A stretch of DNA of 64,000 bases from the NCBI GenBank assembly GCA_037439525.1, contig JBBIVW010000008.1:884-64883 (forward strand). Reading direction: 5' to 3'. The stretch comes from Anaerolineae bacterium (GTDB taxonomy: Bacteria; Chloroflexota; Anaerolineae; Anaerolineales; UBA4823). Positions 1 to 64,000 of the stretch are shown here, piece after piece (within the stretch, counting starts at the first letter, position 1; the number at the start of each line of letters is the position of its first letter). Made by a program: the position numbers and the translations under genes. The notes beneath the pieces are model-generated. The model searched no databases. It saw only the letters and a list, made by a program, of their open reading frames with translations, and was not told the origin of the DNA.

Positions 1-82
1 TGCCAAGTATGTTGAGTCAAGCTGTACTGCTGGGCTTACACGTGATCGAGAATGGCTAAGGTTGTATCCTTTGCCTTTTAGG

Positions 83-742
83 ATGTTGGAGGATAACCAG
101 AAATTTCAAAAATACCAGTGGATTCGGGCAAGAATTAAAAAGGCGTCGTCAGATTCGCGCCCTGAGAGTCACACAATTGATTATGATAGCATTCAGCCTT
201 TGGGCGAATCATTATCATCGCGTAGGAGTTGGGCGCAACGGCGAAGTTTCCTAGAGCCTGTCCGCAGGCGTTCCATGGAGGAAATTTGGCATGAACAAGA
301 GTTGGATAATATATCTTTGTCCTTCTTTTGCCCTAAATGCATCAATCGACTAATTATTGAGCGTGTAAGTGCGCAGTGGACAGAGAAGCAATTAGCTTCT
401 TTAAGACAACAAAACTTCTTGATTCAGGATGATCTCAAGTCGTTAGAAAAAATCCCGTATGATTTCAAGTATGAGTACGAGTGTGACGATCCAGCATGCA
501 ATGGCCACACACAAAAAATTGTGGATTGGGAAATTTATCAGTCTTATAGATCTTGGTGGAGGCAATATGGAGAGGGGGAATGGGAAGAGAAACTCCGTCA
601 AAGATACGAGCTAGAAATGCAAGAGAGGAATGATACGCACTTTTTTGTAGGGACTCTGCATGCCCATCCGAAATCTTGGATCGTGATAGGATTGTTCTAT
701 CCGCCTAAAGCAGAAGCAAGGCAAGCTGCATTCGATTTTTGA
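83..742 (+). CDS. hypothetical protein with putative zinc-ribbon motifs
   Basis: The ORF is 62..742 (TTG) and the first ATG is at 83. It contains CPKC (FFCPKCINRL) and CDDPACNGH motifs. No family recognised. The region looks AT-richer than the window average. Confidence 0.5.
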   Translation: MLEDNQKFQKYQWIRARIKKASSDSRPESHTIDYDSIQPLGESLSSRRSWAQRRSFLEPVRRRSMEEIWHEQELDNISLSFFCPKCINRLIIERVSAQWTEKQLASLRQQNFLIQDDLKSLEKIPYDFKYEYECDDPACNGHTQKIVDWEIYQSYRSWWRQYGEGEWEEKLRQRYELEMQERNDTHFFVGTLHAHPKSWIVIGLFYPPKAEARQAAFDF

Positions 743-1180
743 TCATAAGTGAATTACTTCAAGGCCGTTATTAGCAATTTCGATCGTTTTGCGAGCCACT
801 ATACTGCGATGACAAACTGAACTATCATGCTCGAAACATAAGAGGCACATAGGTTTTTCGTAGGCTTGGTTGGCGAGCCTTTCTAGTACATCAGTTTGAT
901 CTTTCAAGTGCATTAAGAAGCGAGATGAAAAACTTGACCAGTCTTTTGTTTCTCTAAATTCATGACGTAATTCGCGAGGACTTCCTAGGGCCCTAATTGA
1001 CTCGTATTGTATGCCTGCTTTTGCGAGAGCTTCTGAGAGTTTGGTTTTAGAGAAACCGGGCTTTCGACTTAGTGGCAACTCGCGCACATCAACTACTATC
1101 TGAACACAATTATCTTCCATTTTTTTGACAAACTGCTTTAACGTAAGACCTTCGTAACCTATCGTATATAAACTTGTCAT
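743..1180 (-). CDS. DUF488 family protein
   Basis: N-terminus TIGYEG..., then VVDVRELPLSRKPGFSKTKL and GIQYESIRALGSP, the typical DUF488 pattern. Its stop codon directly abuts the stop of the convergent 62..742 ORF. Confidence 0.75.
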   Translation of the reverse strand: MTSLYTIGYEGLTLKQFVKKMEDNCVQIVVDVRELPLSRKPGFSKTKLSEALAKAGIQYESIRALGSPRELRHEFRETKDWSSFSSRFLMHLKDQTDVLERLANQAYEKPMCLLCFEHDSSVCHRSIVARKTIEIANNGLEVIHL

Positions 1181-1402
1181 AGGGGCCTCTGTTTGTCTCG
1201 CGATCTAATACTATTCTAATACTGAATCTGATTTATGTCAAAAAATTTCTGTTGCCTCCCAACCCTACATGCACCCGACCCGCGCTTTCGGCGCTCCTAT
1301 ATGAGCTGGGGCTTGCGGAAGGTACATTTCGGTTTGCTGTGGTTCCGGGCCGAGTCGGCGCGGCGGCTGAACCTAGCCGTTGGGCGCATCACCGTGTCAC
1401 TG

Positions 1403-1411
1403 TGATATACT
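1403..1411 (+). promoter_or_regulatory. candidate extended -10 promoter (TGaTATACT) for the DUF433/DUF5615 pair
   Basis: tgatatact lies 20 nt upstream of ATG 1431. The small palindrome tcacTgtga overlaps it. SD aagga is at 1417-1421. Confidence 0.35.
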
Positions 1412-1430
1412 AGGCGAAGGATAATAGACA

Positions 1431-1661
1431 ATGCGAAATCTAACACGGATAACATTTGACCCCAACGTGATGGGTGGCAAACCTTGTATTCGGGGGTTGC
1501 GTGTCACTGTCGGGACGATTGTTGGACTGGTCGCCGCAGGGTATTCAAACACAGATATTTTAATAGCCTACCCCTACTTAGAAGAAGAAGATATCCGTGA
1601 AGCACTAGCCTATGCTGCTTGGCGAGCCGAAGAAATGGAATTGCCTTTGAACATTCCATGA
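1431..1661 (+). CDS. DUF433 domain protein (antitoxin-like partner of DUF5615)
   Basis: 76 aa with ITFDPNVMGGKPCIRGLRVTVGTIV, typical of DUF433. Its stop overlaps the next start in ATGA (1658-1661). Confidence 0.8.
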   Translation: MRNLTRITFDPNVMGGKPCIRGLRVTVGTIVGLVAAGYSNTDILIAYPYLEEEDIREALAYAAWRAEEMELPLNIP

Positions 1662-2018
1662 AACTGCTGATTGATATGAACCTTTCCCATAAGTGGATTG
1701 AAGTGTTTGAGCAACAAGGATGGCAAGCGCTTCACTGGTCAACAGTGGGGGATTCACGTGCCACAGATAGAGTCATCATGGACTGGGCACATGCAAATGG
1801 TTGTATGTACCCACGCCCTGGACTTTGGCACTTTGCTAGCGCTCACTCATGCACAAGGACCAAGTGTCATCCAGGTTCGCACACAGGACATCATGCCTCA
1901 AAGTTTAGGGGGTAAGCTGGTGCAGATATTACGGCAATACGAGCCGATGCTTGAAAGTGGCGCATTGATTGTTGTGGATGAAACCAAGTCTAGGGTACGT
2001 ATTTTACCTTTTCGGTAG
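1658..2018 (+). pseudogene. DUF5615 (PIN-like) toxin-type gene, frameshifted
   Basis: The N-terminal half MKLLIDMNLSHKWIEVFEQQGW...DWAHANG is in the frame of ORF 1619..1915. The C-terminal half VVCTHALDFGTLLAL...LIVVDETKSRVRILPF is in the frame of ORF 1698..2018. The frames switch near 1795-1805. Confidence 0.7.
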
Positions 2019-2122
2019 GTTGTTCAGATGCGCCTAACCAGTCACTAGAGCGGACTCGCTACGCTTTCCGCTCCGCTGTTCCGTCAGCCCGCTTTTCTCA
2101 CCGAACTTCAAGGATGTTCTTG

Positions 2123-3193
2123 ATGTTCACCAAGCGTAAGTGCACCCTGAGCCGTCGAGAGTTTTTGAAATTTCTCGGAGTCTCATCTGCGAGCGCGTTT
2201 CTTGCGGCTTGCGGTGTTGCACCCACACCTACTCCTGAACCAGAACAACTGGTTCCGATTGATTCTGCGCAGCTCCCATCAAGAGGATTCTTTATGGGCA
2301 TGCTACCAACACCGGCTCGGGGTCAGTCGTTCGAAGATGCATATGCCCAAGCCGCCCGCTACTCAGAATTCGTTCCTGTCTGGGGCAAGCCTACTCCATT
2401 CTACAACCTTGCATCTGATTTAGGGGGAAGTTGGGGGCAAATCTTTGTCAAACAACTCATCCGGGGCAACGGAATGTTTCCAATCATTCATCTGTCATTT
2501 ATAGGTAGCGGAGTAACTCTGATCACACCGCCGGGGATGGGAACGGCAACTTTAAGCGACCCCGCATGGAGAGCTGCCTATAAACAAGCAGCACTTGACG
2601 TTGTGAAAGCTTCACGTCCCCGATATCTCTCCCTCGGGAACGAAGTAAACAGGTGGTATGAGAAATATGGCCATGACGGGCCCAATGGTTTCACAAACTA
2701 TGTCAGCCTCTATGAAGAGATTTACGAGACGGTTCATGAACTTTCTCCAGACACAAGGATATTCTGTGTCTTCGCCAGAGAAATCGTTTCCGAAAACCAT
2801 GAAGCGAATTTGGAAGTGCTTCGTTTGTTCGATGCAAACAAAATGGATTTACTGGTTTTTACCAGCTATCCTTTTGCGCTTGGAAGAACCCATCCTGCAA
2901 TGATTCCAGATGATTACTATTCAATAGCATCGAATTATATGCCAGGAAAAGCCTTTGGCTTCAGCGAAATTGCCTGGGCATCGCTTGAGGCGCTTGGAGG
3001 GGAGCAAGCACAAGCTGATTTTATAGTCCAAGCGACAACTCGACTCACCCGAGATAGAGGCATTAACTTACACTTGTTTGGATGGTCATGGCTTCACGAC
3101 TTAAACGAAAACGATGCGGTTGGCTTGATCAAAATTGACGGAACTGAAAAACTCGCTTATGCAGCCTGGAAAAACATGTTTGAAAAAGGATAG
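2123..3193 (+). CDS. Tat-signal lipoprotein, clan GH-A-like glycoside hydrolase
   Basis: Twin-arginine motif SRREFLKF followed by lipobox LAAC. LGNEVN and FSEIAW resemble the acid/base and nucleophile Glu motifs of TIM-barrel GH-A enzymes. ATG 2123 has better SD spacing (aagga) than ATG 2114. Confidence 0.6.
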   Translation: MFTKRKCTLSRREFLKFLGVSSASAFLAACGVAPTPTPEPEQLVPIDSAQLPSRGFFMGMLPTPARGQSFEDAYAQAARYSEFVPVWGKPTPFYNLASDLGGSWGQIFVKQLIRGNGMFPIIHLSFIGSGVTLITPPGMGTATLSDPAWRAAYKQAALDVVKASRPRYLSLGNEVNRWYEKYGHDGPNGFTNYVSLYEEIYETVHELSPDTRIFCVFAREIVSENHEANLEVLRLFDANKMDLLVFTSYPFALGRTHPAMIPDDYYSIASNYMPGKAFGFSEIAWASLEALGGEQAQADFIVQATTRLTRDRGINLHLFGWSWLHDLNENDAVGLIKIDGTEKLAYAAWKNMFEKG

Positions 3194-3228
3194 AGATGCG
3201 ATAAAATCACCACGGAGACTCAACTGCG

Positions 3229-3900
3229 ATGTGCGGCAGATTTACACTTACCGCTGACCCCGATCAACTGCGCGAGGCATTCCCCTGGTTGGAGATCCCA
3301 GAAGGCGCGCTCACCCCGCGCTACAACATTGCCCCCAGCCAACCGGTGGCGGTGGTGCCTAATGATGGTAAAAACCGCCTGGACTTCTTCGTGTGGGGAT
3401 TGATTCCCTCCTGGGCGAAAGACCCCGCCATGGGCAACCGCCTGATCAACGCCCGCGCCGAAAGTGCAGATGAAAAACCCGCGTTTCGAGCCGCATTGCG
3501 CCGACGGCGTTGCTTGATCCCCGCAGATGGCTTCTACGAGTGGAAAATCCTACCCGGCAAGAAAGCCAAACAACCGGTGTACATCCGCCACATCGACGAC
3601 CGACCCTTCGCCTTTGCCGGCCTGTGGGAAATTTGGGATGCTCCCGATGGTTCTCAAATCCTCTCCTGCACCATCCTGACCACACAGCCCAATGACCTCA
3701 TCCGTCCGATACACAACCGCATGCCGGTAATCCTGGCGCCGGAGGCATATGCCGACTGGTTGACGCCAGACCAAGTGAACCCCCAGGCGATCAAAGGGCT
3801 GCTCAAGCCCTACCCCTCGCTGCAATTGAAAATGTACGAAGTCTCCACGCTGGTAAACAACCCGGCTAACGAATTGCCTGCCTGCATCCAACCCCTCTAA
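3229..3900 (+). CDS. yedK: SOS response-associated peptidase (SRAP/YedK, abasic-site DNA-protein crosslink protein)
   Basis: Starts MCGRF (catalytic Cys2). Contains NIAPSQ, NARAES and ADGFYEW motifs. 223 aa. Confidence 0.9.
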   Translation: MCGRFTLTADPDQLREAFPWLEIPEGALTPRYNIAPSQPVAVVPNDGKNRLDFFVWGLIPSWAKDPAMGNRLINARAESADEKPAFRAALRRRRCLIPADGFYEWKILPGKKAKQPVYIRHIDDRPFAFAGLWEIWDAPDGSQILSCTILTTQPNDLIRPIHNRMPVILAPEAYADWLTPDQVNPQAIKGLLKPYPSLQLKMYEVSTLVNNPANELPACIQPL

Positions 3901-5303
3901 TGGCGCAAATCCGCCAACCTACCCCTCAGCTGACCGCCGAAGCCTTTCTGACCGAGAGCCTGCGCCAGAAGGAGCGCGGGCGGGACGTCGGATACATCCT
4001 TTCGGCAGCTCTTCGAGCCGTTGACCCTTATGAGGCCGTGTTGCGTCATATGCACCGCCGGGGAGAGAGGCTAACGATCGGTGAGGTCGTGACGAACCTG
4101 GAGTCCATCGAACGCGTGTTTGTCGTTGGCTTCGGCAAAGCCGGCGAACCCATGGCCCGCGCCGTGGTAGAGGTGCTGGGGGACCGACTGGCAGGCGGGT
4201 GCGTGATCATCAAAGAAGGCACGCGTTCCAAAAGCGCCTCGCCCCTGGAAGGAACCATCGAATTCATCGAAGCCGGCCATCCCATCCCAAACGAACGCGG
4301 CGTGCACGGCGCCACTCGAATTCAGGCGCTGCTCGAGGGAACCCAGCCCAACGACCTGATGATATGCCTCATCTCCGGCGGTGGTTCTGCCCTGTCTGTT
4401 GCCCCTGCACCAGGCATACACCTCGAAGAACTGCAAACGCTCACCCGCCTGCTCTTGGCGAGTGGGGCGGATATCTATGCCATTAACACGTTGCGTAAAC
4501 ACCTGGAGCTATTGAAAGGCGGTGGGCTGGCAAGGATGGCATTCCCTGCCAAAGTTGCTTCGCTCATCCTTTCTGATGTCGTCGGCGACCCCCTCGAAGC
4601 CATCGCCTCTGGTCCCACGGCGCCAGACCCAACCACTTTTCAGCAGGCTTATGGTATCCTGGAGCGCTACGGGTTGATCGCGCACACACCACGCGCCATC
4701 CTACAACATCTGCAAGAAGGCATGCGCGGCACCATTCTCGAAACACCCAAGCCGGGCGACCCGCTCTTCGATCGTGTTCACAATGTGATCATCGCCAATA
4801 ACTCAGTGGCGGTACACGCAGCGCGCTCCGCGGCGCGCCAAAAGGGGTTTAAATCAGCCGTGCTGACCACCTTTCTACAAGGTGAAGCACGCCAGGTCGG
4901 GCGTGTGTTGGCTGCCACGTTGCGTCAGATCGTGGCCAGCGGTGAGCCGTTGTCCCGCCCGGCATGCCTCATTGCCGGAGGTGAGACTACCGTGACCCTG
5001 CAGGGCAAAGGGTTGGGTGGGCGCAACCAGGAGATGGCGCTTAGCGCCGCTCTCGACCTGGCCGGCCTGCGCGACGTTGCTCTGATAACCCTGGCCACAG
5101 ATGGGGGAGATGGTCCCACCGACACGGCAGGCGCGGTGGTCACTGGAGAGACGTTGTCTCGCGCCCAGGCGCTAGGGATGGAAGCCCAGGTTTACTTGGA
5201 AGACAATAATGCCTATTCCTTTTTCGCGCGCCTGGGGGACCTGATTCACACCGGGGCCACCCAAACGAACGTAAACGATCTGGTGTTTCTGTTCGCTTTC
5301 TAA
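3900..5303 (+). CDS. glycerate 2-kinase / MOFRL-family (DUF4147+MOFRL) protein
   Basis: 467 aa with GFGKAG, ISGGGSAL, LKGGGLAR and GGETTV motifs typical of TtuD/GckA-type enzymes. The start overlaps the yedK stop (TAATG). Confidence 0.75.
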   Translation: MAQIRQPTPQLTAEAFLTESLRQKERGRDVGYILSAALRAVDPYEAVLRHMHRRGERLTIGEVVTNLESIERVFVVGFGKAGEPMARAVVEVLGDRLAGGCVIIKEGTRSKSASPLEGTIEFIEAGHPIPNERGVHGATRIQALLEGTQPNDLMICLISGGGSALSVAPAPGIHLEELQTLTRLLLASGADIYAINTLRKHLELLKGGGLARMAFPAKVASLILSDVVGDPLEAIASGPTAPDPTTFQQAYGILERYGLIAHTPRAILQHLQEGMRGTILETPKPGDPLFDRVHNVIIANNSVAVHAARSAARQKGFKSAVLTTFLQGEARQVGRVLAATLRQIVASGEPLSRPACLIAGGETTVTLQGKGLGGRNQEMALSAALDLAGLRDVALITLATDGGDGPTDTAGAVVTGETLSRAQALGMEAQVYLEDNNAYSFFARLGDLIHTGATQTNVNDLVFLFAF

Positions 5304-5314
5304 CGCGCCATCCC

Positions 5315-7105
5315 CTATGGCAAGCGCACACACCGAAACCCGACGTAGTTATACCCTTGATCGGGCAGGTTGCGGCCGCGCGTTGTGGTGCGAATCTGGT
5401 AGACACCTCCATGCCAGGCTCCGCCGCGCACCACACGATGGATGCCCTCCTCTGGCCCCGTAGGGTTTTCGGCTGGAGAACGCGCATAATATGTGGGGTC
5501 AAACCAATCCATGACCCATTCCCAGACGTTGCCAGCCATATCAAATAGACCGAAGGGGCTGACTCCCGATGGATAACTCCCCACGCGCGTTACCTCACCC
5601 AAACATCCTGCCCCAGACATCCAAAAGTTGGCCAGCTGGCAGGTTGCCTCCATGCCCCATGGAAAGAGGCGACCATCTGTGCCTCTGGCGGCTTTTTCCC
5701 ATTCGGCTTCCGTGGGCAGGCGCCCTCCCCGCCAGGTGCAATAATCCTGAGCCATAGACCAGGTGACATGCAAGACGGGAAAATCAGCAAATTCCGCATT
5801 GCCATAGTAGTCGGTATGCGTCGCCGAGCTGACTTGTAAGGGTTGCCTGCATGCCCTTGCCTGCACGCATACCGCGTACAGGGCGTTGGTGACTTCGTAG
5901 AGGTCGATGTAGAAATCATCCAGAGTCACCGTATGTTCGGGACGCTCCTCTTCGGCGCCATAGTTGCTGCCCATCAAAAAGGGACCCGCCGGCACCAGAG
6001 CCATCAGCACTCCCTGTTCATCCTCAATGCGCGTGGGCAAGGCAGTGGGGGTCGCTTCCGAAGTGGGGGTGGGCACTTCGGTCTGCGTTGGTGTGGCGCT
6101 CCCCTCGGGGGTAGCAGTAAAGGCAGTTTCTGTGGCTTGAGGTGTGGGTGTGCGTTCGCGGATGAACTCGTTGTACAGGAAAAGCCCGCCTCCGATCAAA
6201 ATCCCTAATAGCACCACCACGGCAAAAAGCCCTCCCAGAATCCAGACCCAAGAAGGGCGCGTGGCAGATGGCTGGGTGACCTTTTCGGCGGCGTACACGG
6301 CTTCCTGCAATGCCTGCTTGAATTGAAGGACGCTTGGATACCGCTGTGTTGCATCGATGGCAATAGCCCGCATGACGACATCATTAAGCGCCTCGCTCAC
6401 CATCGGGTTAAGCTCGCGCAGCGGTCTAGGCGGGGTAACGTCTTTACCCTTGATCAACACCGACTCGGGCAAGCGCTTCCCTCCCAGTAGAACATAAAGT
6501 GTGGCGCCCAAGGCATACACATCGCTACGCTCATCCATCTGGCCTTTGCCATATTGTTCTGGAGGAGAAAAACCCGGTGAAACCCCACGCACAGCAAGCG
6601 CACTGCGCACTTGAGGGTTGGAGACGCCGATATCTCCAAAGCCAACCAAGATGACCTCTCCTGCCGGGTTGATCCGAAAACTGGAGGGCTTCACATTCCC
6701 GTGAAGGATGTTTGGGCTTTGCCGATGCAGGTAACTCAATGCGTCGCAGCCCTTCGACACCCACTCCACTGCCTGCTGTATCTCAAGGGGCGCATCACGA
6801 CGTTCGAAAACCATTTGCAGGTCTTCTCCTTCGATAAACTCCGCCACCAGATAAAACCCTTGACCTGGCAGGGTGAAGGCGTCTAAAATTTTGGGCAAAT
6901 TACTGTGCTGGAGGGCGATCAGACGTTGAGCGAGCGCCTCAAGTTGAGCGATTTCTTGCTCATCGTTCGTGATGACTTCTTGCAACGCGACTGGGACATT
7001 ATGCTCCAAATCCCAAGCGCGATAGACGGCGCCGAATTCGCTGCCACCCATTCGCTTGGCAATGCGGTACTTTTCGTGAATCACCTGCCCCTGTGATAGA
7101 CTCAT
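5315..7105 (-). CDS. membrane receptor: Ser/Thr-kinase-like (predicted pseudokinase) domain + TM + Pro/Thr linker + FGE/SUMF1-like domain
   Basis: The kinase fold is recognisable (GGSEFGAVYRA, SPPEQ), but VAIK reads VALQ, HRD reads HGN and DFG reads GFG. TM helix WVWILGGLFAVVVLLGILIGGGLFLY. C-terminal FGE-type motifs RPEHTVTLDDFYID, GNVWEWV and RVVRGGAW. Confidence 0.85.
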   Translation of the reverse strand: MSLSQGQVIHEKYRIAKRMGGSEFGAVYRAWDLEHNVPVALQEVITNDEQEIAQLEALAQRLIALQHSNLPKILDAFTLPGQGFYLVAEFIEGEDLQMVFERRDAPLEIQQAVEWVSKGCDALSYLHRQSPNILHGNVKPSSFRINPAGEVILVGFGDIGVSNPQVRSALAVRGVSPGFSPPEQYGKGQMDERSDVYALGATLYVLLGGKRLPESVLIKGKDVTPPRPLRELNPMVSEALNDVVMRAIAIDATQRYPSVLQFKQALQEAVYAAEKVTQPSATRPSWVWILGGLFAVVVLLGILIGGGLFLYNEFIRERTPTPQATETAFTATPEGSATPTQTEVPTPTSEATPTALPTRIEDEQGVLMALVPAGPFLMGSNYGAEEERPEHTVTLDDFYIDLYEVTNALYAVCVQARACRQPLQVSSATHTDYYGNAEFADFPVLHVTWSMAQDYCTWRGGRLPTEAEWEKAARGTDGRLFPWGMEATCQLANFWMSGAGCLGEVTRVGSYPSGVSPFGLFDMAGNVWEWVMDWFDPTYYARSPAENPTGPEEGIHRVVRGGAWHGGVYQIRTTTRGRNLPDQGYNYVGFRCVRLP

Positions 7106-7293
7106 GTCAACCTCCCCAGATACACTTCACTACATGACCGGTATGACACTCTGATTATATCTCATTCGAGCAGAAATCTCTCAGCCCAGGGCAAAAACAG
7201 ACCTTACAGGCTCACAAGGAGATACCTTCTCTGCGCTTGTAATGACAAAATAGGGAGATGTGCAAATTCGTGAAAACATATTGACTTTTTTTT

Positions 7294-7302
7294 TGCTATA
7301 CT
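7294..7302 (+). promoter_or_regulatory. candidate extended -10 promoter (TGcTATACT)
   Basis: tgctatact lies about 237 nt upstream of ATG 7539. The nearby TTGACT (7281-7286) is only 10 nt away, so it is not a usable -35. Confidence 0.35.
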
Positions 7303-7538
7303 GGGAAGGAATTTAGCGAAAGGAACATTCTTTGCGCCTGTCCAGGGAGATACGGGGGAATTGCGGATGGCAAACAAGAAACCAGCAACGCAGTCTGCAT
7401 CATGCATCAGGGAGTGTTTCCATGGACAGCGCAGCGGCTGAACTGTGCGCATGCGGCTCATTCTCCTTTGCATCACCGCATGCCCTCTACAAACCGTAAG
7501 CTGGGTTTAAAGCAAGCGTTTTGCATTCAGGTGAGAAA

Positions 7539-8903
7539 ATGTCAGGCAAAAAAGAAATGCCAGCAGAACAGGCAAACAAACTTACCAAAAGGGGTTTTCT
7601 GCGCCATGGCGCTGAAATCCTGCTGTTCTTAATCCTGGCTGGGGTGCTGATTTTTGCCCTGCAACTTATTCCGCAAGGGAATCCCCCCTCGGGCAAGGGC
7701 AGCGCAGCCTCCTCAGCTTACCCCCCTTACCCACCACCCGGGGAAGCGAGAGCTACGCCTACACCAACTGCAGTCAAACCCCCTCCGTGTAAATTCAGCG
7801 GTGGCGCCGCGCCCGAAGCCAGTGGGCCAACGTTGGACGATTATGTGTTTTCCGAACCGCAGGTGGTCTTGACCAGCACCACTGCGCTCGGTATCGCCAG
7901 TTGGCTGCCAGACAGCGAGCGTCTATTGATTACACGACAGACAATGAATGGCCAGCAAACGATAGAGACCTTCAACTACCTTACAGGAGAAACGATAATC
8001 TATGCTGAACGAGACGGGGAACATGGGAAACCAATCTGGATAAATGAACTAAACGCAATTGCTTATGCAACCTCCGTACAAGACCACTATGAGCTTTGGA
8101 TAGGCTACAGGAACATCCAGGAGAATGCAAGGATCGCGAGCGATGCTTCTGGCTGGTCACTAGCTACTGATGGAAAACGGTTGGTTTATTTTTCACCTGC
8201 AATTGGAGATATACCACAGATATGGGATTCGAACACAAAAGTAACCCGAGGAACAGGGATTGACTTAACCAAATGGGAATATCCTAAATTCCCCAACAGC
8301 ATGCGCCCGCCCGTCAAAGGGAAAACCTTTGAAACTGCCTTACAACCGAATGGAGCATTGATAGCCTTCTACGGTTATGGCTGGTTCTTTTTGCTTGATG
8401 AGACAACAAAACAAATTTGTGAGATAGATTTAGAACAGTATGGTGCTGCTTCATTGGTTCTCCGTATTGCCTGGAGCCCGGATGGACGTTTCATCGCAAT
8501 GATAGTGACACCTAATTATCCGGGTGAGTTAGTATCTTCTAGTAATATTCTTGTCCTAGACTTGGTTAGTGGGAAGACGCGTAGTCCTGTGCTTGAATCC
8601 CCCGTAGTACGCGATATAGCATGGTCGGATAACAGTCAATTTCTTGCTGCATTAAGTGCAGACCTGGCTGAGTTTCAGAATGGTTCTCCTCTCTCAAAGA
8701 TTTATGTCATTGACATCTTTGATGACAGGCCACCAAAAGCAATTTCAGCACAGTTATTTGGAGGTGGCGCAACAAATGGGTGGCTATTAGCCTGGTCTCC
8801 TAACGGTAAAGTAATCTCTGTAAAATGCCCTACTTTGCTTGAAACAGAGCCTACCATTGCTCAGGACAATATTTGCATCATCGAAGTTTTTCAAAAGCCT
8901 TAA
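7539..8903 (+). CDS. membrane-anchored TolB-like beta-propeller protein
   Basis: SD aggtga is followed by ATG 7539. N-terminal TM helix ILLFLILAGVLIFALQLI and a Pro-rich linker. Repeated IAWSPDGRFIA / LAWSPNGKVIS motifs of WD40-like/TolB propellers. Confidence 0.6.
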   Translation: MSGKKEMPAEQANKLTKRGFLRHGAEILLFLILAGVLIFALQLIPQGNPPSGKGSAASSAYPPYPPPGEARATPTPTAVKPPPCKFSGGAAPEASGPTLDDYVFSEPQVVLTSTTALGIASWLPDSERLLITRQTMNGQQTIETFNYLTGETIIYAERDGEHGKPIWINELNAIAYATSVQDHYELWIGYRNIQENARIASDASGWSLATDGKRLVYFSPAIGDIPQIWDSNTKVTRGTGIDLTKWEYPKFPNSMRPPVKGKTFETALQPNGALIAFYGYGWFFLLDETTKQICEIDLEQYGAASLVLRIAWSPDGRFIAMIVTPNYPGELVSSSNILVLDLVSGKTRSPVLESPVVRDIAWSDNSQFLAALSADLAEFQNGSPLSKIYVIDIFDDRPPKAISAQLFGGGATNGWLLAWSPNGKVISVKCPTLLETEPTIAQDNICIIEVFQKP

Positions 8904-8913
8904 GGAGAAAGCC

Positions 8914-9960
8914 ATGGCAAAAAACACGCTGAATATCATTATTCTCACAGCCTTATTCTTTCCCTTCGGCTTCTTTTCGGAATCAAAAGCCGCTCCCGCT
9001 GTTGTCCCACCGTATCCGACAAACGTCGCAGTAGTTATGTACAGGCTTGATGAAAATGGGACTTCAACAAACGAATTATGCACTTACGGCAGGGAGGTTT
9101 TTGGTTGTACGGCTTTTTGTGAAGATCTGCCAAATGTCTGTGAACAAAGCAGACCGGCAATTGGATACCCGTATTCGACCAGCACGATCTACGCTCCGAT
9201 TGAAACGTATTACCTTCTGGATGTGGTATCGCAAGAGATGAACCCCTGGATATACAACGAGCCTGTGGCTCTACACGCCCAAGCTATCGCCTCCCGCTCG
9301 TATTTGGGATGGTACATCAATAATGCTCCAAGCGGCTATGACAATTCAAATGGACGGCAGGTATTCATTCCCTTTAGATTCGATAGCTTGAATCCAACAG
9401 CACCACCATTGGAGCCCAGCACTGCCAATCCCTGTGCAGCAAGCTCTTTGAACCTTCAGCAGCGTCAAATCTGCACAGCTGCTGCGTCACGCTACTACAT
9501 AGCTCGCGCGGATAATAATCCAAATAACTATCCCGCGTTCGCTGAATATTTTGCTGATGCCAAAACGATGACAAGAGATCACCCTGAATTATGGCGTTTC
9601 CCTTATCTGAAAGGAGTAGACGATCCTATCAGCACAGCCTGCGACTCTACTGATTTCGCAGGCAATAAAGCTGGCTTGAGCCAAAGAGGGGCCAATCGTT
9701 GGTTGAGAGGCCATGAATGCTCCTGCGAAGGCGCTCCGGTCGAACCAGGCAACCAGCCAGGCGGCGCCTGGAGCGTACGCTGGAAGCGCGTCGAACAAAT
9801 CCTGTTCCACTACTACACCGGCGTCCATCTGCGAGAGGCAGGCGGGGAGGCCCTCTCCCCCAACTACCGCTGGAACCCTCTAAGTATCTCTACCTCCGGC
9901 GATTTTTGCCCGCCAATCATGCGACACGGTTACAGTTGCACCTTCACTATCCAAGTGTAG
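8914..9960 (+). CDS. secreted SpoIID/LytB-domain protein (ends at an in-frame TAG)
   Basis: SD aaggag (8902-8907) is followed by ATG 8914. Signal peptide LNIIILTALFFPFGFFSESKAAPA. HAQAIASRSYLGW and GLSQRGANRW resemble SpoIID-domain motifs. Confidence 0.7.
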   Translation: MAKNTLNIIILTALFFPFGFFSESKAAPAVVPPYPTNVAVVMYRLDENGTSTNELCTYGREVFGCTAFCEDLPNVCEQSRPAIGYPYSTSTIYAPIETYYLLDVVSQEMNPWIYNEPVALHAQAIASRSYLGWYINNAPSGYDNSNGRQVFIPFRFDSLNPTAPPLEPSTANPCAASSLNLQQRQICTAAASRYYIARADNNPNNYPAFAEYFADAKTMTRDHPELWRFPYLKGVDDPISTACDSTDFAGNKAGLSQRGANRWLRGHECSCEGAPVEPGNQPGGAWSVRWKRVEQILFHYYTGVHLREAGGEALSPNYRWNPLSISTSGDFCPPIMRHGYSCTFTIQV

Positions 9961-10296
9961 AACACCAGCATCTGGGACTGGAACTGCGATACCTACACCC
10001 ATTTTTCGCTGGGTGTCTGGTGGGAGGAAGCCGGCACGCAAACCATGGCGCCCTCCACCACCGAAAGTCCTATGGTGAGCGTGTGCGGCCTGGGCAAAGG
10101 CGAATCGAACACCTATTCGCTGATCGTCAGCCCTCTTCCCGGTTGGGGTTCGGGTGCGTACACCCTGCATTTAGACATCCTCTGGGAGGATGGTCCAGAT
10201 ACCTACTGGTTCAGCCATTTTGGCTGGCCTTCCTATGAAGTGTCGGTATGCGTGGATGGCCCTTGCCAGATCTCCTTACCATTGGTTTTGATATAG
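9961..10296 (+). other. in-frame continuation of the SpoIID-domain ORF beyond TAG 9958-9960
   Basis: Same frame as 8914..9960. There is no stop between 9961 and 10296, and the 112 codons look like protein (NTSIWDWNCDTYTHFSLGVWWEE...YEVSVCVDGPCQISLPLVLI). Confidence 0.45.
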
Positions 10297-10473
10297 TACA
10301 ACGGTGATGGTAATCGCAGCCTAATCTCAAATGCCACTATATCCACTGTAACAAATTTTCCAACTCAAACGCCGCTTTTGCATTTACCCTGCCTATTTAC
10401 TTATACAGTTCCCCTGGTAATAGATGCACAAAACATTATTGCCAAACCTGCCAATCTTAGGTAGGATAAATAT

Positions 10474-11415
10474 ATGGCAAGCAAGTTTGTACCTGCTTAC
10501 ATTAAACTTTCCGCCAGCGGTGAGCTAAACAAGCGCGCTGAACAGGCGTTTGAGCACTTACGCGCCTGCGATGGGTGCGCCTGGAGGTGCGGTGTCAACC
10601 GCTTGGAGGGAGAGCTAGGGATCTGCAAGACCGGCGCGCAAGCACGTGTTAGCAGCTATGGTCCCCACCTGGGGGAGGAAGACCCTTTGCGCGGCTGGAA
10701 CGGCTCGGGGACGATCTTCTTCTCGCGCTGCAACCTGCGCTGCCAGTATTGCCAGAACTACGACATCAGCCAGCGAGATGCCGGCAGGCTGGTCACCCCC
10801 CAGCAGCTTGCCGAGATGATGCTCGAACTGCAGAGCCAGGGCTGCCATAACATCAACCTGGTCTCTCCCAGCCATGTGGTGCCGCAGATTATCGCTGCCG
10901 TGGCCATCGCCGCGCGGGCGGGTTTGCGTATTCCCCTAGTGTACAACACTGGCGGATATGACTCACTGGAGATGCTCACCTTGTTGGATGGCATCGTGGA
11001 TATCTACATGCCCGATATGAAATATGCAGATGCCCGTTTGGCGCGTAAGTACTCGAAAATCCCGCACTACCCCGAGCGCAATCAGGCTGCGGTGAAGGAA
11101 ATGCACCGCCAGGTGGGGGATCTAAATCTGGACGAGCACGGCATCGCTCAACGCGGGCTGCTGGTGCGCCACCTCGTGCTCCCAAACGGCATCGCCGGCA
11201 CAGAAGCGGTGCTCAAATTCCTGGCGGAGGAGATTTCCACCAATACGTACCTCAACTTAATGGATCAATACCGCCCGGCATATCAGGCTTCTCAATACCC
11301 CGAACTCAACCGGCGCATCACCCCCGAGGAATATCGCCAGGCGATGGAAATGGCACACAAAATCGGGCTGAACCGCCTGGATGAACACAAGCCGCTGTAT
11401 TTCTTGCGTTGGTAA
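10474..11415 (+). CDS. radical SAM protein, PflX-like (pyruvate formate-lyase activase homolog)
   Basis: CNLRCQYCQN is a CxxxCxxC motif. 313 aa, with the overall layout of COG1313-type proteins. Confidence 0.8.
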   Translation: MASKFVPAYIKLSASGELNKRAEQAFEHLRACDGCAWRCGVNRLEGELGICKTGAQARVSSYGPHLGEEDPLRGWNGSGTIFFSRCNLRCQYCQNYDISQRDAGRLVTPQQLAEMMLELQSQGCHNINLVSPSHVVPQIIAAVAIAARAGLRIPLVYNTGGYDSLEMLTLLDGIVDIYMPDMKYADARLARKYSKIPHYPERNQAAVKEMHRQVGDLNLDEHGIAQRGLLVRHLVLPNGIAGTEAVLKFLAEEISTNTYLNLMDQYRPAYQASQYPELNRRITPEEYRQAMEMAHKIGLNRLDEHKPLYFLRW

Positions 11416-11439
11416 CTGTTCTTTAGCGGCAGGTATGGA

Positions 11440-11745
11440 CTAGCGTTGTATGAGGATGAGAATGCCTGCTGCTAGTGCCAACAAAGCCAACAGGCTGGAG
11501 CTGTTGGCGAAGCGGATGCCGAATACCTGGATGATTCCTAGCAAGGTGAGATAAATGCCCAACAGGAACAGCCCCCAATTTTGTACGGGGAGCAATTTGC
11601 GCTCTCCCACCAGCAAAAGCACACCGGCCGCCACTGCCAGGAGCCCCATGACCACTTGGTATGCGGGAAAGCTGAGATTCACCAAAGCACTCAATCCCAT
11701 CAACAAGAGCCAGACGGCCAGAAAAACCATGCCTAAACGTTTCAT
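11440..11745 (-). CDS. small integral membrane protein
   Basis: Three or four hydrophobic helices (LGMVFLAVWLLLMGLSALV...). SD ggaggga precedes the ATG at 11745. The longer ORF starts at 11757. Confidence 0.5.
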   Translation of the reverse strand: MKRLGMVFLAVWLLLMGLSALVNLSFPAYQVVMGLLAVAAGVLLLVGERKLLPVQNWGLFLLGIYLTLLGIIQVFGIRFANSSSLLALLALAAGILILIQR

Positions 11746-11756
11746 TTTTCCCTCCA

Positions 11757-12671
11757 TCAGTATCTATAATTCCAATTTCTTTTGCGCACAAAAGGCGGTT
11801 CGATGTCCGAGGAGACCAAATCCTGATAAACTTGCGGATGACGATAGGCATTCCCCCATACCTCCCTATGGCGATAGTCGCGCAAGCGTTGGAGATTAAA
11901 ATCTGCCAGGAAAACGCCTTCCGTCCCGTCCGCCTCGACCAGTAAATTATCCAGGCAGTTTTCATCTTCGTCGTATGCCCGGGCATCAAAAGCGATGGAG
12001 TGTCCATTGGCTTGAGGAGAGGCGTAGTTTGCCAGGGCTACACCCACCATGTTCTCGAAGGCGCGCGCCCGAAACTGGCTGATGCGGTGGACATCCATGG
12101 TGCACGCATTTGGTGTCAGGATGATTTCTGCGCCATTGAGCATCAACAAGCGTGCGCTTTCCGGGAATTCACGGTCAAAACAAATCATCACTCCCATTTT
12201 GACAGGTCCCTTAGCGGTATCCAGTGGAGAGACATAAAACCCATCCCCTGGCGTGAGCGCCGCCTCACGGTCAAACTCGCAGGTGTGTACCTTGGCATAT
12301 CGCAGAACAATTTTTCCATGGCGATCTATCAGGGCGGCGGTGTTGCGCGGCAAACCCTCCCAGCGCTCAAGAAAAGTCAATAAGATCGCCATCTTTAATT
12401 CTGCTGCCAAAGCCTGAAAGCGTTTCACAAAGGGGCTGTGCACATCAATGGCGTGGCGGCGCCATTCCTTTAACGCCTGGTCGTCACTCGGATCGCACAG
12501 GGTGTACCCTATGTTCCACATTTCGGGGAAAACAGCGATATCGGCGTGCTTCGATCGCGCCAGGCGGCAATAATCTTCCCCTTTGCGCATGTTTGCTATC
12601 TGGTCATCCCCATAGGCACACATTTGCAACAAGGCGATTCTTAGGTCAGAATGTGGGGGTGAGCCACTCAT
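11757..12671 (-). CDS. carbon-nitrogen hydrolase (nitrilase superfamily) protein
   Basis: The Glu-Lys-Cys triad context is present: VFPEMWN, RYAKVH, VMICFDREFPE. Confidence 0.85.
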   Translation of the reverse strand: MSGSPPHSDLRIALLQMCAYGDDQIANMRKGEDYCRLARSKHADIAVFPEMWNIGYTLCDPSDDQALKEWRRHAIDVHSPFVKRFQALAAELKMAILLTFLERWEGLPRNTAALIDRHGKIVLRYAKVHTCEFDREAALTPGDGFYVSPLDTAKGPVKMGVMICFDREFPESARLLMLNGAEIILTPNACTMDVHRISQFRARAFENMVGVALANYASPQANGHSIAFDARAYDEDENCLDNLLVEADGTEGVFLADFNLQRLRDYRHREVWGNAYRHPQVYQDLVSSDIEPPFVRKRNWNYRY

Positions 12672-12784
12672 TTCCAGTTCTGTTAGGTGAGGGCGGATTC
12701 CCTGATTAATGAATTACAATTGAGCCAATGCAGTGTGCTTGGCTAAACTATACCACAGCCAAGCTCAACAAACCGAGATACCCG

Positions 12785-13693
12785 ATGCGCCATTTCTATC
12801 GTCCACTCTATATAATCGCGATCGCTTCATTGGCTCTATTAAAATGGGACACGCACCCAATCGATACTGCAGCCCAATACCGAATGAGGTGGGAGGCTCC
12901 CATTACACCCCACATCGTGGGCGGAGAAGAGGCAGAGGAAGGCGACTGGCCCTGGATGGCCGCTATTACCCTACCGATATTTGGAGATCCCTATTTCGAT
13001 ACCATCTGTGGCGGGGTTCTGATTCACGCCCATTGGGTGATGACTGCCGCGCACTGCGTTGAGTACTTTTTCCCCACAAACTTGGTTGTTATCGTGGGCA
13101 TCCACACGCTAAGCGCAAACGATGGACAAAATATCCAGGTCAGCCAAATCATCCTACATCCAAATTTCAATAGCCAGAGCCACGCGAACGACATCGCCCT
13201 GATTCGGCTGGCTCAACCTGCGGTGCTTGATGATATGGTGAAACCGATCCCCCTGGTTACACCCGACCTGGCAAGTCTGACCGAACCGGGTGTGTTCGCT
13301 ACAGTCACAGGTTGGGGAGTCACCTCTTCCAGCGGCTTTGGATTTCCCGCGGACACCTTACGCCAGGTCACCGTGCCCATCGTCTCCAACCAGACCTGCC
13401 AGCAAGCTTATCAATCGGAAGGGATTACCATCACTGAAGAGATGCTCTGCGCCGGCGAAGAGGGCAAGGACGCCTGTAACGGGGATAGCGGCGGACCATT
13501 GGTGGTGCCAAACGAGACACAAGATGGTTACCGCCTGGGCGGTATCGTCAGCTTCGGACCTCAGGCTGGATGCGGCCTTCCCGGTACATACGGAGGGTAT
13601 ACGCGTGTTTCGGCGTTTGTCAACTGGATTGAAACATATACCGGTCCTTTGAACTTCGATTTTAGCTTTTTCCTCCCCTTCATCCGCCGTTAG
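12785..13693 (+). CDS. secreted trypsin-like serine protease (peptidase S1)
   Basis: [30 protein letters not shown] and GDSGGPL are all present. N-terminal signal/anchor [11 protein letters not shown]. Confidence 0.85.
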
Positions 13694-13737
13694 GCTCAAC
13701 TCTGCTCTTCATTACTTATCCCTATCGAGGAGGGAAG

Positions 13738-14514
13738 ATGACCACCCACATTCATGACCTCAGTCAAAAAACCGCCATCGTGACAGGGGCGTCGCGCGGC
13801 ATCGGGCTGGCGATCGCCAAAGGGTTGCATGCCGCAGGCGCTCAGGTAGTGATCTCCAGCCGCAAACAGGAAGCGCTGGAGGCAGCCGCGCGTGAAATCT
13901 CCCCCACCATGGAGCGCGTGCTGGCTTGCGCTGCCCACAGCGGCAGCACCGAGGAGGTGCAGACCCTTGTCATGCAAACCATAAAGCATTTCGGAGGCGT
14001 GGATATCCTGGTGAACAACGCGGCGACCAATCCACACTTTGGACCCGTGCTCACTGCAGATGAGTCGCATTGGGACAAGATTCTAGACGTAAACGTAAAA
14101 GGCTATTTCCGCATGATCAAAGCCTGTGTGGATCGCATGCGCGCGCGTGGAGGAGGGAAAGTGATCAATATCGCCTCGATCAACGGCTTGCAGGCGCAGG
14201 CAGGGTTAGGCATTTACAGCGTGAGCAAGGCAGCTGTGATCATGCTCACCCAGGTGCTCGCCCTGGAACTGGCCGCGGATAACATTCAGGTCAACGCCAT
14301 CGCTCCAGGGTTGATCCAAACGCGTTTTTCGCAGGTACTTTGGGATACCCCAGCCATACACGACATCGTCCTCCCGCGCATACCTGCCGGGCGCATTGGT
14401 CAACCGCAAGACATTGTCGGCATCGCGCTGTACCTGGCCTCTGCGGCATCGGACTTTACCACCGGCGCAGTTTTTGTCGTCGATGGAGGACAGTTGGCGG
14501 GGAACCGGTTGTAG
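13738..14514 (+). CDS. SDR-family oxidoreductase
   Basis: [16 protein letters not shown] and YSVSKAAV motifs. 258 aa. Confidence 0.9.
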
Positions 14515-14574
14515 ATACATCCTATATGATCGCCTCGCCAATTCTACAACGATCGATAATTTCTAGAGGATGAT

Positions 14575-16026
14575 ATGACGCCCAATGATCTCAGTTTTCA
14601 CATGAGCCCCGACGAATTTCGGCGGTATGGTTATGCGGTAATCGACTGGATCGCACAGTACTATCAGAACATTGAGCAGTACCCGGTATTGTCCCAGGTA
14701 GCCCCTGGGGAGATACGCGCGCAACTCCCCCCTCATCCCCCACAAGAGGGCGAAGCGTTCGAAGCGATGCTCGAGGACCTCAATCGCATCATCTTGCCCG
14801 GCATCACCCATTGGCAATCGCCTCATTTCTACGCTTTCTTTCCGGCAAACGCCTCTGCGCCGGCGATTTTGGGCGACCTGCTCTCTTCTGGTTTAGGTGT
14901 CCAGGGGATGCTCTGGCTAACCAGCCCGGCGTGCACCGAACTAGAGACGCACGTCCTCGATTGGATCGTGGAGATGATGGGCTTACCCGAGAAATTTAAA
15001 TCTTCGAGCAGCGGCGGAGGTGTGATCCAGGATTCGGCCTCCAGCGCTTCGCTTTGTGCCATCCTGGCCGCGCGAGAACGCGCCACGCGACTTCAAAGCA
15101 ACGAAAGGGGCTGCAATGGTCAATTGGTAGCGTACACCTCTACCCAAGCGCATTCCTCTATCGAAAAAGGCATCAAAATCGCAGGCATTGGACGGCAAAA
15201 CCTGCGCCTGATCGAGGTTGACGAAACGTACGCCATGCAACCTGAGGCGCTACGGCGCCAGATCGAAGCCGACCGCCGCGCAGGTCTCGTCCCGTTCTTC
15301 GTCTGCGCCACGGTGGGCACTACCTCATCCAATGCCATCGACCCCCTGCCCCAAATTGGCGAAATCTGCCAAAGGGAAGGGCTATGGCTGCACGTGGATG
15401 CCGCCATGGCGGGGAGCGCCGCCATCTGCCCGGAGTTTCGTCACATCCTCAACGGTATAGAGTATGCCGATAGCTACTGCTTCAACCCCCATAAATGGAT
15501 GTTCACCAACTTCGACTGCGATTGCTTTTATGTGGCAGACAGGGCGGCGTTAATTCACGCATTGAGCGTACTCCCCGAATATCTGCGTAACCTGGCCACA
15601 GAATCCGGGGCGGTATTCGACTACCGCGATTGGCATGTCCCTTTGGGAAGAAGGTTCCGCGCCCTCAAGCTATGGTTCGTGATTCGCCACTACGGCGTAA
15701 AAGGGTTGCAATACCACCTCCGTCAGCATGTCGCGCTGGCGCAGGAATTTGCCCGTTGGGTGCAAGACTCTAAAGAATTCGAGTTGGCTGCCCCGGTGCC
15801 GCTCAACCTGGTATGTTTCCGGCACAAAGCGGGGGACGAATTCAACCAGCGTCTGCTCGAGGCGCTGAATAAAAGCGGTAAACTGTATCTCACCCACACC
15901 AAGCTCAGTGATCGATTCGTCTTGCGTATGTGTATTGGGCAGACGAATACCCAAGCTCACCATGTGCGCGCCGCTTGGGAACTGATCCAGGAGACTGCCA
16001 GGGAACTCCAGGTCCCTTCTAAATAA
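14575..16026 (+). CDS. aromatic-L-amino-acid/tyrosine decarboxylase (PLP, group II)
   Basis: HWQSPHFYAFFP, GGGVIQDSASS and FNPHKW (PLP lysine). 483 aa. Confidence 0.85.
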   Translation: MTPNDLSFHMSPDEFRRYGYAVIDWIAQYYQNIEQYPVLSQVAPGEIRAQLPPHPPQEGEAFEAMLEDLNRIILPGITHWQSPHFYAFFPANASAPAILGDLLSSGLGVQGMLWLTSPACTELETHVLDWIVEMMGLPEKFKSSSSGGGVIQDSASSASLCAILAARERATRLQSNERGCNGQLVAYTSTQAHSSIEKGIKIAGIGRQNLRLIEVDETYAMQPEALRRQIEADRRAGLVPFFVCATVGTTSSNAIDPLPQIGEICQREGLWLHVDAAMAGSAAICPEFRHILNGIEYADSYCFNPHKWMFTNFDCDCFYVADRAALIHALSVLPEYLRNLATESGAVFDYRDWHVPLGRRFRALKLWFVIRHYGVKGLQYHLRQHVALAQEFARWVQDSKEFELAAPVPLNLVCFRHKAGDEFNQRLLEALNKSGKLYLTHTKLSDRFVLRMCIGQTNTQAHHVRAAWELIQETARELQVPSK

Positions 16027-16035
16027 TGGCACGCA

Positions 16036-17562
16036 TCAGAGGCGGTAGAGCATATCCAGATAGCGTTTGAGCAACTCGGCGACCATTCCCCGAAACGGAA
16101 GGGTAGCTGCCAACCCATACACGGGCGCCATCTCGCCTTTCGCTTGCGGATGCATCTGCACTTCTTCGACCGCAGCAGAGAGGTCGGCGAGGAAGCGTTG
16201 TGCAACCCCTGGAAGCGTATGCGGCAGGGTGACGCAAATATGCACCGCCGCGGGGTGGTGCAATCCGTTCAGACTCCAACCCTTTTTAGCCATCTCTTCC
16301 ATGATGCGAAAGATATCGAGCTCATCTGAGGTAAAGGCAATGACCCATAGCGGGTCTCCCAAGACGCGCAGTTGCGGGATCGACTCAATACCCTGACGAA
16401 TGAGGCGCGCGGTTTCCAAAATTCGGCGCGTCGCCTGGAGATAACCCTCCTCACCGATAGAAAGCATGGCTGCCCAACAAGCGGCGCTCAACCCTCCAGG
16501 TCGGCTGCCGGCGAGTGTGGGAGAAAAATACAGCCCTCCGGGCCAGGTAGATGTAGCAAAGTACTGATAGCGACGCAATCGTTCCCCCCGGTACAGCACC
16601 ACGGATGTGCCCTTGGCGGCATAACCGTACTTATGCGTATCCACAGAGATCGAAGTGACACCTGGTAAGCGAAAATCGAAGGGTGGCACATCGTATCCCA
16701 GGCGTTCTGCCCAGGGCAAGATAAACCCCCCCAGGCAGGCGTCGGTGTGAAAACCCAACCCGTGTCGCCGGGCAATTTCAGCCAGCGAGGCAATGGGGTC
16801 GATCACGCCATGAGGAAAGCTGGGCGCGGAACCCACCAAAGCCACGGTGCGCGCGGTAATAGCTGCTTCCATCGCTGCAGGGTCCGCTCGATAATCTCGG
16901 CCTACCGGGACTTTGACCAGCTTCATGCCAAAATACCAGGCTGCTTTTTCAAATGCCGCATGAGCGCTTTCGGGGACAACCAGTTCTGCCTTGCGGATAC
17001 CCTTCTCCTCCCTGCCCCAATCGCGGTAGGCTTTCATCGCTAAAATGATGCTTTCCGTGCCTCCCGAAGTCACCGTTCCGCAAATGCGGTCATCGGCGCC
17101 GGATGAATGCGGGACAGAGTCGGCGCCGAGCATATGGGCAGTCATGGAAATGATTTCTGCTTCGAGCTTGATCGTACTTGGCCACAGGTCGGCATGCAAT
17201 GGATTGCTTTGGGAATGCAGCGCGTAAGCCTGGTTCAAAAAGGCAATGTGCTCTGCATCGCCATGATACACCGCACCAGAGGCGTAGCCCTGCGACCAGC
17301 GCTCCGATTCGCGCACGGCATAGCGCTGCAATTCGTCCAATACCCGTTCTCGAGGGAAGCCCTGGGAGGGGATTCTAGAATACACCGGGAATTCCTGGCG
17401 GTATGGTTTGAGCGCCGGCTCCAATTGTTCGATGAGCTCGCCGAATTGCTGTTCCATCTCATGGCGCAAGCGTGGCGAGGCAAAGAGCAATCCTTCCAAT
17501 GGCTTCCACAACGGCCGAGGTAACCATTTTAGACGTCTTTGCAATTTCTCTATGTCATCCAT
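16036..17562 (-). CDS. sphingosine-1-phosphate-lyase-like PLP-dependent lyase/decarboxylase
   Basis: [32 protein letters not shown]...[17 protein letters not shown] closely mirrors the SPL signature around the PLP lysine. 508 aa. Confidence 0.8.
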
Positions 17563-19177
17563 GCTGCCTCCCTTTCCGATCCGCTCTGCGAGGTACGAGA
17601 CGGTTCAAGCGGGCATAACCGGCACGATTGCGCTCATAGAAACGGATGAATTCCCTATAAAGCTGCTCATAACGCTCGACGTGCTCCGTCTGAGGGATAA
17701 ATGTCCTTTCGACTGGCACGCAGGCAGGGACATCGGCGAAGGTAAGCCATCCCATCCCGACACTGGCGATAAAAGCGGCCCCGCGTGCGTTCACCAGGAT
17801 GGGTTGGTGCATCTTATGGATCGTGCGTTGCAACACATCCGCGTGTATCTGGCACCACAAATCTGACTGCGCACCGCCGCCGACGAAGTTGATCTGCTCT
17901 AAGCGCCGTTGCACGAACTTCTCCACAAAGGTCAACAGCCAGCGCGTGTTGTACGCCACACCCTCGAATACGGCGCGGGTCAAATGCGCCTGAGAAGTGC
18001 GCAATGAAAGGTTGAAAAACGCCCCACGCGCCAGATGGTCATCCACGGGGGTGCGTTCGCCATACAACCAGGGGGCAAAGATCACCCGTCCACTGCCTGC
18101 CGGCGCAGCGCCCGCCTGCTGATTGGCGCGCTGATAGTACACTTCGGGAATCTTCTCCAATCCTCCTAGTTCCTCTGGATAGAGCACCTGGCGCAAGTAG
18201 TAATCCAGGCATGCGCCGGCGCACTCCTGCTCATTCAATACCAGATAGCGATTAGGGATTGCCGAAGGGATGGTGCCGATGTTATGCAATATGTCGGTCT
18301 TCAGTTTGGGGGTGTGGCAACACAGCCAGGACGAAGTACCAATGTAAAGATGCGCCTGACCATCTTCCACCGCACCAGAGCCAATGGCAGCAGACTGCAT
18401 ATCGGGAGAACCTACAATGACCTTCACCCCGCGAGGCAATCCGAATTCATCTGCAACTACGGGGCGTATTTCGCCTAAAATGTCAATAGAACGCTTCAAA
18501 GGCGGTAAGCGCGTTTCATCCAACCCTGCATACCCCAAAAGGCGAGGGCTGTACTTCACCTGATCGAGGTTGCGGTTGTCTGTGATCCAATGCAAGCCGA
18601 TGGAATCGAAGCTCGCGGCATATTCTCCCGTGAAGCGCAGGTTGAGGAAATCCTTTGGTTCAAGAAACTTGTGCGCCTGGTGAAATAGCTCTGGGGCGCG
18701 GTGGCGCAGATATAAAATATGGGCGATCGAATCCTTGCCGGATTGGCTCGGCGCACCCCCAGTAAGGCGCACCCAATAGAGCAGCTTCAAAATTGAATAG
18801 CCTTGTAAAGCGATACCCCCTGCAGTGATGCGACGCACATACGGCGCGCCGCGCGCATCCATCCAGATGATAGCGCGGGCAAGGGGCTGAGCAGATGCGT
18901 CAATGGCAACGGTACCGGACCACTGGGAGGTACAGCACAGCGCGGCAATGCCTGACTTGCTTTGCGCGTTGCGTTGCAACAGGCGATACATCGCTTTCCC
19001 AATCGCGGTCCACCATTCGTTGGCGTCCTGCTCTGCTCCTCCCCCTGGCAAGAGGTAGAGTGGCACATGTTCGAATTCCCAATCCAACACCTCACCACGA
19101 CTGGTTACCAAAGCAACCTTGGGACCGGATGTGCCCAAGTCCACCGCCAAAATAAGCTCATCACTCAAAGGCCGCAT
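17555..19177 (-). CDS. FGGY-family carbohydrate kinase
   Basis: [15 protein letters not shown] and the C-terminal FGGY signature region ([19 protein letters not shown]). SD aggaggga precedes ATG 19177. Its stop overlaps the start of the SPL-like gene by 8 nt. Confidence 0.8.
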
Positions 19178-19301
19178 GGCTCCCTCCTGCAATCAAACCC
19201 GATGCCTGCTCTCCTCGAACCGGGGAAATTGCACCCGAAGGCACGGCAAGCCGACACATGATTATTATACTGGCAAGCATCCAATCCTTTGATAGATCCC
19301 C

Positions 19302-19343
19302 ATGAGCAGCGCGCCGTGCTATAATTTTTCAAAACTGCTCATC
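19302..19343 (+). promoter_or_regulatory. candidate extended -10 promoter (TGcTATAAT, 19317-19325) bracketed by an 8-bp inverted repeat
   Basis: atgagcag (19302-19309) and ctgctcat (19335-19342) are perfect reverse complements flanking tgctataat. ATG is at 19357 with SD aaggag. Confidence 0.4.
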
Positions 19344-19356
19344 CAAGGAGAATAAG

Positions 19357-21036
19357 ATGTACGACGCGAAGAAATTGGAGCAAATCCGCCAGTCCATAGA
19401 AAAATGGGAAGAAACTACCTTGCAAAACAGCCTGGCGAACATGCCAGAACGTAAATCGGATTTCATTACCACTTCCTCTGAGCCGATCAAACGCCTGTAC
19501 ACTCCCTTAGATGTGGAGGCATTGGACTATCTAAAAGACCTGGGTTTACCAGGAGAATATCCATTTACGCGCGGCATCCACCCCACGATGCACCGAGGTC
19601 GTTTGTGGACCATGCGCATGTTTGCCGGCTTTGGCACCGCGGAGGAAACCAATCAGCGCTTCAAATACCTGCTCCAACAAGGTCAAACGGGGCTTTCGAT
19701 TGCCTTCGATTTGCCAACATTGATGGGCTATGATACCGATGCTGCAGAAGCGTTGGGCGAATTTGGTAAGTGTGGCGTGGCGGTTTCGTCTCTTAAAGAT
19801 ATGGAAATCCTGCTACAAGACATCCCCCTAGACAAGGTCTCAACCAGCATGACGATTAACTCCCCAGCCGCGGTAATTTGGGCGATGTACATCGCCACAG
19901 CCGAAAAGCAAGGAGTACGCCCTGAGCAATTGCGCGGCACGATTCAAAACGACATATTGAAAGAATACATCGCCCAAAAGGAATACATCTTTCCGCCACA
20001 GCCTTCCATGCGTCTGGTAGTGGATACCATCGAATTTGGCACGCAATGTGTGCCTCAATGGAATACCATCAGCATCTCCGGATACCATATCCGCGAGGCT
20101 GGCTCGACCGCGGCGCAAGAATTGGCGTTCACGCTTTCAGACGGCATGGAATATGTGCGCTGGGCGCTTGCCCGCGGACTGGACATCGATGCATTTGCTC
20201 CTCGCCTCTCCTTCTTCTTCAACGCGCACAACGATTTCTTTGAAGAAATCGCCAAATATCGCGCCGCACGACGTATCTGGGCACGCGAGATGCGCGAGAC
20301 TTTCGGGGCAAAAGACCCACGCTCCTGGTTGATGCGCTTTCACACACAAACAGCGGGGGTATCCCTGACTGCGCAACAACCCGAAAACAACATCGTACGC
20401 GTTGCCATTCAGGCTTTAGCTGCCGTGCTGGGGGGGACACAGTCGTTACACACCAATAGTATGGATGAAGCCCTTGCATTGCCTTCGGAACTTGCAGTCA
20501 CCATTGCCCTACGCACCCAACAGATCCTAGCCGAAGAATCTGGCGTGGCACACACCATTGACCCATTGGGAGGTTCATTCTTTGTAGAAGCGCAAACCAA
20601 CCGCATCGAAGCACAGGCTTACGCCTATTTCCGCCGTATCGAAGAACTGGGAGGGGTGCTGCCTGCAATCGAAAAAGGCTTCTTCCAAGGCGAGATCGCC
20701 GATGCCGCCTATCGATATCAGCGCGAAATTGACGAAGGAGTGCGTAAAATCGTTGGGGTGAACGCGTATGAGGATGAAAACCCGATTACCATCCCTCTGC
20801 TAGAGATGGATCCCCAGGGTTATGAAAGACAAGTCAATCGCTTGAAAAAAGTGCGCCAAGAGCGAGACGCGGCGCGCGTCGGGCAGGCATTGGACCGCCT
20901 GCGCATTGCCTGTCAGGGCACAGAAAACACCATGCCTTTCATCCTGGACGCGGTGCGTGCCTATGCTACTCTGGGTGAGATCATCGGGGTGATGAAAGAG
21001 GTCTTTGGTACATATCAGGAACCCACTTGGGTATAG
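19357..21036 (+). CDS. B12-dependent acyl-CoA mutase large (catalytic) subunit, no B12-binding domain; ICM-like specificity residues
   Basis: [30 protein letters not shown] and [14 protein letters not shown] motifs. 559 aa, ending before any DxHxxG B12 domain. Confidence 0.85.
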
Positions 21037-21051
21037 CTTGGAGGTAGGCTT

Positions 21052-22257
21052 ATGTCGAACATTCAACGTAGAAAAGGGATTATTGGCATCCTCACCGGCG
21101 GTGGGGATGTTCCAGGATTGAACCCGGCAATCCGAGCGGTGACTGTTCGTGCGCTACGTGAAGGATACCAAGTAGTCGGCATTCGCCGTGGTTGGTCGGG
21201 TTTGATCAATATGACGCGTGACCGAAGTGCAGACGAGAACGTATGGTACCAGGTTTTGACTGAAGAGATCGTCAATAAAGCCGGGCGCACGGGGGGCACC
21301 TTCATCCACACCTCACGCACCAACCCCATGTCGGTAAAGAAGGACGACGTGCCCGAGCACCTCAAAGAAAAATACTCTCAAGAGGTCAACGACCTGATTC
21401 CAGAGGTGCTTAAAAACCTGGATTATCTGGGTGTTGATTATCTCATCCCCATCGGCGGAGACGACACTTTGAGCGTTGCGGTACGGCTTTATCAAGAAGG
21501 GTTTAAAATCGTCGCCATCCCCAAAACCATGGACAACGACGTTCCTGGCACAGACTATTGCATCGGATTTAGCACCTGTGTCACACGCACCATTCAGATG
21601 ACCAATGCCTTGCGCACTACCGCAGGCTCCCATGAGCGCTTCCTGGTGATCGAGGTCTTCGGCAGATACGCGGGGTTCACCGCCATGCTTCCGACCATCG
21701 CCGGCGTAGCCAACCGCTGTGTCATCCCGGAGTACAAATTCGACATTGAAAGATTGACGGAACTTCTGGTTCACGACCGCAATCGCAATCCCAGCAAATA
21801 CGCCGTGGTATTGGTTTCAGAAGGCGCCATGTTCAGCGGTGGTGAAATGGTCTTCGAGGACACCAACAAGGACGCCTTCGGACACGCCAAACTTGGCGGC
21901 ATTGGTGACCTGGTCTCCAATCGCCTAAGAGAGCTTTCTGGCAAATACAACCAGGGTAAGAAGATCAATGTCATCAACCAAAAGCTTGGCTATCTTGTGC
22001 GTAGCGGCGATCCAGATGCGCTCGATTCGATCGTCCCCATGGCTTACGGCAACCTGGCATTGGACCTGATCATCAAAGGAGTGCACGGACGGCTGGTGGT
22101 GTTACGTAACGGGCGATACGACAATGTACCCATCGATGTGGTCACCAGCACGAAAAAAGTGGTGAATGTCGAAAAATATTACAACACCGAACGATTACGA
22201 CCCCACTTCCACAGCTTTGCCATGAACCCGTTGTTCATCATGACCAGCGATGGCTGA
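21052..22257 (+). CDS. pfp: pyrophosphate-dependent 6-phosphofructokinase
   Basis: GILTGGGDVPGLN. IGGDDTL (Asp at the E. coli G104 position) and IPKTMDND (Lys at the G124 position) are the PPi-type signature. Confidence 0.8.
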   Translation: MSNIQRRKGIIGILTGGGDVPGLNPAIRAVTVRALREGYQVVGIRRGWSGLINMTRDRSADENVWYQVLTEEIVNKAGRTGGTFIHTSRTNPMSVKKDDVPEHLKEKYSQEVNDLIPEVLKNLDYLGVDYLIPIGGDDTLSVAVRLYQEGFKIVAIPKTMDNDVPGTDYCIGFSTCVTRTIQMTNALRTTAGSHERFLVIEVFGRYAGFTAMLPTIAGVANRCVIPEYKFDIERLTELLVHDRNRNPSKYAVVLVSEGAMFSGGEMVFEDTNKDAFGHAKLGGIGDLVSNRLRELSGKYNQGKKINVINQKLGYLVRSGDPDALDSIVPMAYGNLALDLIIKGVHGRLVVLRNGRYDNVPIDVVTSTKKVVNVEKYYNTERLRPHFHSFAMNPLFIMTSDG

Positions 22258-22340
22258 TGAACGGAGCGCTCCACGCCCTACGCCGCGGAAAGCAAAGCTC
22301 TCGCCGCAACCGATCATCGCATGGTCACAAACCGGGGGAC

Positions 22341-22390
22341 GCCTCTCCAAAATAGGCACTTTTGTGCCATTCCAGAGAGGCAATTTTTAT
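22341..22390 (+). terminator. hairpin plus T-tract after pfp
   Basis: gcctctc (22341-47) pairs with gagaggc (22375-81), with an inner ggcac-tttt-gtgcc hairpin, followed by aattttta. Confidence 0.55.
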
Positions 22391-22514
22391 TGTAAAATAA
22401 TCCACGGGCGAGCGTAACACCAGGAATTGGATGCATCCATCGATCGGCAGCTAGCTATGTAAACATGTGTTGGCAGTTGCAACGTGTGCCCCCATAATGA
22501 GGAGGTGATGGAAT

Positions 22515-22661
22515 ATGATATATGCAAAATGGATGCGGGGCCAGGGGACTTTAGAATACGCGTTGATCATCGCCTTAGTGGCGATCATCGTCATTGTGAT
22601 CCTGGCCTTGCTGGGACCGGCAATTGGAAACCTCTATAGCAATGTAACCGCAAACATCTAA
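22515..22661 (+). CDS. flp: Flp/Fap-family type IVb (Tad) pilin, 48 aa
   Basis: Not in the ORF track because it is under 60 aa. SD ggaggtg (22501-07) is followed by ATG 22515. Translation: MIYAKWMRGQGTLEYALIIALVAIIVIVILALLGPAIGNLYSNVTANI. It contains the G-xxxx-EY prepilin motif and a hydrophobic stretch. Confidence 0.75.
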   Translation: MIYAKWMRGQGTLEYALIIALVAIIVIVILALLGPAIGNLYSNVTANI

Positions 22662-22711
22662 AGATCATTCTTTTATTGGGATGCTTCATCCATTATGCGA
22701 AAAGCCGCTCA

Positions 22712-22738
22712 CCAGAGCGGTTTTTCTTTGCGCCAACA
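22712..22738 (+). terminator. intrinsic terminator after flp
   Basis: ccgctc-acca-gagcgg stem-loop followed by tttttcttt. Confidence 0.75.
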
Positions 22739-22741
22739 GGC

Positions 22742-22770
22742 TTGTATCCCTCCATCCTTCGGCGTATAAT
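22742..22770 (+). promoter_or_regulatory. candidate sigma70-type promoter TTGTAT-17-TATAAT
   Basis: TATAAT at 22765-22770 and TTGTAT at 22742-22747. SD gaggtga precedes ATG 22788. Confidence 0.4.
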
Positions 22771-22787
22771 CTCCCATGAGGTGAACA

Positions 22788-24467
22788 ATGACACGCTCCA
22801 TTCGAAATATCTCCTGCTTATTCATCAGCCTGATGATGTTCCTGCTGCCCTCCTGTGCCCAAATCCAAGAGCCGCCACCCACAGCAACCCCGCTGCCACC
22901 CACCAATACCCCTCTACCGGCGGTGGCAGCCATCGTACAACAAGAAGCCGCCGAGCTATTGGGCATTCCGCTCGAGGAAATACGCTTCACCTCCATCGAA
23001 CCCGGGAATTGGGAAGATACCTGTATGGGCTTGCCATTAAAGCAAGATACCTGTCTGCAGGAAAGTGTATCTGGCTATCAGGGAGTTTTGCAAGCTGAAG
23101 AGGAGAGCCTGACCTTCCGCGTGGACGCCCAAGGCCGTTATGTGCAGTTGGTGCCCTCTGCGGTGGAAACGGCAAGAAACCGATTGGCGGAAGAGTTTGG
23201 CCTGGACTTACTGGCGATCCGCATCGTGGAATTTGAACGCCAAATATGGCCTGACGCCTGTCTAGGGTTAGGCTCATCGGAACAGACCTGCGCGCAAGTG
23301 AACACTCCGGGATACCGTATCACTCTCGCAGAAAACGGGCATACCTACGTTTATCACAGCGACGTGCGTGGTGAACAAATCGTGCTCGCCGAAGCCCCAA
23401 TTCAAGAGGCATATATCGAATGGGAAGGACAGCAGGCAGAACAGTGCCAGCGCGTGCATTTCACGGCAACTAATGTCGAATGGGGCACATGCACCCAGGA
23501 GGAACGTCAACAAACTGGCTTGAGCGAGGCGCAAGCGGCCGATTTTAGAGAATTCACACAGCTTTTCAAACCGTTCCAGACGAACACACCGGTCGGCGAA
23601 ATCGACTTTTTTGGAAGCGGGGCAGTTACAGCGACGCCCTTCCAACAACGGATGATTGTGGAATGGGTGCAATGGGTTTTTCACAGCGCGTCCACAGAGC
23701 AGCCTGATTTAGAGGCGCGCCTGATCTTCGCGTGGCAATTCTCAAACAGTCGCGGGGAATGCTACCGCATCGAGGTTTATACCTTTGGTGAAGCTCGCCT
23801 CAGTGCATGCAGCGGCACAGAGGCAGAATTTATAGGGCGTCTGCGTCTGATCTCCAGCCAGTTACAAACCTTGTACACCTTTCAGAACCAACTCCACAGC
23901 TTTGAACATGAGGTCACCAGTTTAGGCGCGCAGGAAACTTCGACCAAGCGGCTGGTCTTCAATGGTCAAGGTGAGGAGGCGGCTACTGATATTCACAAAA
24001 GCTGGATGGCCGACCTTGCCGAAAATATCCGTCAGCAGATTACCATACAGGCGGACCCTTTGGAAATCGAAGCCGCGCGACAGGCTTTGATGGCTTATTT
24101 CAATGCTCTGGCACAGGCACGCTACGACATCGCTGCGGAACTCTTCGGGGGGGATATGACCATCTTGCGCCAGAACAACCCCGATATCCCCAAAGACGAC
24201 CGCCCGGCCCTCTTTCAGGCAGGATGTACGTTTAACGGGTTTGTATGCAACCTGCTTCCACTCAACGAGGTATATGCGCGCCAGATCTCCCCTGAAAGAT
24301 TTCTCTTCGTCTATGAACTCCAAACGCCGGCGGGGGAGCTGTTCAGCTTAGGTCCTTGCTGTGGTGCAGACATCGAGCTGGAACCTCCACAGACGCAATT
24401 CGAATTCATCGTGGTCAAGATCAACGAGGTTTATTTCGTCGAATCGCTGCCGGTATATGTCCCCTGA
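22788..24467 (+). CDS. secreted lipoprotein of unknown function with two tandem Cys-containing repeats
   Basis: Signal plus lipobox FLLPSC, then a Pro/Thr linker. The repeats are WEDTCMGLPLKQDTCLQESVSGYQGVL... and WPDACLGLGSSEQTCAQVNTPGYRITL... Confidence 0.6.
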   Translation: MTRSIRNISCLFISLMMFLLPSCAQIQEPPPTATPLPPTNTPLPAVAAIVQQEAAELLGIPLEEIRFTSIEPGNWEDTCMGLPLKQDTCLQESVSGYQGVLQAEEESLTFRVDAQGRYVQLVPSAVETARNRLAEEFGLDLLAIRIVEFERQIWPDACLGLGSSEQTCAQVNTPGYRITLAENGHTYVYHSDVRGEQIVLAEAPIQEAYIEWEGQQAEQCQRVHFTATNVEWGTCTQEERQQTGLSEAQAADFREFTQLFKPFQTNTPVGEIDFFGSGAVTATPFQQRMIVEWVQWVFHSASTEQPDLEARLIFAWQFSNSRGECYRIEVYTFGEARLSACSGTEAEFIGRLRLISSQLQTLYTFQNQLHSFEHEVTSLGAQETSTKRLVFNGQGEEAATDIHKSWMADLAENIRQQITIQADPLEIEAARQALMAYFNALAQARYDIAAELFGGDMTILRQNNPDIPKDDRPALFQAGCTFNGFVCNLLPLNEVYARQISPERFLFVYELQTPAGELFSLGPCCGADIELEPPQTQFEFIVVKINEVYFVESLPVYVP

Positions 24468-24495
24468 TAAGCATGGAGCGAGACAGCCAAGCAGC

Positions 24496-24801
24496 ATGCA
24501 ACTGCCCATCGACCAGATTGACCTGCTTACCTATCGACTGGAGCGAATCTCCGCGGACTCCCATGTAGCACACCTTGCCAGTGGCTATCGCGGCGCGCTC
24601 CTGAAATGGCGGGAGAAGTTGGAGCAGATGGCAAACGAAAACCTCAGTCTAGCGGACGAAGAAGAGCAACAGCTCGAGGAAGTGCTGCAAAGGTGCTATC
24701 GCCTGTTAGAAGCTGCAGCCCTTACGCGCTTTAGCCTGTCTGGTACGGCAGTGAAGCGCCCGCACGGTAAAAAGATCACCGTGCGGGCTTCAAAGGTGTG
24801 A
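24496..24801 (+). CDS. hypothetical helical protein
   Basis: This is the tail of ORF 24361..24801 that does not overlap the upstream gene. ATG candidates are 24457 and 24496. No family recognised. Confidence 0.35.
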   Translation: MQLPIDQIDLLTYRLERISADSHVAHLASGYRGALLKWREKLEQMANENLSLADEEEQQLEEVLQRCYRLLEAAALTRFSLSGTAVKRPHGKKITVRASKV

Positions 24802-24855
24802 GCCGTGCAGCAGGGATAGAATTCCTGCGACGTTGGTTACATTACGACGTCAGGA

Positions 24856-25737
24856 CTAATAGGTAGTGTTGTTGTAAAACCAGTTATAACTATAGTATCC
24901 AGTTGCCAGATTTTGTGTACGAATGGCGATGCGGTATGAGCCGTATAACGCCGGAGGGATGTTGAAGGTCAACTCCATCGTCCCGCCAGCGCCGGAGTTG
25001 AATGTACCAGCGTAATAGCCGCCTACACCGCGCGTGCCCATTGGACCCATCAAAACATCGAAATTCAAACCTGGCGGAAAATTATGTGTGCGAATGGTGA
25101 CCGTAGTGTCACGCACCACACTAACGATCCAGATGGTGGGGATACCGTAATATACCGGTGGGTAGAGACCGCCTGTACCCCCGCCATAGGGGATATTATT
25201 GAACCAGCGATCTACCGAGATGCCCTTTTTCTCCTGGGTTAGTCGAATGACCAGTTTGGTTGTGCCGCTGAACTCGGGTGGCAGGTTGAACGTTGCTTTG
25301 AAACTGCCGCCGCGGTCCGAATCTAGGTCAGCCACTTTCTTCCACTCATAGGCTCCGCCACTCAAACGCCCAATGTGTACCGCAAAAAAGACGTTATCCG
25401 GGAAGTTATACGTACGGATGGTCACACTGGTGTTTTGCACTACATTAATGACCGAATAAGACCAGCCATAAGGTGTGTACGGCGCCGTCCCTGAAAGAGA
25501 AATGCACAGGTGTTGCCCAGGGTAAATCGTATACGGAGCAGAGATATGGTTGATTTGAGCCAGATACACCCAAGAAACGCCATAATAGCGACCAATCCAG
25601 GACAGTGTCTCACCAGAGCGAACGACATGATATCGAGTGCATGCGGCTGCATACGCAGGTTGAAAACCAACCCCCAACAAGCCTGCTAAAATGAGCATGG
25701 ATAAAACGATAATGAAGATGCGTCTAATTGTCTTCAT
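24856..25737 (-). CDS. secreted LysM-domain protein with two ~90-aa tandem repeats
   Basis: SD aaggaga precedes ATG 25737. Signal peptide IFIIVLSMLILAGLLGV. LysM motif YHVVRSGETLSWIGRYYGVSWVYLAQIN. Repeats VTIRTYNFP...WFNN and VTIRTHNFP...WFYNN. Confidence 0.8.
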   Translation of the reverse strand: MKTIRRIFIIVLSMLILAGLLGVGFQPAYAAACTRYHVVRSGETLSWIGRYYGVSWVYLAQINHISAPYTIYPGQHLCISLSGTAPYTPYGWSYSVINVVQNTSVTIRTYNFPDNVFFAVHIGRLSGGAYEWKKVADLDSDRGGSFKATFNLPPEFSGTTKLVIRLTQEKKGISVDRWFNNIPYGGGTGGLYPPVYYGIPTIWIVSVVRDTTVTIRTHNFPPGLNFDVLMGPMGTRGVGGYYAGTFNSGAGGTMELTFNIPPALYGSYRIAIRTQNLATGYYSYNWFYNNTTY

Positions 25738-25931
25738 GTGCTCTTCTCCTTTTGTAAAACAATGGGAACGTGCAACCATGCAATGCTCTTTGCAATGATT
25801 ATAAATGAAGGAAGAAAAACTTTCAACTTAAAAAAATGATAAGTTTGAGCATTGTGAACGAAATTTTACATCAAATTTACGTAAAAAAGGGAAGGCAAGA
25901 GGCACAGAAATGTGGATATAATCATCACAAC

Positions 25932-26282
25932 ATGGCGATGCCCGTAATTGAATCCTACCAATTCGGAACGATCGTCATTGATGGGCGGTCTTATACGCGG
26001 GATGTGATCATCACCCCTCAAGGTGTTCTATGCCCATGGTGGCGAGTCCAGGGTCACAGCCTGCACCCCGAAGACCTCACCGCGATTAGCGAGCTCGACG
26101 TAGAGATGCTCATCATCGGCCAAGGGAGCAATAAGCGTATGGAGGTACCTAGAGAGACCTTACAACATCTCCAACAAAAGTACGGGGAGGTGGTCTGCTT
26201 ATCCACGCCAGAAGCCTGCCAGCGTTATAACCAGGAGCGAAAAAGCAGAGCCGTAATTGCAGCTTTGCATTTGACCTGCTAA
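25932..26282 (+). CDS. Mth938-like (DUF498) domain protein
   Basis: IESYQFGTIVIDGRSYTRDVIITPQG...W...GHSLHPEDL...EMLIIGQG fits the Mth938/NDUFAF3-like pattern. TATAAT at 25917-25922 lies only 9 nt from the ATG. Confidence 0.65.
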   Translation: MAMPVIESYQFGTIVIDGRSYTRDVIITPQGVLCPWWRVQGHSLHPEDLTAISELDVEMLIIGQGSNKRMEVPRETLQHLQQKYGEVVCLSTPEACQRYNQERKSRAVIAALHLTC

Positions 26283-26367
26283 AAACAAACGACCAATAGC
26301 GAACTTGGGTTCCCCCTCAACCCCTATCGATTGTAAATCTCGAGTTGTACCATGCCACGGGGCACTG

Positions 26368-26398
26368 CGGGAGGGGTGCCCACAAGCAACCCCTCCCG
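26368..26398. terminator. GC-rich hairpin between convergent genes
   Basis: cgggagggg (26368-76) pairs with cccctcccg (26390-98). The T-tract is weak. Confidence 0.4.
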
Positions 26399-26413
26399 GA
26401 GCGCATGCGTGTT

Positions 26414-26743
26414 TTAGCCCATCTTGAAGAAACTGGTGAGTTTCATCGCCAGGTTCAAATCCCCAGAGAGTTTGAGTTTTCCCTGCATAAAGTATTGCAT
26501 GCCGTTCGCCCGACCCAACAGCACATCGCGAAAGTCATGGGCATCGGCGGTCAAAGTCATTGTCGGGCTTTCTGCCTCTCCTTCGGCTACTTTGCACTGG
26601 CGATCTTTGATGGTGATGATGTAATTCCCGCCCTCCTCGCCGGTCAGTTTGTACTGGATGACCACATCAATGTCTCCAGCCACATCCGGCAGAAAGGCTT
26701 TCTCATGGTTGTAGATCAATTGTTTTACGCTGATTTCAGACAT
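26414..26743 (-). CDS. SCP2 sterol/lipid-binding domain protein
   Basis: SD aaggag precedes ATG 26743. FMQGKLKLSGDLNLAMKLTSFF is the SCP2 C-terminal signature. Confidence 0.8.
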   Translation of the reverse strand: MSEISVKQLIYNHEKAFLPDVAGDIDVVIQYKLTGEEGGNYIITIKDRQCKVAEGEAESPTMTLTADAHDFRDVLLGRANGMQYFMQGKLKLSGDLNLAMKLTSFFKMG

Positions 26744-26780
26744 CGTCCGCTCCTTTTCGTTAGATTTCAAAATGGTGCTT

Positions 26781-27977
26781 CTACCCCAAATTCTCAAAAA
26801 TGCCTGCCGCGCCCATACCGCCACCGATGCACATCGACACCATGCCAAATTGCACATTGCGACGCTTCATCTCATAAATCAATTGCGTGGTCAATTTGGC
26901 TCCCGTGCAGCCCAATGGGTGGCCCAGGGCAATAGCACCACCATTGACATTGGTGATCTCAGGGTCGAGGTTCAACTGGCGCATGACCGCCACGCTCTGA
27001 GCAGCAAAAGCCTCGTTCAACTCTATGAGACCAATGTCCTTGAGCGATAAGCCGGCATATTTGAGCGCCTTGGGGATGGCTTCAACCGGGCCAATGCCCA
27101 TAATTTCAGGATCAACACCCGCCACAGCAAATGAGACAAAACGCGCCAAAGGCTTCAAACCTAGGGATTCTGCCTTTGCGCGTGACATCACGATCACCCC
27201 TGCCGCGCCATCGGACATCTGCGAAGAATTTCCTGCGGTAACCGTACCCCCTTCCTTGAATGCTGGGCGCAATTTTGCCAGAGCCTCCAGGCTGGTGTCC
27301 GCGCGGGGTCCTTCATCGCGCCTGAAGATAAAAGTTTTGGTGACAACCTTGCCGTTCGCCGGTTGGGTTACAGACACTTCCAAGGGCACAATTTCAGGGT
27401 CGAAGCGCCCGGACTCCACCGCGGCTACGGCGCGTTGATTGCTGCGGAGCGCAAATTCATCCTGATCCTGACGTGAGATACCGAAACGTTCGGCAACGTT
27501 TTCCGCAGTCAACCCCATGCTGGTAAAAGCTTCGGGGTAATGATCGGCAAGATAGGGGGTAGGAGAAAACTTAAAACCGGTCATGGGCACCATGCTCATC
27601 GATTCTGTGCCGCCAGCGATGACCGTCTGCGCCTGGCCGGCAATGATGGCAAAGGCACCATGAGCGATGCTTTGTAAGCCGGAAGAACAAAAGCGGTTAA
27701 TCGTCTCCGCTGGCACGGATACAGGAAGACCTGCTCTGAGGGCTACCAGGCGCGCCATATTCATCCCTTGTTCCCCTTCTGGAAAGGCACAACCCAGGAT
27801 GAAATCATCTACCTCTTCGGGCTTCAATGCCTCCGCTCGGCGAAGAAGCTCCTGAATTACTGCCGCGGCCATTTCATCGGGTCGGTAGGATGCCAGACTG
27901 CCACGTTTCGCCTTGCCCACAGCGGTGCGCACGGCGGCCACGATTACGGGTTCACGAGTTGGATGGTACTTTTCCAT
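26781..27977 (-). CDS. fadA: acetyl-CoA C-acyltransferase (thiolase)
   Basis: [10 protein letters not shown] (active Cys), [19 protein letters not shown] and CIGGGMG. Confidence 0.9.
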
Positions 27978-28043
27978 GCTTTACTCTCCTTTTTATCTCT
28001 AAACTACCTCGAACCTCTTCTCAAGCCAGAAGTGCTCACCCAA

Positions 28044-30473
28044 TTAGTTCCTGAGCACTTTCCCGGTGTTAAGCAAGTTCCACATGCGCTCCTGCGTTTT
28101 TTGTTCACCACACAGGGATAGGAAGGCTTCGCGCTCTAAGTCCAGGAAGTATTGCTCTTCCATCCAGGCAGGTTGGCTTAGCTCTCCACCGGTAAGCACA
28201 CCAGCCAGCTTCCTCGCAATGTGCGCTTCATATTCGGTAATGTACTTGCCTTCCTTCATCATGTGAATACCTACTTTCATGGCTGCCAGAGCATCCCTAC
28301 CCGCCGCGTAAATCTTTTCGGGAAGGGGTGGGTGGTAGCCTGTAGTCGCCATGTGAAGCACTTCTTTCTTGGCTTCGCTGAGCAGGTAATCGCGATGCAT
28401 AACGATACGATCGCAGGGGCTCAAAATACCAAACTGCCTGGCTTCTTCGGCGCTGGTGGCTACCTTTCCCAAGCCTATCTGCTCAAACAGGCGTTGGAGC
28501 ACGGGGAGGGCTTCGACGTTTGGGGTGCGCATACAGGGATTGAGCACACGGCGCAACATCTCTTTCGTGCCACCGCCTGCCGGGATAACGCCTGCGCCTA
28601 CTTCCACCAAGCCCGCATAAAGTTCACCCGAAGCCACGACGCGGTTGCCGCTCATGATCACTTCCGCGCCACCTCCCAAAGCCATCCCCGCCGGAGCAAC
28701 CACGACGGGTTTGGGGAAATAGCGCACGCGCATGAGCATGTCTTGCATGTTCTTGACCATTGCTTCGAGTTGTTCCCATTGCCCACTTTGCGCGTTCATC
28801 ACCACCAAGAAGAGGTTAGCCCCAGCGCTAAAATGCTCCCCCTCGTTACCGATCACTAACCCAGCCCATTGGTTATCCGTTTCAACCAGATCCATGCCTT
28901 CCTGCAAGATGCTGAAAATGTCCACATCCAAGGCGTTCATCTTGGTGTGAAATTCCACACAGGCAACACCATCTCCCATATCAATCAAGTCTGCGCCTGC
29001 GTTCTTTTTGAGCACCTTGCCTGCGCTCTTCAACTCGTGCAGAAAGATCAGCGAAGGTGGGCGTTCAATAGGTTGATAATCGCCTTTCGTGGGGTTATAC
29101 ACCGCGACCCTGACGCCGTTCTTCACCAGATAGAAAGATTCCTTACCACGGGCAAGCATCTCCTCCACCCATGCTGCGGGTGGGAACCCCGCGGCTTTCA
29201 TCGCCTCCGCGGTTTCTTTCACGCCAAGCATGTCCCAGGTCTCGAACGGTCCTGCTTCGCGGCCAAAGCCCCAGCGCATGGCATCATCAATTGGCTTGGG
29301 GGTATCGGCAACTTCGGGAATGCACTCCGAAGCATACGCCAGGCTTTGATAGGTCAGTGCACGCACCAACTGACCTGCTCGATCCTCTGCAGCCAGAAGC
29401 ACCTTCAACCGCTCGCCAAGGTGTTCTTTGTCTTTTACTTTGCCGATAGACTCGAAACGCACCTTTTGGGGAGGGGTGTACTCCAAAGTTTGGAAGTTCA
29501 AAGCCCAAAATTCCTTGCTTCCGTCTTCGGTGCGCACCTCTTTATAAAAGCCCTCTTTGGTTTTATTACCTAACGAACCACGTTCGACCAACTTCCCAAT
29601 CAGGGCATTCACCCTTTCCGAGCGCAAATAGCGCAAGGCATGCTCATCATGAGGGATCGCCGGTTCCAGGTTCTTGCCCACATGATGCCAGACATCGATG
29701 CCCACCAGATCGATGAGGCGAAAAGTAGCTGTCTTCGGGTTGCCAATGGGGGGACCGGTGATGGCATCCACCTCTTCGACCGTATAACCCTGTTCGAGGA
29801 TGTAATCCAACGCAAAAGCAGCGCTGCCGAACGCCAAACGATTGGCAATGAAATTGGGTGTGTCCTTTGCCGGCACAATCCCCTTTCCCAGGCGGTATTC
29901 ACCGAACCAGCTAATGAAATCCACCACTTCGGGAAGCGTATCTGGTGTGGAGATGATTTCGAGCAGTTTAAGATAACGTGGGGGGTTGAAGAAATGCGTG
30001 CCTAAAAAGTGTTGGCGGAACCCCTCGGACATGCCCTGCGCGATCGACGCCACCGGAATACCCGAAGTATTGGTGGATACGATGGTATGAGGCTTGCGCA
30101 CCTGATCGATGCGGCTCATTAACTTGCGCTTGATTTCCAGGTTTTCGACAATCGCTTCGATCACCCAATCCGCTTCACCTACGGCGGAAAAGTCATCTTC
30201 CAGGTTTCCCGTCGAAACTAGAGAGGCGTGATCGGGGGTGAAAAAGCTCGCCGGGCGCGATTTCAAGGCGCGTTCCAAGCCCTGTTGGACAATGCGATTG
30301 CGCACCGCAGCATCTGCCAAACTCATCCCCTTGGCTTCTTCCTCTGAGGTAAGTTGGTTGGGGACAATATCAAGTAACGTCACGCGCACCCCAGCATTTG
30401 CCAGGTGAGCGGCGATAGCTGCACCCATCGTCCCTGCTCCGATGACCACTGCTTTATGTATTCGGTAATTCAT
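28044..30473 (-). CDS. fadN: 3-hydroxyacyl-CoA dehydrogenase / enoyl-CoA hydratase fusion (FadN-type domain order)
   Basis: N-terminal VIGAGTMGAAIAAHLA Rossmann fold and 3HCDH domains. C-terminal crotonase region ALGGGAEV. 809 aa. Confidence 0.9.
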   Translation of the reverse strand: MNYRIHKAVVIGAGTMGAAIAAHLANAGVRVTLLDIVPNQLTSEEEAKGMSLADAAVRNRIVQQGLERALKSRPASFFTPDHASLVSTGNLEDDFSAVGEADWVIEAIVENLEIKRKLMSRIDQVRKPHTIVSTNTSGIPVASIAQGMSEGFRQHFLGTHFFNPPRYLKLLEIISTPDTLPEVVDFISWFGEYRLGKGIVPAKDTPNFIANRLAFGSAAFALDYILEQGYTVEEVDAITGPPIGNPKTATFRLIDLVGIDVWHHVGKNLEPAIPHDEHALRYLRSERVNALIGKLVERGSLGNKTKEGFYKEVRTEDGSKEFWALNFQTLEYTPPQKVRFESIGKVKDKEHLGERLKVLLAAEDRAGQLVRALTYQSLAYASECIPEVADTPKPIDDAMRWGFGREAGPFETWDMLGVKETAEAMKAAGFPPAAWVEEMLARGKESFYLVKNGVRVAVYNPTKGDYQPIERPPSLIFLHELKSAGKVLKKNAGADLIDMGDGVACVEFHTKMNALDVDIFSILQEGMDLVETDNQWAGLVIGNEGEHFSAGANLFLVVMNAQSGQWEQLEAMVKNMQDMLMRVRYFPKPVVVAPAGMALGGGAEVIMSGNRVVASGELYAGLVEVGAGVIPAGGGTKEMLRRVLNPCMRTPNVEALPVLQRLFEQIGLGKVATSAEEARQFGILSPCDRIVMHRDYLLSEAKKEVLHMATTGYHPPLPEKIYAAGRDALAAMKVGIHMMKEGKYITEYEAHIARKLAGVLTGGELSQPAWMEEQYFLDLEREAFLSLCGEQKTQERMWNLLNTGKVLRN

Positions 30474-30812
30474 CTGGCCTCCTTATTGATCATGCTAATT
30501 TCTCACATCACTTGCCTATAAAGTCGAAGTTTCACCAGCTGTAACCAACCAGCAGGTACTCCATGCCATGGCGTAACAGCAAAAGCCAGCTTCTGGATAG
30601 AGACCTCTGGCCTCTATCCACTTCTGCCACACCAAAGTTGCTTCCTAACGGATTCCGCGCTCAGGCAAAAGCATTTGCCTCCGAGAAGCTCTCAAAAGGC
30701 AACCTACGAGTTCGTTATACAACCCCACAATACTGCTCTATTCGGGAGAACAACGCCCTCCAGCGTAAACCTTGCTTACATGAGATGAGTTCCGCCGAGG
30801 TATTAATGTGCC

Positions 30813-31706
30813 TTACTGTGGCACATACACCATGAAATCGTCGAAGAGCGCTTCATAGATATAGTTCCCTCGCGTGCCCACAGCCAGTCCCACGGAACCC
30901 GCAGAAAACTCCGTGTCCTGAACCGAAACCAGAAAATGTCCGTTGGCATACAAGGAAAGGGTAGCTCCAAGGCACTCTGCGACAATCGTATTCGGCATAG
31001 CTCCAGTATACACTCTCCCTGTAGTATCCTGTGCTTCATAGAGGAAAGCCAGGTTTCCAGCTTTTTGCTTGGCAATGCCATAGCGGCCATCTGAGCCTAC
31101 ATACAACAGGTAGTAGTTGCTCCCATTCATAAAGCGACACACTACACCGTAATACCCTTCAAATGGTCCGCTTACCCAACTGCCGGTGACCTGAATGCGC
31201 ACGTTGACAAAAGGCTGCCCATGCACGCTCCAAACAGCATCGTTCTCCACCTTATTGGTGATCTGATAGCCTCCCCGGGTAAAGCGGAACTCCACCTGGT
31301 CATACTTACCGGTTACCCAGCCTGAGCGGTACGAAAAATCGTCCGCTAAAGCCAGGACAAAGCCCGGCGTTGGGGAAGGAGTGCTGGTAGCCGTTTCGGT
31401 TGGCGTAGGGGTGTCAGTGGGAAGAGGGGTGTCCGTTGGCGTCGGCGTATCAGTAGGCGGGAGGGTGCTCGTGGGCGGAAATGTCTCGGTAGGAGAGGGG
31501 TATGCTTCAGGTGCCAGTGATTCCAGTGTATCGGTAGGGCTTGGCGCATTTAAGGTCAATTCCGCGACGATGGTTTGTGCCGCCTGGGTAAAGAGAGCAT
31601 TCAGGTCCTGCGTCGGTGCAGCCGCGGGGAACATCTGGCAACTCGTCAGCAGGAGCACCATAGTGCCGGCCAGAATACTAAGGGATGTACATTTTCGCGC
31701 CTTCAT
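30813..31706 (-). CDS. lipoprotein with Pro/Thr linker and jelly-roll (LamG/DUF1080-like) domain
   Basis: SD ggagagg precedes ATG 31706. Lipobox LLLTSC. Linker TPTPTDTPLPTDTPTPTETATSTPSPTP. The C-terminal beta-rich domain contains YYGVVCRFMNGSNYYLLYVGSDGRYG. Confidence 0.6.
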   Translation of the reverse strand: MKARKCTSLSILAGTMVLLLTSCQMFPAAAPTQDLNALFTQAAQTIVAELTLNAPSPTDTLESLAPEAYPSPTETFPPTSTLPPTDTPTPTDTPLPTDTPTPTETATSTPSPTPGFVLALADDFSYRSGWVTGKYDQVEFRFTRGGYQITNKVENDAVWSVHGQPFVNVRIQVTGSWVSGPFEGYYGVVCRFMNGSNYYLLYVGSDGRYGIAKQKAGNLAFLYEAQDTTGRVYTGAMPNTIVAECLGATLSLYANGHFLVSVQDTEFSAGSVGLAVGTRGNYIYEALFDDFMVYVPQ

Positions 31707-32100
31707 TTTTCCTCTCCTTCTCATCAGCTCTGATTTTCGCCTGACTCGCCTTCGTTCAGAATGGGGGTGCTTCGATTGCTCGAGGTAATCGTTGCTGCCC
31801 GACACGGCGGTCAGGACAAGTCCACGCATATAGTTTAACGAGCTTACCCATAAAGGTCAAGGTGCATCTGCTACGATGTAGAGCTGAGTGTTTTGCCTGC
31901 ACTACAACCTACGCTCGATAGAGCAGTCCGCACAGAATGAATCCCTTCTATATGGAGAGAGAAACCAGCAGATAAGCCCAGCGCGTTGCATTGAGGCGAA
32001 CTCGGATGTGGCGATGTTAAGGTGCAATAGAACTTCGAGCTGCCCGGAGATATGGCTCCTGAAACAGAGCCGGGGCATCAGCTCATGCGAACGTGGACGA

Positions 32101-33354
32101 CTAGCGTAATTCGCGCCCGGAATAACCTAGGACATTGCGTGCCACGATCAGGCGGTTGATTTGCCCTGTACCTTCGTAGATATCGGTGATCTTCGCATCG
32201 CGGAACCATTTCTCCAACAGATGATCACGCGAATATCCAATTGGTCCCATCAGCTCCACGGCGCGTTGGGTGATCTTGGTGACGACATCTCCCGCGCGCA
32301 CTTTTGCCATGGAGGCTTCCAGAGGGTTGGGCTTGCGATTATCTGCCATCCACACGGCTTTGATCACCAGTAACCAGGCAGAGCGAAGCATGACCTCCAT
32401 GTCTATGATTTCTCGCTCGATGTTGGTCAACTTCTGACGAGGCAAACCATAGCGGATCGTCACACCCTGTTGCGCTAATAGCTCTTTGAGCAGCTCCAAC
32501 GAGGCGCGGGCTACGCCAACACCGGTGGCAGCGACAAGCGGACGAGTAGCATCGAAGGTTGCCATGGCGCTCTTGAAGCCCTTTTTATCCTCCTGAGGCA
32601 CTACCTCGGGGCTGCCCAGCAAGTTTTCGAAAGGCACGCGCGCGTCTTGCAAAACAATTGACGCCGTGTCGCTGGCACGAATGCCCATTTTATGTTCCAG
32701 CTTAGTCACCTTGACGCCCGGAGTACCCGCTTCAACTACGAAAGAACGCATGCCAGCCCGGCCCGCCTTTGGGTCGATGGTTGCCCAGACGACGACAAAA
32801 CCATCGCTCAGCTCTAAAGATTTGTGCCCCGCGGTAACAAAGATCTTCTCCCCATTGAGGATCCACTCCTTTGTTTTGGGGTCCAATACCGCGGTGGTGC
32901 GGATGGCAGAAGTATCCGATCCCGCCTGAGGTTCGGTCATCGCCATAGCGCCAAATGTGGGCTTTTCTGCGGCGAAGCGCGCCAGGAACTTTTGCTTTTG
33001 TTCCGGCGTGCCCGAGGCTTCCACCGCGGCAGCCCCCAGCCCGCCCCCTGGGGTGCACAGGTACATGCCCACATCTCCCCAGCACAGCGTTTCCAACATA
33101 AACGCCAGTGACTGATAACCAATTGGCGGGCGTTTCTGTTCCTCTTCCCCTTCTTTGGGTTTTCTTTCCTTCGGGGCGAGCGAGCCCGCGCCCGTGGCGC
33201 GCATCGCCATGTGCATGAAGTTAATGTAATCCCAGGGGACTTCATGTTCGTGTTCATCGAAATACCGCGAAACCGGGCGCATCATGTTCTCCGCCACGGT
33301 CTTCAAGGCAACGCTTTGTTGTGCGATGGGTTTTGGGGGTTCAAACTCGATCAT
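32101..33354 (-). CDS. acyl-CoA dehydrogenase (catalytic Glu present)
   Basis: C-terminal RDAKITDIYEGTGQINRLIVAR carries the canonical YEGT catalytic base. 417 aa. Confidence 0.9.
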   Translation of the reverse strand: MIEFEPPKPIAQQSVALKTVAENMMRPVSRYFDEHEHEVPWDYINFMHMAMRATGAGSLAPKERKPKEGEEEQKRPPIGYQSLAFMLETLCWGDVGMYLCTPGGGLGAAAVEASGTPEQKQKFLARFAAEKPTFGAMAMTEPQAGSDTSAIRTTAVLDPKTKEWILNGEKIFVTAGHKSLELSDGFVVVWATIDPKAGRAGMRSFVVEAGTPGVKVTKLEHKMGIRASDTASIVLQDARVPFENLLGSPEVVPQEDKKGFKSAMATFDATRPLVAATGVGVARASLELLKELLAQQGVTIRYGLPRQKLTNIEREIIDMEVMLRSAWLLVIKAVWMADNRKPNPLEASMAKVRAGDVVTKITQRAVELMGPIGYSRDHLLEKWFRDAKITDIYEGTGQINRLIVARNVLGYSGRELR

Positions 33355-33398
33355 TTTCCATTCTCCACAAATGAATCACTCGCTTTTTATTCGACGCA

Positions 33399-34493
33399 TT
33401 AGACTATGGTCAATCCTGTAAACGTAGCAATGCCACGCCCATTGCGCATCCATAGTTCAACCGGATGCTCCCGAATGTAGCCGTGCCCGCCTAAAATCTG
33501 CACAGCGCGATCGGTGACCATCATCGCCATGTCGGTAGCGCCAGTAAGCGCCAGGTACGCCTGTTTGCTGGCTTCTTCCTTTCCTTGATCCAACATCCAG
33601 GCAGCTTCCCAGGTGAGCAGGCGGATGGCCTCGATTTCCGTAGCCATCTCGGCGAGCATAAACGCGATTGCCTGCTTCTGCGCCACTTTCACGCCAAAGA
33701 CCTCGCGCTCTTTGGCATAATCGCGCGCGTATTCGAACGCGGCACGCGAAACGCCAACTGCCATGGCAGCTAAGGCAACGCGCGAGGCATCCAGGATGGC
33801 AGCAAAGTCGTGTCCCTCTGCGCCTCCCAGGCGTGCCTCCTTAGGGACACGCACCTCGTTCAGGGTGAGCTTATAGAGTGGTAAGGCGTTCACTCCCATG
33901 AGCTTCGCGCGCGCCTCAACTTCCAAACCGGGCATGCCTTTTTCGACGATGAAGCCCTGCGTCTTCCCCGCCAGGCTGGCATACACCAACATGGCTTCTG
34001 CTTCAGGGGCAAAAGGTACGAAGGTCTTCTCCCCTGAGAGCATATACGCATCTCCATCTTCCACCGCTGTGGTGCGCAGCTCATGCGGGTCAAAGTCAAA
34101 ATATGGTTCGATGAATGCCGCGGTAAAAGGTTTCCACTGCGCTTCCACAATGCCTGGAAGGTATTTTTGCTTCTGCGCCTCGCTGCCCACCAGAGCAATG
34201 GGCATGGCAAATAAACCTGGGGTCAGGACAGCCATCGCCCCCGCCAGATCGCCATAGGCCATTTCCTCGGCCGCCAACACCCCGGTAACCGCAGATCGCT
34301 CGCCGAAGCCGCCATAATCCTCTGGGATAGAGGCTTGCAATAACCCCAATTCCCAGCCTTTTTCGATCAGCGGGCGAGGCCATTCCGCTTCTTCATCTGC
34401 GTCATGCGCTTTGAGGCGCAAATCGTTCAATGCATAGCGGTTCACGGCTTCGATCAACATTTTTTGCTCTTCCGACGGTTCGAAAGAATACAT
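33399..34493 (-). CDS. acyl-CoA dehydrogenase-fold protein lacking the canonical C-terminal catalytic Glu
   Basis: The ACAD fold runs throughout. The C-terminus reads MRNGRGIATFTGLTIV, where YEGT is expected (Glu replaced by Thr in my alignment). Confidence 0.85.
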   Translation of the reverse strand: MYSFEPSEEQKMLIEAVNRYALNDLRLKAHDADEEAEWPRPLIEKGWELGLLQASIPEDYGGFGERSAVTGVLAAEEMAYGDLAGAMAVLTPGLFAMPIALVGSEAQKQKYLPGIVEAQWKPFTAAFIEPYFDFDPHELRTTAVEDGDAYMLSGEKTFVPFAPEAEAMLVYASLAGKTQGFIVEKGMPGLEVEARAKLMGVNALPLYKLTLNEVRVPKEARLGGAEGHDFAAILDASRVALAAMAVGVSRAAFEYARDYAKEREVFGVKVAQKQAIAFMLAEMATEIEAIRLLTWEAAWMLDQGKEEASKQAYLALTGATDMAMMVTDRAVQILGGHGYIREHPVELWMRNGRGIATFTGLTIV

Positions 34494-34510
34494 ATGACAC
34501 TCTCCTTCCT

Positions 34511-35578
34511 CTAATTTCTTTTGAAAAGTGGTTTTTCTGCGGCACGGTAATAGATGGGCACACGCCCACGGCCGTTTTCGATATCGCCCAGGTTGTCGAT
34601 GGCGAGCCAGCCACGCTGGTGCAGATATTCCACGTGTGCACCGGCCTCTTCGAGGGCGAGCAAAACTTCATACCCATGTACTTCGCCAAACAAAGTGTGG
34701 GAAACCTCAGCTATGGTGTGCGCCTGCTGCAAGTAGTCGCTCACCGCGATCAATCGTTGGCGGTGCAGGTTTTGAATTTCTTCCAGCCTTGCAGCCAGGT
34801 CGGTGATAGGCTGGTTGTGGCCTCCTAAAGTCAGACGCACACCTTGCACCCAGCTCTTCAACTTCTCCAGGGACTCCAGGTAATGGCTCAGGCCAGTGTG
34901 ATGCGTCAGGCTTTCCGGCGCCTGATGCGGGCTAATCGCGGATAGAACATGGTCGCCGCTGAAAAGCAAGTCGTGCAGGCGGATGACCACATGGCCCGCA
35001 CAATGCCCAGGCACATGCAACATTTCAAAAGGTCCCAGACGCATACCTATAGTTTCATACGTGAAGTCCACACCTACCGAGCGATACATGCTTTTGAGTA
35101 GTTGATACATCTCAACCAGTTTGCGCGTACCCTCCGGAGACACTCCAGCTTCCAGTAAAAAAGCCTCTAATCGTTTTGCCACGACTACCACACGCTCTTC
35201 AAAGTTGGTTAGAACGCGCTGGTCGAGCTCATGCACGCCTACTTGTGCGGCGGAATGTTGGCGCAAAAAGGTGAGGCCGCCAAAGTGATCGATATGTCCA
35301 TGGGTGATCAGGATGTGGGTCAAATCGGAAAAGCTTAGCTTTCGCCCGAGAATCTCCGAGACATGTTGAAATCCCTCTTCAAGGTGTTGGTTGGAATCCC
35401 CTATCCCCGAGCCGGCATCGATCAAGACGCACATCTCGCCCAGGTGTGCATCTTGAACCAGCACAAGGTACACCCAGCCCCACAACCCGGGGAACTCTAA
35501 CACGGGGATTTGGAACACCTGTGCGTTTGCAGCACTGTAAAACACGTTGACTTGTGGAGACAGGGGTTGACTAAACAT
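34511..35578 (-). CDS. MBL-fold metallo-hydrolase
   Basis: ITHGHIDHFGG (HxHxDH). ATG 35578 overlaps the TetR stop by 8 nt. Confidence 0.8.
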   Translation of the reverse strand: MFSQPLSPQVNVFYSAANAQVFQIPVLEFPGLWGWVYLVLVQDAHLGEMCVLIDAGSGIGDSNQHLEEGFQHVSEILGRKLSFSDLTHILITHGHIDHFGGLTFLRQHSAAQVGVHELDQRVLTNFEERVVVVAKRLEAFLLEAGVSPEGTRKLVEMYQLLKSMYRSVGVDFTYETIGMRLGPFEMLHVPGHCAGHVVIRLHDLLFSGDHVLSAISPHQAPESLTHHTGLSHYLESLEKLKSWVQGVRLTLGGHNQPITDLAARLEEIQNLHRQRLIAVSDYLQQAHTIAEVSHTLFGEVHGYEVLLALEEAGAHVEYLHQRGWLAIDNLGDIENGRGRVPIYYRAAEKPLFKRN

Positions 35579-36152
35579 GCGCTGCTCCTGGGCGCGCCAA
35601 CAAACCAAAGAGGTACAGTTCGGCAATCTGATGCGCAATTTGAGTGGGCGAAAGTTGGCCCTCTGGACGGTACCATGTGATCGTCCAATTCAATGTGCCC
35701 AACAAAGCGCGCGAGATCAAGGACACATCCGCGCAGTTGAATATTCCCTGGCTCTTTCCCTCTAAAATCAAATCCCGCCACAAGCTCTCAAAGCGGTCCC
35801 TTCTTGGGATGTGGCGGGATCGAAACTCAGGCTCCAAAGAGCGGTGCTCCAGCAAAAGCACCGAGGCCAGGTCGCGGTGTTCCAGCATGGTCAGCAGATA
35901 CACCTCGATCGCCAGGCGCAGTTTATCATCCGGGGCGAGAGGCTGTTGCATCACATGGTGCATCTTTTCGATGAGCAAGTCCAGCGCCTGATCGAGTACC
36001 CCAACCAGGAGCTCTTGCTTGCTGGAGACGTGATGATACAGGCTGGCTTTTTGCAGGTTCACCGCCTGGGCAATATCCTGCATGGAAGTGCCATGGAAGC
36101 CCTTCTGGCTGAAGATTTGAGCAGCAGCTTCGAGGATTTCGTCGCGGGTCAT
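35571..36152 (-). CDS. TetR/AcrR-family regulator (FadR-like, heads the beta-oxidation cluster)
   Basis: N-terminal HTH FHGTSMQDIAQAVNLQKASLYHHVSSKQEL. 193 aa. Confidence 0.9.
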   Translation of the reverse strand: MTRDEILEAAAQIFSQKGFHGTSMQDIAQAVNLQKASLYHHVSSKQELLVGVLDQALDLLIEKMHHVMQQPLAPDDKLRLAIEVYLLTMLEHRDLASVLLLEHRSLEPEFRSRHIPRRDRFESLWRDLILEGKSQGIFNCADVSLISRALLGTLNWTITWYRPEGQLSPTQIAHQIAELYLFGLLARPGAAHV

Positions 36153-36160
36153 GGATTTTC

Positions 36161-36180
36161 CCTACCGACCGTTCGGTAGG
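36161..36180. promoter_or_regulatory. perfect 8-4-8 palindrome 9 nt upstream of the TetR start (operator or SD-masking hairpin)
   Basis: cctaccga-ccgt-tcggtagg. On the coding strand it covers the only SD-like sequence (ggtaggga). Confidence 0.45.
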
Positions 36181-36590
36181 CTCGGCATATAGAATACCAA
36201 AAGGAGGTGAGGATGTCAAGGCTTTTTTTGGTTTTCAAGCCGCCAAATAAAGATTATCTACCCCCACCCATAAGCAACGGGGACACCAAATTCCAAATCA
36301 GATAAGCAACAAGAACCAGCATGATCGTCCAGATGAAACAGGAAACCGAAGCCCAAATCTGCGATTAACAATTCCCGCGGCGGTTAGATTGGGCTGGCTG
36401 GCATCCGGAAACGTGTCCAGCGGACGATGGGCTAAGTTTCTCTCTCTGAGAGACGTGCGGATATTGTTCAGGATGAACCCTAATATGCCAGCAGCAATGA
36501 TGCCATACACAAATCCGCATCTAAATGTGTCCGCCATCTATTGTTCTCCCTTGAAGCGTGCACTTTACGCTTGACACGAGTCTGATTCTA

Positions 36591-36599
36591 TGTGTTATA
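36591..36599 (+). promoter_or_regulatory. candidate extended -10 (TGtTATAAT) 10 nt before ATG 36610, implying a leaderless or near-leaderless mRNA
   Basis: tgttataat, then ttagaacgt, then atg. There is no SD between them. Confidence 0.4.
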
Positions 36600-36609
36600 A
36601 TTAGAACGT

Positions 36610-36942
36610 ATGTCCTATAAAAAGGCGACCTTCGAAGAAGCGCTTAGGATCGGAAGCTATTTTGATTGGATCACACCTGGCTTCGCCTTTCTCAAAGACC
36701 TGATTTCGGGGCCCTCCGCTCACTTTGGTGTTCCAGCAAATATCCCATATCGCCGCAGTGACCTCAAAGCTCTACTGAACCATTTTGGCATCCATGTTTG
36801 GGGCATGATGTATGATCTCAGAGAAGACATCCTCATGTTCACTGATAAGAAAAGAGAGGTCGAAAAAGCCTATCGAATTCTCCTCATGGCGGGTATTCCT
36901 GTGTATTATGCTCCGATTGATCCTCCAGATTTTTACATTTAA
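36610..36942 (+). CDS. hypothetical protein
   Basis: 110-aa ORF in an AT-richer patch. No family recognised. Confidence 0.5.
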   Translation: MSYKKATFEEALRIGSYFDWITPGFAFLKDLISGPSAHFGVPANIPYRRSDLKALLNHFGIHVWGMMYDLREDILMFTDKKREVEKAYRILLMAGIPVYYAPIDPPDFYI

Positions 36943-37185
36943 TCAGAACATTTCAATTCTCGAAAAGCTCGCAATATCTTTAGCCAACCTACCCTACATA
37001 CATTACTTACCCTCGTTTCTCGATACAGCGTGTGTAAAATTATAGCCATTTCCAAAGAAAAGTCAATCTGATTCGAGACAGCGTATTAGCTTGGATTCCA
37101 ATGATGCCTGTTTTCATCGTCGCTTGAACGCTTTTCAATGCTATACTTAGCTGCGTTCATATCCCGACAGCTTCACTGTACATCT

Positions 37186-38544
37186 ATGTCCGATTCCCAT
37201 TCCATAGCATCCCAACCTCTCACGCTCAATCAGGTCTTTTCCACCTGGTGGCCATTAGCCGCAAGCTGGCTGCTCATGGGCATGGAGGCGCCCCTGCTCA
37301 GTGCCTTTGTCGCCCGCCTGGCAGAGGCAAAAATCCACCTGGCGGCGTACAGCGGTGTGGTTTTTCCCCTGGCGTTGATCATCGAATCACCGATCATCAT
37401 GCTTCTAGCGGCTTCCACAGCCTTGAGCAAAGATTGGGACTCCTACGCCAAAGTGCGCACCTATATGATGTGGGCTGGGGGCTTGCTCACCCTGCTGCAC
37501 CTTTTGCTGGCATTTACCCCGCTATACGACGCCATTGTTGTACGTTTAATGCGTCCACCTGTAGAAATCATCGAGCCCGCGCGCCTGGGTTTGAAAGTCA
37601 TGCTTCCCTGGACCTGGTCGATTGCCTATCGCCGCTTTAACCAAGGGGTGTTGATCCGCTTTGGCCACTCCAGAAGCGTGGGAGTTGGAACGATCATTCG
37701 CCTGCTTGCGGATGTGCTCGTGCTCACCATCGGATTCGTCATGGGTAACCTGCCCGGCATTCTTGTCGCCACCAGCGCGGTAGCCATGGGGGTGATGAGC
37801 GAGGCGCTGTATGTCGGGATCATCGTACGTCCAGTGATCCGCAATGAGCTGCGCTTCGCCCCCAAGGTCGAACCCGCATTGACCTGGAAAGCGTTTACGG
37901 CTTTCTATCTGCCTTTGGTGATGACCTCATTGCTCACGCTTCTGGCAAACCCCATTGGCAGCGCGGCGATCAGCCGAATGCCCGATGCGCTCAACTCTTT
38001 GGCCGTCTGGTTGGTGCTCACCGGCTTGGTATTCATGACGCGTAGCCTGGGCATCGCCTACAACGAAGTAGTCGTCGCTTTATTGGATCAACCCCTGTCC
38101 TCCCAAAGCCTGCGCAGGTTTTCTGCCTTGTTGTCATCTGCTACCACGTTACTGCTCCTGCTCATCGCCGCTACTCCTCTTTCCGAATTATGGTTTGCGC
38201 GCTTTTCTGGGCTGCCTGCGGAGCTTGTGCTCATGGCAAAACAAGGCATCTGGTACGCCCTGCCGCTGCCGGCATTGAGTGTGCTTCAAAGCTGGTACCA
38301 GGGAAGCATCCTGTATGGCAAACAAACCAAAGGGATCACCGAGTCTGTGGTCATTTATCTCCTCACCAGCATTGTGGTGTTGGGGATGGGCATCCTTTGG
38401 GGAAAAACCGCCGGGCTATATATCGGCATGGCCGCACTGAGCATCAGCGTATTCATTCAAACGCTCTGGCTGGCTTATCGCAGCCAAGCGATTCGACGCG
38501 CGGTAAGTTTGCGCGATGCCCGCTGGTCCACGCCACCCCTATAA
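37186..38544 (+). CDS. polytopic membrane protein, MATE/MOP-superfamily-like transporter
   Basis: About 12 predicted hydrophobic helices. The N-terminal pattern WPLAASWLLMGMEAPLLSAFVARLAEAKIHLAAY is MATE-like. First ATG at 37186. Confidence 0.55.
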   Translation: MSDSHSIASQPLTLNQVFSTWWPLAASWLLMGMEAPLLSAFVARLAEAKIHLAAYSGVVFPLALIIESPIIMLLAASTALSKDWDSYAKVRTYMMWAGGLLTLLHLLLAFTPLYDAIVVRLMRPPVEIIEPARLGLKVMLPWTWSIAYRRFNQGVLIRFGHSRSVGVGTIIRLLADVLVLTIGFVMGNLPGILVATSAVAMGVMSEALYVGIIVRPVIRNELRFAPKVEPALTWKAFTAFYLPLVMTSLLTLLANPIGSAAISRMPDALNSLAVWLVLTGLVFMTRSLGIAYNEVVVALLDQPLSSQSLRRFSALLSSATTLLLLLIAATPLSELWFARFSGLPAELVLMAKQGIWYALPLPALSVLQSWYQGSILYGKQTKGITESVVIYLLTSIVVLGMGILWGKTAGLYIGMAALSISVFIQTLWLAYRSQAIRRAVSLRDARWSTPPL

Positions 38545-38608
38545 AAAGATCAGGTGAGAATCAGCTCCGGAGGTCGAGGTAGAAGGTTTATCCATTGCAC
38601 TTCAAGGC

Positions 38609-39229
38609 TTGAGCTTAGGGCTGGCAGCCGCGATCACTCCCGGGGCGTTCCAGAGCTATCTGATCACTCAATCATTGATGGGAGGCTGGAGACGCGGTTT
38701 GCCAGTAGTGCTTTCCCCTTTGATCAGCGACCCACCGATCGTCATCGCGATTCTTCTACTGCTCAATAAGCTGCCAGCACACTTTCTGAATGCCATCAGC
38801 CTGTTGGGCGGAGGTTTCGCTCTGTACCTCGCCTGGGGCTTTTGGAAGCACTGGAGGCAAGCCTCAAAAGTGCCTGCCGAACAACACCCCACGCTCGGCC
38901 GAACGGCAGACCCAGCTTCCGGAAGTTGGTCCATCTTGCGACGCGGGGTACTGATGAACCTGCTCAGCCCTGGAGTGTACACCTTTTGGGTATTCGTGTT
39001 AGGTCCGCTTTTTCTACAAGCCCTGCAACACTCGCTGATATCCGGATGCGTCTTTCTGCTTTGCTTTTATGGCGCTTTCGTGGGTGGAATGGCGTTGCTC
39101 GTCGGCATGTTCCATCAGGCGCGGCGGCTTGGCTGGCAAACGGTGCGCGCCTTAACACTGATAAGCTTGATGATTTTGACCATCTTTGGTATGCTTTTGC
39201 TCTGGCGTGGTGCGCACCTGGTCATCTAG
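38609..39229 (+). CDS. LysE/RhtB-family amino-acid exporter
   Basis: GLSLGLAAAITPGAFQ plus six hydrophobic helices. The annotated TTG start looks N-terminally short. The frame is open from 38558, but no ATG, GTG or TTG lies upstream. Confidence 0.7.
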   Translation: MSLGLAAAITPGAFQSYLITQSLMGGWRRGLPVVLSPLISDPPIVIAILLLLNKLPAHFLNAISLLGGGFALYLAWGFWKHWRQASKVPAEQHPTLGRTADPASGSWSILRRGVLMNLLSPGVYTFWVFVLGPLFLQALQHSLISGCVFLLCFYGAFVGGMALLVGMFHQARRLGWQTVRALTLISLMILTIFGMLLLWRGAHLVI

Positions 39230-39388
39230 GCGCAGTAAATCCTGCACAACGCCGAACCTGCTCATAGCTACCACAACCTTGTCAAGCAGTAAAAGACATC
39301 GAGCAGGCTACAAGGGCATCCCCAGTAATGATCCCTTGCCCTCCACGCCATATGCCATTTGGCTGGTACTGCCCAGGGAAAGGACGCG

Positions 39389-41449
39389 ATGACAACCATA
39401 GGACTTGCGGATATCGATTGGATCGAAGTTGCAAAACTGGTCTTGCTGTCCAGGGAGTTGGACTTACTCGAGGTCAATCGCCTCACCCCAGAAGGAAAGG
39501 TGAAATATCAATTCTCTGCTGGGGGTCACGAACTCATCCAGGTGCTCTTGAGCAAGGCGCTCACCCACCCTCACGATGGGGCTACCGTGTATTATCGATC
39601 GCGCCCCTTTATGTTGGCAAGTGGCTTGACTCCCGAAGAAGCTCTGGCAGCCAATATGGCGAAGACGAATAGCCCTTCGGAAGGGTTGGACGCCGGGGTG
39701 ATGTTCAATCTGCCGCGTCGCCATGGACCTACCGTGCTACCCACCTCTGGCGACGTAGGCGCGCAATACACGCCGGCAGTCGGCTGGGCACAGGCAATCC
39801 GCTATCGAGAGCATGTGCTGGGCGAGAGCGAGTGGACGGGAGCCATGGCTGCGGCATGCGGCGGAGACGGTAGCGTTGCCGCGAATGGCTTTTGGTCCGC
39901 GTTGAACATCGCCACCACCCTGAAGTTGCCCTTGCTCTTTTTCATCGAAGACAATCGCTATGGATTATCCGTACCAGCCAGCTTACAAACCCCTGGTGGG
40001 GAAATTAGCGCCAATTTGAAAGCCTTTTGCAATCTCAAAGTGCTTACAGGGGATGGCACAAACCCGGCGCAAGCCTGGTCGCTGATTCAGGAAGCTGTCA
40101 GCCATGTACGTAGTGGAGCAGGTCCATGCCTGCTGCATTTCAAAATCGTGCGCCTGACAGGCCATACCTTTATCGACGATCAAGCATACAAAAGCGCGGA
40201 AATGATCGCCGAGGAACAGGCACGCGATCCCGTTCGCCGCTTACAAAACTTCCTCCAAGAGCAGGGATTTGATGAATCAGCCTGGGAGCAATGGCGCGAA
40301 GAAGCTCAAGCCCGCCTGGCTGCTGCTCTGGAAACCGTGGAGCACACCCCCGAACCCGAAATTTCCCGCGTGCGCCGATTTATATATTATGAAGGGGTTG
40401 CGCCTCTTCAGGGGGGCTTGTGCGCAGAGGGTATTCAGCCTATCCCTGGCAGCTCCCAGGCACAAAGCAGCGGCCCACGCGTGAACATGGTGGATGCCAT
40501 CCGTCGCACGCTGGAGAGCGAATTACACCGCAACAACCGTCTGCTCGTCTTCGGAGAGGATGTAGGGAAAAAAGGCGGCGTGCATGGCGCCACCCTGGAC
40601 TTGCAGAGGCGTTTCGGCGAAGAGCGCGTGTTCGACACCTCCCTTTCCGAAGAAGGCATCGTTGGCCGCTCGGTGGGTCTGGCATTGGCTGGCTTATTTC
40701 CCGTAGCAGAGATCCAGTTTCGAAAATATGCCGACCCGGCGCATGAACAAATCGACGATTTGGGGACGATCCGCTGGCGCACGGTGAACAAGTTTGCGGC
40801 TCCGGTGGTGGTGCGCATTCCTGTGGGTTTCGGCAAAGTCACCGGCGACCCATGGCACAGCGTGAATGGTGAAGCCATCTTCGCCCACCTCATCGGCTGG
40901 CGCATTGCCTTTCCAAGCAACGCGGCGGATGCCGCCGGGCTGCTACGCAGCGCCTTGCGCGGCGACGACCCCACCCTCTTTCTGGAACATCGCGCCTTGT
41001 TGGATACGGTGGAGGGGCGTCGCCCCTATCCGGGGGATGACTACTGCCTGCCGTTCGGGAAGGCTGCTCAACTTTTGGAAGGAGATGAGTTGTTGGTGAT
41101 CACCTGGGGAGCGATGGTGCCACGCTGCCTTGAAGCTGCGCAAAGTTTCGCCGGAAGGATCAGCCTATTGGACCTGCGCACGATTCTCCCATGGGACAAA
41201 GAGCTGGTCATCGAAAATGTGCATCGCACCGGCAAGGTACTCATCGTCCACGAAGACACGCGCACCGTGGGCTTTGGCAGCGAGATTGCCGCGACCATCG
41301 CCGAAGAAGCGTTTGAACATTTGGATGCCCCCATCCAGCGCCTGGCTCCTCCAGATGTGCCCACTCCATATAACCCCAACCTCATGGCGCATGTCATCCC
41401 ATCCGTTGAGCGCATCCGTACAGCCATGCAAGCATTACTCGAATACTGA
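39389..41449 (+). CDS. 2-oxoacid dehydrogenase E1 component, fused alpha+beta subunits
   Basis: ThDP motif CGGDGSVAANGFWSALN in the N-terminal half. The beta-subunit-like half contains VFGEDVGKKGGVHGAT and VVRIPVG. 686 aa from ATG 39389. Confidence 0.85.
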   Translation: MTTIGLADIDWIEVAKLVLLSRELDLLEVNRLTPEGKVKYQFSAGGHELIQVLLSKALTHPHDGATVYYRSRPFMLASGLTPEEALAANMAKTNSPSEGLDAGVMFNLPRRHGPTVLPTSGDVGAQYTPAVGWAQAIRYREHVLGESEWTGAMAAACGGDGSVAANGFWSALNIATTLKLPLLFFIEDNRYGLSVPASLQTPGGEISANLKAFCNLKVLTGDGTNPAQAWSLIQEAVSHVRSGAGPCLLHFKIVRLTGHTFIDDQAYKSAEMIAEEQARDPVRRLQNFLQEQGFDESAWEQWREEAQARLAAALETVEHTPEPEISRVRRFIYYEGVAPLQGGLCAEGIQPIPGSSQAQSSGPRVNMVDAIRRTLESELHRNNRLLVFGEDVGKKGGVHGATLDLQRRFGEERVFDTSLSEEGIVGRSVGLALAGLFPVAEIQFRKYADPAHEQIDDLGTIRWRTVNKFAAPVVVRIPVGFGKVTGDPWHSVNGEAIFAHLIGWRIAFPSNAADAAGLLRSALRGDDPTLFLEHRALLDTVEGRRPYPGDDYCLPFGKAAQLLEGDELLVITWGAMVPRCLEAAQSFAGRISLLDLRTILPWDKELVIENVHRTGKVLIVHEDTRTVGFGSEIAATIAEEAFEHLDAPIQRLAPPDVPTPYNPNLMAHVIPSVERIRTAMQALLEY

Positions 41450-41497
41450 CCCGTGCAACGATAACGATTCTCTTACTTCTCTTATATCCATTTCTTA

Positions 41498-41576
41498 TAC
41501 CTCCTCCTTAAAATCATCGCCAAAGTGATGAGAGAAGCAAAAGAAGGTATCTATTGGTACGGTTAAGGAGGTGGTA
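41498..41576 (+). promoter_or_regulatory. anti-SD/SD long-range helix in the hsp20 leader (candidate RNA thermometer)
   Basis: tacctcctccttaa (41498-41511) pairs with ttaaggaggtggta (41563-41576) at 13 of 14 positions, burying SD aaggagg. ATG is at 41579. Confidence 0.5.
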
Positions 41577-41578
41577 CG

Positions 41579-42106
41579 ATGTCTCGCATTGTGCGCTATG
41601 ACCCATTTTATCTCTGGAATATCTCTGACCTTTTCGATCGCTTCTTTGAGGAACGAATGACCCCAACATGGAGCAGATGGGCTCTTACTCCATGGCGCCC
41701 TTTGCTCGGTGAGCGCTTCTTCGACGACAATCTGGACATCGACGTTTACGAAGCAGACGATCAACTGGTGGTCGAAACCGCTTTACCAGGGGTAAAAGCT
41801 GAAGATGTGTACATCCTGGAGGAAAATGGCTATTTAACGATACGCGCCCACAGCCAGAAAGATGAGACGCGCCGTGAAAATGGCTGGCAATACTATCAAA
41901 GCCGCTATGGCGCCTGGCAGCGCACATTTCCCCTCCCGGTAGATGTGCGCGTGGATAAAGCAAAGGCTGAACTGCGCCATGGCTTGTTGAGGATTACCCT
42001 TCCAAAAGCGGAAACAGGGAAAAAAGGCAAGCGCATTAAAGTCAACGCCCCCAGATTGCACCTTCCGAAGATCGGGAACAAAAATAAACGCATCAAAGTC
42101 CGATAA
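41579..42106 (+). CDS. Hsp20/alpha-crystallin small heat-shock protein
   Basis: Alpha-crystallin domain DIDVYEADDQLVVETALPGVKAEDVYI...FPLPVDV...AELRHGLLRITLPK, with a Lys-rich tail. Confidence 0.9.
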   Translation: MSRIVRYDPFYLWNISDLFDRFFEERMTPTWSRWALTPWRPLLGERFFDDNLDIDVYEADDQLVVETALPGVKAEDVYILEENGYLTIRAHSQKDETRRENGWQYYQSRYGAWQRTFPLPVDVRVDKAKAELRHGLLRITLPKAETGKKGKRIKVNAPRLHLPKIGNKNKRIKVR

Positions 42107-42137
42107 GTCTCGTCCCTCAAGAAGCGTTTTCCCCATC

Positions 42138-42171
42138 AGGCACTGAAAAAGTTGTATTCAGTGCCTTTTTT
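42138..42171 (+). terminator. intrinsic terminator after hsp20
   Basis: aggcactgaa (42138-47) pairs with ttcagtgcct (42157-66), followed by a T-run. Confidence 0.85.
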
Positions 42172-42259
42172 CATGATGTCAAACGCACAGCCAGAAGCCA
42201 TCTATAAAATTATGCTGGAAAATAAACCGCCTCAGTTTCAAACTTCGATGGTTTATGGT

Positions 42260-42757
42260 CTAGCTTCGCGCGCCGGCCAATATCTCCTGGTACAGGTCTT
42301 CTGGGATTTGCACTGCAACCACCCGGCCACGTGCGGTGATCACACCATTTGCATATAGCTCCGCCTGGACGACCGCCTTCCTTCCCTTGACTTCCTCCGC
42401 GTGGGCGCGTATTTCCAACGGCACCCCCAATGGAGTGGGGCGCAAATAATCCACATGTAGCGAGGCGGTCACAAAGCGCAAAGGTGGATCGGAGTCCAAT
42501 GGGCGACCTTCCGCCTGATAAACCGCGGCCGCGGCGGTGCCCACAGAATGACAATCGATCAAAGAAGCGATAAGTCCGCCATAGACATACCCCGGCACAG
42601 CGATGTGATAAGGCTGTGGGGTAAAGCGGCACACCGCCTCTGTGCCGTCCCAAAAACTCTGAATGTGTAAGCCATGATCGTTCAGACGACCACAGCCATA
42701 ACAATAGCTCAACGCATCAGGATAGTATGCTTGGATGAAAGAGGTTGTGTCTGACAT
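42260..42757 (-). CDS. PaaI-family hotdog-fold thioesterase
   Basis: N-terminal YCYGCGRLNDHGLHIQ, then the typical GYVYGGLIASLIDC region. 165 aa. Confidence 0.7.
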   Translation of the reverse strand: MSDTTSFIQAYYPDALSYCYGCGRLNDHGLHIQSFWDGTEAVCRFTPQPYHIAVPGYVYGGLIASLIDCHSVGTAAAAVYQAEGRPLDSDPPLRFVTASLHVDYLRPTPLGVPLEIRAHAEEVKGRKAVVQAELYANGVITARGRVVAVQIPEDLYQEILAGARS

Positions 42758-42834
42758 GTTTTACTCCATGAGGATGAACGAGATGTGTACGAATCGATGC
42801 TTCTCCCGATCAGGTATTACGATTATGTCCGGTA

Positions 42835-43497
42835 TTAGGGCGAGATCAGCGCTTCCAATTCATCATAGCTCATGGCTTTATCCCCATGGCCCACATAGAT
42901 GTACCTCGGATGCAAAAGAGACAGGCGATGCACGCTGGAATACAACGCAGTCCAATCGCCAGCAAAATACCTTTGGACATGCGCCGTTCCATTGGTGGAC
43001 AATAAATCACCCACAAATGCCAGATGTTCATCGATGATTAGACAACTTGACCCAGGCGTATGTCCTGGGGTGTGGAGGCAATATGCGGGGAGCCCGTATG
43101 CGCTCAAGTCCATCCCATCTTCCATGAACACATCCGCCTCTAAAGCATATGCGCGCGAGAAGCGCTCCAACCATGAGGCAAACCTGTGCAAAATCTTGCC
43201 GCGCTTTTGTGGCGCCCCTAAAAAGATCGCACCACTCCTCAAGAGTTCTGCATCCGCAGCATGGATGGCCACCGGGGCTGCGGTGGCTTCACGCAAGGCA
43301 AGGGCATTCCCATAGTGATCGATATGCGCATGGGTGAGGAGGATCAAGCGCAACCTTTTTGGCGCGCATCGCTTTATGGCGCGTAAAACCATGGGGTGGG
43401 CTAGGGGGAAGCCACAATCTATTAGGTAAAGGTCGTGCGCGCCTTCGAGCAGGTAAGCATTCGCTAAAGGCAAACGCAATATGTGCACTTGTACCAT
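42835..43497 (-). CDS. MBL-fold metallo-hydrolase
   Basis: LTHAHIDHYG and TPGHTPGS motifs. 220 aa. Confidence 0.8.
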   Translation of the reverse strand: MVQVHILRLPLANAYLLEGAHDLYLIDCGFPLAHPMVLRAIKRCAPKRLRLILLTHAHIDHYGNALALREATAAPVAIHAADAELLRSGAIFLGAPQKRGKILHRFASWLERFSRAYALEADVFMEDGMDLSAYGLPAYCLHTPGHTPGSSCLIIDEHLAFVGDLLSTNGTAHVQRYFAGDWTALYSSVHRLSLLHPRYIYVGHGDKAMSYDELEALISP

Positions 43498-43506
43498 AGC
43501 GGCACA

Positions 43507-43818
43507 CTACTGCAAGCGCAGAAGCACTTTCCCTTCTCCCCACAATTCCTCCAGGCGATAATAGTTGCGCCGTTGTGGAGAGAATAGATGCACAATGATA
43601 TCGCCATAATCGATGAGAATCCAACCATCGCTCGGCAATCCTTCGACACGGGCGTGGAGCAAGAATTGGTCCTTCACGCGCTCCATGAGGTCATCTGCCA
43701 GCGCTTCTAACATGCGCTCGCTCGTGCCAGAGCAGATAACGAAAAAATCGGTAAAATCAGAGATTTCATGGATATCTAAAAGGAGGATGTCCTCACCCTT
43801 TTTCTCCTCCAGCATCAA
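43507..43818 (-). CDS. rsfS: ribosome silencing factor RsfS (the true start probably lies upstream of the annotated TTG/ATG)
   Basis: EEKKGEDILLLDI, FFVICSGTSERM, WILIDYGDIIVHLF and YYRLEELW. RsfS-like sequence continues in frame up to 43872. Confidence 0.85.
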   Translation of the reverse strand: MMLEEKKGEDILLLDIHEISDFTDFFVICSGTSERMLEALADDLMERVKDQFLLHARVEGLPSDGWILIDYGDIIVHLFSPQRRNYYRLEELWGEGKVLLRLQ

Positions 43819-43872
43819 TGATATTTTCCTGGCAAGTTCTATTTTTTCCAGATCGCACCTCGCAATTTCAAA

Positions 43873-44457
43873 TCAATGATTCATCAAATGGGCAGAAACG
43901 AGGCGCGTATAGCGCGCCCCAGAGGGTTGCAAGTCGCTACGGTATAAGTCCACATGTGCAACGTGCAAAGCCCCTATTGCGTCCACTTTCTCATGTGCCA
44001 GCACCTGACTAAGGCGATTATAATCCTGCGCACCAGCCTTATCCGTAACACGCCCTATAGTCAGGTGGGGGGAAAATTTCTTGTTTTCACGCGCAAATCC
44101 CAGTCGGGCAACTTCGTCTTCGATATCCTGTTGCAATGCAAACAACATCGAGGGGGCTTCAATGCCCACCCAAATCACGCGTGGTCGGTTGAGGTGGGGG
44201 AAAGCTCCCAAACCGCCCAACCGAATATCAAAACTTGCATGCCGCCCGGCTACGGTCTGCAAGAGGTCTTTTAACGCCTCTATGTCCGAAGGGCGTACAT
44301 TCCCCAGGAACTTCAACGTCAGGTGAACATTGCCAGGCGCTACCCAGCGCACGGGCGCATCTTTAAGTTCTGCCTTGAGCTGGGTGATCACTTCTTCCAG
44401 GCGCGTGGCAATCTCTGAAGACATGCTGAGCGCAATGAATGTACGTATGCCGTTCAC
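43873..44457 (-). CDS. thpR: RNA 2',3'-cyclic phosphodiesterase (ThpR/LigT, 2H family)
   Basis: Two HxT motifs, HLTLKF and HLTIGR. The longest ORF starts at GTG 44502. The internal GTG 44457 gives the usual (M)xxxRxFIAL N-terminus. Confidence 0.75.
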   Translation of the reverse strand: MNGIRTFIALSMSSEIATRLEEVITQLKAELKDAPVRWVAPGNVHLTLKFLGNVRPSDIEALKDLLQTVAGRHASFDIRLGGLGAFPHLNRPRVIWVGIEAPSMLFALQQDIEDEVARLGFARENKKFSPHLTIGRVTDKAGAQDYNRLSQVLAHEKVDAIGALHVAHVDLYRSDLQPSGARYTRLVSAHLMNH

Positions 44458-44731
44458 ACTACACTCCGCTTTCGACGTTCCAAACCAGGTGCTGCAGCTC
44501 ACTCACGAGTCGCAAAATGGGGCTGATGTCAACCAGAGGAATGCTTAACGGTCTCACTCGAAACTACACCAGATCAGTTTGCGTTTAGGAATTCTTGCAT
44601 GCCCGAACGATAGCACAACTTTCAGCCCAATGCAAGGGGAGGAGTACAGACATCATATAACCCGACCCATCTCAGGAACAAATCCTTTCACACATAGGAT
44701 TGCACTCCATGCCTCACAACGAGCACACGCG

Positions 44732-45334
44732 CTACGGCTTCTGACGCGCATAGTCCTGAGGGGTGTCTAGATCGGAAAGCACAGCCTCATCCTCAACATG
44801 CAGATAGTCGATATCCTGTGCGTGGCTATTGAGGAAGTCGCGCAAGTTTTGTGGAGGTTGCAGATGCAACAAATCATGCCAGAGCGAACGGTGTACCAGC
44901 CACGGATGACCGCGCCGCATGCGAAAGCTCGGCACCAGGATGGGTTTGCCAGATTGCCGAAAGGCTTCCATCAAATGCCGCACCAAAGCGGTATGGATTT
45001 GCGGTTGATCGCCCAAAGCGATGGCCAGCCCATCCGCTTCCTGGGGCAAAGCGCGCATCCCCACCTGCAGGGACAAAACCATCTCGTCTTGAAAATGCCA
45101 TGGGTTATACACCAACATAACAGAGAAGCCCTCCAAAGCTTTCTCTACCTGATGCCGATGAGCACCGGTGACCACTATAATGGGCGCGATGCCTGCTTGA
45201 TGCAGTACGCTGACCACCCGACCGATGACCGTGGTCTGCCCCCACGGCAGAACAAGCTTTGGCTGGCCCATCCGCCGTGAAGCTCCTGCAGCCAGGACGA
45301 TGCCCGCGATGTGAGGCTCAATTTGGCTCATCAT
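44732..45334 (-). CDS. mocA: MobA/MocA-like molybdenum cofactor nucleotidyltransferase
   Basis: GIVLAAGASRRMGQPKLVLPW and the DQP motif LGDQPQI. The start overlaps the upstream gene by 17 nt. Confidence 0.8.
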   Translation of the reverse strand: MMSQIEPHIAGIVLAAGASRRMGQPKLVLPWGQTTVIGRVVSVLHQAGIAPIIVVTGAHRHQVEKALEGFSVMLVYNPWHFQDEMVLSLQVGMRALPQEADGLAIALGDQPQIHTALVRHLMEAFRQSGKPILVPSFRMRRGHPWLVHRSLWHDLLHLQPPQNLRDFLNSHAQDIDYLHVEDEAVLSDLDTPQDYARQKP

Positions 45335-46697
45335 ACGCTACTTCCAGCAAGCGCTGATATTCTTCAGGCGTATCCACATCGATGTTCAGGCGCGAGTCGT
45401 TCCAGGGCACAAAGCTCAATGGATAATGGGAGAACAAAGCCCTGCCTCCCTGGTCTCCCTGAAGCTGGCGTAAATCCGAAAAAGTGCTTCGATCAAAGAG
45501 CACAGGATTGCCACGCGCACCCTGAACGAGAGGGGCAATAATGGGCGCCAAAGTGCAGGCATGCGCATCGAGCAGTGCATCGATGAGCTGTGCGGTGACC
45601 ATGGGCTGATCGGCAAGCAAGAAAACCGCCGCTCCGATATTATCCTGCAGTGCCTCCAAGCCGAGGCGAATTGATGTGCTCTGACCAGCTTGCCAGTCTG
45701 GATTGTATACATGCTGCACATCCAGCCCTAGCAGAGCTTGTGCCACCTCTTCTGAAGCGCAGCCGGTGACGACCACGAGACTCGCAAGGCGCGAGGCCCG
45801 CGCGGCTTCAGCGACGTGGCGCACCAGCGGTTTGCCCTGCCACAACAGCGTTTGCTTGGGCCTGCCCATGCGCGCCGAACCCCCCGCTGCCAGGAGAATG
45901 CCCGCCACCTTTTCGTGCACCTGTAGAACTTCGTCGGCGTTCTCACGTTCGGTCTTCAAGTCTGCAATGAGCGCCGCATCGAAGTGTTTCAATAGGGCAA
46001 AGCACATCTCTCGCGCTTGGGCTTGCAATGTGAGGTCACCTGCCTGATTGAAGAGCACGATGCGGCGCGCTTGTGGTGGGATCGCTTTCAACCCCCCTTC
46101 CGCATGGCTGAGGACACCCACCAAAGCCTCAGGGTTGATCGTATCTCCCATCCTCAAGCCGCTCAAGCGAGAAAACATTTCGGGGCGATGAACGAACTCT
46201 TCGTGCAGAGGCTTACCCAAGCCCCTCAAGCCAGCCAGAAGGATAACGACATCGATCCATGTGGGTATGGCCGGCTCATGTTCTGCCGGCGCTTTGAGCG
46301 GTTTGCGTCGTGCGCCATCCGCTTCAACAAGAAAAGGGAGGCTAAATTTCAAAGCCCAATCCCTGAGCTCCTGCAACACAGAGGGGGGCAAACCAGCCGC
46401 GCGTTGATCTTCTCCAACTTCACCAGTAAACAGCATCACCCCCATAGGAGGGTGACTGATCCAATCAGACAGATCCTCAAAGCGGCGCAAAATCTTGTAA
46501 TGGTCGCTCAAGGCTAATTGTTCTTGGCATAAATGCGTGCTGGCACTTAGTACCACCCCTGGAAAGGATCGAACGCCGGTTTCTGATTTACGGGTCAATT
46601 CCCGCGCCAGCCGGAACATTGCCGTTGTCTTTCCTCCCGCGCCGACAAATGCCATGCTTAACGGTTTCTCTACACGCAAAGCCTGGGCAAGGTTCAT
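45318..46697 (-). CDS. fusion of a YqeC-type selenium-dependent hydroxylase accessory domain and a MocA-like nucleotidyltransferase domain
   Basis: N-terminal P-loop-like FVGAGGKTTAMFRLAREL matches the YqeC family style. The C-terminal half has GILLAAGGSARMGRPKQTLLW and LADQPMV. ATG 46697 lies 1 nt beyond the upstream stop. Confidence 0.7.
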   Translation of the reverse strand: MNLAQALRVEKPLSMAFVGAGGKTTAMFRLARELTRKSETGVRSFPGVVLSASTHLCQEQLALSDHYKILRRFEDLSDWISHPPMGVMLFTGEVGEDQRAAGLPPSVLQELRDWALKFSLPFLVEADGARRKPLKAPAEHEPAIPTWIDVVILLAGLRGLGKPLHEEFVHRPEMFSRLSGLRMGDTINPEALVGVLSHAEGGLKAIPPQARRIVLFNQAGDLTLQAQAREMCFALLKHFDAALIADLKTERENADEVLQVHEKVAGILLAAGGSARMGRPKQTLLWQGKPLVRHVAEAARASRLASLVVVTGCASEEVAQALLGLDVQHVYNPDWQAGQSTSIRLGLEALQDNIGAAVFLLADQPMVTAQLIDALLDAHACTLAPIIAPLVQGARGNPVLFDRSTFSDLRQLQGDQGGRALFSHYPLSFVPWNDSRLNIDVDTPEEYQRLLEVAYDEPN

Positions 46698-46698
46698 G

Positions 46699-47544
46699 CT
46701 ACTTCCATAAGAGCGGGCGCAACTGTTCCACCGAGAGGATGGCTTCCAGGACCCCTCCACCGATGGCCAGCGACTTATCCGAGATCAAGAAACAATACCG
46801 GGGGTCATTACGTGGGTCAACATCCGCGATTTTCAAGCCCTTTTGCACGCATACACCTGAGTGCATCACCCCTCGCAAAACTCCAGAGATGGCTGCGCAC
46901 GCCACCTCCCCATTCACCTCGGCGATGACCTGACCTTTCTCTAGATGATCTCCGATTTCTGCGCACGCGTGCAATACGCCATCTGCCGGAGCGCGCACCA
47001 CGCGTTGGGCGTCAATGCCCAATACCCTGTCGGGAATCGAGGTATCCGCTTCTGGTTCACCCTGCCAAAGCACGCGCCCCAGGTGGTGTCCGCGGTTCGT
47101 CTCTATGGCTACATGGCAATTCACACCGGCTATAAACCCAGGCCCCAAACCAATGACCAGTTCAACGGTGTTCCGTGCATCGGAGACAAACTTCTTCTGC
47201 ATGCGTGCATCCACAAGCACCAAGCGCGTTTCGGGAGACCTCGCTTTAAATTCGGAAACCAGCCTGGCTTCCGGATCGATAAGCACGGGAATGACCCCGC
47301 GCGGCAAAGCCTCAAGTACCGCCGAGAATTCTTGGGTCAACTCCGCAGTGACATTTTCCACGGTCACGCGCCCGGCATAGATTGCCTCTGCAAAAGACAC
47401 TTTACGACGCACTACCAATGGTTGGGGTAACTCGGTGATGACCGTTGGAATGCCTGCGCGAACCAGGCGGAAGGCCACCCCGCTTGCCAGGTCTCCCCCT
47501 CCTCGCAGGATCACGCATAACTTTGGTCGACGGAGCCGAGGCAT
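46699..47544 (-). CDS. YqeB/EF2563-type selenium-dependent molybdenum hydroxylase system protein (XdhC-C-like Rossmann)
   Basis: VILRGGGDLASGVAFRLVRAGIPTVITELPQPLVVRRKVSFAEAIYAG resembles the TIGR03309 family as I remember it. 281 aa. Confidence 0.7.
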   Translation of the reverse strand: MPRLRRPKLCVILRGGGDLASGVAFRLVRAGIPTVITELPQPLVVRRKVSFAEAIYAGRVTVENVTAELTQEFSAVLEALPRGVIPVLIDPEARLVSEFKARSPETRLVLVDARMQKKFVSDARNTVELVIGLGPGFIAGVNCHVAIETNRGHHLGRVLWQGEPEADTSIPDRVLGIDAQRVVRAPADGVLHACAEIGDHLEKGQVIAEVNGEVACAAISGVLRGVMHSGVCVQKGLKIADVDPRNDPRYCFLISDKSLAIGGGVLEAILSVEQLRPLLWK

Positions 47545-47553
47545 ACAGTGTGG

Positions 47554-49788
47554 TTAGGTCAGCTTCCCCAACCCGCGCAGCACACGCTCTGGAATAAGAG
47601 GGAATTCGTCAAACCATATACCCACCGCGTCATGCATGGCTGCCATGATTGCCGGCACGAGGGGTAAGAAGGGCATCTCACCCATGCCTCGCGCTCCCCA
47701 TGGGCCACGCGGGTCTGCATATTCCAAAATAATAGGCTGCACGCGTTCTGGCACATCTAAAACGGTGGGGATGAGGTAGGTCGAGAGGTGCTGCGTTTCG
47801 ACAATGCCGTTCCGCTGGATGAAATGCTCCATAATTCCATATCCAGCAGCCTGAACTACAGCTCCTTCGATTTGGCCCTCTACCTGCTGTGGGTTGACCG
47901 CACGCCCAACATCGTTTGCCGATGTGACATCCAGCAGGCGCACGACCCCTGTTTCGGTGTCCACCTCTACCAATACGGCTTGAGCGACATAACCATAAGC
48001 AAAATTGGGTTCACACTTTCCAGTTTGAGGGTCGTATGGTGTCGTGCTCGGGGGGCGGTACTGGTATGTGGCCACTGCAGGCCGCTCTTCGGCCCTCCAT
48101 TTTTCTAGCGCCGCCTGCACCGCGCCTTTGACTGCGTTGCCGGCCATAAAAGTCATGCGTGAGGCGGACACACTTCCCGAATTATCGGTTTTTGCCGTAT
48201 CGGCAACGATCAATTCCACCTTATCCATGCTCACACCGGCGGCTTCGGCAGCCATTTGGGCAATCACGGTATGCGCTCCCTGACCGACTTCTGCAGCCGC
48301 GTGGCGAATGACCAGGCGGTCAATCTCTGCGCCGCCATATAACTCAGCCGTTGCCCAACATTGCTCGGGAAAGCCAAAAGAGAAGCCCACGTTTTTATAA
48401 CCTGCGGCAAACCCAATGCCACGCCGAATGTGCGCGGGAGTCTCTTCTTGGAGACGCTTGAACAATCCCTGATTTGACGAAGGTCTCCAGCCTTGCTGCG
48501 TTGTTTCCCAACCGGCCGCACGTGCACAATTCTCGACCACTTGCGCCAGGCTCACTCCTGGTGGGAGTGGCGTGCCCACAGAAAGCAAAGCCCCTTCGCG
48601 CAAAACGTTCCTCTTACGTAATTCAACTGGATCCATCCCCAGGGCATGCGCCAGCTTGTTCATTTGCATTTCAGCCGCAAACAGCCCCTGTGGTCCCCCA
48701 AACCCCCGGAAAGCCCCGGCAGGGATGTTGTTTGTATATACAGCATACGAGTCCACCTTGACGTTGGGAATCTCATACGGGCCAGTGCACACCAACGTGG
48801 CATTGCCCAAAACCTTTGTCGAAGTATAGGCATAGGCGCCACCATCGGCGATGACTTCCATCTCTGCCGCGAGCAGCTTTCCCTGGCGCGTTGCCCCCCA
48901 CTTAGCGCGTATGATGTACGCATGTCGCTTATGGTGGCCAATGATCGATTCTTCGCGACTCCAGATGATCTTTACCGGGCGCGAAATACCCCTTTGATGC
49001 AATCGCCAAGCGGCCAGAGCCAGAACGATCTGGATGGACATATCTTCTCGTCCTCCAAATGCGCCGCCCACTGCGGGGTAAATCACGCGCACCTGGTCTA
49101 AGGGCAGATTCAAAGCATGGGCGATTTGTTTCTGGTCCTCATGCGCCCACTGGCCGCCCACAATGACCGCAACGCGCCCTTCTTCATCGATATACCCCAA
49201 GCCCGCCTCGGGTTGTAAATAAGCATGCTCCTGCCACGGGGTGCGATATTCCCCTTCAACAATGACCTCTGCCTGCGCAAAGGCATTATGCACATCCCCT
49301 TTGCGGATGCGGTAGTGCACCAGTACATTCGAATCTCGATCGGGGTGAAGCAAAGGTGCATCCGGGCGCATGCTCTCCAACGGATCGGTGACTACCGGAA
49401 GGTCTTCATAGGTTACCTCGATCAAATCGCGCGCCTGCGCGGCGATTTCTTCACTCTCGGCGACCACCAGCGCCACCTGGTCACCCACAAAGCGCACCCG
49501 GTCGGCGAAAGGCTTGCTCGACCCAGGCCCACACAAGACGGGCTGATCGGGCATAATCAACCCATATTCGTTCTGGGGTACATCCCTGGCAGTGAAGATG
49601 GCCAATACTCCTTCCAACGCTTCAGCTTTCGAGGTATCGAGGCGCACAACGCGCGCGTGCGGTCGATGCGCAAAGAGGATTTTCATATAAGCCTGGTTGG
49701 GGAGATTGATATCCCCGGGGAATAGTGCCTCTCCTTTTACTTTCGCCAGCGCGTCCACGCGCCTTACCGATTCTCCGACGACAGCCAT
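47554..49788 (-). CDS. xanthine dehydrogenase/aldehyde oxidase-family molybdopterin-binding large subunit
   Basis: 744 aa. The N-terminal a/b-hammerhead start is [27 protein letters not shown] and the C-terminal ARGMGEMP (catalytic Glu) are present. There is no N-terminal 2Fe-2S domain. Confidence 0.9.
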
Positions 49789-49824
49789 GTCCTACTCCTA
49801 TTGCGAAGTTCCATTCCTGTTTCT

Positions 49825-49853
49825 ATTATACTCCGAGGAGCGTTCTATCTCCA
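49825..49853 (-). promoter_or_regulatory. candidate sigma70 promoter TGGAGA-17-TATAAT for the Mo-hydroxylase operon
   Basis: On the minus strand, TATAAT is at 49830-49825 and TGGAGA at 49853-49848. SD aggag precedes ATG 49788. Confidence 0.5.
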
Positions 49854-49872
49854 CGTGATGACTTTTAATACC

Positions 49873-50895
49873 TTATTTAGGTGTCACTGCTTCAGGATAT
49901 TCCCCTCGATGGACTAACCAGCGAAAAGACACCATTCCAAACAGCAACGGCAACCAAAAGGTGATCCCACGGTATGCCAGGGTAAGCACAGTCGCTGCCC
50001 CCAGGGTAACGTTCAAAGAGCGCAAGCCAAGTGTCAAAGCGCCTTCAACAAAACCCAATCCTGCAGGCGTTGGCGAAACAATGAAGAAGAGGTAACCGAT
50101 ACTGAAACCGGCGATCAATGTGCCAATCGAATAAGGAACGCTAAAAGCCAGGAACACAAGCCACAAAATGCATACCAGCAAAGATTTGTTGCTCAACGCC
50201 AGAAGAAACGGGAGGACGAGGTTTTTGGGCTTTTTACGCAATTCTTTCAACCCAGCCCCGGCGTCTTCGGCAAACGCATGAGCTTTACTCTCCTGAATAT
50301 AAGGTCGATGGACGAACGGCCAGAGCAGGCGATTGACCTGCCGAGCCATCCAAGCCAAAACATTGCCCAGCGCCCTGCTCGAGCGCATGCCTAAATAAAG
50401 CACGGTTGCCAATACACAAGCGACGCTGATAAGGATAGCTGAAGGGATCAATTCACCTAAACTGAGGTTATTCCGCCGAAAGAGCACGATCAACCCCAGG
50501 GTAAGGATGCACAAAAAACCCAGGTAATCGAATAATACGACCAGAACACCGGCAATGGTCACACGTGCAGAAGAAAAACCCCTCCTCCTGGCTTCAGAGA
50601 TAAATATGGTGATACCGCCCATGCCTCCGCTAGGCGCAACGACATTGACAAAGTTCGCCGCGGAAACTTGAAAAAACAGGTTGTCCAATCGCTCATTCAA
50701 ACCGATGGCGCGATAAATAATAAAAAATGAAGCTGCCAAGTTCAGAATCCAGATGAATTCGATGGTTGCTGCCAGAGCGATAAAACGCCAGTCTCCCTGG
50801 CGTAAAGTGGTTGCGATTTGCTCTACCTCAGCGATGTTAAAAAGGATAAAGACCACTCCAAGGAGGAGCGCCACGGCAAACAACAACTTGCGCAT
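49873..50895 (-). CDS. LPG-synthase-TM/UPF0104-type flippase-like membrane protein
   Basis: From ATG 50895: MRKLLFAVALLLGVVFILFNI..., with about 8 hydrophobic helices. The longer ORF overlaps the upstream gene and is rejected. Confidence 0.6.
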   Translation of the reverse strand: MRKLLFAVALLLGVVFILFNIAEVEQIATTLRQGDWRFIALAATIEFIWILNLAASFFIIYRAIGLNERLDNLFFQVSAANFVNVVAPSGGMGGITIFISEARRRGFSSARVTIAGVLVVLFDYLGFLCILTLGLIVLFRRNNLSLGELIPSAILISVACVLATVLYLGMRSSRALGNVLAWMARQVNRLLWPFVHRPYIQESKAHAFAEDAGAGLKELRKKPKNLVLPFLLALSNKSLLVCILWLVFLAFSVPYSIGTLIAGFSIGYLFFIVSPTPAGLGFVEGALTLGLRSLNVTLGAATVLTLAYRGITFWLPLLFGMVSFRWLVHRGEYPEAVTPK

Positions 50896-50969
50896 GTAGG
50901 GGATTATACCGAAAAAAGGTGCCGGTTGACCCCAACCAGCACCTCTTCTACACATTGGGGAAAGGAAGA

Positions 50970-51677
50970 TCAGTTTCTGCGGCGCCCACTCATCCCTAGC
51001 ACCACTGTTACCCAATAGAGCAATTGCAATACAGCCGTTATCAGGGCAGCTACATAAGTTAAAGCCGCAGCATTGAGCACATGGTTGACGCCGCGCATTT
51101 CCTCTTGTGTAACGATCAGGCCGGATTCGGTCAACAAGCGACGTGCACGCGCAGAGGCGTTCAACTCGACCGGCAATGTCGCCAGGGCGAACAACGCACC
51201 CCCAGAGAAAATCGCCACTCCCAGCCAGGAAACCTGAACAAAGTTCAACACTAACCCGAGGATGATTAAAATCCAACCCAAATAGGAACCGATATTCACC
51301 GCGGGTACCAATGCGGCGCGTAACCTTAGGGGAAGGTAATCTTCTCTATCCTGCATGGCATGGCCCAATTCGTGTGCAGCAATGGCCAGCGCGGCCACAG
51401 AATTGCTGGCATACACACCCTCTGAGAGGCGCAAAACCTTCTTCTGAGGATCATAATGGTCTGTCATATGCCCGCGCACACCTTGCATTTGGATATCGTA
51501 TAAGCCAGCTGTGCGCATCAGCCTTTGTGCAGCCTCTGCGCCGGTGAGGCGGCTGCGCGCGGCCACACGGCTCCAACGATTGTATGCAGACTGCACGTAC
51601 CATTGCACCAGCATCATCAAAATGAACGCCGGCGCCATAAAGAGCAAGTACCTTGGGTCGTAGAATAAGCCAAACAT
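50970..51677 (-). CDS. YugP-type membrane zinc metallopeptidase
   Basis: HELGHAMQ (HExxH). SD gaggtg precedes ATG 51677. The N-terminus MFGLFYDPRYLLF is typical. Confidence 0.8.
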   Translation of the reverse strand: MFGLFYDPRYLLFMAPAFILMMLVQWYVQSAYNRWSRVAARSRLTGAEAAQRLMRTAGLYDIQMQGVRGHMTDHYDPQKKVLRLSEGVYASNSVAALAIAAHELGHAMQDREDYLPLRLRAALVPAVNIGSYLGWILIILGLVLNFVQVSWLGVAIFSGGALFALATLPVELNASARARRLLTESGLIVTQEEMRGVNHVLNAAALTYVAALITAVLQLLYWVTVVLGMSGRRRN

Positions 51678-51693
51678 GCTTTTCACCTCGCTT

Positions 51694-52989
51694 CTAATCC
51701 ATCTTCAATAGTTCAATGGCTTTCATGAGTTGGGGGTCATCACCCGAAGCCCAATCCTCTTCGGTCAATTCAACCACGATATCGGGTTGTAACCCCACGC
51801 CATCGATTTGTCGCTCATGCGGTGTAAGCCAGTGGGCGATGGTCACTCTAACCGCACCTTGCTCGTTCACCAGGCGGACATAATTTTGAACCGAGCCCTT
51901 GCCGTAGGTAGGCATTCCAACCAAAATCCCCCGCCCCAGGTCCTGAATCGCCCCGGCGACGATTTCGGAGGCAGAAGCGCTACCTTCATTGATCAACACC
52001 ACGATCGGGATCTCTGTGGCAAGGCCGCCCTTGCGTGCCTCATAGGTGATTTTGGTGCCATCCCCATAAATCTCGTACATGATCACCCCCTCAGCAATGA
52101 ATTGCGAAGCGACATCGATCGCCGTCTCTAAATAACCTCCACCGTTGTAGCGCAAATCAAGAATCAAGCCCCGAGGGTGCTCTTGCATCAACTTCTTCAA
52201 TTCTGCTTTCAAGTCACGCGCCGTGTGGATGCCGAAGGTGTACAGGCGAACATAGGCTATATCTTCCTCGAGCATCCTGGCTTCAACGGTGGGCACGACA
52301 ATGCTGGCGCGCTCAATCTCTACATCAAAAGGTTCCATCCCCTCGCGCAAAATGGTCAAACGCACAATCGTGCCTTTTGGGCCTAACACCTTTTGGCGCA
52401 CAAACTCGCCATCCAGGCCAGTCATATCCTCGCCGTCGATGGCAATGATCTTATCGTTGGGTTTGAGACCGGCTTTTTCAGCAGGAGAACCCGGCATGGG
52501 GCTGATGATGGTCAGGTAGTCCCCTTTGGTATCAACCCAGGCGCCGATGCCTTCATACTCCTGGCCTTCCAGTTGCGCGCTGGCACGGGCAAACATCTCC
52601 GGATCCAGATAGGTGGTATGCTCATCGCCTAACGACTCCAGCATACCGCGCAACGCGCCGCGCATCATCTCCACTTGATCAACCGGCTGGGAGACGTACT
52701 CTTCGACGACGATATTCCAGGTTTGCCAGAACGGGGCAAACAACTCCTGCAGCTCTTCTGGAGTACCCCCTTGAGGGAGTACCTCAACGCTCTGAGTTTC
52801 GGTAATGCTCGGTTCTAAAATATGTAAAAAGTCAAGAGGGCTTTTGGCGTGCCCCTCGCTGGTACGTCCGGCAATAAACCCCAGCGAAAAGGAGCCAAAA
52901 ACCAAAATCAACCCCAACAAAACGGCGCCCAGCGCCATCCATACCCTGGCGCGGGGTTTTGTTTGCATTCTGACCTGATCCTCAATCAT
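51694..52989 (-). CDS. ctpA: S41-family C-terminal processing peptidase
   Basis: TM anchor, PDZ domain (GLKPNDKIIAIDGEDMTG), and LINEGSASASEI with catalytic Ser and a downstream Lys. Confidence 0.9.
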   Translation of the reverse strand: MIEDQVRMQTKPRARVWMALGAVLLGLILVFGSFSLGFIAGRTSEGHAKSPLDFLHILEPSITETQSVEVLPQGGTPEELQELFAPFWQTWNIVVEEYVSQPVDQVEMMRGALRGMLESLGDEHTTYLDPEMFARASAQLEGQEYEGIGAWVDTKGDYLTIISPMPGSPAEKAGLKPNDKIIAIDGEDMTGLDGEFVRQKVLGPKGTIVRLTILREGMEPFDVEIERASIVVPTVEARMLEEDIAYVRLYTFGIHTARDLKAELKKLMQEHPRGLILDLRYNGGGYLETAIDVASQFIAEGVIMYEIYGDGTKITYEARKGGLATEIPIVVLINEGSASASEIVAGAIQDLGRGILVGMPTYGKGSVQNYVRLVNEQGAVRVTIAHWLTPHERQIDGVGLQPDIVVELTEEDWASGDDPQLMKAIELLKMD

Positions 52990-53262
52990 TCAAAACTCAA
53001 CCTCTAGCCGAATTCGCTTTGTGCACAAAGAATATCACATCTTGCTTAGAAAAAAATAAACACATTGCAAGAATGGCATATACATGATCTCTTGGAACTT
53101 GCGCGGAGCGGGTGTTTTTCGGATTTAATAGAAAGAGCGCTCCAAACGCTTGGCGTAAGGTGTTCCTCCGTCAGTATCCACGAAGAAGACTTTAAAGCCA
53201 CGGTTGACCCACATAACGAGTGCTTCTATAATTGGATGAACAACAACCAAAGGAGAACCCAG

Positions 53263-54336
53263 ATGAGCCAGATCCGCATCAGTTTCTGGAACCTGCAAAA
53301 CCTTTTTGATACCACCACTTCACCTATCGCGGCAGACCTGGGATTCACGCCAGAGAACGGCTGGGATGAGGCTGTCTTCGAGAAAAAATTGGCCAACCTC
53401 GCCGAAGTGATCAACCTGATGCACGCAGGCGAACTCCCAGACCTCATGGGAATGTGCGAAATCGAAAATCGCCCGTTGGTGAGCCAATTACTACAACGGT
53501 TGAATCGCGATGACTATGCCATCGCCCATGTCGAATCTCCCGATATTCGAGGCATTGACACCTCTCTGATCTATTCTCGCGAAATATTCGAGCTGGCCGG
53601 AGAGCCCACAGGACATTTGGTGCACCTGCGCTACCCTACGCGTGATATCTTCGAAGTACCTCTACGCGTGAAGGAAAATCAGGCCGAGTTATTCGTCTTG
53701 GTCAATCACTGGCCATCGCGTCGCCAGGGCACTTATGAGACGGAGCCCTTTCGGCTAACCGTGGCAAACTATTGCGGCGCGTTGGTGGACAACCTTCTCA
53801 AGATCGAGCGCGAAGAATGGCTCGCCCTCCCGGATACCGCCGAAAGCCTGGAGCTGCTCAACAGGCGATGGAACCGCAATGTGCTTCTAATGGGAGACTT
53901 CAACGACGAACCGTTCAATCGCAGTATGATCGAATATTTGCGCAGCTGCAGGGGCAGCGATCACCTGGAAGAAGGCATTAAAAAGAGCCCCAGGAGGGAA
54001 ACCCCCAGTCCCGATAGTTACCTGGCAAAACAGGCTTATTTATACAATTGTATGTGGCCTCTACTGAGTATCCCCGATGAAGGCACCTTCTACCATTCCC
54101 TTTCCATCAATCCGATGCTCATGCTCGACCAATTCATCATCTCACGCGGGTTGTTCTTTGGCTTACAGGGGCTTAAGTTGGACCCACACTCAGTCGAGGT
54201 ATTCAAGCCAGAAGTGATGTTGAGCGGGGCGAAGAAGCGGCCCAAAAAATTCGATTTCAACACCACCGGCGTGGTGACGAACGGGTATAGCGACCACTTT
54301 CCGATCCAGGCAATTATCGAGACGCTCCCAACTTAA
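53263..54336 (+). CDS. endonuclease/exonuclease/phosphatase (EEP) family protein
   Basis: SD aaaggag precedes ATG 53263. ISFWNLQNLFD, GMCEIEN, VNHWPSR, GDFND and SDHFPI motifs. Confidence 0.8.
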   Translation: MSQIRISFWNLQNLFDTTTSPIAADLGFTPENGWDEAVFEKKLANLAEVINLMHAGELPDLMGMCEIENRPLVSQLLQRLNRDDYAIAHVESPDIRGIDTSLIYSREIFELAGEPTGHLVHLRYPTRDIFEVPLRVKENQAELFVLVNHWPSRRQGTYETEPFRLTVANYCGALVDNLLKIEREEWLALPDTAESLELLNRRWNRNVLLMGDFNDEPFNRSMIEYLRSCRGSDHLEEGIKKSPRRETPSPDSYLAKQAYLYNCMWPLLSIPDEGTFYHSLSINPMLMLDQFIISRGLFFGLQGLKLDPHSVEVFKPEVMLSGAKKRPKKFDFNTTGVVTNGYSDHFPIQAIIETLPT

Positions 54337-55033
54337 AGGGGTTGAAATCCGTTTCGAAATCGTAATAATCTTCTTGCTCTAAACGCTTGAGCGTATTGAC
54401 GACGCGATATGTAATGGGAGTCATCAGCGCTTCTACGGCACATTTGAACAAATAGTTGGTGATGACCAACGAGGCCCAGATTTCAGGGACAAAACCGGGC
54501 ACGCGCAGAACAGTCGCCAGGGTGACAAACAAAGCTGTATCTACCGCCTGGCCAACCAACGTGCTTCCAATGGTGCGTGTCCATAAAAAACGACCGCGCG
54601 TGAGGATTTTCATCTTTGCCAAGACATAAGAGTTGGAAAATTCCCCACCCCAATATGCCAACAACGAGGCCAGCATGATCGCCCCTGAGCTGACGCCACC
54701 CAAGACAGCATCAAAAGCTGCCTGACCAACGTTCTCCAGCCAGTATTTTTCCCCAGGCAGGCGCGCCACGATCCACAAAGTGAGGCTCAGGAGTACCGCA
54801 CTACCAAAGCCCGCCCAAATCACCCTACGGCTATATCTGTAACCATAGACTTCGGTAAGCACATCGCCAAAGATGTAGCTGATCGGGAACAGCAGCGTAC
54901 CTGCGTCGAAAGCCAACGGCACACCCAGAAGAGTTACCCCCCAATCGACGATCTTCGCCGCAGAAGCGATGTTGCTTGCCAGCAAAACCGTAACGAAAGC
55001 CACCATGACCAGGTCAAGAAAACGGTAGCGCAT
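54314..55033 (-). CDS. yhhQ: queuosine-precursor transporter (YhhQ/DUF165 family)
   Basis: PISYIFGDVLTEVYGY and the multi-pass membrane layout. The 3' end overlaps the EEP gene by 23 nt. Confidence 0.8.
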   Translation of the reverse strand: MRYRFLDLVMVAFVTVLLASNIASAAKIVDWGVTLLGVPLAFDAGTLLFPISYIFGDVLTEVYGYRYSRRVIWAGFGSAVLLSLTLWIVARLPGEKYWLENVGQAAFDAVLGGVSSGAIMLASLLAYWGGEFSNSYVLAKMKILTRGRFLWTRTIGSTLVGQAVDTALFVTLATVLRVPGFVPEIWASLVITNYLFKCAVEALMTPITYRVVNTLKRLEQEDYYDFETDFNPFKLGASR

Positions 55034-55042
55034 CGTTCACCT

Positions 55043-55855
55043 TTAAAGCCCTAACCATGCTTGCACGAATTTTTGAAAAGAGGCAGGATCGCTGACCTGT
55101 TCCACATAGCGCAGGATGGTTTCACCATCCAGGGGATAAAGCGGATGACAGGAGGAAGGCGCCGCACCTTCAGGCGCATGCACCACGCTCTGCACCAGGC
55201 TTCCCAGCAGGTGCAAACGAGGCAATGCCGGGACGATTTCCTCCGCCGTTAGAATGACGTGTTTTGTCGTCAAAGTCAATTCCTCATCTACTCCTTTGTT
55301 GGCATTGATCCGTGCGTTACCCTCTTCATCGGCCTGTAAACAATGGATCACTGCCACATCGGGCCGGATGGCAGGGAAAGCCATCAGTTCCTCGCCACTG
55401 TAAGGGTCGTGCACAGTGCGCACATCCGGTCGCAACCTGGGCAGATCTGTGCCTAGCCAGGCGCGCCCGGGCATAAACCCCACTCCAGCCATTGCCGCAC
55501 GCAAACCGAATGCCAGGCTTGCCTCTGTCTCCTCAATGACTTCAATCTCTCCACGATTAGCCAGGTAGGTGAACATCGGCGCCAATCCAAAGATTTCGAG
55601 GCCAAAATAGCAGGTGCGCACTCGTCTGACCATGCCACAGCCTACCAATAAATCGCTCTCCAAGCCGGCTGTGAAGGCAAGTAGGGTAATGTCTTTGGGT
55701 TCTCCAGTGACATAAAATCGCCGCAACAAGGCGCGCACAAAAGCCATTGGGCGTCTATAAAGCGTCATCCCTCCTAAAGCCAGGGTGCACCCTGAGGGGA
55801 CTTGTTCAACGGCAGACTCCAGTGAAATCAGCTTCGATGAAGTCATCAACGACAA
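55043..55855 (-). CDS. CoA-transferase subunit A-like protein
   Basis: KLISLESAVEQVPSGCTLALGGMTLYRRPMAF resembles GctA/AtoD-type N-termini. No subunit B gene is adjacent. Confidence 0.6.
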   Translation of the reverse strand: MSLMTSSKLISLESAVEQVPSGCTLALGGMTLYRRPMAFVRALLRRFYVTGEPKDITLLAFTAGLESDLLVGCGMVRRVRTCYFGLEIFGLAPMFTYLANRGEIEVIEETEASLAFGLRAAMAGVGFMPGRAWLGTDLPRLRPDVRTVHDPYSGEELMAFPAIRPDVAVIHCLQADEEGNARINANKGVDEELTLTTKHVILTAEEIVPALPRLHLLGSLVQSVVHAPEGAAPSSCHPLYPLDGETILRYVEQVSDPASFQKFVQAWLGL

Positions 55856-55861
55856 CCGTCT

Positions 55862-56116
55862 CTAATCAACTTCATTCCCGGTCTTTTCGGTGGGGTGGGG
55901 CTCCATTTGTTTAAGGCTGGCAACCGCCTGAGAGAGATCTTTCAAGGCTTGATCTTCACTATTCCAGGGTTGACGCGCCCGGTGAGTGGCGCGCCTTAAC
56001 AGCTCGATCTGACCCACGGTGTGCTTCCCCGAAACCCACACGAAGATGGCCGCGTTGATACCCACGACCAGGAACAAAGTCAGGCATACTACCCAAAAGA
56101 CCTTTGAAGACTCCAT
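55862..56116 (-). CDS. small single-pass membrane protein
   Basis: MESSKVFWVVCLTLFLVVGINAAIFVWV followed by a charged tail. The alternative ATG 56131 overlaps the HAD gene. Confidence 0.4.
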   Translation of the reverse strand: MESSKVFWVVCLTLFLVVGINAAIFVWVSGKHTVGQIELLRRATHRARQPWNSEDQALKDLSQAVASLKQMEPHPTEKTGNEVD

Positions 56117-56120
56117 GGCT

Positions 56121-56813
56121 TCATTCTCCATAGCCTGAGGGCAGATGGTTCCACAGCTCAGGCAATACCTGGGGTAAGTCCACCAATGACTGCACCGCGT
56201 AGTGCGTAGAACTATAAGGGGGCAATTTGTTTGCGCCTGTGCGCTGTGCGTTATGGTTGACCCACACCGTAACAAAACCTAATTCCCTGGCGACAGACAG
56301 ATTATGTAAGGCATCGTCGCACAGTACGCAGCTCCCAGGGGAAGGACTGCCCGCCAGAAACAAGGCACGTTCGAACGCCTGGGGTTCAGGTTTGCACACA
56401 AATTCCAAGGCACGGATGTCGATAATGCCCTCAAAACAATTTTCGAGACGCAAAATATCCAGCACCCGTAAGGCATGATTTGCATCCGCGTTGGTGAAGA
56501 TCCACTTTTTCTGAGGCAGGCTGTGGATCATCTCCCTCAGAGCCGGGTCGGGTTGAAGATATGCCTGTAGGTCAACGTCATGCACAAAAGCCAGGTATTC
56601 GTTCGCATCCACCTGATAGTGGAGTTGCAAGCCGCGTAAGGTAGTGCCATACTCTCGATAATAGCGCTCGCGCAATACCTCTACCTGAGAGGGGCTCATA
56701 TTCAAGCGCTGAACCATGAAGAGGCTCATCCGCTCTCGGATCACCTCCCATAAGCCATTATCGCTTCGATAAAGGGTATCATCCAAATCAAAAAACAGAT
56801 GCGTATAGCGCAT
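56121..56813 (-). CDS. HAD-superfamily hydrolase (pyrimidine 5'-nucleotidase-like)
   Basis: From ATG 56813: MRYTHLFFDLDDTLY (DxDxT). TNA... and CVLCDDA motifs follow. Confidence 0.8.
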   Translation of the reverse strand: MRYTHLFFDLDDTLYRSDNGLWEVIRERMSLFMVQRLNMSPSQVEVLRERYYREYGTTLRGLQLHYQVDANEYLAFVHDVDLQAYLQPDPALREMIHSLPQKKWIFTNADANHALRVLDILRLENCFEGIIDIRALEFVCKPEPQAFERALFLAGSPSPGSCVLCDDALHNLSVARELGFVTVWVNHNAQRTGANKLPPYSSTHYAVQSLVDLPQVLPELWNHLPSGYGE

Positions 56814-56869
56814 GGGGTAATTATATCCTCTACCCCTCTTAAGTGATAGGTATCCCTTATAATAGTTGC

Positions 56870-58612
56870 ATGCCGATTCGCATTTTGCCGCCGGAACTGG
56901 CCTCACAGATCGCTGCTGGTGAAGTAGTCGAACGTCCGGCTTCTGTGGTTAAAGAGCTTGTAGAAAATGCCCTGGATGCCGGAGCATCGTACATTCGCAT
57001 TCTGGTCCAGAAAGGCGGCCAGCGCCTGGTGGAGGTCAGCGATAATGGACAGGGCATCCCTGCGGCGGAGATACACCTGGCAGTAGAGCGGCATGCCACC
57101 AGCAAAATCGAACACGCCCAAGACCTGGAGAAAATCACCTCGCTGGGGTTCCGTGGCGAGGCACTCGCCGCGATCGCCTCTGTTTCACACCTGACCATCA
57201 TTTCGCGCTCCGCGGAGGAGGTCGTTGGCACACGCCTGCGCGTCGATGGGGGTAAGATCATCGAAAAAACCACCATCGGCGCTGCCCCAGGATGCATGGT
57301 ACGCGTCGAAGATTTATTCTATAACTTGCCCGCACGGCTGAAATTCCTGAAAAGTGAAAACACCGAAAGAAGGCAAATACGAACATTAGTGACGCGCTAT
57401 GCGCTGGCTTACCCCTTTGTGCGTTTTCACTTGACACAAGAAGGGGATGAGGCACTTCTAACCAGCGGTAATGGAGATCGGCGAGAAGTGCTGAGTCTGC
57501 TCTATGGCCGCGAGGTTGCCCGGCAAATGATTGAGGTTTTTTCTGAATTGGGAGAGATTTCCATTCAGGGATATGTCAGTCCGCCAGGGTTGACGCGCGC
57601 CAACCGGCGGGAGATGCATTTCTTTGTCAATCATCGCCCTGTGCAGGACGTATCCCTGGCAAGCGCGTTGCTCAAAGCTTATCACAGCCTGCTGATGAGT
57701 CAACGCTATCCGCTGGCGGCGCTCTTCGTGAACCTGCCGGCAGAAGCAGTGGACGTCAACGTACATCCCACCAAGGCAGAGGTGCGCTTCCGCCAACCAG
57801 ACCAGGTGTTCACCAGCCTGCAAAGCGCCGTGCGCCGCGCCTTGTTGGCGCATCGCGCACCTGAATCAATGAGTAATATCCCGCGCTGGATGCCTCAGGG
57901 AAGCTGGCAGGCACCTCTTCCTACCACACCAACTCATTCTGATCAGAGACCGGCCTGGGAAAGCCAGGTGAACACGGAACGTGAGCCTCACACACCCGAG
58001 AATGTCTCCCAGGTGGAGATGGCAGCACCTCGACTTCCCCTTCTACGAGCCGTCGGGCAGGTGGCTAACGCGTATCTGGTAGCGGAAGGTCCAGACGGGC
58101 TGTACCTTATCGACCAACATGCTGCCCATGAACGCGTGCTGTACGAACGCTGGCTATCTCAACAAAGCCAAGTGATCTCACAGAGTCTGTTACAACCCGC
58201 AAGTGTGGAATTACCTCCTGCAGACGCCGAGATTATCGAGGAGCAGTTGCCTCTCTTGAATAAACTAGGCTTCAGCATCGAAGCCTTTGGGCGGAACACA
58301 TTTCTGGTGCGCGCCATCCCGGCGCTTTTGGGAGACATCGACCCGCAAAGCGCTTTGCGCGCCCTGGTAGAAGATTTCGAGGAAGACGAGACTCCCTTGA
58401 AAGGCGCCCAAGAGGGGCGCCTGGTCGCTCGAATTTGTAAGCGCGCGGCGATCAAAGCCGGGCAGAGCCTGACCCCTGAAGAACAAGAAGCGCTGCTTAT
58501 GGATCTAGAACGCTGCGCTTCGCCGCGCACCTGCCCGCACGGTCGCCCAACGATGATCCACCTTTCGGTTGACCTGCTGGAACGCCAGTTCGGCAGGCGC
58601 GGGGCGCGCTGA
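56870..58612 (+). CDS. mutL: DNA mismatch repair protein MutL (endonuclease-type)
   Basis: IAAGEVVERPASVVKELVENALDAG, GFRGEAL, DQHAAHERVLYE (DQHAx2Ex4E nuclease motif) and CPHGRP. Confidence 0.95.
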   Translation: MPIRILPPELASQIAAGEVVERPASVVKELVENALDAGASYIRILVQKGGQRLVEVSDNGQGIPAAEIHLAVERHATSKIEHAQDLEKITSLGFRGEALAAIASVSHLTIISRSAEEVVGTRLRVDGGKIIEKTTIGAAPGCMVRVEDLFYNLPARLKFLKSENTERRQIRTLVTRYALAYPFVRFHLTQEGDEALLTSGNGDRREVLSLLYGREVARQMIEVFSELGEISIQGYVSPPGLTRANRREMHFFVNHRPVQDVSLASALLKAYHSLLMSQRYPLAALFVNLPAEAVDVNVHPTKAEVRFRQPDQVFTSLQSAVRRALLAHRAPESMSNIPRWMPQGSWQAPLPTTPTHSDQRPAWESQVNTEREPHTPENVSQVEMAAPRLPLLRAVGQVANAYLVAEGPDGLYLIDQHAAHERVLYERWLSQQSQVISQSLLQPASVELPPADAEIIEEQLPLLNKLGFSIEAFGRNTFLVRAIPALLGDIDPQSALRALVEDFEEDETPLKGAQEGRLVARICKRAAIKAGQSLTPEEQEALLMDLERCASPRTCPHGRPTMIHLSVDLLERQFGRRGAR

Positions 58613-58742
58613 CATCCAAACGACTCATTTGTGCAATTCTTCGGCGATAAAAATCACAAAATCAAATGTTTTGAATTTTTGGGGCACACGTATCGAGTGG
58701 TTTTAAGGAAAAGCATCTAAACCCAAGAAATCGTAAAAGATA

Positions 58743-58751
58743 TGGTATGAT
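58743..58751 (+). promoter_or_regulatory. candidate extended -10 (TGgTATGAT)
   Basis: tggtatgat lies 38 nt upstream of GTG 58789, which has SD gggaggg. Confidence 0.35.
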
Positions 58752-58788
58752 CACTTTGTTGAGAGTTGGCGCACATGGGAGGGCAGCA

Positions 58789-60437
58789 GTGCTTAAAACT
58801 AACAGGTTATGCCTTTTCATTCTGACAGCATTGATAGTGGCAGCTATATGTACCGGCTCTAACGGGGGGGAGATTTAAACACTTTAGCCTCCTCTCTGGA
58901 CAGTCTAGTTGCTAGCGAGGTGGTCTTCACCATTCCGCTTGGAGACCAGGGTATCCATTATGAAGGGCAAGACAACCCTGAGATGTTGACGTGGGGACCA
59001 CCCGCTTTCACCATCGCGCCGGATAGGACTTTCTGGATTGCAGATACAGCGGATGACCATATCCTTCAATTCGACAATAAGGGAGCCTTGCTTGGCAAGA
59101 TCGACACCAGCGAGTTTATGGTTGGCGCGGGTGATATTGCCCTCACCTCCAGGGAAATATGGCTCCTGGATATGGCTTCAATTCCACCGAAACTGGCTCG
59201 CCTATCCCTGGATAGAAAAATCCTAAACACCTACGATTTGCCCACGGGTTTGCACCTGGAAGACGGGTTGAGCGACATTGCCCTGGGAGGAGATGGCAGC
59301 CTGCTCATCGAACGCATGGGAGGTCATGCCCTCACGCAATTCATTTCTCCAAACGGAGAAGTGGAACAAAAACCCCTTGAAGGTTACGAATTCTATGGCA
59401 GGGTGTATGCCGCCCATCCCGCCAGCCTGAGCCAGAAAGAAGCCTCACGCGGAACCATTCAGGCGGGAGAGATACGCATTGACGTAGAAGTGACCAACGC
59501 TTTGGGAGGTCTGCGCATCCTGCATGTCTTCCCGGATGGCAGTTTCCTGGTGGAAGTCGTAGAATTGGTTTTGGACACGGCTTTTCGGGTGGATCAGAAA
59601 GTCTTTCACTATGACTCCGCTGGCAACCTGCTGGGTATGGCGCGTATCCCACTGGCGTCACAATACGTGCCTGTCGCGCATAGCATTGCGGTTAGTCCGG
59701 AGGGCGAAGTATACACGCTGATCACCCGTCCAGACGGCGGCGAAATCCAGAGGTTGGTCTTTTACCCTGATCTTCCACCCATCTTATCTCCACCTGATGG
59801 TGTAGAACAGCCGGAACAATCCCCGACGTTGCCCCTCTCACCGCAAACATGCCGCTCGCGCGAAGCCATCATCGCTGTGGCGTCGGAATACCTGAACAAT
59901 TCAACTTACCTGGATGCCTATCATATCAGTGACAATGCGGCGTGTTCAGGGCGCGTGAAACCGCGCTATTTGGGCAGCCCAGGCGTCTATAACTGCGTAC
60001 CATACGCCTGGAATCTTTGGGAGACGGTGGAGCAATTCAATGGCTTCATGAGCGGGGGCTACAACGGCTATTTCGCTGGCAATATCAGTGAGACCTACCT
60101 GAGCTGCGCGCGCGGCATCGATTGCTCAGGTCTGGTCAGCAGAGCCTGGGGTTTGAGCAGCCACTATGGAACCTGCTCACTGGAAACCATCTCTTCCGAG
60201 CTTCCTAATAGATACATGTTGCAGCCTGGGGATATTATGAATCGGTACGATTGGCCCGACCGACATGCAATAATCTTTCACAACTTCTCAGGTGATGGAA
60301 TGTTCGGCTATGAAGCTACAACTTACTTAATTACGACAGAGTTGTGCGGATTTATCGCTCATTTGCAAGTATTGAATCAATCTATATTCGTCGAAGATAC
60401 AATGAAGTGTGTAGAAAAATCCATCTGCCTCTCATAA
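58789..60437 (+). pseudogene. secreted beta-propeller-like + NlpC/P60-like protein, split between signal peptide and body at a G7 tract (phase-variable, PRF or sequencing error)
   Basis: SD plus GTG 58789 encodes VLKTNRLCLFILTALIVAAICTGSNGG and then stops at 58876-78. The body (ORF 58920..60437) is open from 58863 in the -1 frame. C-terminal GIDCSGLVSRAWGL and PGDIM...HAIIF resemble NlpC/P60. Confidence 0.6.
58864..58870 (+). repeat. G7 homopolymer at the frame junction
   Basis: aacGGGGGGGagattt. One extra G (or two fewer) fuses the two frames. Confidence 0.95.
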
Positions 60438-60621
60438 TAAAATCTGATATAGAGATATGGTCTGCCTATCCATAATCGAACCCTTACCCGCCCCCGGATG
60501 ATAATACATTGACGAGTTCTCAATCACTACCATACCCTTATCCATATCCATAGGCAGCAGAGCCATATTTTTCTTGTACAGTCAGTGCCTTTCGGACAAC
60601 AAGATATTTTTGACAGGTAAA

Positions 60622-61780
60622 ATGATGATAAAAACTATTCGTTACTTGACACTCATAATTCTACTTCTCTCCTCTTGTCGAATAAAGGATGATGCTTTCT
60701 TCCAATCGTCAAAGTCGTCTCAAGGATTATCATCTACTCCGACACATGCGATTATCCCTGCAACTCTTACAACTTTATCTTCGAGTCAAACAATGTCCTC
60801 TACAGCTATTCCATCTCCTACATTCACTCTAACAGAGACGCCATCTATCACGAGCCAACTATTCATTCACGAACAACCTGGAGGCATTTACGAAACAATA
60901 TTTAGCTTTCCGGTAGGAGAGAATAGCATCATAGAATATGCTAGATATCCTGGCACAATCGATGGACCTAATGCAATTGCTGTGCTGCCCGATGGCAGTT
61001 TTTTTAATAGCAGATCTTGCCGCCTGGCGACTCCTACAATTCAACCGTGCAGGTCGCTTATTGATCCTCGTCGAACTGGGAGCAATGGGGATAAAAACAG
61101 TTTCAGATATACGTGTAAAAAGAAATTATGTGTTTTTACTTCAAATTTTCTACGAAAATTATGCGGTCCATCAAATGACCCTGGATTACAAGCTCATTGC
61201 CAGCCATAAAATTCCACACCGCTTTCCAATTGGTGAAGAGGGTCTTACTATCGAAAACGGCATTAGTGGAATCGCCATCGACTGCGAATGACGGATTATC
61301 CTGGAAGTAGAGGGCGGCTCGAAGTTGTTCCCGCTGTCGGAGGTTCAACGACTAACCGATCCTGACCTGATTACCCAGGGCTGGCTGTGTCTTGACAAAC
61401 GCTACTTCGTAAGCACGCCAGGTCTGTGGAAGCATCCCCAGGTCACTGTGGGTGAAGCAATCTACCAAACCCGATTATCTGAGGGTCTTGGCGGTCTCAG
61501 GTTTCTGGAGGTGCTTCCGGATGGGAGTTTTTATTTGTTGAGAAGCGATGTAATGCCAATTACACCTATAAAAGTTGATCAGACTATCCATTACGTCGAT
61601 CGAAATGGTGTTGTCCAGGGTATGGCACGCATTCCATCATCCGAATTCTTTTACCCACCCAATCGTAATGCAGCCATCGGGCCAGATGGAGAGGTCTATG
61701 TCCTGCTGCCCAGGCGCGATTCAATCGACATCGTGCGTTTGATTTTTTATAAAGAATTAGAAGCGCTCATCCCTGGCGCG
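60622..61780 (+). pseudogene. divergent paralog of 58789..60437, degraded (T7 frameshift, in-frame TGA, C-terminal domain missing)
   Basis: Lipoprotein signal MMIKTIRYLTLIILLLSSC. Homology to paralog 1 continues across three ORF-track pieces (60574.., 60938.., 61325..). The 3' end is approximate. Confidence 0.6.
60999..61005 (+). repeat. T7 homopolymer at the frameshift site of the paralog
   Basis: ggcagTTTTTTTaatag. T6 would read ...LPDGSFLIADLAAWRLLQF..., matching ...APDRTFWIADTADDHILQF... in paralog 1. Confidence 0.9.
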
Positions 61781-61837
61781 GTAATCCCACACATTGAGCG
61801 CCAGAATCCACAATACCGCGAGATGAACCCGAGGATT

Positions 61838-62620
61838 TCAATCTCTTTGGTTGAGCACCGCCTCTACAATTCGAGGGATGATCTCCTCCACAGCAGCATG
61901 AAAGACGAGGTCAGCGCGCACGTCGATGTAGGTCGGCGTGTGGTTGATGAGGATGAGGTGCGCCCCGTTCTCGATGGCGCGCATCGGCAGGCCTGCCACC
62001 GGCAAGACCTCCAACGATGATCCTGCTACCAGCATTAAATCGCATTCCTTGCTGGCTTTTTGTGCCATAAGCCAGGTGCGCACCGGCAATTGCTCGCCGA
62101 ACAAAACCAAATCGGGTTTTAGGATGCCACTACACTCAGGGCAATGAGGCATCTCTCCCTGTTCCAGAAATGAGGGCATAAAAGGTTTCGATTCATATTG
62201 GGCATAACAGCGAATGCAGGTCATCGTCTCCCAGGTGCCATGCACCTCCAGGACGTTATTAGAGCCGGCTTTTTGGTGTAAGGTATCGATGTTCTGTGTG
62301 ATCAGCGTTTGAAAGTATCCAGCCTGCTGCAGGCGCGCCAGCCCAATATGCGCCGCGTTAGGCTGAGCAGCGAATATGGTATGCGCCATGGGTTGAATCC
62401 AGCGAAAGAATCTCTCCGGCGCATAGCGAAAAGCAGAAAGCGAAGCAACCTCAAAAGGATCCACTTTCGTCCACAACCCACCTTCCGAGGAACGAAAGTC
62501 CGGGATGCCGGAAGCCGTGGAAATGCCTGCGCCGGTCAATACCACGCCCTTGTGGCTGCTGCGTATCAAGTCTGCGGCGCATTGGATGTCGGTGATCAAC
62601 GCTTGAGATCGTTCAACCAT
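61838..62620 (-). CDS. cobB: NAD-dependent protein deacylase (Sir2/CobB)
   Basis: GAGISTASGIPDFRS, TQNIDTLH, Zn ribbon CIRC...CPEC, and VAGSSLEV. Confidence 0.9.
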   Translation of the reverse strand: MVERSQALITDIQCAADLIRSSHKGVVLTGAGISTASGIPDFRSSEGGLWTKVDPFEVASLSAFRYAPERFFRWIQPMAHTIFAAQPNAAHIGLARLQQAGYFQTLITQNIDTLHQKAGSNNVLEVHGTWETMTCIRCYAQYESKPFMPSFLEQGEMPHCPECSGILKPDLVLFGEQLPVRTWLMAQKASKECDLMLVAGSSLEVLPVAGLPMRAIENGAHLILINHTPTYIDVRADLVFHAAVEEIIPRIVEAVLNQRD

Positions 62621-62817
62621 ATTTCCTCACAAATAAGAACGCTTAGACTAACAGCAGATATCCTCCGCCAGATGATGCCTCTAATCTCGACGAGCTGGGA
62701 TGCATCCACATGGCGATCAGAGCATCCTAAACATCCAAAACGAGATATTCCCTCTGCAGACGAGACCTGGCTTTTCCGACAGATGGGAAGCGGTTGTGTT
62801 CAATTATAATCTCTTTA

Positions 62818-64000
62818 ATGCTACCCATGTTATCTGCGGTCTTTAGAGATGTGTGCCTGTTGGACTGTACCCGACCTGTTTTGGTTGGCGTTTCCGGTGG
62901 AGCAGACAGCGTTTTCCTGCTGGAGGCGTTTATTCACGCCGGGTACCCTGTCATCGTCGCCCACTTAGATCACGGGCTGCGCCCAGAAGCCCCGCTAGAA
63001 GCCAGGTTTGTCCAACAGTTGGCAGAAACGCATCATCTAACCTTTGTCACGCGGCGCGTTGACACCGGTACGTACGCCGAAGAACATGCGCTTACCACCG
63101 AGGAGGCAGCGCGTCTATTGCGTTACCGCTTTCTGTTCCAACAGGCGACACTACACAAAGCTCAAGCCGTAGCGGTGGGCCATACTGCCGACGATCAGGT
63201 GGAGACGATCTTATTGCATCTCGTACGCGGCAGCGGGTTGTCCGGTTTGCGCGGCATGGCCTATCGCAGCTTACCCAATGCCTGGAGTGAAGATATCCCT
63301 CTAGTGCGCCCCTTATTAGGGTTGTGGAGAGAGCAGATCCTCGCCGAACTGCAAAGGGAGCAGATCGCTTTCGTGCAAGATGCGAGCAACCTGGATGTGC
63401 AGTACTTCCGCAACCGTATTCGCCAGGAGTTGATTCCCCTGCTGCGCACCTATAATCCGGCGATCAAAAAGCTGCTCTGGCAAATGGCGGAGGTGCTGCA
63501 GGAGGACTATGCCCTTCTGGAAGCCATGACTGAAGCTGCATGGAAAGACTGCTTGGAAATCGAAGGAGAGGGATACCTTTGCTTGTCAAAGGCGAGTTTT
63601 CGATCTCAGCCGTTGAGCCTACAACGCAGACTCATCCGTCGGGCAGTACACCGATTACAAAACCGTGTGCAGGATATGGATTACGCCATGACCGCGCGCG
63701 CTTTGCGCCTGATTGCAGAGGGAAAAAGTGGCAAAAGAGTAGACCTTACTGCTTGCACTACCCTGGAACTCGAAGGAAAATACATCTGGGTCAAAACCTG
63801 GAAAGCCAACCTGCCTGATCAAGAGTATCCCCAACTCGAAAGCCATACGCTCCGTCAACTGTCAGTGCCGGGAGAGCTGACATTGGGTAGAGGCTGGCAT
63901 CTCTCTGCGCAGGTTTTGGCAAGCGCCGAGGTATTCCAACAGGCCTTTACCAACTCAAACCCCTTTCAGGCTTTCCTCAATTTGGACGCGGTGCAAACGC
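62818..64000 (+). CDS. tilS: tRNA(Ile)-lysidine synthase TilS (3' end beyond the window)
   Basis: Not in the ORF track because there is no stop within the window. My translation from ATG 62818 is MLPMLSAVFRDVCLLDCTRPVLVGVSGGADSVFLLEAF... (PP-loop SGGxDS), then GHTADDQVETILLHLVRGSG and YFRNRIR. Confidence 0.85.
   Translation, partial: MLPMLSAVFRDVCLLDCTRPVLVGVSGGADSVFLLEAFIHAGYPVIVAHLDHGLRPEAPLEARFVQQLAETHHLTFVTRRVDTGTYAEEHALTTEEAARLLRYRFLFQQATLHKAQAVAVGHTADDQVETILLHLVRGSGLSGLRGMAYRSLPNAWSEDIPLVRPLLGLWREQILAELQREQIAFVQDASNLDVQYFRNRIRQELIPLLRTYNPAIKKLLWQMAEVLQEDYALLEAMTEAAWKDCLEIEGEGYLCLSKASFRSQPLSLQRRLIRRAVHRLQNRVQDMDYAMTARALRLIAEGKSGKRVDLTACTTLELEGKYIWVKTWKANLPDQEYPQLESHTLRQLSVPGELTLGRGWHLSAQVLASAEVFQQAFTNSNPFQAFLNLDAVQT

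Follow-up and report, generated by a model that had tools for sequence, protein, structure and literature searches.

The four-gene operon on the minus strand of the window, by which is meant the whole 64-kb stretch of DNA analysed here, very likely represents the Mo-subunit and maturation half of an Anaerolineae-wide hydroxylase cluster, that is, an ordinary cluster which has been split and whose partner block lies elsewhere in the genome. The product of the full cluster would be a two-protein hydroxylase of the xanthine dehydrogenase (XDH) family, in which the 744-aa Mo subunit is paired with a FAD-[2Fe-2S] fusion protein. Since the electron-transfer partner of this subunit is probably encoded elsewhere in the same genome, the lone appearance of the enzyme looks like an accident of gene order and not a new enzyme design. 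We infer the presence of the FAD-FeS partner, xdhC and selD in the window's own organism.

Table 1. Features of the four-gene minus-strand operon (44732-49853).
Feature	Position	Strand	Description
Mo subunit gene	47554-49788	-	744 aa; Mo-cofactor-binding large subunit, xanthine-dehydrogenase-family hydroxylase
YqeB gene	46699-47544	-	281 aa; Se-dependent Mo-cofactor maturation protein type, short form without XdhC domain
YqeC-MocA fusion gene	45318-46697	-	459 aa counted from ATG
YqeC domain of fusion	45948..46697	-	P-loop domain; TIGR03172 and PF19842
MocA1 domain of fusion (MocA-like nucleotidyltransferase)	45318..45935	-	PF12804; boundary approximate
MocA2 (second, stand-alone MocA-like nucleotidyltransferase) gene	44732-45334	-	200 aa; PF12804
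Sigma-70-like promoter candidate TGGAGA-17-TATAAT	49825..49853	-	10/12 consensus matches; candidate by position
Shine-Dalgarno-like GGAG	49795..49798	-	Six nt 5′ of Mo-subunit ATG; read from sequence

The genes are tightly packed, with spacings of 9 nt and 1 nt and a 17-nt overlap between the fusion gene and MocA2, and all four were found where the first-pass annotation had placed them. For the fusion, the ATG start is favoured by the consensus N-terminus MxLxxALRL found in 50 homologues. The TGGAGA-17-TATAAT element is also present, in the 84-nt gap 3′ of the upstream LPG_synthase_TM gene; as the number of promoter-like consensus sites in the region is at chance level (6 observed, 5.3 expected from shuffles), it is its position only that makes it a plausible candidate for the operon promoter. 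The LPG_synthase_TM gene corresponds to the membrane flippase-like neighbour described earlier, while the other reported neighbour, thpR, is the ThpR/LigT gene downstream, which is accompanied by genes for RsfS, a metallo-beta-lactamase-fold protein and a 4HBT thioesterase. The reported lack of FeS and FAD genes holds for the full 64 kb, where no genes for 2Fe-2S or FAD subunits, XdhC or SelD were identified by motif scan and tblastn with E. coli XdhB, XdhC, YgfM, XdhD-N and SelD and with Anaerolineae FAD-FeS, XdhC, small-TM and DUF6909 proteins (E<=1). This holds also for the 14 kb that precede the Mo gene, which contain no FAD-FeS, XdhC or SelD-like sequence.

At least 552 orthologous loci of the Mo subunit are present in Anaerolineae genomes. 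Upstream flank of 9 kb or more was available for 50 loci (the window and 49 orthologous ones). In 27 of these the Mo gene has a FAD-[2Fe-2S] fusion gene no more than 2.5 kb upstream, in eight the distance is 2.5 to 10 kb, and in 15, the window included, no such gene was seen in the flank searched. This partner possesses PF00941, PF03450, PF00111 and PF01799 within one protein of ~480 aa, and where it is adjacent its gene is usually preceded by xdhC and followed by a small membrane-protein gene. The full ancestral order was probably xdhC, FAD-FeS, small membrane protein (with or without DUF6909), Mo subunit, yqeB, yqeC-mocA and mocA2. In the window lineage, insertions and rearrangements would have parted the two halves, so that the window keeps the stretch running from the Mo gene through mocA2, and the stretch from xdhC through the small membrane-protein gene is expected elsewhere in the genome. 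Such a separation can be seen in relatives. On one 735,692-bp contig (L033 and L086) the FAD-FeS gene (319,108-320,547) and the start of the Mo gene (336,307) are 16 kb apart, and on a 276,079-bp contig (L087 and L090) the Mo operon, which matches that of the window including the downstream thpR and rsfS, starts at 146,446 with FAD-FeS at 229,316, 81 kb away. In three further loci (L049, L057, L063), DUF6909 fragments ~8 kb upstream suggest that the partner lies just past the flank.

The Mo subunit possesses the domains PF01315, PF02738 and PF20256 with the hammerhead beginning at residue 19, in agreement with its first description as an XDH-family Mo subunit that opens with this domain. Among solved structures, the closest in sequence is that of Eubacterium barkeri nicotinate dehydrogenase (NDH; NdhF, NdhS, NdhL, NdhM; PDB 3HRD, E=2e-89), a Se-dependent enzyme whose active site is of the Mo-Se type. 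What is a single chain in the window is split in NDH, with NdhL covering residues 3-423 (E=2e-89) and NdhM covering residues 559-738 (E=2e-44). FAD and FeS are also separate subunits in NDH, whereas they are fused, in the order FAD then FeS, in the Anaerolineae partner. The catalytic Glu is E704; this residue and the motifs that contact Moco can be aligned with those of NDH, 4-HBCR and MOP, and the window protein has the catalytic Glu, the Gln and the FRGFG motif in common with NDH. Q213, E248, R361 and F363 are kept, and in the alignment the equivalents of bovine Q767, E802, R912, F914 and E1261 are all conserved. The position of bovine E802 is Glu in the window but Leu in NDH, while that of R880 is Arg in NDH but Asn (N329) in the window, as it is in two Anaerolineae orthologues aligned. 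R880 is required for xanthine turnover in bovine and Rhodobacter capsulatus XDH.

These features bear on whether the locus is an ordinary Se-dependent XDH cluster for purine salvage or catabolism, which is possible but doubtful. The top NCBIfam match of the Mo subunit is pucD, followed by Se_dep_XDH, two orthologues (P0059, P0106) carry the NCBI name 'selenium-dependent xanthine dehydrogenase', and the five conserved bovine equivalents would suit such an enzyme. However, the protein falls below every NCBIfam XDH equivalog cutoff by a wide margin (594 bits for pucD with a cutoff of 783, then 466 against 830 and 456 against 780), the R880 equivalent is Asn329, and the flanks of the orthologous loci lack the classical anaerobic purine-catabolism genes, the exception being SsnA-like genes at L020 and, as a weak match, at L069. 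The substrate may be an N-heterocycle or purine-like compound; the catalytic Glu and the Q767, E802, R912 and F914 equivalents are present, but Asn stands in place of R880.

The YqeB protein matches the full TIGR03309 model with 306.1 bits (cutoff 220), as first assigned, with no match in Pfam, and is recovered by E. coli YqeB with 210 bits (tblastn). With YqeC also above its trusted cutoff (see below), the comparative-genomics marker set for Se-dependent Mo hydroxylases recognized at the outset is upheld. TIGR03309 was found in selD-positive genomes only (Haft and Self, 2008), and C. difficile depends on YqeB for its Se-dependent use of purines, with YqeB and SelD deletions sharing one phenotype (PMC11448449). 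Anaerolinea thermophila UNI-1 is catalogued as positive for SelD, YqeB and YqeC (PMC5029168, Table S1), and a MAG of this species holds a Mo-subunit orthologue of 71% identity (L058). YqeB, probably with the help of the P-loop protein YqeC, may install a labile Se ligand from SelD-derived selenium, as C. difficile genetics and phylogenetic profiling suggest. From what is known of the respective families, MocA1 and MocA2 would make the cytidine dinucleotide form of the cofactor from Mo-MPT, and the mature Mo subunit would dock on the FAD-FeS protein, with electrons passing from Mo via two [2Fe-2S] clusters and FAD to an acceptor.

It is improbable that the enzyme instead carries the usual terminal sulfido ligand, with YqeB and YqeC acting as general Moco or MCD maturation factors and the link to selenium being one of correlation, although several observations would fit. 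Deletion of yqeC in C. difficile has no phenotype (PMC11448449), YqeB or YqeC by itself may serve Se-independent processes (Peng et al.), and the fusion of YqeC to a cytidylyltransferase points to a Moco-nucleotide step and need not imply selenium. In relatives the conserved cluster includes a sulfuration chaperone of the XdhC type, and tblastn detected no selD in the window or in ~20-kb stretches around 83 orthologous loci. Against this stand the restriction of TIGR03309 to selD-positive genomes, the identical YqeB and SelD phenotypes, the co-occurrence of SelD with YqeB and YqeC in A. thermophila and the Mo-Se centre of the nearest solved homolog. Selenium and sulfur enzymes are not told apart by any active-site feature (bioRxiv 10.1101/2025.04.24.650524), and it is from comparative genomics that we infer selenium dependence of the window enzyme.

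The YqeC-MocA fusion and the second MocA-like gene were both correctly recognized at first. The fusion matches TIGR03172 with 155.1 bits (cutoff 73.05), PF19842 and PF12804. Its YqeC domain has a Walker A motif, GAGGKTT, and an invariant EADG...KAP...EP motif in the homolog alignment; its AlphaFold2 model has a pLDDT of 96, with no PDB fold match at E<=0.001. In MocA1, PF12804 covers residues 266-424 and the N-terminal LLAAGGSARMG and ADQP motifs are legible; TIGR03310 gives 159.4 bits for this domain and 148 for MocA2, both under the equivalog cutoff of 186.45. MocA2 also matches PF12804, and among NCBIfam models it best matches DVU_1551, in that family's N-terminal half. The fusion had been considered an unusual trait of the locus, but it is standard across the Anaerolineae, being present in 41 of 57 loci, and PF19842 and PF12804 occur together in all of its 120 top homologs. 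Four clusters even encode a triple YqeC-MocA1-MocA2 fusion, with the MocA2-orthologous domain as the third.

Loci that group an XDH-family Mo enzyme with TIGR03309, TIGR03172 and a MocA-type nucleotidyltransferase (YgfJ) are known from the E. coli ygf/yqe region, E. faecalis (EF2563-EF2570) and C. difficile (Haft and Self, 2008; Johnstone and Self, 2024). yqeC adjoins mocA in E. coli and H. marismortui, and in C. difficile the two are almost adjacent. Unlike the E. coli, E. faecalis and C. difficile loci, the window has YqeC and MocA as one polypeptide followed by a second MocA paralog, has a short YqeB without the XdhC domain, lacks nearby selD and purine-catabolic genes, and has no redox partner gene in the locus. 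The fusion also resembles, by analogy only, the bifunctional MobA/MobB proteins (NF011056, NF011059), in which the Moco guanylyltransferase is joined to a P-loop adaptor; both combine a MobA-fold nucleotidyltransferase with a small P-loop protein, though in YqeC-MocA the P-loop domain comes first. MobB is genetically dispensable in model organisms, as is YqeC in C. difficile. Homology of YqeC to MobB beyond the P-loop was not detectable (hhalign probability 2.8%; MobB outside the top 50 Foldseek matches). The fusion provides a modest lead toward the function of YqeC.

The first-pass annotation had favoured an unusual architecture without dedicated electron-transfer subunits, in which the partner has been lost and the 744-aa Mo subunit gives electrons straight to a soluble or membrane acceptor; despite the missing FeS and FAD genes of the window, the 15 loci without a partner and five loci where the Mo gene stands wholly by itself (L002, L003, L008, L022, L073), this is highly unlikely, as FAD-FeS genes lie upstream of most orthologues counted and on the same contig in both lone-looking relatives looked up, and the window protein retains every one of the 251 columns with 97% or higher conservation among 42 partner-adjacent orthologues (leave-one-out mean within that group 0.986). 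There is thus no sign that constraint on the protein has been relaxed or altered, and its identity to orthologues (67-77% in 80 examined) is the same with or without an adjacent partner gene. To our knowledge, no XDH-family enzyme functions without an FeS module.

A split cluster as preferred here can be compared with R. capsulatus-type XDH, in which XdhA carries FeS and FAD, XdhB carries Mo and XdhC is the chaperone. The Anaerolineae family overall has the same components, namely a protein with two [2Fe-2S] domains and a FAD domain, a Moco protein and an XdhC chaperone gene. It differs in the reversed electron-transfer protein (FAD first, then Fer2 and Fer2_2), the missing R880 equivalent and the Se-type accessory genes, and the window shows no linkage of the two genes. 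A second hydroxylase (ygfM-like and xdhD-like) is often present further upstream of the Anaerolineae cluster.

The operon under study has four closely packed ORFs on the minus strand between 44732 and 49853, coding for a molybdenum (Mo) hydroxylase subunit, YqeB, a YqeC~MocA fusion (the tilde marks fused domains, and this MocA-like domain is called MocA1) and a second MocA-like protein (MocA2). Successive genes are separated by 9 nt and 1 nt, and the last two overlap by 17 nt, identical on re-reading to the values of the first-pass annotation. The N-terminus of the fusion, MNLAQALRV, agrees with the consensus of 50 homologues, and GGAG is found six nt ahead of the ATG of the Mo gene. Only its location makes the candidate promoter plausible, because a promoter scan gives 6 such sites for the region and 5.3 for shuffles, which is no excess.

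Features of the Mo hydroxylase operon and its neighbours in the window
Feature	Coordinates	Strand	Remarks
Mo subunit	47554-49788	-	744 aa
YqeB	46699-47544	-	281 aa
YqeC~MocA fusion	45318-46697	-	459 aa counted from ATG
MocA2	44732-45334	-	200 aa
Candidate promoter TGGAGA-17-TATAAT	49853-49825	-	inside 84-nt gap upstream of the Mo gene
Upstream neighbour			LPG_synthase_TM membrane protein
Downstream neighbours			ThpR, RsfS, metallo-beta-lactamase-fold protein, thioesterase

The Mo subunit is of the XDH family as first proposed, with matches to the hammerhead domain (PF01315) and to MoCoBD_1 and MoCoBD_2 (PF02738, PF20256), while its E704 aligns with the Glu of the MOP motif GVGELP and with bovine E1261, the catalytic Glu. 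It lies under every NCBIfam equivalog cutoff, the top model being PucD (TIGR03196, 594 bits versus a cutoff of 783.65), with XdhA (NF043082) at 455.9 bits versus 780 and Se_dep_XDH (TIGR03311) at 466 bits versus 830.45. The TIGR03311 alignment begins only at position 161 of the model, which means that the window protein lacks the FeS domain found at the N-terminus of that family. Among proteins of solved structure, the closest in sequence is the Mo-Se enzyme nicotinate dehydrogenase of E. barkeri (3HRD), with NdhL matching at E=2e-89 and NdhM aligning to the C-terminal part of the window protein.

By motif scan and tblastn with E. coli proteins, the 64-kb window has no gene for a [2Fe-2S] subunit, an FAD subunit, XdhC or SelD. 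Searches of the window by tblastn with the FAD~FeS, XdhC, DUF6909 and small transmembrane (TM) proteins of Anaerolineae returned only noise at E≤1, with no genes or remnants; there is no copy of the small-TM or DUF6909 genes. The dedicated [2Fe-2S] module of XDH/aldehyde oxidase/CODH holoenzymes is missing from the window and is present in the orthologous family. Annotation of 83 orthologous loci of relatives (L-numbers) against the window proteins and reference proteins gave a conserved cluster with the order xdhC - FAD~[2Fe-2S] - membrane-protein gene (with or without DUF6909) - Mo - yqeB - yqeC~mocA - mocA2. The FAD~FeS protein, the electron-transfer partner of the Mo subunit, is about 480 aa long and has PF00941, PF03450, PF00111 and PF01799 in that order. 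Examples are L012:2635-4086, L032:8165-9589 and L086:8001-9440, in which the FAD domains come first and both [2Fe-2S] domains last. Rhodobacter-type XdhA and eukaryotic XDH have the opposite order, with FeS before FAD.

The distance between partner and Mo gene was scored in the 50 loci (49 orthologous ones and the window) whose upstream flank reaches 9 kb or more. It is less than 2.5 kb in 27 and 2.5-10 kb in eight, making 35 of 50 with the partner adjacent or nearby, and none was seen in 15, the window among them. There are also two split cases, at 16 kb and 81 kb. Locus L033 has no partner within 10 kb; its 735,692-bp contig does encode a FAD~FeS protein (P0298), at 319,108-320,547, some 16 kb upstream of the Mo gene at 336,307. 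L087 has Mo, YqeB, YqeC~MocA and MocA2 in an operon that matches that of the window, followed by genes for a response regulator, ThpR and RsfS, and neither FeS nor FAD genes occur within 10 kb to either side of it. The FAD~FeS gene (P0272), together with xdhC and the small membrane-protein gene, is found at 229,316 of the same 276,079-bp contig, and the Mo operon is some 81 kb away at 146,446. Three further loci scored as lone (L049, L057, L063) carry fragments of DUF6909 some 8 kb upstream, putting the partner a little past the fetched flank. In both relatives in which the partner was traced (L033, L087), it has moved.

Had the Mo subunit lost its FeS partner, drift would be expected in its sequence, at the docking surface if nowhere else. 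There are 251 alignment columns at least 97% conserved among 42 orthologues with an adjacent partner. The window protein agrees at every one of them; for the adjacent group itself, the leave-one-out mean is 0.986. This argues for unchanged constraint on the window Mo subunit, the test being a global one over all conserved columns rather than over interface residues.

The first-pass annotation described a lone hydroxylase with an architecture that dispenses with electron-transfer subunits. The enzyme is indeed lone within the 64-kb window, where no FeS or FAD gene is present, but as an architecture the description is not supported, with the partner near the Mo gene in most of the loci scored. 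Cluster fragmentation explains the absence better, given the partners on the same contig in L033 and L087 and the complete retention of the conserved columns. The apparent absence of electron-transfer subunits is thus best explained by cluster fragmentation, in which the Mo subunit and maturation half would have been split from the FAD~FeS half. Chloroflexota commonly show such fragmentation, and it can make a Mo hydroxylase look subunit-less in a stretch of a metagenome-assembled genome (MAG); a genome-wide search for the partner should come before any proposal of a new architecture.

In a neighbour-joining tree of Mo subunits, a displaced or absent partner accompanies the downstream thpR-rsfS synteny, which is also that of the window. 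A single origin of the split state was considered from this tree and set aside, as the tree is star-like and poorly resolved and shows only the thpR-rsfS association. In five other loci (L002, L003, L008, L022, L073) the Mo gene is solitary, with no FAD~FeS, yqeB, yqeC or mocA within about 10 kb on either side, and here fragmentation has gone further than in the window.

Other genes accompany the full clusters. A small protein of about 125 aa, apparently membrane-embedded, is encoded between the FAD~FeS and Mo genes in many loci (e.g., L032:9586-9966, L012:4079-4453) and is often followed by a DUF6909 protein of about 570 aa (e.g., L012:4516-6222). Either could possibly serve as membrane anchor or electron acceptor. 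In most full clusters a second hydroxylase is encoded a few kb upstream, its FAD protein resembling ygfM and its FeS~Mo fusion, about 1000 aa long, resembling xdhD (L032:3524-7338 and L086:2705-5713 are two of many examples). The genes yqeB, yqeC and mocA may therefore have two client enzymes in such clusters; this second hydroxylase is absent from the window.

The window protein comes from a MAG of the Anaerolineales (Chloroflexota), and its orthologous family is large. The 120 best protein-database matches to the Mo subunit are 74-79% identical to it, and in a set of species-representative genomes at least 552 loci have a relative of it, from which 80 loci were kept with identities of 67-77% to the window protein. 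These include Thermanaerothrix daxensis, T. solaris, Anaerolinea thermophila, Levilinea and Bellilinea. As T. daxensis, T. solaris and A. thermophila are cultured, this highly conserved family could be used to study maturation of the labile-selenium Mo cofactor. Locus L044, on a contig labelled 'Methanosarcinales archaeon' (JAIWHF010000001.1), has the whole Anaerolineae-type cluster, and its Mo subunit shares 69% identity with that of the window; the contig was probably misbinned in that MAG, and the homologue is unlikely to be archaeal.

With regard to selenium, YqeB covers the full TIGR03309 model with 306.1 bits versus a cutoff of 220, and the N-terminal 250 residues of the fusion match YqeC (TIGR03172, 155.1 bits versus 73.05; PF19842, 113 bits), so the first-pass assignment of both proteins is upheld. 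The two markers of selenium-dependent molybdenum hydroxylases (SDMH), a system defined by Haft and Self (2008) and Zhang et al., are above trusted cutoffs, co-occur and are encoded by adjacent genes. The operon carries the SDMH marker set, and selenium dependence of its enzyme is predicted. No selD was found in the 64-kb window or in any fetched orthologous locus. The link to selenium rests on published phylogenetic profiling and genetics: TIGR03309 was detected solely in selD-positive genomes (Haft and Self, 2008), and in C. difficile the yqeB and selD mutants have a common defect in purine utilisation, while the yqeC mutant has none (PMC11448449). The selenium trait is already catalogued for Anaerolineae, since A. 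thermophila UNI-1 is listed as SelD+, SelA+, SelB+, YbbB-, YqeB+ and YqeC+ (PMC5029168, Table S1).

The C-terminal 200 residues of the fusion form a MobA-like nucleotidyltransferase domain. PF12804 matches MocA1 with 125.6 bits and MocA2 with 130 bits, and both possess the LAAGxSxRMG and DQP motifs. Scores with the MocA equivalog TIGR03310 (159.4 and 148 bits, respectively) are below its cutoff of 186.45, and the two are predicted to be MocA-like nucleotidyltransferases. The fusion, first noticed in this operon, is confirmed by PF19842 and PF12804 and is not peculiar to it: both domains are present in 120 of the 120 best homologues of the 459-aa protein, and the fusion is found in 41 of 57 loci with enough downstream flank, making it a class-wide feature of Anaerolineae. 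Among these 41 loci, 25 have both YqeB and MocA2, 14 have YqeB with no MocA2 and two have MocA2 with no YqeB. There are also four protein clusters with a triple fusion, YqeC~MocA1~MocA2, whose second domain is orthologous to MocA1 and third to MocA2. As unfused genes, yqeC adjoins mocA/ygfJ in E. coli and Haloarcula marismortui and is close by in C. difficile (Haft and Self, 2008; PMC11448449). In the library searched, there was no relevant paper on a YqeC-MocA fusion, nor on Anaerolineae with XDH and selenium. In two loci, L058 (A. thermophila MAG) and L050 (Levilinea sp.), mocA2 directly follows yqeB at about 12240-13670 and no yqeC~mocA1 is found within 10 kb; as A. thermophila is YqeC+ in the published table, its yqeC must be located elsewhere in the genome.

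The YqeC domain was modelled by AlphaFold2 with a pLDDT of 96, and the model has no fold match in the PDB at E≤0.001 (Foldseek), its weak matches being generic P-loop NTPases (MipZ, ParA, Rab). Pfam at E≤10 finds the YqeC family only, and phmmer against the PDB gave nothing meaningful. A MobB-like P-loop adaptor was considered for this domain and is rejected on the Foldseek and Pfam results together with hhalign, which aligns it to E. coli MobB with a probability of 2.8% over 29 columns around the P-loop. The parallel between MobA/MobB and YqeC~MocA is kept as a functional analogy, not as homology. Invariant columns of YqeC comprise G19, G21, G22 and K23 of Walker A, EADG (E125, D127), K135-A136-P137, E141-P142, H170-R171 and Q218-A219.

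That YqeC is covalently linked to MocA, and to both MocA domains in the triple fusion, argues for its acting at the step forming the cytidine dinucleotide cofactor (MCD), a lead on a protein lacking a clear deletion phenotype in C. difficile. Taken as a Rosetta-stone signal, the fusions might mean more specifically that YqeC acts directly on the cytidylyltransferase product, with selenium insertion or another NTP-dependent finishing step performed on MCD inside a channelled YqeC-MocA complex before handover to the apo-hydroxylase. We regard this as a speculative and rather unlikely scheme; if true, it would give YqeC, so far without function, a concrete and testable biochemical position. The value added here is modest: attention is drawn to a large family, some of it cultured, that joins YqeC and the cytidylyltransferase in one polypeptide.

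As for the substrate, Q213, E248, R361 and F363 of the Mo subunit align with bovine Q767, E802, R912 and F914, while Asn329 aligns with R880 and is likewise Asn in the Thermanaerothrix and Anaerolinea orthologues. Bovine E802 and R880 are the Glu and Arg of the substrate-binding pair. The alignment is anchored on a bovine fragment whose numbering reproduces the known positions L873, S876, R880, R912, F914, F1009, T1010 and E1261, inhibitor contacts among them. In the flanks of the 83 orthologous loci, no counterparts were found of E. coli ygeW, ygeX, ygeY, hyuA, yqeA, ygfK, xanQ and other tested pathway genes, bar L020 and L069. These have an SsnA-like gene, weakly so in L069, and that of L020 is also weakly GuaD-like. 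With purine-catabolic genes of the E. coli ygf/yge type essentially absent, assigning a substrate from gene neighbourhood was given up. Because of this absence and the Asn at the R880 position, xanthine is possible as substrate and not favoured, and the substrate is left as a putative N-heterocycle.

Elsewhere in the window, a run of minus-strand ORFs at 26781-36152 has N-termini resembling thiolase, an 809-aa 3-hydroxyacyl-CoA dehydrogenase fusion, two acyl-CoA dehydrogenases and a TetR regulator, and the ORF list suggests a candidate fatty-acid beta-oxidation cluster. The G+C content is 0.45-0.47 at positions 1-2000 and 60001-62000 of the window, versus about 0.53-0.56 elsewhere.
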